Assembly: GCA_002269645.1 (NCBI GenBank)
Contig: NIVC01000837.1
Coordinates: 62,001-126,000, forward strand
Length of the DNA stretch: 64,000 nt
Source: Macrostomum lignano
Taxonomy: Eukaryota
Direction: 5' to 3'
Each line of letters opens with the position of its first letter. The first letter of the stretch is position 1. Made by a program: the position numbers and the translations under genes. Shown here in pieces: positions 1-64,000 of this stretch. The notes under the pieces are model-generated. The model did no database searches. It saw only the letters and a program-made list of their open reading frames with translations, and was not told the origin of the DNA.

Positions 1-1695
1 TACTATTACATTATCATCACCACTCAATCCTTCCATTACCTATTTTTAAAGTCGTGAAAGAAAGACATTAACAGTACATTAAAACTTCTGACGACTGATT
101 AAGTATATAAATTAGCAGGTAATGACAACTACCGAGTTTTATAACGAAAAAGGAGAAAATCAATTCCGTATTGACTAATCTGAATTTTCTATAATTATAC
201 GATGCCTTGCCTCGCTTGCTTGCAGAACGCAGAAGTCAAGAATAAATAAACAGTCACAAAGTTTTTTCTGCAATGCTCAAAGCAAAACACTTTTTTTACC
301 AGTTAATAAACAAATTGCTACTTTGTTTTAAAAAACTAAAAAATTAAAAATTAACTAAATATAAATTTTACTTTTTTATTTCTTTGCTTAAAATTTGATT
401 CCTTTTGTTTTAACTATTATTTAAACCTATATTATACGGCTTTCCGGCTCGTGTCGAGTGTATCAACGAGCTGAGACATTCTAAATTGTTTTTGTACCTC
501 AAAACGAGACAGCCGCTTCTTTTGCACTACTGCTGCAGCCAAAGACCATACAATGTAAAGGCTGCACACATTATGAAAAAGAAGCCTACACTTAAAGTAT
601 CCAACATGAGGTCGAAGTGCGCGTGCTTTTATACAAAATTTTGGCCACGGACAAAACACGACACCGTGGGAGCTTGAAAATCGGCTTCAAGAGTTTGCAT
701 TTCCTTTATTGTCGTTAATAGCACTACACATGCAGATCTCGTTTCTCCTTGGTTTCAAGCAATCGCTTTAGCGTCTGAATAGTCTTATCGCAGATAAAAA
801 TTTTCTTTGAGTTGGAGTTGGAAATTGAAGTATCTGAGTTGAAAAGGCTGTGATAAAATCGTGGTAAAATTCTTGATCCGTGCTTGATTTTAAAAATACT
901 CGTAGCTTTTTAAGGTCTCTTTAGGTCATGAAACTCTGTGGTCCTATAGCTTTTAAAAGTTTTCATGTGAGATATTCCTTAAGAGTAGTCATTTGTATTT
1001 TAGGAATGTTTAGAAAGGCATTGCTTTTTATCATTCAAGGAATACAGTATATTACAAGAATAAGAATATATTTTTTTCTCATGAAAATTATCATTCATTA
1101 AAATATGATAAACCAACACTTTACGAGTATAAGTAGCTAGAATATTTTTCGCAATTTTACTAGAGTATTTAAAGACCCATATGAAGTAGAAGCGACAGTC
1201 GTGGACTACATTGGATGCAACAATACTTCAAGGAAAATATAGCTTTGGTGAGCAAATAGCAAAATTAAAGAAATCGTAATCGTGATCGTAATCGTAGCAA
1301 AATTAAAGAAAAACATTTTATAATATAAAACAAATTTCCCAGAGAAATAAAACTTGATTGAATGCGCGAATTCTGTGACTCACTGGAGTCACTGCAGGCA
1401 ATGCAAGTGGAAAATAGAATTCACGGATGTACATGCACGCTCATACAATTAAAAGCGATATTCATCGGCGGAATAAAAAGTTTTGAAAAATGGCAATTTC
1501 TATATAAATTTAGACTAAGCTAAAAATTATGCACACATTAAAACAAAGAAACTCAAAATTAACTATTATAAGGCTACAGTACGTAATGAGTACAAACCAG
1601 GCTGTTAAAAGCGCATTATCTTAACACGGATACTAATAAAGTGAAAATTCTGGCACATAATTTTTCTAAAAGTACATTGACCCAACCAGTACTTT

Positions 1696-4600
1696 TCAGT
1701 GACAGTTTTGGCACTCTGGATGGCACAGCCGTCCATTCAAGCGACACTTGCAGCCTCCGGAGGTGTCGCCTTTGCCGCCTGGGCCCCACCTGGGTCCCCG
1801 GGTAGCCCAGCAGATCTCGGTTTGGCACATCGAACAGGCCAGCCAGTCGCATCCCTCCTTCTTCTGCAGGAACACCTGGCAGTTCGGGCAGTTCATTGCC
1901 TCGCCGGATTTCACCATTTTCTGCGGTGAATAAAAGCAATTGTTTTGTGTTGCTTTCATTAGACGAGTCTGAGCCCCGCCATGCGGCACCCGCTGAGCCG
2001 ATCACTAATCTGCCTCATCTCATCTCACTAATCCTATCAGTTTTATCACACTAATCCGCCTCAGTCCCTCATCACTAATCCGCCTCAGTCCCCTATCACT
2101 AATCTGCCTCAGTCCCCTATCACTAATCCGCCTCAGTCCCCTATCACTAATCTGCCTCAGTCCCCTATCACTAATCCGCCTCAGTCCCCTATCACTAATC
2201 CGCCTCAGTCCCCTATCACTAATCTGTCTCAGTCCCCTATCACTAATCTGCCTCAGCCCCCTATCACTAATCTGCCTCAGTCCCCTATCACTAATCTGCC
2301 TCAGTCCCCTATCACTAATCTGCCTCAGTCCCCTATCACTAATCTGCTTCAGTCCCCTATCACTAATCCGCCTCAGTCCCTTATCACTAATCCGCCTCAG
2401 GCCCGTATCACTAATCCGCCTCAGTCCCCTATCACTAATCCGCCTCAGTCCCCTATCACTAATCCATTTCAGGCTTCTAGCTATTGCACTAATCCGTTTC
2501 AGGCTCCTATCACTAATCCGCCTCAGGCCCCTATCACTAATCCGCCTCAGGTCCCTATCACTAATCCGCCTCAGGCCCCTATCACTAATCCGCCTCAGGT
2601 CCCTATCACTAATCCGCCTCAGGCCCCTATCACTAATCCACCTCAGGCCCCTGTCCCAGCCGCAGCAGCGCTCACCTCCAGGTGCGTCAGATTGAGCTGG
2701 GCCTCCTTATTATTCTTAGCGTCAATCCTCAGCTGGTTCTGGTATCGCCGACAGCTGACGCCCGGATGCGAGGCCCGACACGTGACGCAGTTGTGCAGGC
2801 CGCACAGCATGCACTCGAAGCTGTTAACATCTTCGGCCAGCTCAACGAAGGCGTCGCAGTTAGGCGCCACGCAGTGGAACGTGTTGGGTATGACAGCTTC
2901 GGCTTGTCGAAGGCCCAACCGTTGCAACCGGTCGAATTCTTGACTGGTTAGCAACTGGTTGGCCTCCGAATCGGTCACCGTCTGCTGGCACTGATCGTGC
3001 GGACAGCGGACTGGCATGGAGTCGGCGTGGAGCAGGTGCTGGCGCAGGCACTCTCGGCACACCTCGTGGCCGCAGTCGCGCAATTGAATGCCGTCCGCAT
3101 CGCACTCTGCCGATACGTCCGTGATGCAGATCGGGCATTCGAAATCTTGCTTGGCCGGAATTAATGAACAGTTTGCCAAGGCCAGGTGCGCACTGAGATT
3201 GCGACTGCGCTGGCGCTCTTGCTGTGTTTGGTAATGCATGATGAGTGTTGGCATTGTTGTTGGCATTTGCTGTTTGACAGAGTGCAACGGTAATATAAAT
3301 CTTTATTACATGGCATTGTGTGATATAGCAAAGCCACATTGCTGGCTTTGAGTCAAGCGTGTTGAATTTGCCTAATTTTTTGCCTAATTTGCCACATTGT
3401 GTCACTGATGAAACTGAGCCTCAAATTGTGTCACTAATGAAAGTGAGCCTCAAAATGTGTCACTAATTCATTGTGCCTCAAATTGCGTCACTGATAAAAA
3501 CTGAGCCTCAAATTGTGTCACTGATGAAAGTGAGCCTCAAAATGTGTCACTAATTCATTGTGCCTCAAATTGCGTCACTGATAAAAACTGAGCCTCAAAT
3601 TGTGTCACTGATGAAAGTGAGCCTCAAAATGTGTCACTAATTCATTGTGCCTCAAATTGCGTCACTGATAAAAACTGAGCCTCAAAATGTGTCACTGATA
3701 AAACTGAGCCTCAAATTGTGTCACTAATGAAAGTGAGCCTCAAAATGTGTCACTAATTCATTGTGCCTCAAATTGCGTCACTGATAAAAACTGAGCCTCA
3801 AATTGTGTCACTGATGAAAGTGAGCCTCAAAATGTGTCACTAATTCATTGTGCCTCAAATTGCGTCACTGATAAAAACTGAGACTCAAATTGTGTCACTG
3901 GTGAACTGAGCTAATGAACTTACAAATGAACTAAACTCTTGATTTGTCATCGAGGGACTGACTGAGCTTCACTATCAGTGAACGGGTCGTTAAAGGACCT
4001 ACTTGAAAAGCAATTGTTTTCAACAGGACTTTGTCTTTATCATGACTTCTGCATCATGTGCTTCTGTAATCTATAGCCCTTTAAAACTGAAATAGCAAGC
4101 CCTCGCGAGAATCGTTTAGACTGAGTTAAACATGAGTTGCTCATTGCTCAGAATTCGAAAAAACGTGATTATTGGTTTATAATTCTTATAACAGTCGTTT
4201 GAATGTCGTGTATTCGCAGTTAGGGTTAAAGGTGTTGTTAAAGATTATAGCTGGTGAAAAAGCAATATTTGTTCCAAGGTCTTTCAGACCAAAAATGGCG
4301 CTTATAAATAAAATATATTTGTAAGCGAATTAATGCATACTGTATAAGCTGTCAAGTGTTGAACCGAAAACAAATAAATTAGAGCAACAGCAACAAAAAG
4401 AGAGTTTATGGTTGCTTAATGTCTACAAAGTTTAGAGACAAATGTCGGGGCGGGGCATATTTTCATGCAAAATGCAAAAACAATCAGCTTAAATCTAATT
4501 ATTTGCCAATATAGCTGTTTTATTACCAATTTAAGCCAACTCACTGGTCACAGCAGAGGGAATACATCAAAATTGATACATCAAAACAGAATAATTTCTG

Positions 4601-7600
4601 TACACGAGTAGTAGCTCGTATATTAACAAATGCGATGCTTGCTGTTCAAGGCTTCGCGAGGCGAATTTGCTCGACACGAGAGGAAAAATAGAGGGGGCTG
4701 GCACAATCAGCTGTGGGATAATCCGGTAAGAATATGCACACTGAAATATAATGACTATATTTGCAAAACAGGACTTTAATATATCTATTTTACATATCAA
4801 TATCTATGATGCGGGGCCCAGACATCTCACATCTATCTATGATGCTGGGGCCAGCCAGACATCTCACCCCTATCTATGATGCGGGGCCCAGACATCTCAC
4901 ATCTATCTATGATGCGGGGGCCAGACATCTCACCCCTATCTATGATGCAGGGGCCAGCCAGACATCTCACCCCAATTTATGATGCAGGGCCCAGACATCT
5001 CACCCCTATCTATGATGCAGGGCCCAGACATCTCACATCTATCTATGATGCAGGGGCCAGCCAGACATCTCAACCCTATTTATGATGCGGGGCCCAGACA
5101 TCTCAACCCTATCTATGATGCAGGGCCCAGACATCTCACTCCTATCTATGATGCGGGGTCCAGACATCTCAACCCTATCTATGATGCAGGGCCCAGACAT
5201 CTCACTCCTATCTATGATGCGGGGCCCAGACATCTCAACCCTATCTATGATGCAGGGCCCAGACATCTCACTCCTATCTATGATGCAGGGCCCAGACATC
5301 TAACCCCTATCTATGATGCAGGGCCCAGACATCTCACCCCTATGATGCAGGGCCCAGACATCTCACCCCTATCTATGATGCAGGGCCCAGACATCTAACC
5401 CCTATCTATGATGCAGGGCCCAGACATCTCACCCCTATCTATGATGCAGGGCCCAGACATCTCACCCCCATCTATGATGCAGGGCCCAGACATCTCACCC
5501 CTATCTATGATGCAGGGCCCAGACATCTCACCCCTATCTATGATGCAGGGCCCAGACATCTCACCCCTATCTATGATGCAGGGCCCAGACATCTCACCCC
5601 TATCTATGATGCAGGGCCCAGACATCTCACCCCTATCTATGATGCAGGGCCCAGACATCTCACCCCTATCTATGATGCAGGGCCCAGACATCTCACCCCT
5701 ATCTATGATGCAGGGCCCAGACATCTCACCCCTATCTATGATGCAGGGCCCAGACATCTCACCCCTATCTATGATGCAGGGCCCAGACATCTCACCCCTA
5801 TCTATGATGCAGGGCCCAGACATCTCACCCCTATCTATGATGCAGGGCCCAGACATCTCACCCCTATCTATGATGCAGGGCCCAGACATCTCACCCCTAT
5901 CTATGATGCAGGGCCCAGACATCTCACCCCTATCTATGATGCAGGGCATAGACATCTCACCCCTATCTATGATGCAGGGCATAGACATCTGACCCCAATA
6001 TCTATGATGCAGGGCATAGACATCTGACCCCAATATCTATGATGCAGGACATAGACATGTCACCTCAATATATGTAATGTAGGATTTATACACCTCACCC
6101 TGCCCTTCAAATTTACAAGCAACCAAGGAAACATATAGATGTAAAAAGACATATAGTCTGGGAAGCAAAACAGATAAGCATGATTAGCACAAAAGTTAAG
6201 GTCGATTTTTCTAACCGACAATAAAAACAATAAAGGCAGTAGTACTAATAGCATATTAGGATAAAAATTTACAACGAACCCAAAAGACTTTGGCGCCAAT
6301 ATATAATAACAAAATGAAAGTCTAGAAGAAATTAAAATGAAACACAAAAAACTAAAGTTAACCGTCACTGCCATGCCTCTTTATAAGATGTTGAAGCCGC
6401 TCTTGATCGGCTTTGTTTCGAATAGCCATAGATCTGGCGCGAAGAGCGTCCATTGCTCGGTCAAAAAATGCATCCTCATCGTCTTCTTTGTCTTCTTCTG
6501 CTAGTTGTGCTGCTTCTGCAGGACCGGAAGCAACGCTGGCATAGAGTTCACTCTCATCTTTGCTGCCCTGTTCATCCGTTTCCACAGGCGGGCTGGCCGT
6601 TTTGCCAGCTCCGAATTGAATGACCCGGCGCGGCTTGGGCTCGATTCGAATCGGCTTCCAGACTGGCGGCGGCGACGGCGAGTTCGAAGCCGGCCTAGCG
6701 CGTTCAATCGTTGGCTTGGGTGGCTTCGGCGGAGGCGGCGGCGGCGGCGGACGAGGCAGGCCGGCACCGCCGGTACTTGGCAACCGATTTATTGTTGGCG
6801 GAGGCGGCTGCGGCGGCGGCTTCGACGGCGGCAACGGTTTTTGGCGCAGATTCTGACGCAAGGATGCCAGAATGGAACTGGCAGATGGCAGATTCTGACG
6901 CTTTTTTGGCAGTTTCGAACTGGCAGACGACAGATTCTGACTCTGGGTTGGCAGATTCGAACTGGCAGACGGCAGATTCTGACGCTGGGTTGGCATATTC
7001 GAACTGGCAGACGGCAGATTCTGACTCTGGGTTGGCATATTCGAACTGGCAGACGGCAGATTCTGACGCTGGGTTGGCATATTCGAACTGGCAGACGGCA
7101 GATTCTGACTCTGGGTTGGCATATTCGAACTGGCAGACGGCAGATTCTGACTCTGGGTTGGCATATTCGAACTGGCAGACGGCAGATTCTGACGCTGGGT
7201 TGGCAGATTCAAACTGGCAGACGGCAGATTCTGACTCTGGGTTGGCAGATTCGAACTGGCAGACGGCAGATTCTGACTCTGGGTTGGCAGATTCGAACTG
7301 GCAGACGGCAGATTCTGACGCTGGGTTGGCATATTCGAACTTGCAGACGGCAGATTCTGACTCTGGGTTGGCAGATTCGAACTGGCAGACGGCAGATTCT
7401 GACTCTGGGTTGGCAGATTCGAACTGGCAGACGGCAGATTCTGACTCTGGGTTGGCAGATTCGAACTTGCAGACGGCAGATTCTGACTCTGGGTTGGCAG
7501 ATTCGACAAATTTTTACTGCAACGAGGCGGCAGTCGTGGAAGTGCAGTTTTCCCCGACGGCAACGAAGGCAGCGGCCTCATTGATCTGGCTCTGTCGCGG

Positions 7601-10600
7601 CTTTGTGCGTCTTTGCTCTGCTGCTGCTGCTGCTGCTAAAAGACAAAAAAAGAAATTAACAAGAAAATGTGTTTCGTTTCAGCAACAATAGCAAAGTTGC
7701 TGTCGGATTATATTGTTAAAAATTTAGATAGATAATTGAAATGGCCTATTGGAATCTGAGACTATTGCTGATAACTACTCATTAGCAGTAGTAGATTATT
7801 AATAGCAGTATTGCAAAAGCGGCCAATCAGGCAAAGGATATTGTTATAAAACTTGTGTAGAACAACACGCAAATTCATTAAACTTTTAGCAAACAGAAGA
7901 AGCTGCACTTTAACTTGCCAGCCAGCAACCTATGAAAAGATTGCAGTTATTAGAGCTGTTATTAATTTGTAGAAAAAACATAAACAATATTAGTATACTG
8001 TACTCAGAAGCTTATCTGATAGTTAAAATTCTGTTAGATTCTTAGAAAGCTCAAGTGAACTCTCCAGTGCACTTGTACAGTGAAACAATATTACTAATTT
8101 GTATGTAGATGTCAAAATATACCAATCAATGGACATTTGAATGTCTATGAAGTGTCTGTGTCCGTACCAATCACGTAAAAATCTGAATCTGAGCTTTTTA
8201 TGCAGCTGACATGAGTGGAAAATTTCAAAATTAAACATAATACATCAATACCTCTAATCTACCCTTTACCTTTTATTGATGCTTTAAATAAAATATGGAT
8301 TACAGAAACCATGGAGCCTAAAAAAATAACATTTAGTTTGAAAAAAACAGGGTACCAATTTGGCAATCGGGGTCCAAATTCAGAAGGCCAAAACTACGTG
8401 TCATGACGTACACTGCTAAAGAAACCTAGATCTGAACACAGTGTCTCATATCAGTGTGAATGTCTCATATCAGTGTGAATGTCTCATATCAGTGTGAATG
8501 TCTCATATCAGTGTGAATGTCTCATATCAGTGTGAATGTGTCTCATATCAGTGTGAATGTGTCTCATATCAGTGTGAATGTGTCTCATATCAGTGTGAAT
8601 GTGTCTCATATCAGTGTGAATGTGTCCCATATCGGTGTGAATGTGTCTCATATCAGTGTGAATGTGTCCCATATCAGTGTGAATGTGTCTCATATCAGTG
8701 TGAATGTGTCCCATATCAGTGTGAATGTGTCTCATATCAGTGAATGTGTCCCATATCAGTGTGAATGTCTCATATCAGTGTGAATGTCTCATATCAGTGT
8801 GAATGTGTCTCATATCAGTGTGAATGTCTCATATCAGTGTGAATGTCTCATAACAGTGTGAATGTCTCATATCAGTGTGAATGTCTCATATCAGTGTGAA
8901 TGTCTCATATCAGTGTGAATGTCTCATATCAGTGTGAATGTCCCATATCAGTGTGAATGTCTCATATCAGTGTGAATACGTCCTATATCAGTGTGAATGT
9001 GTCTCATATCAGTGTGAATGTCTCATATCAGTGTGAATGTGTCTCATATCAGTGTGAATGTCGCACATTAGTGTGAATGTCTCATATCAGTGTGAATGTC
9101 TCATATCAGTGTGAATGTCCCATATCAGTGTGAATGTCTCATATCAATGTGAATGTCCCATATCAGTGTGAATGTCTCATATCAGTGTGAATGTCTCATA
9201 TCAGTGTGAATGTCTCATATCAGTGTGAATGCGTCCCATATCAGTGTGAATGCGTCCCATATCAGTGTAAACCAGGTCAATAATGAGTGAAAACTGAAAA
9301 TCTTCACTCACCTGCTCCAGAAACTCCCGCTCCAGCTGCAGCCGCCGCGCTTCATCTTCGGCTTCAACAACCGGTTCGTAGCCGGGTGGCGGCTCTCCTG
9401 AGCAAATCTCGCAGCCCAGCCGACTCGGCTTGTTGCGAAAAGTGCAAGTCGGACAGTCCCAGCCTGGCGGCTGTGAATTCGTTCAGATATGACGCTTGAT
9501 TGCAGATTATCGATCGCTTTTATAAGTACATTTTACATAATGGCAAAAGAGAAATAGCAATAGAGAAATGACAACCGAATCCAGAGACATGGCAAATGGA
9601 TTCTCAGAGACATGGCAACTGGATTCACAGAGACATGGCAAATGGATTCTCAGAGACATGGCAACTGGATTCACAGAGACATGGCAAATGGATTCTCAGA
9701 GACATGACAAATGGATTCTCAGAGACATGGCAAATGGATTCTCAGAGACATGGCAACTGGATTCACAGAGACATGGCAAATGGATTCTCAGAGACATGGC
9801 AACTGGATTCACAGAGACATGGCAAATGGATTCTCAGAGACATGACAAATGGATTCTCAGAGACATGGCAAATGGATTCTCAGAGACATGGCAACTGGAT
9901 TCACAGAGACATGGCAAATGGATTCTCAGAGACATGGCAACTGGATTCACAGAGACATGGCAAATGGATTCTCAGAGACATGGCAACTGGATTCTCAGAG
10001 ACATGGCAACTGGATTCTCAGAGACATGGCAAATGGATTCTCAGAGACATGGCAACTGGATTCTCAGAGACATGGCAACTGGATTTTTAGAGGGTTAGGA
10101 TTCCCTACAAAGAAAAGGAGAGAACAGTTCCAGCCACAATAGCACTCTGCAGGTCACTTACACTACTATCAGAAGGAGGTGGCGGACAGGATTGCACAGG
10201 ATTAACCAGCTCAAATCTGTTGCAATTTCCCTTGGCGTCGCAGACAGCTTCTTTTAGGCTTCGCAGCTCGGCAGGCGGCGGTCGCCAGTCGCCAACAGCT
10301 CGCACGTAGACTCGAACCAGCAGCCGTGACGCCGGTAGCCTGCTAGTGCAGCCAGCCAAGGTTTCTGACTCGGCTGCCAGTCCATTCAGTGGCGCCTCGT
10401 CTGGCGGTATCTCTTGGCCAACTATGCAGGTTTGCAGGCGAGTCGGGATGTCGAATCTAAGCAGCAGTTCGCGCTTTAAATCGGCGATGGTGACGGGGAC
10501 AGAATCAACAACGGTCGGCATGGCCAGGTGAAGCGGCTGGCTGACGCGGGCGCATCTGGTCTGCAGTACTATGCTGACTAGTTGAACAGCTTCAATAGAC

Positions 10601-10767
10601 GATGCTAGCGAGCCATTGTCTGGATCGGGATACACTCGGACACCAGCGGCGGGTCCGGAGCAGAGCTGCTCAACTATTTGGCCAGCCTCAGCCTCATCAC
10701 CAGCCAGCACAGCCGACTGAAGGCGGCCGGCCAACTGCTGCTGACGGTGGCGCCAACTGTCCGACAT
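1696..10767 (-). CDS. RBCK1: HOIL-1L / RBCK1 RBR-type E3 ubiquitin ligase (LUBAC subunit); CDS complement(join(1696..1920,2676..3269,9312..9470,10162..10767)), about 527 aa
   Basis: Exon 10767-10162: LTM-like helix ([24 protein letters not shown]) and UBL ([27 protein letters not shown]). Exon 9470-9312: [24 protein letters not shown]. Exon 3269-2676: RING1 (CPIC...[10 protein letters not shown]...CPHDQC) and IBR (CVAPNC...[21 protein letters not shown]). Exon 1920-1696: RING2 [54 protein letters not shown]...CHPECQNCH*, nearly identical to the HOIL-1L C-terminus. All junctions are GT-AG and phase 0. An AG acceptor just upstream of the ATG implies a further 5' exon. Confidence 0.95.
2001..2652. 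repeat. 24-bp minisatellite (GCCTCAGTCCCCTATCACTAATCC)n filling the last RBCK1 intron
   Basis: Direct reading, about 27 copies. Confidence 0.95.
3405..3902. repeat. 28-30-bp minisatellite with an 87-bp three-monomer higher-order unit
   Basis: Monomers GTCACTGATAAAAACTGAGCCTCAAA / GTCACTGATGAAAGTGAGCCTCAAA / GTCACTAATTCATTGTGCCTCAAA recur in a largely fixed order. Confidence 0.9.
4802..6058. repeat. 33-bp minisatellite (TATCTATGATGCAGGGCCCAGACATCTCACCCC)n
   Basis: Direct reading; homogeneous core at 5400-5940. Confidence 0.97.
6358..7635 (-). CDS. Putative alternative terminal exon of RBCK1: poly-Q, 14-aa Ser/Thr/Pro repeat, polyproline and acidic/helical tail (425 aa)
   Basis: Acceptor ttttttgtctttTAG at 7636-7638 followed by (CAG)6, in phase 0 with the NZF exon donor. 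The frame is open for 1278 bp to TAA at 6358-6360. Unique GC-rich coding-like sequence lies on both sides of the internal repeat. No good phase-0 GT donor was found, so it is read as terminal. Confidence 0.65.
   Translation of the reverse strand, partial: QQQQQQSKDAQSRDRARSMRPLPSLPSGKTALPRLPPRCSKNLSNLPTQSQNLPSASSNLPTQSQNLPSASSNLPTQSQNLPSASSNLPTQSQNLPSASSNMPTQRQNLPSASSNLPTQSQNLPSASSNLPTQSQNLPSASLNLPTQRQNLPSASSNMPTQSQNLPSASSNMPTQSQNLPSASSNMPTQRQNLPSASSNMPTQSQNLPSASSNMPTQRQNLPSASSNLPTQSQNLSSASSKLPKKRQNLPSASSILASLRQNLRQKPLPPSKPPPQPPPPTINRLPSTGGAGLPRPPPPPPPPKPPKPTIERARPASNSPSPPPVWKPIRIEPKPRRVIQFGAGKTASPPVETDEQGSKDESELYASVASGPAEAAQLAEEDKEDDEDAFFDRAMDALRARSMAIRNKADQERLQHLIKRHGSDG
6848..7505 (-). repeat. 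42-bp coding tandem repeat ([14 protein letters not shown], about 15 copies) inside the putative alternative exon
   Basis: In-frame 42-bp period made of two related 21-bp halves. Confidence 0.9.
8440..9268. repeat. 19/21-bp minisatellite (TCTCATATCAGTGTGAATG[TG])n
   Basis: Direct reading. Confidence 0.95.
9582..10084. repeat. 23-bp minisatellite (CAGAGACATGGCAAATGGATTCT)n with a 138-bp higher-order period
   Basis: Variant order repeats every 6 monomers (46-aa period in the ORF track). Confidence 0.93.
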
Positions 10768-13123
10768 TGGGCCGGGCAGACAAACACTGCAGGGGGGGGG
10801 GGTGTCAAGCCAAACGGAGAAATTATACACAAATAGCCATTGGCTGAGGGCAGTATTGTCATAATGTGAAAGTCAGATGCATTTATTGCCAAACTGCTCC
10901 TATCCCCAATTAGTCATCTAATTAGGGTCTGACTCTAACCCCAAGGCATAGAGATTCCTATAATGGTTGTAGGACATTGTCACCAAAGGCAATGCACCAA
11001 GGTATTTTATTTTTATATTTATATTTATATCACTTATTGACTGATAACTAGCTGCAAATTGTGATTTATAATATGATAGCAGTATGGAATCAATATTACT
11101 TGTTTTAGTAAATTTAGTCAACAAAATGCAAGGTTAAATTAACTAAATATAAGAATGCTCTAAGTAGCCATTGCCAAAGTTTAATAATTGATTATAGAAT
11201 TTCAAACTAAATTATCATATTTTGGCCTTAGAATTTGATGGTTAATATTGAAATAACTTTTAATAGCCTGTCTTATAGAGTCATTCTATAATTTAACAAA
11301 ATAAATAGGGTAAATAAGAGGGAAAAAGAGGGAAAAAAGAAAAAAGGGCAATAGAAAAAGAAGACAAAAAAATTGCAACCAGACTATTAGAATGAAAACT
11401 AGATAGATACTGATAAACCATTTTTAATATATTGGTTTAGTAAAGGTAAAAGTTACAATTGAAGCTAAGTTTCTTTTTGTTAAAATCAGATATAAATTAG
11501 GCACCAAAGAAGTATAATTTATATTTTTATAAAATTGATCATATACCTATATAGATAAATATGAGCTAGATAGAGACAAAAATTTTAATATAGTTTATAT
11601 TTTAAAGTATAAAGTATAAATTATAAAGTATATATAATAACTATATATTTTAAGCAATTAAGAGTAATAAGACTATATATTTTCACCAATAGCCAATACA
11701 AATCATAATTCTCATTTATTTAATTGTTTTAAACATTTTAGATAAAGTATGATAGGGGCCTAGTCTTTTTTCAACTTAACTTGAAATTTTCCCTTTCAGT
11801 CTAAACTTTATTGATTAGGCCTAATAAAAATACTAAAACTAAATCTTATTGGATATTAGATATTATTTAAGATACTAGATATTAGATTTAGTATACTAGT
11901 AGGCCCCTAATCTAAAAAAATTTCCCTGCCTTAATGGCCTAATCTAGTTTTAGATAGATTAGCAAACTTTAGACTTAGGTCTAGGACTAGATATTGTAGA
12001 TAAAACCCAAAAATCTTATTGTAAGCAACTGGTGCAATTTCAGTTTAGGGGAATTCATCAAAAAAACTAAATTTGATAGATAGGCCTATTCTAAGAAAAA
12101 AGAGAGAGCGCATCTAGTAAAAAAATATATAAAACTCTGCAACTGCAAAGTGATATATAACAGCAATGTCAATGAACCAAAAGTCATAGACAACTGACAA
12201 CAACACTAACAGGCTCTAGAGTCTTATATAGGTTCATTGAAGTTAGAAGAAGAAGTTATATAGGTAGGTTTATCTAGCAATGCGAATTGCAGCAAGTTTA
12301 CTGAATCTGGCAACTAGTACTGAATAAGAGTGAACTTAGGTCGTTTTAGGATGTACATGTATGTATTTCATCCTGACCTGCCTAAATGTACAGGTCAGTA
12401 ATGCCGATAACAATATACAATACCGTGTAGATAGCAGACTTAGAGTTGACAAGGTCCAAGGCCACTTTAATTATGTCTAGAAGCATATTCACCACACAGT
12501 CCACTACCCACGTGACCTATAAACTAAGTTGTTAATTGTTTCATGGATATAGCTAATAGAAATTAGGCCTAAGCAGAGTTTTCTAGTCGTCACAGGGCGG
12601 CAGTATTTAGGGAAAAAATCAAAGTGTGCCCAATCTTGGTTCAATAAAAGCTGTGATTTCTATAGCTCTGTCTTTTGTTTTATTGGTATATGGAAGCCCC
12701 AGCTTAAATTCTGATCTTTTCAATCACTGAAATCAGTAGTAGATCACTGCATAATCATCTATCAGCCTGATAAATAAAATTTTCTTGGAAATATACATTT
12801 TTACGGTCGGTCTCGGGTTCAGCCGTCTAATCAGTTGCTCCCTGTAACGGTTACTGCAATAAAAGCATGCACAAGCAAAGATGCGATAACTGAGCAACAT
12901 CTCTACCAGCTTGCCGACACTATTAAAGCTGCAGTATCTCTAGAAAAGGCCGACCTCATGATGATCCTGGTTCCCAGTGACGGCGTCCCGCAATCTCTTG
13001 GTGCTCCCCCAGACGGTCTTCTGGTGGAGCATGTGCAGGATGACCGCACCCAGTGGCACCTTGCATTCAGCAGACCATTTAGGGCCGCTTATAATGACCG
13101 TTACGTCGCAAATGACGCCACTG

Positions 13124-13458
13124 CAGGTGTCGGCAAACTCCAACCTGCAGGCCGCATGCGCGGTCCTCGAAGCCTAAATCTATCCGGCCCTCGGATCCTT
13201 TGAAGCTTCACAATAGCAATCCGGCCAACTCAAGGTTTATGTCTCTTCTCAGCTGTCTCTCATCTCTCTTCTCTCTCTTCTCTCTGTCCCCTTCTTCTCT
13301 AATTCTCTTATATTAATCTTTTCTCTTATTCCATCTCTCGCCTCTCTCTTCTCTCATCTCATCTTCTATTCTCCTTCCTTTTCGCTCTCATCTGGCCCGC
13401 AGCCATGAGCTGTATTATTTATTTGGCCCTAGAGGTAAAAAACGTTTTCTGACACCTG
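13124..13458. mobile_element. hAT (Buster/Charlie-like) MITE, 335 bp, CT-rich interior
   Basis: TIRs CAGGTGTCGGCAAAC / GTTTTCTGACACCTG (13/15 complementary); subterminal GGCCGCATGCG and TCTGGCCCGC / TTTGGCCC motifs typical of this group; flanking 8-mers cgccactg / ctctacag match at 5/8 (decayed TSD). Confidence 0.7.
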
Positions 13459-14323
13459 CTCTACAGTGACAATGACGCTGAAGCGCTTTAAGACTCAAGA
13501 ACGCCGGTAAAACGTATTGTAAACGCTACTTTTATTCCTAGAGCCTCTTAAGACTAATATTAGTAGCTCCAAATTCTCAAATACGAGTCATTCTAAAAGC
13601 ATCCTGGATTCCTGTAGATGCTTCAGAGTCCCAGACAGTAAAACTCTTCAGAACGTCTCCTAGGCAATGCACTTTTTAGCGCATTGCACTTTGTTGGCTA
13701 ACAACACACTTTTATATTTAATTTTTCTGTACGAATTCACTCACAATTTTGTCGGGATCTCACTAGAGAGCTCTTGGGCGGGACTACACTGTCTGCCTGG
13801 AAAGAAACAAAACATCAAAAAAGAGTCCATTAGTTTTCTTGTCCAAATATCAGTGCCAATGGTCAGCTAAAGTCTTGAGACCCGAGTTCCTTTCTGAGAC
13901 TTGTGCGCTACTGCTGTTTTTCTCTCGCCGCGTTCTCAGCTGAGCTATACTGGGTCATGCATTCATCGTCCTTAGTTCTCGTCCCCAAAGCGCTCCATCT
14001 CTCGTCCTCTTCCCATTTCTACCCTGCTCAGCTTACAATTAATCCATATGTGTAGCTACATACAGCCTTTATTCTCTTCCCCACATATGCGCGGTATAAG
14101 GGCGACAGATGTACACTGTACATGTACACAGGCACCTGAGCTAATCGACAGGCAGCCTTTCTCATCTGTTTGCCGACTCCTCTCCCCTGCCCTCTCCAGC
14201 ACAGAGTAGGCTTGCTAAAAGCAGGGAAAATTTAAGAAAGCCACCAGAACAGTTGGGCGAGGAAGACCAGAGCAATCTAGTTGGACCTCCGACGGCAGAG
14301 CTCAGTTGGTCAGTCGCTCAATT

Positions 14324-17300
14324 ATGATGTCATCATCGCCAATACACCTGGACTACGAGGAGATTCTGGAGCACATTGGCAGCCTGGGCAGATATCAGCT
14401 GATGCTATTTAATCTGGTAGCCATATTCATCTGGAAATTTGCCGCCAACATGGTCCTAATCGAATTTCAAATTATTCAGCCACAATTTACCTGTCGCTCG
14501 TCGGTGCACCTGAATAGCGACGAAGATTATGTTAATGAAACAGTTCCAACTTCCATTGTAGAAGTTTTTAATCACTCAAAATTTCTCGACAGATCCAATA
14601 CTGAGCAGTGCTGGCAAAATGATGGAAATTCTACAGCAGACAAGGTGGCTTGTTCGCTCTTTGTGTACGACACCAGCGAATGGCTGCTAACCATTTCTAG
14701 CGAGGTAAAGCCCTATGCTGCACATTATCGTAACTACAATTATAACTAATAAAATACGTAAGTAATTTTTTTCCCTGACCCAACCTTCTTGACTGAAATC
14801 ATCCAGTGACCCTCCTGTGATTGAGACCTATCCTCCACTGACTGGGGATACTCACCCTCCACTGACTGGGGATACTCACCCTCCACTGACTGGGGATACC
14901 CACCCTCCACTGACTGGGGATACTCACTCTCCACTGACTGGGGATACCCACCCTCCACTGACTGGGGATACCCACCCTCCACTGACTGGGGATACTCACC
15001 CTCCACTGACTGGGGATACCCACCCTCCACTGACTGGGGATACTCACCCTCCACTGACTGGGGATACTCACCCTTACCCTCCACTGACTGGGGATACCCA
15101 CCCTCCACTGACTGGGGATACCCACCCTCCACTGACTGGGGATACCCACCCTCCACTGACTGGGGATACCCACCCTCCACTGACTGGGGATACTCACCCT
15201 CCACTGACTGGGGATACCCACCCTCCACTGACTGGGGATACTCAACCTCTATCGACTTGAATTTCACTAACAATACGCTCGTACAAGCTCACAAGAACAC
15301 GCAACATAAATTCTAAAGTAAACTCCCACACCTTGATGCTCCCTTCCCCCTGCATTCAGTGGAATCTGGTGTGCGGCCGAAGCGGCCTGCAGCCATTGGT
15401 ATTTGCCACTTACGCTCTGGGCTTTGGATTTGGTCTTGTCCTCGGCTTAATGGCCGACAAGTAAGTGGTCGCTTTTTTTAATGCTATTTTCTGCTTTTAC
15501 ACCAGACGCCAGAGAATATCGAGCGCTATTGATATTGCTATAGATTGACAACTCTCTTTGTGACTATACTCTAGTATAAACCATGGATACTAACTACTCG
15601 TAGATGTGCCACACCCCAGAATATACGCTCATTCACTCTTCTTTCAGTAGCAAAATGTTCGTTTTTTTCCTTTATATAAAAGTAATGTTTACAAAATGCT
15701 TGAAGCTTTTAAAGCTGCAACAATCACCGCCTGCTTTCTATACAAGAGGACCCATTAAATTAGCATGAAGCTGCACCCAAATCCAGTGCGAGTGCATAGC
15801 GAGCTTGAGAAGGGGTAGTGCTCCAGTCCCAGCTAGACCGATAAACCGTTTCGCTACCTCTTGCCCGCTTGTGTTTGACTTTGACCTCTCTCCTTTCTGC
15901 TCTCTGATTGGCTGAGCTAGATTGGGCCTGTCCCCTAGGCTGAGTTTCGTCCATCTTTGTGCGTTCGCTTGTGTACATCGAGTTAAATGCTATCGACTTT
16001 CCTTTCTTGAGAAAGGAAAAGAAACTTTAGCTGCCATATAAAATTTTAAGAGACACTGCGCAGACAAACTACTGAAAAAGAGTAGATGCTGGAGTTTTTT
16101 CCCACAACTTTTAGTACGAGTTGCATAACTAGTATAGTTATTCTAGTATTTGCTGTATAGGCTTAGACTAGCTACTAACAGTAGGCGACAATGTACATCT
16201 ATTAAACAAATTTCACATCAAAATGCATCTCTCAGATTCGGCCGTCGACCAGTCGTGCTGATCAGCTGCGCTGCCGAGCTGTCGCTCAGCTTAGCCGAAT
16301 GTCTCGCCCCGAATCTGCCCGTCTATCTGACGCTGCACTTCTGCCGCGGCATATTCGCCACCGTCGGCCTGTTGGCCGCCGTCTGCGTCGCCGAATTCGT
16401 CGCCTGCCGGCATCGAGCTGCCGTGGCAAACCTGCTGTGGCTGTACTGGTGCTTCGGCTACGTGTCTGTGGCTGGCTTGGCCTACTTTGTGCGGCACTGG
16501 CGCTGGCTGCAGGTGTGCGCCTGCCTGACCTGCGTCTGCTACGTGGCCAGCTACTTGTAAGCTTGGGGAGAGTGAGGCTCGCTTTGCTAACTAGAGGCTT
16601 CACAAGCTAGGGACTTCACAGAGATATCACAAGCTGGAGATTCCACAAAAGCTTTCAAACAAATTTTCCAGTCTGCTGGAGGAGTCGCCGCGCTGGCTGA
16701 TGGCCAACGGGCGCAACTCGGAGGCTCTGCGGGTTTGCCAGCGAATTGCCAAGATCAACCAGAGAAGCATTCCGACTGCTACTGTTGAGCTGATGGTGAG
16801 ATTTCAGTGGAGGATTTTCCATAGAGAAGAGGGGTTTCATGGTTTTAGGATTCCCTTTGGAAAGGTTTTAGGATTCCCCGTTGCAGTGATTTAGGATTCC
16901 TTGTGGAGCGGTTTTGGGATTTCCCGTGAGAGTGTTTCTGGGATTCCCCGTAGGAGTGTTTCTGAGATTCCCCGTAAGAGTGTTTCCGGGATTCCCCTTA
17001 GGAGTGTTACTGGGATTTCCCGTAAGAGTGTTTCCGGGATTCCCCGTTGCAGTGATTTAGGATTCCTCGTGGAGCGGTTTTGGGATTTCCCGTGAGAGTG
17101 TTTCTGGGATTCCCCGTAGGAGTGTTTCTGGGATTTCCCGTAAGAGTGTTTCCAGGATTCCCCTTAGGAGTGTTACTGGGATTTCCCTTAAGAGTGTTTC
17201 CGGGATTCCCCGTAGGAATGTTTCTGGGATACCCCGGGAGAGTGTTTCCGGGATTCCCCTTAGGAATGTTTCTGGGATTCCCCGGGAGAGTGTTTCCGGG

Positions 17301-20281
17301 ATTCAACGTAGGAGTGTTTCTGGGATTCCCCGTAGGAGTGTTTCCGGAATTCCCCGTAGGAATGTTTCTGGGATTTCCCGTAAGAGTGTTTCCGGGATTC
17401 CCCTTAGGAGTGTTACTGGGATTTCCCGTAAGAGTGTTTCCGGGATTCCCCGTAGGAATGTTTCTGGGATTCCCCGTAGGAGTGTTTCCGGAATTCCCCG
17501 TAGGAATGTTTCTGGGATTCCCCGAGAGAGTGTTTCCGAGATTCCTCTTAGGAGTGTTACTGGGATTTCCCGTAAGAGTGTTTCCGGGATTCCCCGTAGG
17601 AATGTTTCTGGGATTCCCCGGGAGAGTGTTTCCGGGATTCCCCTTAGGAATGTTTCTGGGATTTCCCGTAAGAGTGTTTCCGGGATTCCCCGTAGGAATG
17701 TTTCTGGGATTCCCCGGGAGAGTGTTTCCGGGATTCCCCTTAGGAATGTTACTGGGATTTCCCGTAAGAGTGTTTCCGGGATTTCAGTAGAAGTTCTAAG
17801 ATTCTCCACAGTGAGCTCTGGGTTCCCTCAATTAGAAGGTGCATAGTAGGATAGTAGGATTAAGTATATTAAAATGGCAACTAATGGAGCTGGAGAGTTT
17901 TCTAGATGAAAGAGAAAATTTAATGGGCAAAATATGTCGCTTCTACAGACAGCTCAGCGACCGGTGTTCCAGTCTGAGAGCCACATCAAGGAGCTTTTTA
18001 ATACGCCCGTGATGCTGCGAAAGACCCTCGTGCTGTTTCTGGCTTGGTGAGCAGGTTTAGTTGTGTCAGAATATCTAGTGTTAAGTTAAATGTAATAAGA
18101 TATAATTAAACGATAAAGATGATTAATCAACTCAATAAACGCACAGGTTCGCCATCAGCCTCACTTACTACGGCGTCTCGCTTGACTCCGGCTTTGTTGT
18201 CGCTAGCAACGCTTTTGTCAGCACAGCGCTGTCAGGCCTCATCGAGGCACCGGCCTACGTGGCTGCCTGGCTGCTGGCCGACCGGCTGGGCCGACGGGTG
18301 CCCTCAATGGCGATGTACATCGGCCTGGGCGCCTGCCTGGCATTGCTCAACCTGCCTGACCGCGGTAAGGGTTGCTATGGGGGGAGAGGGTTGCTAAAGG
18401 AAAAAAACGGTTGCTATGAAGGCGGTGGAGGGTTGCTATAGGAGGGAAGCGAGTTGCTTTGGGGAGGGGATACGGTTGCCACGAGAGGGAACAGGTTGCT
18501 ATGAAAAGGGAAAGGGTTGCTATGAGAGCGAAGAGGGTTGCTATGGTAGGGAAAGGGTTGCTATGGGAGCGAAGAGGGTTGCTATGGTAGGGAAAAGGGT
18601 TGCTATGGGAGCGGAGAGGGTTGCTATGGTAGGGAAAAGGGTTGCTATGGGAGCGGAGAGGGTTGCTATGGTAGGGAAAAGGGTTGCTATGGGAGCGGAG
18701 AGGGTTGCTATGGTAGGGAAAAGGGTTTCTATGGGAGCAGGTGTGAATCAAAATTAGAGTTGCATCAGTAGAAATTTACTCGTATGAAACATATTATATG
18801 ACTATGACGAATCCGTGCACGAAGCCTAGTTAGTATTCAATTTCTAAGAATCAGCAAACGACCCCCATTTGCAGACTCGGTAATTTACACGCTAATTGCC
18901 CTGACCGCCAAGCTGCTGGTCACCAGCGCATTCTCGGTGCTGATTCACTATACAGCGGAAATCTGCCCGACCTCTGTGCGCAACGCCGGCCTGTTCGCTT
19001 GCAGCGCCGTCGGCCGGGCCGCCTCGGTTGCCGCACCGTTCGTCGTGATGAACGGCGGCGCCGGCGTCTCCAGGCTGGCCGCCAGCGTCGGTTTCGCCTG
19101 CCTGAGCGTCGCCGCCGGCCTTGCGATCGGCGTCGGACTGCCGGAGACCCGCGGCCTGCCGCTGATGCAGAGCGTGCAGGAGGCCAACCTGGTCACGCCG
19201 TGAGGAGCTGGGGGGTCATTGCCCTCCCCTCCGTGTCTTGTGGATAGTTGGTCATTGCCCTCCCTTTCATGTCTTGTGGATAGTTGGTCATTGCCCTCCC
19301 ATGTCTTGTGGATAGTTGGTCATTGCCCTCCCCTCCGTGTCTTGTGGATAGTTGGTCATTGCCCTCCCTTCCATGGCTTGTGGATAGTTGGTCATTGCCC
19401 TCCCCTCCGTGTCTTGTGGATAGTTGGTCATTGCCCTCCCCTCCGTGTCTTGTGGATAGTTGGTCATTGCCCTCCCTTCCATGTCTTGTGGATAATTGGT
19501 CATTGCCCTCCCTTTCATGTCTTGTGGATAGTTGGTCATTGCCCTCCCTTCCATGTCTTGTGGATAGTTGGTCATTGCCCTCCCTTTCATGTCTTGTGGA
19601 TAGTTGGTAATTGTTTCCCCTTTGTGTCTTGTGGGTTTGTTTACCTAGATTTGTCATTACCCACTGTCTCCACTGGTCATTACCCACTGTCTCACATTGG
19701 TCATTACCCACTGTCTCACATTGGTCATTACCCCTCTCTCACACTAGTCATTACCCACTGTCTACACTGGTCATTACCCACTGTCTCACATTGGTCATTA
19801 CCCACTGTCTCACACTGGTCATTACCCACTGTCTCACACTGGTCATTACCCACTGTCTCACACTGGTCATTACCCACTGTCTCACACTGGTCATTACCCA
19901 CTGTCTCACACTGGTCATTACCCACTGTCTCACACTGGTCATTACCCACTATCTCACATTCCAAGATTCGAACCCATCTGCCCCAATTTCAGCGGCAGGG
20001 AGTCGCAATTTTTGGATCTGCTCAAAAAGCGTCGCGACGACATTGCCGTGTACTTTGTCGGTCAAGGCGGCTCGGCTGTTGCCATTGAAACGGCCAACGC
20101 TTCCTCATTCGGTTCCTCTCGCCCAGCCGAGTGGAGCCAGTGGAGCCAGCCGGAGCTCGAACCCGAGGAAGCGGTGAATTCGCCAGCGCCAGCCGCCGCA
20201 GCTGCCTCCGAGCCCGGCTATGATGACGACCCCGCCGTATTCTTCTCGTCGTCCAAGTATCTGATCAATCCGTTCGCGTGA
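14324..20281 (+). CDS. SLC22-family organic cation/anion transporter (MFS); join(14324..14704,15360..15460,16236..16556,16672..16795,17949..18046,18147..18364,18875..19199,19993..20281), 618 aa
   Basis: Family motifs fall in order across GT-AG junctions: DYEEILEHIGSLGRYQ, large Cys-containing loop, SEWNLVC, LMADKFGRRPV, EESPRWL, WFAISLTYYG, ADRLGRR, YTAEICPTSVRN, LPETRG. Total 1857 nt in one frame. Confidence 0.93.
14828..15246. repeat. 24-bp minisatellite (CCCTCCACTGACTGGGGATACYCA)n, SLC22 intron 1
   Basis: Direct reading. Confidence 0.95.
16866..17783. repeat. 24-bp minisatellite (TTTCTGGGATTCCCCGTAGGAGTG)n, SLC22 intron 4
   Basis: Direct reading; 8-aa period in the ORF track. Confidence 0.93.
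18368..18737. repeat. 21-bp minisatellite (core GGGTTGCTATG) with a 42-bp dimer, SLC22 intron 6
   Basis: Direct reading; begins inside the GTAAGG donor. Confidence 0.9.
19213..19607. repeat. 36-bp minisatellite (GGTCATTGCCCTCCCTTCCATGTCTTGTGGATAGTT)n, SLC22 intron 7
   Basis: Direct reading. Confidence 0.95.
19652..19960. repeat. 24-bp minisatellite (GGTCATTACCCACTGTCTCACACT)n, SLC22 intron 7
   Basis: Direct reading; shares GGTCATT(A/G)CCC with the neighbouring 36-mer. Confidence 0.95.
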
Positions 20282-20584
20282 TTGCCAGTTCAAGGACTTA
20301 GAGATTTACTTATGCTTTTGAGCGTATTGGGTGCCCAAAATAACGGATAAAAGCAGCGTTTTTTAAAATCGATTTTTGTAGAATACATCTGATTACTGTT
20401 TTCTGACGAGTATATGTTTCTAACGTCTGAATATGTATCTGCGAGTGCAAAGTTGACTACTTGTTTTAAATATTTCATAAGTAGTCTTGTAAGTACAAAT
20501 GATAAATACTGACAGCTTTTTATTTCAAAGTCAATAATAATCATTTTAAAAACTGCTTTCCAGTTTTGTATTTTACCGTTTTCA

Positions 20585-21435
20585 ATGGCTAGATTAGCAA
20601 TCCATTTGACCTATTTGATAGATTGGCTAGATTAGCAATCCATTTGACCCATTTGATACATTGGCTAGATTAGCAATCCATTTGACCTATTTGATAGATT
20701 GGCTAGATTAGCAATCCATTTGACCCATTTGATAGATTGGCTAGATTAGCAATCCATTTGACCTATTTGATAGATTGGCTAGATTAGCAATCCATTTGAC
20801 CCATTTGATACATTGGCTAGATTAGCAATCCATTTGACCTATTTGATAGATTGGCTAGATTAGCAATCCATTTGACCCATTTGATAGATTGGCTAGATTA
20901 GCAATCCATTTGACCTATTTGATAGATTGGCTAGATTAGCAATCCATTTGACCCATTTGATAGATTGGCTAGATTAGCAATCCATTTGACCCATTTGATA
21001 GATTGGCTAGATTAGCAATCCATTTGACCTATTTGATAGATTGGCTAGATTAGCAATCCATTTGACCCATTTGATAGATTGGCTAGATTAGCAATCCATT
21101 TGACCCATTTGATAGATTGGCTAGATTTGCAATCCATTTGACCTATTTGATAGATTGGCTAGATTAGCAATCCATTTGACCCATTTGATAGATTGGCTAG
21201 ATTAGCAATCCATTTGACCCATTTGATAGATTGGCTAGATTAGCAATCCATTTGACCCATTTGATAGATTGGCTAGATTAGCAATCCATTTGACCCATTT
21301 GATAGATTGGCTAGATTAGCAATCCATTTGACCTATTTGATAGATTGGCTAGATTAGCAATCCATTTGACCCATTTGATAGATTGGCTAGATTAGCAATC
21401 CATTTGACACATAGGATAGATTGGCTAGATTATCA
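20585..21435. repeat. 38-bp minisatellite (GATTGGCTAGATTAGCAATCCATTTGACCYATTTGATA)n
   Basis: Direct reading, about 22 copies. Confidence 0.97.
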
Positions 21436-21613
21436 AGCCATCTTTCATCGAATCATACTATAAAATTAAAAAAATGACATTAAAACATTTGTTTGATGAT
21501 TTTATTATAAGAATTCGATAAGCACAAGCGCATATCTCTTAAATCGATTAGAAGGATAGATACAAGTCAATCAATATCAATCAAAGTCAACAAACACATC
21601 TGCAACGATTTGT

Positions 21614-21883
21614 CTACAGAAACCTGGGCGTTGACTGCCGCATCTCCCAATAGACGGCAACGGCAGCAATCATTATAAATATTGTCGGCATTGCCAGCAG
21701 TAGCACCATCACATTGTCAGTGCTGACGTCTTGAACGGCAATTGAGCGCAGTTTCGATCTAGGCAGGACAATGTACGAGTCCGACTCTTTGTGCTCCAAT
21801 ACGTTGCGCCTGCAAGCGGCTACTTGGTCAGGGAGGAGCTGGATGAGGCAGAGCAGCAGCAGCAGAGGCTGGAATAGGGACAT
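21614..21883 (-). CDS. Candidate small type I membrane protein (signal peptide, short ectodomain, one TM helix, short tail), 89 aa
   Basis: ATG at 21883. MSLFQPLLLLLCLIQLLPDQVAA looks like a signal peptide and VMVLLLAMPTIFIMIAAVAVYW like a TM helix. It is a non-repetitive, GC-richer island in AT-rich flanks. No homolog recognised. Confidence 0.5.
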   Translation of the reverse strand: MSLFQPLLLLLCLIQLLPDQVAACRRNVLEHKESDSYIVLPRSKLRSIAVQDVSTDNVMVLLLAMPTIFIMIAAVAVYWEMRQSTPRFL

Positions 21884-22189
21884 CAGCTGTCGGCTTACTT
21901 TTACCTTCTTAGATTTTGGTACAATAACAAACAAGCTCCTTCCTTTGCAAGATGTTTAATTACAAACGCTATCTACGAGCGTATTCTATATACTACTAGA
22001 ATGTACTGAGTATTCTGGGCCATAGACTACACGGCTTTGGCATCCCCTGAGCTTTTAAAATGATAGCGTTTTACATGTTCTCGTATTTCAGGACAGCAAA
22101 CCAGAGAGATGATTCATTTTTAAAGCTTGTTTTATCTTGAAATCTTCAAAAATGTTTTCATTAATTTACATCCTCGAAAGTTAGAATCC

Positions 22190-22320
22190 TTAATTAAAGT
22201 CCTCAAAATGTCACATCCTCAAAATGTCATGTCCTCACAATCTCACATCCTCAAAATTTCAGATCCTCAAACTGTCACATCCTCACAATATCACACCCTC
22301 AAAATGTCACAAAATCACAA
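22190..22320. repeat. Degenerate ~15-bp repeat (ATCCTCAAAATGTCA-like)
   Basis: Direct reading, diverged copies. Confidence 0.6.
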
Positions 22321-23324
22321 TGTGTCTCATCATGAAAATTTCACAGACTCAAAAATTACATATCAGAAGTACAAAAGAAAATGACATATTACTATAATTT
22401 CTAGTTCGTTGTGTAGCAAAACTAAGTAGCAATCAAGTTATTGCAGTCCTAACAAGTTCGATATCTTAAAAAACGTGGACTTTTATAGAATTTTTCACGT
22501 TTCTTGAGCATAGCGCAATTGCAACTGGCTACCCTCCACACAAAGAAACTCCACAAGTTGACAAAAACAATTGCATTATAACTCGTAGAATCTTATTGTT
22601 GTCGACAGTAAAAATCGATAATAACAAGGTGTAGCTAAAATTCATATATAAACTTTTGAAAGATTAGTTAGTCAGTAGTACGCGCGCGGTTTTACCAACC
22701 GTTGGGAGACGAAGGAACTGGGGGGGGGGGGGGCCGTGGTGACAAGTCAGCGTGAGTCACACAGTGTTTTGTTGTTCCGGGCTTTTACATTATAAGCTTC
22801 TACTTATTGGGAATTGCAGAGTGAATTCCACAAAGCAAAGTTAAGTAGAGAGATTTATATGCATCTGTAAAATAGTCCCATACAGTACGATCCAAAGTTT
22901 TGCGCGGGCACTGCATGGAGAGAGGGGGGAACCAGTTGAGTCGGTGGTTTCCTCACGGAAGGGAAATAATATGCTCTTCTATGCTCAAGTAGACAGAGAG
23001 AGAGAGGGGGGAGGAGTGTATTGGGAAGCGAAATGGGGATATTTGCACAGTCTAATTCCTGTCGCTGCAAACCACGGAAAATGGGAGTTGGGGCGGCTTT
23101 TCGCAAACAACTGAGTGCTGGCGGAGGGTGACAGGAGGGAGAAACGGGACTCCAGTGAGGGGGGGGGGGCTGTTCTCTCTCCATTTTCCTTTTGCCCCAT
23201 GCTTTCCCGAATTTCCTCAACTCAACTCAATCAGGCTTGGGGGACAGGGACTCCGGTCTAGAATTCATCTACGGATTGGAAGCTAGTCAAAAAGAAAAAG
23301 GGATCGCTTCTAAAACTAACTGAA

Positions 23325-24010
23325 CATTTCACAAACTGGAGTCCTGGACACTTCACAAACAGGAAAATTCACAAACTGGACACTTCACAAACTAGACACT
23401 TCACAAACTGGACACTTCACAAACAGGAAAATTCTCAAACTGGACACTTCACAAACAGGAAAATTCTCAAACTGGACACTTCACAAACTGGACACTTCAC
23501 AAACTAGACACTTCACAAACTGGACACTTCACAAACTGGACACTTCACAAACTGGACTCTTCACAAACTGGACTCTTCACAAACTGGACACTTCACAAAC
23601 TGGACTCTTCACAAACTGGACTCTTCACAAACTGGACACTTCACAAACTGGACACTTCACAAACTGGACACTTCACAAACTGGACACTTCACAAACTGGA
23701 CACTTCACAAACTGGACACTTCACAAACTGGACACTTTACAAACTGGACAACTGGACACTTCACAAACTGGACACTTCACAAACTGGACACTTCACAAAC
23801 TGGACACTTCACAAACTGGACACTTCACAAACTGGACACTTCACAAACTGGACACTTCACAAACTGGACTCTTCACAAACTGGACTCTTCACAAACTGGA
23901 CTCTTCACAAACTGGACACTTCACAAACTGGACACTTCACAAACTGGTCACTTCACAAACTGGACACTTCACAAACTGGACACTTCACCAACTGGAAACT
24001 TCACAAACTA
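23325..24010. repeat. 16-bp minisatellite (CTTCACAAACTGGACA)n
   Basis: Direct reading. Confidence 0.95.
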
Positions 24011-24774
24011 CAGATTTCATAAACTATAGACTTAAAAAAAACAGAAATTCAACGGAGTTATCAGTATCTATCATCGTCCGGGTGTGTTAGTAGTCCCTGA
24101 GGCTGGAGTGTGTCTGACATTCTTTTTAATAGAGAGGGCAGAGCCGAGATCGTCAATGATTTGAAACCGCAACAATTTCAATTTGCAGTGTCAGTTGCAG
24201 AACTGCATTCAGTCTGATTCTGTCACTGACTCACACTGGGCCTCTCTATTCTCTAATTAAATTGTCACTTCAAGATTGCACGACAATTGCGAACGATTCC
24301 AGGAAATTTGAATGGGAACCTGGGTGGAAGTGGCTGGAATTGAAAAATCGGCCCCCCCCCAATCCAATTCCCTCTTTGATCCCCTCTTCTGGCTATTTTT
24401 CAGCCGGATTTCGAAAGAACTGTGCGACCTCGATTCTGAAAAAAGCATAGGTGAGAGGTGATGAGCTCGGATGAAGAAGGAGACTGAGCTCTAATCCTCT
24501 GGCGGGCTCTCACTCATTCGCCTATCAGTGTTAGAAATCCCCTTAACTCATCACTATAGATTAGAATCCCAACCGTATGAGTGCGCGGCCTGGCTCACCT
24601 CCGCAATAGCTCAGCTCATGCTAGATTGAATCCCTAATCCTTTAGCTGGGGCCAAGATAAATAACCTCAGGGCCTTGAAGGCGTTCTCGAAAACTGAGCG
24701 ACTGAATTAATACTGTGCCCACATATAAGCTGGGAATCCCGCTGCCAAGTCATCCGCTGCCGTGACAAGTTTTT

Positions 24775-24880
24775 GTGAAGTTTGGAGATTGTGAAGTTTA
24801 GGGATTGTGAAGCTTGGGGATTGTGGATCTTGGGGATTGTGAAGATTGGGGATTGTGAAGCATGGATTGGGAAGTTTGGG
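24775..24880. repeat. Short degenerate array (TTGTGAAG-NTTGGGGA)n, partly inverse to the 23.3-24.0 kb array
   Basis: TTGTGAAG is the reverse complement of CTTCACAA. Confidence 0.6.
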
Positions 24881-25527
24881 CATTGGTGAAGTTGGATGTC
24901 AATGGGGATTGTGAAATCTGGAGAGTTTGAGCCAGTTTCACAGCTGGTGACAGTCAGCTTTGCATTTCGATCTTGTAAACAATAATAATAAGCAGAAGCT
25001 TTTTCTGTCAGTGCTTACTTCTAAAAGTCAAAGCAGCAATCAGCAATTTTGTCCGTCAGGCCTCAGCCAGAATTCCAACTACAAAGGCCAATAATTACCG
25101 GTCCCAGGTACTCGTAAAAGGGGAGTTTATCAAACGTGTTTAAGTCAGACAATTTCAAGATCTGTGAAGAAATATTCTGGAAAAAGAAGGTCGACAATGC
25201 TCATAATTGCAACATAATCGCACAGTTTATTGCACCAATTATAGTCCGTAAATTTTGGTTCAGCCGGCTATAGCAAAATCTGCGACAATTATCGCCTAAT
25301 CTGCAACAAAGGCACTGACGCATCCAATGCCAAATTTTCTGGCCTTGGACAATTTTCGCAAAATTACAGTAAATTACATAATGCTCCAATTATTTTGTTT
25401 GCGGCAATCAGCATCTTCTGCGGGGGATAAATTGCTTCTATTTTGCAATTGTTCCAATCATTCTTTTCCTTAGGGGTGACGTCTAAAAACAAGGAAAGTT
25501 GCCTTTTCAATATTGGTCAATGTCCAA

Positions 25528-26130
25528 CTGCCCTAATCTGCTTCTACCTACGTCTCTTCATATCTACCCATTCCTATCAACAATCAACATCTAACTGCCC
25601 TAATCTGCTTCTACCTACGTCTCTTCATATCTACCCATTCCTATCAACAATCAACATCTAACTGCCCTAATCTGCTTCTATCTACCTCTCTTCATATCTA
25701 CCCATTCCTATCAACATCTACTCACCTCTAGAAAAATATAAACGCCTCTACAAACATCTACCCACCTCTACAAACATCTACCCACCTCTACAAACATCTA
25801 CCCACCTCTACAAACATCTACCCACCTCTACAAACATCTACCCACCTCTACAAACATCTACCCACCTCTACAAACATCTACCCACCTCTACAAACATCTA
25901 CCCACCTCTACAAACATCTACCCACCTCTACAAGCATCTACCCACCTCTACAAACATCTACTTACCTCTATAAGCATCTACCCACCTTTACAAACATCTA
26001 CCCACCTCTACAAACATCTACCCACCTCTACAAACATCTGCCAACCTCTACAAACATCTATTTACCTCTACAAGCATCTACCCACCTCTACAAACATCTA
26101 CCCACCTCTACAAACATCTACCCATCTCTA
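25528..26130. repeat. 67-bp unit (about 2.7 copies) grading into a 20-bp minisatellite (ACAAACATCTACCCACCTCT)n
   Basis: 67-bp period at 25528/25595/25662; 20-mer from about 25745. Confidence 0.9.
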
Positions 26131-26415
26131 CCAAATCTGCAGTTTTGTTCACAGTTGACAAGCTTCAATAATTTTTTATTTTTAATATTTTTTAGCGTAT
26201 TTTCAGCGTATTTTTGGAATGCATACACTCTAATACATTCCAAATCTTTCCAAAATTCTTCCGGCCAGTCAGCCAGTCAGTTGTTAAACTCAATTAAATT
26301 AGCCGGCACTGCACTAAGTGAGGCGCACAGCAATAGACATTGTCCGTCAGATCCTTCAGTTGGCGAAATCGGAGAACTGTTGGCCCAGCAGAGCTGCTAA
26401 GTGGAATCACATTTC

Positions 26416-26466
<51 letters not shown>

Positions 26467-26785
26467 CCACTCTGGCGATATATGGTTTGGAAGCTCGGCT
26501 TTTCCAACTGGGGTCTGTCAATTCTCTAAGAAATTCCCCCCCCCTCTTGGACCCCCCGTTGGCTCAAAAATCCCTTCGCGCTGTTCACTTCTTTGGCGAA
26601 AATTTTCCTGGGAATAACGTGGAAGTTTCTATTTCTATTTTAACGCATAGGGTTGAATATTTTGTCGACAGGATATTTCCATGAAAGCCAAAAATGGAGT
26701 GCACTTACCGGTCGAGGATCGTAATTGTTTGAGATCCTCATCCCAGATTCTCCTTTTCTTAAGATTCTAAAGAATCTTATTTTTT

Positions 26786-27550
26786 CCAGATCCCTTCCTT
26801 TTAGATCCCATCCTTCCAGATCCCATCCTTTTAGATCCCATCCTTCTAGATCCCATCCTTCTAGATCCCATCCTTTTAGATCTCATGCTTCTAGATCTCA
26901 TGCTTCCAGATCCCATCCTTCCAGATCCCATCCTTCTAGATCCCATCCTTCTAGATCTCATCCTTCTAGATCTCATGCTTCTAGATCTCATCCTTCTAGA
27001 TCTCATCCTTCTAGATCCCATCCTTTTAGATCTCATGCTTCCAGATCCCATCCTTTTAGATCCCATCCTTCTAGATCCCATCCTTCTAGATCCCATCCTT
27101 TTAGATCTCATGCTTCTAGATCTCATGCTTCCAGATCCCATCCTTCCAGATCCCATCCTTCTAGATCCCATCCTTCTAGATCTCATCCTTCTAGATCTCA
27201 TGCTTCTAGATCTCATCCTTCTAGATCTCATCCTTCTAGATCCCATCCTTTTAGATCTCATGCTTCCAGATCCCATCCTTCCAGATCCCATCCGTCCAGA
27301 TCCCATCCTTCCAGATCCCATCCTTCCAGATCCCATCTTTCCATATCCCATCCGTCCAGATCCCATCCTTCCAGATCCCATCCGTCTAGATCCCATGCTT
27401 TTAGATCCCATCCTTCTGTAGATCCCATCCTTTTAGATCTCATGCTTCTAGATCCCATCCTTCTAGATCCCATCCTTCCAGATCCCATCCTTCTATATCC
27501 CATTCTTCTAGATCCCATTCTTCTAGATCCCATGCATCTAGATTCCATTC
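26786..27550. repeat. 15-bp minisatellite (AGATCCCATCCTTCT)n
   Basis: Direct reading; 5-aa period in the ORF track. Confidence 0.95.
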
Positions 27551-28404
27551 GCTAAACAGCTAAAGGAGATGCCATAGCACTGGGCACGGCAGGAAGTCTC
27601 CACCTAAAAGCCAAAGCCAGCCTTCAAGATGTTGAAGTAATAAAACAATCTCCTCTCAGCCTCTTTTCTCCCCCCGCCTCATCTTCGCGCCCCAGATCCT
27701 TATCACCACCTGAGCTTTAGTACCACCTCTATCTGCTCTTATTAGTCTATAAGTCTCAGGTGTGGAACGCCTTCGCCAAAGTGGTCCTCTCCAGCATCCT
27801 GTTCCGCTGCGGCATCCGGGATGCAGGCACTAATTAAGCCAGGGCCTGTTCCCATAGAATTTGCTTCGCTAATTTTTTCTCTCGCCATTAGCTGGGAAAA
27901 AGAGAGATAGAGGAATAAATGCTTTCGGTCGGCTGCTCGCTGAGCGTGTGCAGAAGCAGACTTATGAGTTGAGAAGCTGCCGCCCCTGATGCAGGGCACG
28001 TTCGGCTCCTCATCCTTCCCCCCTTCTCTCAGTCTCCTTCGATCTCTTCTCTACCTCTCAGAGCTAAAAGCCACATAGAGGGGGGGGGGCTGAAGACGAT
28101 TCTAGAAATTGTTGAAGCCTATAATTTTGTGTGCACACAGGCACTCACACATCCGACCGCTTGGTTAATTGTATGCCTAGAATAAGGGCTGAGATAATCA
28201 CTTATAATTAAGGATCGGCGCCCCTGATTTCGCAGCAGAGTCTCTCATTGCCTGGATTTCTCTCGAATCTCGTCATTTCTTCATCTGAGCTCATCTATAG
28301 GCTTGATCCGACAGGCTCAAGTCTGATTCGGGTAGAGTTCCAAGAAACAAAGTGCCTGTATTAAATGGCACTAAAACCTAAAAAATGGATAGTTTTGTGA
28401 GTAG

Positions 28405-28810
28405 CTGACACTTAGTGTCAGTCAGTGGCTCTAAAATAAGTGTCAGCCATGCTCCAATAAGTGTCAGCAGCGCGAAAATGAGTGTCAGTGATGCTAAAAT
28501 GAGTGTCAGCTATGCTCCAATAAGTGTCAGCTGCTTGAAAAAAAGTGTCAGCTATGCTCCAATAAGTGTCAGTGATGCTAAAATGAGTGTCAGCTGCTCA
28601 AAAATAAGTGTCAGCTGCTCAAAAATAAGTGTCAGCTGCTCGAAAATAAGTGTCAGCTTGTCGAAAATAAGTGTCAGCTGCTCGAAAATGAGTGTCAGCG
28701 GCGCTAAAATAGTGTCCTGTCAGCCATGCTCCAATAAGTGTCAGTGATGTTAAAATAAGTGTCAGCGGCGCTAAAAATAAGTGTAGTGGCGCTAAAACGA
28801 GTGTCAGCGG
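28405..28810. repeat. 21-bp minisatellite (AAAATAAGTGTCAGCTGCTCG-like) headed by an inverted copy forming the hairpin CTGACAC-TTA-GTGTCAG
   Basis: Direct reading; palindrome at 28405-28421. Confidence 0.85.
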
Positions 28811-28999
28811 CACCCAGTTTCGATGTCATCAAGGCTAAAATTGCACCTGAAGCGCCAAACTAAGTTGCCGAATCCCTTTCCCCCAAAAATATGACACCTC
28901 CTGCCCGAAATCCCAATTAGCAATCCTCCCCAGCACTTGGCCCGGGTTTGCAAAACTATGGAAAACGCCGAGCAGCCCCAGAAAGCTCCGCAATGACAG

Positions 29000-31088
29000 T
29001 CAGCAGCAGCTCTCGGGCCTCTATTGGCTGCCATGGGCTTTTGGCTCTGGGCATCTTTGCAGCAATGGTTTCGCGTCTCTCAACTGTTGGCTGTGGCGCG
29101 GGTGGGGTAGGCAATGGGGGGAGGGTGGGTGTTAACCGAAAGCAAGGGGGTGGGGAGAGAGAGGGAAGGATAGAATAGAAAAGGAAGGATCAGCAGCGGC
29201 GGCAGTTCCCCTCAGCTTAAAAAAGCTTAACGCTCATATCAGCGAGGTAAACGACTACTTAAACAACTGCTAGACAAGAGCAGCCCGAGCTACTATAGCA
29301 AAAGAAATCAACTTTCTGCTTGAGCTTGAGTTCACTTAAGTTCGCTTAATTCCCGGAAACTCAATCGTCTTTTGTACAATATTTTCTGCCATTAGAGGCG
29401 GTCCCTCATCCCAGCATATTTCGCTTCATCTAACTTGGAAGAGTTCTCTCTGTGTTTTGGTGTTCTCCCCAATTGATTAATCCCTTCTAGTCTCTCGGCG
29501 AATAATCATCTGGACTACAGGCTCATCCGTTTCTCCGCAGCAGCTTCAACTCCGAACTCAACTTTCATCCATCTAGCGGACTTCGTGAACAGGAGAAAGA
29601 GGGTAAGAAAATCCTACCGCGCTGAAGAAATCCATCTATCTGAGTGCCTGTCTGAGTGTCTGCCTTAGTGTCTGTCCTAGTGTCTGTCCTAGTGTCTGTC
29701 CTAGTGCCTGCCTTAGTGTCTGTCCTAGTGCCTGCCTTAGTGTCTGCCATAGTGTCTGCCTTAGTGTCTGCCTTAGTGTCTGCCTTAGTGTCTGTCCTAG
29801 TGTCTGTCCTAGTGTCTGTCCTAGTGCCTGCCTTAGTGTCTGTCCTAGTGCCTGCCTTAGTGTCTGTCCTAGTGCCTGCCTTAGTGTCTGCCTTAGTGTC
29901 TGTCTCAGTGCTTGTCTTAGTGTCTGCCGTAGTGTCTGCCTTAGTGTCTGCCTTAGTGTCTGCCTTAGTGTCTGCCTTAGTGTCTGCCTTAGTGTCTGCC
30001 TTAGTTTCTGCCTTAGTGTCTGCCTTAGTGTCTGCCTTAGTGTCTGCCTTAGTGTCTGCCTTAGTGTCTGCCTTAGTGTCTGTCTTAGTGTCTGTCCTAG
30101 TGCCTGTCTTAGTGTCTGCCATAGTGTCTGTCTTAGTGTCTGCCATAGTGTCTGCCTTAGTGTCTGTCTTACTGTCTGTCTCAGTGCTTGTCTTGGTCCA
30201 TGTCTTAATGTCTGCCTTAGTCTCTGTTTTAGTGTGTGCCTGTCAGCAGCTTATTTCTTTTTACTGAGAGCATCAGAATCCCTCAATGCTAGATCTCATA
30301 TCGTTTCTCTCTCCCCCTCTCTCTCCTCTCGCCTCTCGCTCGGTCTCTCAACACTAACACTTTTTACAGATTTGAACCGCCCCGAATGTTGACTGCAACC
30401 GTTTAGGGGGTTCGAGCAGCTGAAGCGGAGCAGAAAAAATAGCGGCTCCCTCTTTCTCGGCTGGTGCATAAGAAGAAATTATTCAACCATTTCGCTCCCG
30501 GAGACTCAGTCGTCATCGTTCCCTCAATCTTACTCAACCCCCCCCCCCCATCTTTCCAGCATGCCGCCCCGCTCCTCTCCTCATCCTAGCTCTCGCAGAA
30601 GAAGAAAATATTTCCATCCATCCACCCCCCCTCATCCATTCCAAGGCGGAATCGTTTTAAACATTCCTTCCGTTGGGGGTTTTTTACTCTTCGGTTCGTT
30701 TCTTCCCCCCGCCTTCCTGCGCGCGCGATGCTTTAATAAATATTTCCTGGAGGGGAAAAATCCGACTCGACTCCGCGACACGGCGAAATCCCCAAGAGGA
30801 CGCTGACGCTGCGAGGAACAAACCGGCGGAGGTGGGGAAGGAATTATTAATAAAAAGCGGTCTCGCAATCCAACGGCTTTAATTCCCTTACCGCTTCCTT
30901 CTTGCATATTTCTTGCATATTTCTTGCTTTTTGCTTCCAGTAGCAGATGCAAAGAAAGAATAAAATTAAGAGTAGGCTTTGCAAATTAAATTCTAAATAA
31001 TGTTTTGTCCTTCATTTACCCTCCAGTTCTGACAGAACCAAAGCAGCTCAACATCAACAGAGAAACCCCACGGGAGCTACTCGAGAAG
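29000..31088 (+). other. Possible 5' (UTR or short coding) exons of the E-protein gene
   Basis: Donor-like sites gcgag|gtaaac (29246), agagg|gtaaga (29602) and gagaag|gtaaac (31088, preceded by acceptors near 31026/31035) lie upstream of the 31785 acceptor. Splice-signal evidence only; the start coordinate is approximate. Confidence 0.3.
29645..30240. repeat. 12-bp minisatellite (TTAGTGTCTGCC)n
   Basis: Direct reading. Confidence 0.95.
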
Positions 31089-31794
31089 GTAAACTGCAAG
31101 CAAAAATGTGCCCTAAACGGGCCGTTTTTACGTTTTCACTACTTGGAGCAGGGGACCAGATGAGAGAGTAGATGAGAGGAGAGAGAAGAGATAAGAGAGA
31201 AGCTGAGAAATGACACAAACCTTGAGCTAGCTTACTCCTGACTTAGAGAGAATTCATATTCCAATTCCGACTCATAGCGGACCCAACAAAATCGGATCGG
31301 TCATTGATTTTCCCCTCTCTCCCCCTCTCCCTCTTATCCCTCCTTTACCCTGCTCCCAAACACAAAGGAGGCCACCCAGGACTAGAAGCACGCACAAGGG
31401 GGACCCACGCAAACTTTGACAAGCATTCTGAAGCTTGGTCTGGCCCGCACACTCGCTTCTGATGATTGAGCGAAGTGGCTGGAAGAAGACTCAAACCCTT
31501 ACTGAGCTTAACTTCCCTAACCCCCACCCCCCCAACCCTCACTCATCCAGCGATCTTCCTTGTACTCAAGTTCTGCTCAGCTCTTTGTTTTACTCAAACC
31601 GAGCGCCCCCCTGTGGGCCATAACACATCGTCCTTAGTAGAAGAGTAAAAGGAGAGAGCAGGGAGGCCCATGAAGCTAACATATCAGAGAACCAACTACT
31701 TACTAGAATCCCCAAGTTAGTTGGAAGCCAACATTGCCACTCTACTAAATCTGCAGGCTATTTAAATTCAATCATTTTTTTACAGGAAATCGCG

Positions 31795-51064
<19,270 letters not shown>

Positions 51065-51129
51065 CTTCTCCTAGTAGCAGACTTGCTGGCTTTGCTGCCA
51101 TAATTAGTAAGATAATCCTGTCAAACGTG

Positions 51130-51497
51130 GGTCACATCAGAGTCACACCTGGGTCACACCTGGGTCACACCTGGGTCACACCTGGGTCACACCTTGGTCA
51201 CACCTGAGTCACGCCTGGGTCACACCTGGGTCACACCTGGATCACAACTGGGTCATGTCTGGGTCACACCTGGGTCACACCTGGGTCACACCTGGGTCAC
51301 ACCTGGGTCACACCTGGGTCACACCTGGGTCACACCTGGGTCACACCTGGGTCACACCTTGGTCCCACCTGGGTCACACCTAGGTCACACCTGGGTCACA
51401 TCAGGGTCACACCTAGGTCACACCTGGGTCATGTCTGAATCACACCTGGGTCATGTCTGAATCACACCTGGGTCACACCTGGGTCACACCTGGGTCA
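51130..51497. repeat. 11-bp minisatellite (GGGTCACACCT)n about 70 bp after the E-protein stop codon
   Basis: Direct reading, about 33 units. Confidence 0.95.
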
Positions 51498-52299
51498 AAC
51501 AAACCCGCTTAACTTTGCCGCAGTTGTTACGGGAGGGGAAATGCTTGCAGCTTCTAATCGAAATTTTTCATGTTTTTAAAACTTTTGCTGACAATAATCT
51601 ATTACCGATTTCGCATGTAGCTGTGTGTCTGTGTTTTCTTATTGTTCGCTCCTTTGCAGCAAAATGGCGTCTTACATTGTTTCATTTTTGCTTAGATAAA
51701 TTCGCTTCTCCGATGGTCCCTGTAATGCAGTGATGCCTCTGTCCGCCCCTTGCTCGAGAAGAAGCGCAATATTGAATGTAAAGTTTCAAGTTATTTTCGC
51801 TTTGAGTGTTAACTTCCCAAAGAGTGCTTCATATACTTCGCAAAGCTTATTTTGTGTATTTATCATGCTTTTTTGTTAAGTTTTTGTTTCTCTTTGTTTG
51901 CTTGTTGTATAGCATTGAGTTTCTGTTTTGTAGCTCAAATCTATATAATAACTATTGCCGCCACTATGAAACCAAGATATAATGCTTTTTCCACATTTGT
52001 GACTCTAAGAATGGCTGCAAAGAAAAGCTTTATTTATCAACTTAACCAGATTGCAAAACTTGCGTTATTGAGTATTGTATAGCTAACAGGTCCTGTTTGA
52101 ATTTGAATAAATAAATCCTACAAATTAATTATTGTAAGTGTTCTGTAAACTAGTAAATTACTGTCGTTAGTGGTGAAAATCTCGTGTTATTTTTGTTTAC
52201 TTTATTGAAATTTCACTTATGAAAAAATTCTGACTATGGCCTGAGTGGCGAAGGGGTCCAAGTGTTCCAGTTTTAATAAGCACGAAAATTTTACGTAGC

Positions 52300-53450
52300 T
52301 ACAGCATAGAGCATACAGCATACAGCATACAGCTACAGCTACAGCTACAGCATACAGCTACAGTATAGAGCATACAGCATACAGCATACAGCATACAGCA
52401 TACAGCATACAGCATACAGCATACAGCATACAGCATACAGTATACAGCTACAGCATACTGCTACAAAATGCAACTACAGCATACAGCTACAGCATACAGC
52501 TACAGCATACAGCTACAGCTACAGCTACAGCATACAGCTACAGCATACAGCTACAGCATACAACATGCAGCTACAGCATACAGCATACAGCATACAGCAT
52601 ACAGCATACAGCATACAGCATACAGCATACAGCATACAGCATACAGCATACAGCATACAGCATACAGCATACAGCATACAGCATACAGCATACAGCATAC
52701 AGCATACAGCATACAGCATACAGCATACAGCATACAGCATACAGCATACAGCATACAGCATACAGCATACAGCATACAGCATACAGCATACAGCATACAG
52801 CATACAGCATACAGCATACAGCTACAGCATCCAGCATACAGCATACAGCATACAGCATCCAGCATACAGCATACAGCATACAGCATCCAGCATACAGCAT
52901 CCAGCATACAGCATACAGCATACAGCATACAGCATACAGCATACAGCATACAGCATACAGCATACAGCATACAGCATACAGCATACAGCATACAGCATAC
53001 AGCATACAGCATACAGCATACAGCATACAGCATACAGCATACAGCATACAGCTACAGCATACAGCATACAGCATACAGCATACAGCATACAGCATACAGC
53101 ATACAGCATACAGCATACAGCATACAGCATACAGCATACAGTATACAGCATACAGCATGCAACTACAGCATACAGCATACAGCATACAGCATGCAACTAC
53201 AGCATACAGTATACAGCATACAGCATACAGCATACAGCATACAGCATACAGCATACAGCATACAGCATACAGCATACAGCATACAGCATACAGCATACAG
53301 CATACAGCATACAGCATACAGCATACAGCATACAGCATACAGCATGCAGCTACAGCATACAGCTACAGCTAACTCATGCAGCTACAGCATATAACTAACA
53401 TTATGCAGCTACAACATACAGCTACAGCATACAGCTACAGCATACAGGCA
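52300..53450. repeat. 7-bp satellite (CAGCATA)n with CAGCTA/CAGCATC variants
   Basis: Direct reading. Confidence 0.97.
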
Positions 53451-53862
53451 TATCAGGTACGGCATCTCAGGTGGAACTTCTATTAGCATCTGTGTGGGTG
53501 CAGCAATAAACAAATGCTAACCAACCCAACGGAGGGAAGCAAAGCCAATTAATCTTTCTCTGTCTCACTCGCACAGAAGCGAACAATGCCACCCAGTTAT
53601 AAAAAGGCTGCGAATCTATTCACATCTGTTTTTCTGTCCACAAGTCCAAAATGAGTACTCGAACCGGCTCATTCAAGTTCGTCAACAAAACACACAAAAA
53701 ATAAAAAAGAACCTTGATACTGAAAAGCATTCTGAGATTCTTTGAATGAATAATAGGCAGAAAAAAATATAAATGAGGGAGCACGAACTTCCACAGAAAT
53801 TTTAGCTCCAATTAAGCCTCGTGAATATTAGCCGTTTAAAAGAGGATTGCTACATTGAGACC

Positions 53863-53933
53863 CTGCATCTAGACACTGCATCTAGACACTGCATCTAGAC
53901 ACTGCATCTAGACACTGCATCTAGACACTGCAT
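53863..53933. repeat. 13-bp repeat (CTGCATCTAGACA), about 5.5 copies, abutting the ccaccATG start
   Basis: Direct reading. Confidence 0.9.
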
Positions 53934-53938
53934 CCACC

Positions 53939-61170
<7,232 letters not shown>

Positions 61171-61345
61171 CCGAACTTATTTTTTCCCTGTAACAAAATT
61201 TAATCGGAAATTGCTGTGAATTCCTAATTATATTTTAAACGAGTGTGAGTCAGTCGGTTGCATCAAAACAATCTGTCTGACTCAGTCCTTATTGAAGTTA
61301 TTATTTCCTTAAAGTAAATTTTACTTTTTTATATTAACTTCATTG

Positions 61346-61617
61346 TGTTAGAAATGACAAGCTAAGGCGAGCAATTGCTATGAGACGAGAAAAAACGATA
61401 GCTCTGAGCCATTGCTCCGTGCGAAACTATTTATTATCAACGATAAAGCACGAACCCGCGACAACCCCCCAACCAGGACTAAAACTCACCGCACTGCACA
61501 TCAGAGCACGATGACAATAATAACTTGATACGTACACTCAGACTGAACAAAAGTACAAGCACCAGTGAAATAAGCAATCAAATAACAAACAGTGCGAAGC
61601 CCCGCCCAAGCCTAACA
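61346..61617 (-). repeat. 3' LTR of the Gypsy element (272 bp)
   Basis: 5-bp terminal inverted repeats TGTTA/TAACA, an adjacent PPT and an internal polyA signal. The 5' LTR is not in the window, so identity cannot be checked. Confidence 0.8.
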
Positions 61618-61686
61618 CTGCTCCCCACAAAAAGCAAACAAAATTCAAAGACAGTCACTTGAAATCCCCACAGTCAATTTCACTCA

Positions 61687-62800
61687 TCAGTCCTTGTAGC
61701 AAACAGGCTGCCGAGGGCGAAACTCGTACGGCTCCCGGTGGCAAATGTTTCCGGGCTCCTGACGCTCCAGGTCGAGCCGCGGGTCGTCTTCCACGGCAAC
61801 CACCGGGTCAGTCAGCGCACCATCGGGTTCAGGTGTCTCAAGCCGCTTAGGAGAGTCCGGCCGGCCGGTCCACTGATTTGAGTGCGCCAGCCGCAGGCCA
61901 CCGCCAGGCTGATTGGCCGGAGTGACCAGCGCCGTGTTCAGGCCGTGCTGCACCACGAACTTGGCTGGCACCGGAGGAGTTCCAGGTCGCATCCTCAGCC
62001 AGATTGGATCGCCAGCTTGCTCCGTCATTGTCAGCGGGTGTCGAAGCCGACGGCCCCACATGAGGATGTCTGGAGAGGCTGCGCGATTGCCGCTTGGCCG
62101 GCTGGTCCTTATCGTCAGCAACAGCTTTTGCAGAAAATGGTCGAACGGCACCACCTTAGTCCACGCTCTGAGACCATCCTTAATGATTCGCACCAGTCTC
62201 TCAGCTTGACCATTCGAGGCGGGATGATACGGCGGGGTGTGCAGTTCACGACAACCAATGCTGCGCAGCCACTGCGAGACCTTCTCCGACTTGAACTCCG
62301 GCGCATTGTCCGACACCAGCGTCTGAGGCACTCCATTCCTCGCAAAAACCGCTCTTAGAACACGCAGTACACTTTCTGCAGATCGATCAGGCACCTGAAT
62401 CGCCTCAGGCCACCCTGAATAGGAGTCGGACAACAGCAGGAGCAGCCCAATACCAGAGATCTCACAGTGGTCCATGTGAACTCGCGCCCAAGGCTCACTC
62501 TCGGCTGGCCAGATGTCGATTTTCCGCTGAAGCACCGGTCGAGTTTCTGAGCACTGCGGACAGCGCTCCACAAAAGTCCGCACCTCGCGATCCAGGCCAG
62601 GCCACCAGAATTCCTTGGAGATGTGCGCCTTGGTGTTGTCAGCACTCGGGTGTACTTCGTCATGGGCCGCCTCCAGGATGCGCCTGCGGAGAATGGGTGG
62701 CGGCACAATTCTGGTTCCATGGATCACCAGGCCATCTTCGACTGACAGAGCCTCACGACGCGCCTTGTACGGTCTCTCCACCTGCGACACCTGGCCCACC
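61687..62800 (-). CDS. Gypsy pol: integrase (frameshifted by 1 nt relative to RT-RH near 62790)
   Basis: Zn finger H-x4-H...CPQC; catalytic RVHMD, LVSDNAPEF, SNGQAERLV. The natural reading TGRWARC/SQVERPYKARREALSVEDG needs one frame change. Confidence 0.92.
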
Positions 62801-64000
62801 TGCCGGTTCTGATTCTCTGCCGGAGCCGTGTCAACAGCGAACACCTCCGAGTTCCTTCACGTAGCTCTTGCAAGGTCACCAGAGCCCCTTCAGTGACGAC
62901 CTCAGACTCCAGCTGGTGAATTAAATCATTCTGTGCATCTTGCTCGGCAAAGCTCAAACGTGACAAAGCATCAGCATCCGTCATCAGCCTCCCAGGCACG
63001 TACTCGACCACGTAATCGAAAGCCGACAGTCTCAAAGCCCAGCGCATTAGTCTTGCTGACACCGTTTTGGGAAGGTTTTTGCTCGGATTGAAAATATACT
63101 TTAGCGGCTCATGGTCGGTCTGGAGAGTAAATCTCTTGCCTAGCAGCATCTTGCGAGCTCTCTCCACTGCCCAAACAATTGCAAGGGCCTCTCTCTCAAT
63201 GTTCGAGTAATTTGCTTCAGACTTCGTCAGAGCACGTGACAGGTACATAACCGGATGACCTGACTGCACCAGAACAGCACCCAATGACTGCTCACTAGCA
63301 TCCACGCGGAGACAGACAGGAGAGCTGACATCAAATGGTTTCACGCACGGATTCGAACTTAGGCTCTGCTTCACACAGGCAAACGCGGCTTCGGCCACAG
63401 AACTCCACTCGAACACCCGGTCCGCCCGGCGAAGTTCCTGCAAAGGCCGGCACTTCTCAGCAAAATTGGGGACCAACCGACCGTAGAACTGGGCCAGTCC
63501 CAGAAACCGCTCGAGGTCCTTCTTGTTCTTTGGAGCTTCCACATCCTGAATCCGCTGAACCATGCCAGGATCTGGCTTGATCCCTTCCTCATCTATTATG
63601 TGGCCAAGAAACTTCAAACTGGGTGCTTCCATGATGCACTTTGCTTCATTGACTTTAACATTTGCCGCTCTCAGCTTGTCGAGTATTCCTGTGCGAATGT
63701 TCTCCAGCTCTGCCTTCGTCACCGCGCCCATGAGGACGTCATCTTGGTACACAATGACACCTGGATGTTCGCCTAGCAGCTTCTCCATCTCACGCTGGAA
63801 CACAGACGGAGAGACTTTGATGCCGTACGGCAGCCTATTGAAGCGATAACAGCCAAATGGAGTGTTGATGGTGGTGATGTCTTTAGACTCACTGTCCAGC
63901 GGTATTTGATAATAGGCATCAGAAAGGTCAAGACGGCAAAACAGCTTCTTGTTGGCCATCTTGGAAAACGCTGTCTCTATTGATGGAGTCAGGTATGTCT
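62724..64000 (-). CDS. Gypsy pol: reverse transcriptase and RNase H (open to the window edge)
   Basis: LDLSDAYYQI, YRFNRLPYG, YQDDVL, FLGHII, FLGLAQFY; RNase H DAS, EREALA, TDHEPL, ADALSR. Confidence 0.95.
   Translation of the reverse strand, partial: TYLTPSIETAFSKMANKKLFCRLDLSDAYYQIPLDSESKDITTINTPFGCYRFNRLPYGIKVSPSVFQREMEKLLGEHPGVIVYQDDVLMGAVTKAELENIRTGILDKLRAANVKVNEAKCIMEAPSLKFLGHIIDEEGIKPDPGMVQRIQDVEAPKNKKDLERFLGLAQFYGRLVPNFAEKCRPLQELRRADRVFEWSSVAEAAFACVKQSLSSNPCVKPFDVSSPVCLRVDASEQSLGAVLVQSGHPVMYLSRALTKSEANYSNIEREALAIVWAVERARKMLLGKRFTLQTDHEPLKYIFNPSKNLPKTVSARLMRWALRLSAFDYVVEYVPGRLMTDADALSRLSFAEQDAQNDLIHQLESEVVTEGALVTLQELREGTRRCSLLTRLRQRIRTGRWARCRRWRDRTRRVVRLCQSKMAW

Follow-up and report, generated by a model that had tools for sequence, protein, structure and literature searches.

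A long intronic reading frame in phase with the NZF exon of a Macrostomum lignano HOIL-1 homologue, and the possibility of an RBR-less isoform

The RBCK1/HOIL-1 locus and its canonical exons

The window analysed here, a stretch of 64,000 nucleotides from Macrostomum lignano contig NIVC01000837.1, hosts BOX15_Mlig021711g1, a minus-strand homologue of RBCK1/HOIL-1 whose protein gives full-length matches to RBCK1 of many animals (E ~1e-73 to 1e-89). The RBR module (RING1-IBR-RING2) is present (Pfam IBR E=4.8e-9, zf-C3HC4 E=4e-4, IBR_1 E=8e-3), as is an NZF with a C-terminal helical extension (Pfam Zn_ribbon_RanBP E=4.5e-7), and the HOIL-1L NZF (PDB 3b08_B) matches host residues 202-253 of 255 (E=1.7e-8). 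The LTM is weak and below the Pfam cut-off (E=0.3) and a ubiquitin-family Pfam match is absent; the N-terminal LTM/UBL region is collinear with full-length RBCK1 homologues carrying PF25393/PF00240. The PH domain PF16764, which many vertebrate matches carry, was absent from the host protein in the Pfam search.

Exon 1 covers the putative LTM-UBL region (CDS 10162-10767, minus strand). In the annotation a 5'-partial CDS opens at 10782, directly after ccccctgcag, at what is probably a spliced-leader (SL) trans-splice acceptor. The NZF exon (9312-9470, minus strand, in phase 0 at both ends, with the donor CAG|GTGAGT) holds, as the 3b08_B match indicates, the whole NZF plus its helical tail, and the minus-strand RING1-IBR exon (2676-3221 as annotated, acceptor 3221) and last coding exon (RING2, 1696-1920) complete the gene. 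The original prediction had placed the acceptor of the RING1 exon at 3269. The junction reads EFLEQ|QERQRS, however, in P0001, a transcript-based GenBank protein, and in P0121 and P0122, which two other copies of the locus encode; the actual acceptor is thus 3221, 48 nt downstream, and 3222-3269 is a 48-nt upstream extension of the exon in that earlier model.

Anatomy and composition of the intronic reading frame

The 6.1-kb intron downstream of the NZF exon contains, on the minus strand, a candidate 3' splice site at 7636-7659, consisting of a polypyrimidine tract and AG (ttctttttttgtcttttag|CAG, with the AG at 7637-7636), after which 425 sense codons run to a TAA at 6360-6358. The predicted elements are all there: the 7635 acceptor, phase 0, the 425 codons and the TAA at 6358. 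The NZF exon closes in phase 0 on a good donor and the open reading frame (ORF) opens in phase 0, so that the anatomy which a junction between the two would need is real. The tract is the strongest among the 400 AG sites of the intron, with 16 pyrimidines out of 19 compared with 10-13 at the gene's cis acceptors and 15 where exon 1 presumably accepts the SL; the site itself ends in TAG, not in the commoner CAG of the YTNCAG consensus (taken from PMC8629364). No donor of the form GT[AG]AG or AG|GT was found in a scan of the ORF, which could therefore only be a terminal exon. AATAAA and ATTAAA are missing within 900 nt downstream of the TAA, and the canonical stop likewise lacks either signal.

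Read along the minus strand, the ORF begins with a (CAG)6 run that supplies its first 6 codons as polyQ (7618-7635), followed by a unique 5' part (7507-7617) with the first ATG at 7581-7579, a 42-bp minisatellite (6846-7506; TRF: 15.7 copies, 94% matches, score 1133) and a proline-rich segment that is mostly (CCG)n-encoded (6712-6845; TRF: (CGG)8 at 6727-6750 and (GGC)12 at 6797-6832). The unique C-terminal 117 codons (TIERARP...KRHGSDG, 6361-6711) form a GC-rich island, and the TAA (6358-6360) stands at a sharp GC-to-AT transition. A sharp GC island has the acceptor and the stop as its bounds. Tandem DNA makes up ~739 of the 1278 nt (58%). The tail had been described as a low-complexity one with polyproline runs; repetitive and polyproline-bearing it is, but it translates mostly tandem DNA, namely the (CAG)6 run, the minisatellite and (CCG)n. 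A reading of its proline runs as SH3/EVH1/profilin-type ligands is unsupported, as these runs are (CCG)n microsatellites, and that of ELYASV as a tyrosine motif is unsupported as well.

Tandem arrays account for 39% of the window, and minisatellites occur in all three introns of the host gene, with periods of 24, 87, 33, 42, 19 and 23 bp. Stop-to-stop ORFs of at least 250 codons number 29 in the window, nearly all of them on arrays and the longest reaching 489 codons; the length of the present ORF is thus not in itself evidence. In fact, the 42-bp array is open in three more long ORFs, two on the plus strand (359 and 330 codons) and one on the minus strand (269 codons). Variants among 40 units of the array split 5:11 in frame and 4:12 and 2:14 out of frame, with no codon-position or synonymous bias, and under the codon model the minisatellite core scores worst of the three frames in the frame of the ORF.

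The unique tail, on the other hand, carries a codon-like signal. Three-base periodicity over the last 117 codons (chi2 24.2 against an open-conditioned null of 6.1 +/- 3.6, P<0.003) persists when acidic and SP runs are removed (chi2 18.1, P=0.01), is comparable to that of canonical exon chunks and is accompanied by a base use of 41% G and 9% T at first codon positions. Composition gives P ~0.005-0.02 for the 162 codons of non-repeat tail to be open, and 341 of the 488 tail nt are free of stops in an antisense frame as well. GC3 lies at 0.48-0.52 in the ORF (0.48 in the C-terminal 117 codons) compared with 0.67-0.85 in known exons, and the margin of the codon model is small. Every other unique GC-rich island in the host gene is a known exon. 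The non-repeat tail is somewhat more than chance would produce; the repeat core is not.

Homeologous copies, the paralogue and protein collections

Two further homeologous copies of the locus, L002 and L003, allow the ORF to be compared with its window version. Minisatellite copy number varies across the window, L002 and L003 (~15.7, 16.7 and 9.7, respectively), the (CAG) run has 6 units in the window and 7 in L002, and L003 has a 354-nt insert between the CAG run and a second CAA/CAG run, which is open only in the frame of the ORF (~0.12 x 1/3 by chance). The acceptor motif tgtcttttag|CAGCAG is common to all three copies, and the 129 non-repeat nt at 7507-7635, counted with (CAG)6, differ from the other two copies at 0 and 1 positions. 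The proline-rich segment has a 6-nt in-frame deletion in both other copies, and the C-terminal 117 codons differ by 5 substitutions and a 3-nt insertion from L002 and by 1 substitution from L003. None of the indels between the copies (6-nt, 3-nt, 354-nt and repeat number) breaks the frame, which stays open in each of the three; only 3% of point changes in the ORF would create a stop, however, so that at such divergence an open frame needs no selection.

The non-repeat parts of the ORF diverge by 1.30% and 0.81% between copies, much as the deep intron does (1.31% and 1.01%; P=1 and 0.8), whereas the canonical CDS diverges by 0.065% (P=3e-4 and 9e-3), a comparison of low power that counts 8 and 4 substitutions. 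Substitutions in the tail are 5 nonsynonymous to 3 synonymous, and the dN/dS of 0.55 is not different from 1 (P=0.42). Intron sequence adjoining the canonical exons likewise shows no difference from copy to copy, and divergence rates may thus vary regionally. A paralogue with 43% identity has no counterpart of the ORF in the same intron.

Searches with the tail returned 0 matches among 5.8 billion proteins, 0 among 1.84 billion representatives (full phmmer) and nothing in Pfam, and the 407-aa ORF is not on record in protein collections. None of the gene models at the three homeologous copies, nor the older UniProt models, contains an exon at 6358-7635; GenBank appears to list just a single protein for each gene here, so that a minor isoform may go unrecorded. 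The host locus also contains an SLC22-like gene that lacks annotation.

The M. lignano genome also contains a separate RBR-less LTM-UBL-NZF gene, BOX15_Mlig004010g1 (P0127), with an LTM at E=3.4e-6 and an LTM-UBL region closest to the SHARPIN chain 5y3t_C. SHARPIN, the third LUBAC subunit, has the architecture PH-LTM-UBL-NZF, and the hypothetical isoform would resemble it in having LTM-UBL-NZF without an RBR. The host protein, however, has no PH domain and only a weak LTM, and P0127 fits SHARPIN better. The proposal that one locus supplies both an enzymatic and a scaffolding subunit is weakened by this separate gene.

Interpretation of the reading frame and its likeness to known systems

We lean towards the view that the ORF at 6358-7635 is intronic sequence not under selection, and that it is never spliced in, or no more than as noise. 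An intronic 42-bp minisatellite, its period a multiple of three, would be open by construction, and with (CAG)n, (CCG)n and a short GC-rich unique segment on its flanks it may by chance have yielded a frame without stops, opening at a strong pyrimidine-AG site and matching the NZF exon in phase. In the normal mRNA 9312 is joined to 3221 and this sequence is skipped, and the ORF would presumably lack expression or function; the site, if ever used, would give a minor, lineage-specific and unconstrained alternative last exon (a 'proto-exon') rather than a conserved LUBAC scaffold. We favour this explanation because more than half of the frame is tandem DNA and array-driven ORFs of 250-489 codons are usual in the window, because the 42-mer has several open frames, on either strand, and no coding signature, because homologue, gene model and paralogue counterpart are all wanting while divergence is intron-like and GC3 low, and because a SHARPIN-like gene already exists separately. 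What it accommodates less easily is that the best of 400 acceptors sits exactly at the start of the ORF, that the tail is periodic in a gene whose other unique GC-rich islands are known exons, and that indels keep the frame in three copies. Moreover, a cis donor followed by a strong acceptor would normally be spliced to it, the copy comparison has low power, and the missing gene model is matched by the unannotated SLC22-like gene and by the practice of one GenBank protein per gene. The original prediction is thus borne out in part: the reading frame is real, while the SHARPIN-like isoform is a possibility and not a discovery.

That isoform would require a genuine alternative last exon, in which the donor at 9312 is spliced to 7635 and polyadenylation past 6358 yields an RBR-less LTM-UBL-NZF protein of 680 aa whose tail would be repetitive, proline-rich and acidic; we regard this as doubtful, though it is the foremost of the rival readings. 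The phase-0/phase-0 fit, the good donor and the strongest acceptor of the intron all argue for it, as do the missing internal donor, which makes the exon necessarily terminal, the codon-like periodicity of the tail, the sharp GC island from acceptor to stop, the frame kept in three copies despite indels and the whole NZF with its helical tail inside the preceding exon. According to a rule cited in PMC8629364, an acceptor with an upstream cis donor is expected to be cis-spliced, and the mammalian RBCK2 cited in PMC11014604 offers a precedent. The transcript-based models of all three copies, on the other hand, are without the exon, there is no homologue and no counterpart in the paralogue, divergence is intron-like with dN/dS not below 1 and GC3 low, and the minisatellite core has no coding signature. 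A canonical poly(A) signal is absent, as it is from the canonical 3' end, and a separate SHARPIN-like gene exists; in addition, an acceptor so strong and so early would cut short the majority of transcripts, and the CDS of the gene is extremely constrained. Were the product made, it could, with the same doubtful standing, compete with full-length HOIL-1 for HOIP or SHARPIN and for M1-linked chains, as a dominant-negative form or as a scaffold. Rather unlikely in our estimate is a young Macrostomum-specific last exon, born from minisatellite and trinucleotide repeats, that makes an RBR-less LUBAC-like regulator and stays open in three copies.

An independent nested gene is improbable, and a relic of coding sequence is slightly more so. 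The nested gene would be an intron-internal transcript, SL trans-spliced at 7635 or translated from the ATG at 7581, and its product an equally improbable orphan, a protein of 407-426 aa that is repetitive, rich in proline and without relation to LUBAC. The M. lignano spliced leader is 35 nt long and ends in ATG, and ~30% of M. lignano genes undergo SL trans-splicing (both as given in PMC8629364); an SL-derived ATG would be in frame with an ORF whose phase-0 start lies right at the acceptor, and the pyrimidine tract of 16/19 is nearer to that of the presumed exon 1 SL acceptor (15/19) than to those of the cis acceptors (10-13/19). Yet the annotation used SL reads and labels additional genes of one transcriptional unit g2, g3 and onwards, with no g2 at any of the three copies, the acceptor reads TTTTAG and not YTNCAG, the cis donor at 9312 upstream favours cis-splicing under the rule quoted above, and no homologue was found. 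A relic would be a decayed retroposed or transposed fragment, or a dead nested gene, the A-rich plus-strand end of which now mimics a minus-strand polypyrimidine tract as antisense Alu elements do. Codon periodicity alongside neutral-like divergence and flat GC3 would fit such a history, A-rich plus-strand sequence does adjoin the island and its flanks share a 17-nt similarity; this similarity is not significant in shuffles that preserve the A-rich composition (P=0.09), however, protein searches gave neither a parent gene nor a related protein, a second copy is missing from ~150 kb of related loci, and an empty site is absent from all three copies.

The unselected intronic ORF that we favour resembles intronic minisatellites (VNTRs) with periods that are multiples of three, in its 42-bp units of 94% identity and varying copy number, its several open frames on both strands and its array-filled neighbouring introns. 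It departs from the ordinary intronic arrays of the window in being joined to a 162-codon, GC-rich, periodic tail and to an unusually strong acceptor. In the exonisation of antisense Alu elements and in intronic-polyadenylation isoforms, a pyrimidine-rich tract beside repeat-derived sequence provides an intronic 3' splice site; here, too, such a tract adjoins repeat sequence, and the protein made would be cut short and end in a novel C-terminus, although no transposable-element origin is demonstrable and no poly(A) signal was found.

The closest parallel to the proposed product is RBCK2, a splice variant of mammalian RBCK1 (Tatematsu et al. 2008, J Biol Chem 283:11575, as cited in PMC11014604). 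RBCK2 is the N-terminal half of RBCK1 without RING-IBR-RING, comes from the same locus and can inhibit the full-length ligase, so that a dominant-negative HOIL-1 variant would not be new as a concept. RBCK2 is experimentally documented, whereas the candidate isoform is a prediction from sequence and its tail is the translation of a lineage-specific minisatellite without homologue; any likeness would thus be convergent and not conserved.

If the isoform were true, RBR-less and potentially dominant-negative HOIL-1 variants would arise repeatedly in animals, and the locus would be a clean case of an intronic minisatellite recruited as coding sequence, a convergent counterpart of RBCK2 in which the birth of coding sequence is caught in the act. 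The array and ORF content of the window, on the other hand, counsels caution, as in a genome so laden with repeats a good acceptor with a long ORF in phase after it does not count as evidence for an exon. A SHARPIN-like subunit is in any case already encoded elsewhere in this flatworm.

The host gene and the anatomy of the candidate exon

BOX15_Mlig021711g1 (10782-1696, minus strand; adding 62000 to a window position gives that on contig NIVC01000837.1) encodes the 516-residue protein P0001 and is, judged by its sequence, clearly a RBCK1/HOIL-1 homologue. P0001 contains the Pfam domains IBR, RanBP2-type NZF and RING and matches RBCK1 of many animals over its full length (E about 1e-73 to 1e-89), and the match of its NZF exon to the solved structure of the HOIL-1L NZF takes in the helical tail. 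The window matches the contig in GCA_002269645.1 at 100% identity over positions 1-20782; no paper on the locus tag Mlig021711 turned up in a literature search. The exon model has exons at 10767-10162, 9470-9312 (NZF), 3221-2676 and 1920-1696 on the minus strand, with all boundaries in phase 0. The original prediction had placed the RING1-exon acceptor at 3269; the protein models of all three gene copies join LEQ directly to QERQRS, and the acceptor in use is thus 3221. The AG at 3269, used by no model, is a second in-frame AG 48 nt upstream (3222-3269, minus strand), whose use would add 16 residues.

The observation of a candidate exon in the intron between NZF and RING1 is partly confirmed. 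As predicted, 7635 comes right after a pyrimidine tract and AG and opens a run of 425 codons in phase 0, closed by TAA at 6358 (minus strand). Reading it as a cassette exon with onward splicing was rejected, as neither a GT[AG]AG nor an AG/GT donor occurs inside 6358-7635; it could therefore only be a terminal exon. No AATAAA or ATTAAA was found after it, a test that is uninformative because the canonical 3' end is likewise without either signal. The low-complexity tail with polyproline runs that had been described does hold such runs, but it is mostly tandem DNA, the polyproline being encoded by (CCG)n microsatellites. Together with these, a 42-bp minisatellite (6846-7506, minus strand; 15.7 copies, 94% matches) and a (CAG)6 run make up about 58% of the candidate exon.

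Such repeats are the rule here: minisatellites fill all three introns of the gene, and tandem arrays (more than 30 minisatellites, period 4-203 bp) occupy 39% of the 64-kb window, where they give rise, on either strand, to dozens of spurious ORFs 130-489 codons long. Of the 29 stop-to-stop ORFs in the window that reach 250 codons or more, nearly all lie on arrays, and the longest has 489 codons; the 42-mer array itself has several open frames, with both strands represented. ORF length is thus worthless as evidence where array-driven long ORFs are so common, and what remains to be explained is the 162-codon non-repeat tail, which would be open by composition with P about 0.005-0.02. Protein look-up of the 407-aa contiguous ORF returned no record, the plus-strand ORFs opposite the candidate exon (359 and 326 aa) hold no Pfam family, and no Rfam family was found within window 1-11500.

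Coding-like signals and divergence among the locus copies

Several features are exon-like. The acceptor at 7635 has the strongest pyrimidine tract among the 400 AG sites of the intron (16/19, versus 10-13 at the real cis acceptors of the gene), and all other unique GC-rich islands within the HOIL-1 gene are exons. The last 117 codons of the tail (6361-6711) show codon-type periodicity, first positions being rich in G and poor in T (chi2 24 versus 6 +/- 3.6 for an open-conditioned null), which remains significant when the acidic and SP runs are removed. Hidden polyploidy is described for M. lignano (PMC10468722); two further copies of the locus, L002 and L003 (contigs NIVC01000835.1 and NIVC01003003.1), are present in the assembly. 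The ORF shares its acceptor and its stop across the three copies (425, 439 and 457 codons), and none of the indels disrupts the frame; they comprise 6 nt, 3 nt, a single CAG unit, changes in repeat number and, in L003, a 354-nt insert. This insert (L003 13283-13636, 65% GC), present in one copy of the three, sits between two CAG/CAA runs at the ORF start and is open in the ORF frame only; it shows no codon periodicity and no Pfam family. Frame preservation is nevertheless weaker than it appears, because most indels sit in trinucleotide or 42-bp repeats and because the insert lacks periodicity and would be open with P about 0.12. Furthermore, an intact frame is expected anyway at about 1% divergence, since stops arise from only 3% of point changes.

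Other comparisons argue against a selected exon. Between copies, the non-repeat parts of the candidate exon differ by 1.30% and 0.81% and the deep intron by 1.31% and 1.01%, with one substitution in 1536 nt of canonical CDS. Tail substitutions number 5 nonsynonymous versus 3 synonymous, a dN/dS of 0.55 that is not significant; GC3 lies near 0.5 versus 0.67-0.85 in known exons, and the 42-bp repeat core scores worst in the proposed frame, with 40 units showing no bias towards synonymous variation. None of the gene models at the three copies uses the candidate exon or represents a nested gene, and tblastn for a counterpart in the same intron of the 43%-identical paralogue (L004) gave low-complexity matches only. 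The tail has no Pfam family and no relatives among 5.8 billion proteins in a word-indexed search, and its last 117 residues have none among 1.84 billion cluster representatives by exhaustive phmmer. Its absence from the protein collection says little about expression, as the Logan transcript proteins of M. lignano are seemingly not included and the canonical HOIL-1 of the species comes only from NCBI/UniRef.

A separate SHARPIN-like gene and the weighing of readings

The proposal that one locus supplies both an enzymatic and a scaffolding LUBAC subunit is not needed, since a separate SHARPIN, by architecture, exists in the species. P0127 (BOX15_Mlig004010g1, 393 aa; L005 3490-7273, plus strand, contig NIVC01003120.1) lacks an RBR but has an LTM (E=3.4e-6), a UBL and an NZF (E=1e-5). 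It runs collinear, at 28% identity, with the N-terminal half of HOIL-1, and the SHARPIN chain in PDB 5y3t is the closest match to its LTM-UBL. Its gene shares a strand with the HOIL-1 paralogue and is the next one upstream, 2.7 kb away. The paralogue is named 'g2' in other copies, and the locus tags suggest that the two may share one transcriptional unit. In P0127 the NZF exon extends into RRICYSRDFLLSLQNCP, which resembles the eIF4E-binding motif of 4E-BP (Pfam eIF_4EBP E=1.7e-4, below cut-off; PDB 4E-BP1 E=0.014); no homologue was found outside M. lignano. The RBR-less HOIL-1 isoform would itself be at best a variation on a known theme, as mammalian RBCK2, described as an RBR-less inhibitory isoform of RBCK1 in the account that PMC11014604 gives of Tatematsu 2008, embodies the same concept. 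The reading of the candidate exon as such an isoform currently has no positive support.

A rough likelihood tally is near even on whether the 7635 site is spliced at some level; for a conserved, selected protein module it is clearly unfavourable. We therefore prefer to regard the candidate exon as a by-product, either unused or a noise-level proto-exon, and consider this somewhat better than an even bet. A genuine, functional alternative last exon of the HOIL-1 gene comes second and is doubtful: the acceptor and the periodicity speak for it, the divergence and codon usage against. An acceptor downstream of a cis donor is expected to be cis-spliced, by a rule as cited in PMC8629364, and the 9312>7635 junction would thus be the expected outcome if the acceptor were active. 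That 7635 instead starts an SL trans-spliced nested gene is improbable; the spliced leader ends in ATG, which would be in frame with the ORF, but the annotation contains no second gene, and the motif at the acceptor does not match. A relic reading, in which coding sequence was inserted here or once existed here, is slightly less probable still, and its target-site-duplication test was not significant; a retroposon origin with such a duplication was dropped (best flank alignment 15/17, shuffle P=0.09).

Other features of the window and related loci

The single substitution in the canonical HOIL-1 CDS of the three copies (window 1696-10767, minus strand, versus L002 and L003) is R>Q, with none synonymous, and the intron adjoining the exons is also identical, while the deep intron differs by 1.0-1.3%. 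On sequence grounds, this near-invariance suggests either gene conversion or a constraint of unusual strength.

The paralogue carries, in its NZF-RING1 intron, a small GC-rich island (L004 9887-10009, plus strand) that follows a CAG acceptor in phase 0 and reads RATLRRRALRNP...DSDDEENKADEPREAADP, then TAG. It is a predicted exon in two UniProt models (P0009 and P0129), is absent from transcript-based models and has no similarity to the window tail.

SLC22 (OCT/OAT/URAT)-like exons at about 14219-18438 (plus strand), possibly extending over 12.8-20.3 kb, match PDB OCT2 (E=6.9e-18) and are not among the called genes of contig NIVC01000837.1. As a yardstick for exon divergence they were of no help and were dropped, since their own evolution between copies is relaxed (synonymous:nonsynonymous 8:12 and 6:9); the L002 copy has one in-frame stop. 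The locus would be an unannotated gene or else a duplicate in decay. Finally, 61687-63959 (minus strand) holds an LTR-retrotransposon pol with RT, RNase H, integrase zinc-binding and integrase core domains (Pfam E 1e-13 to 1e-31).
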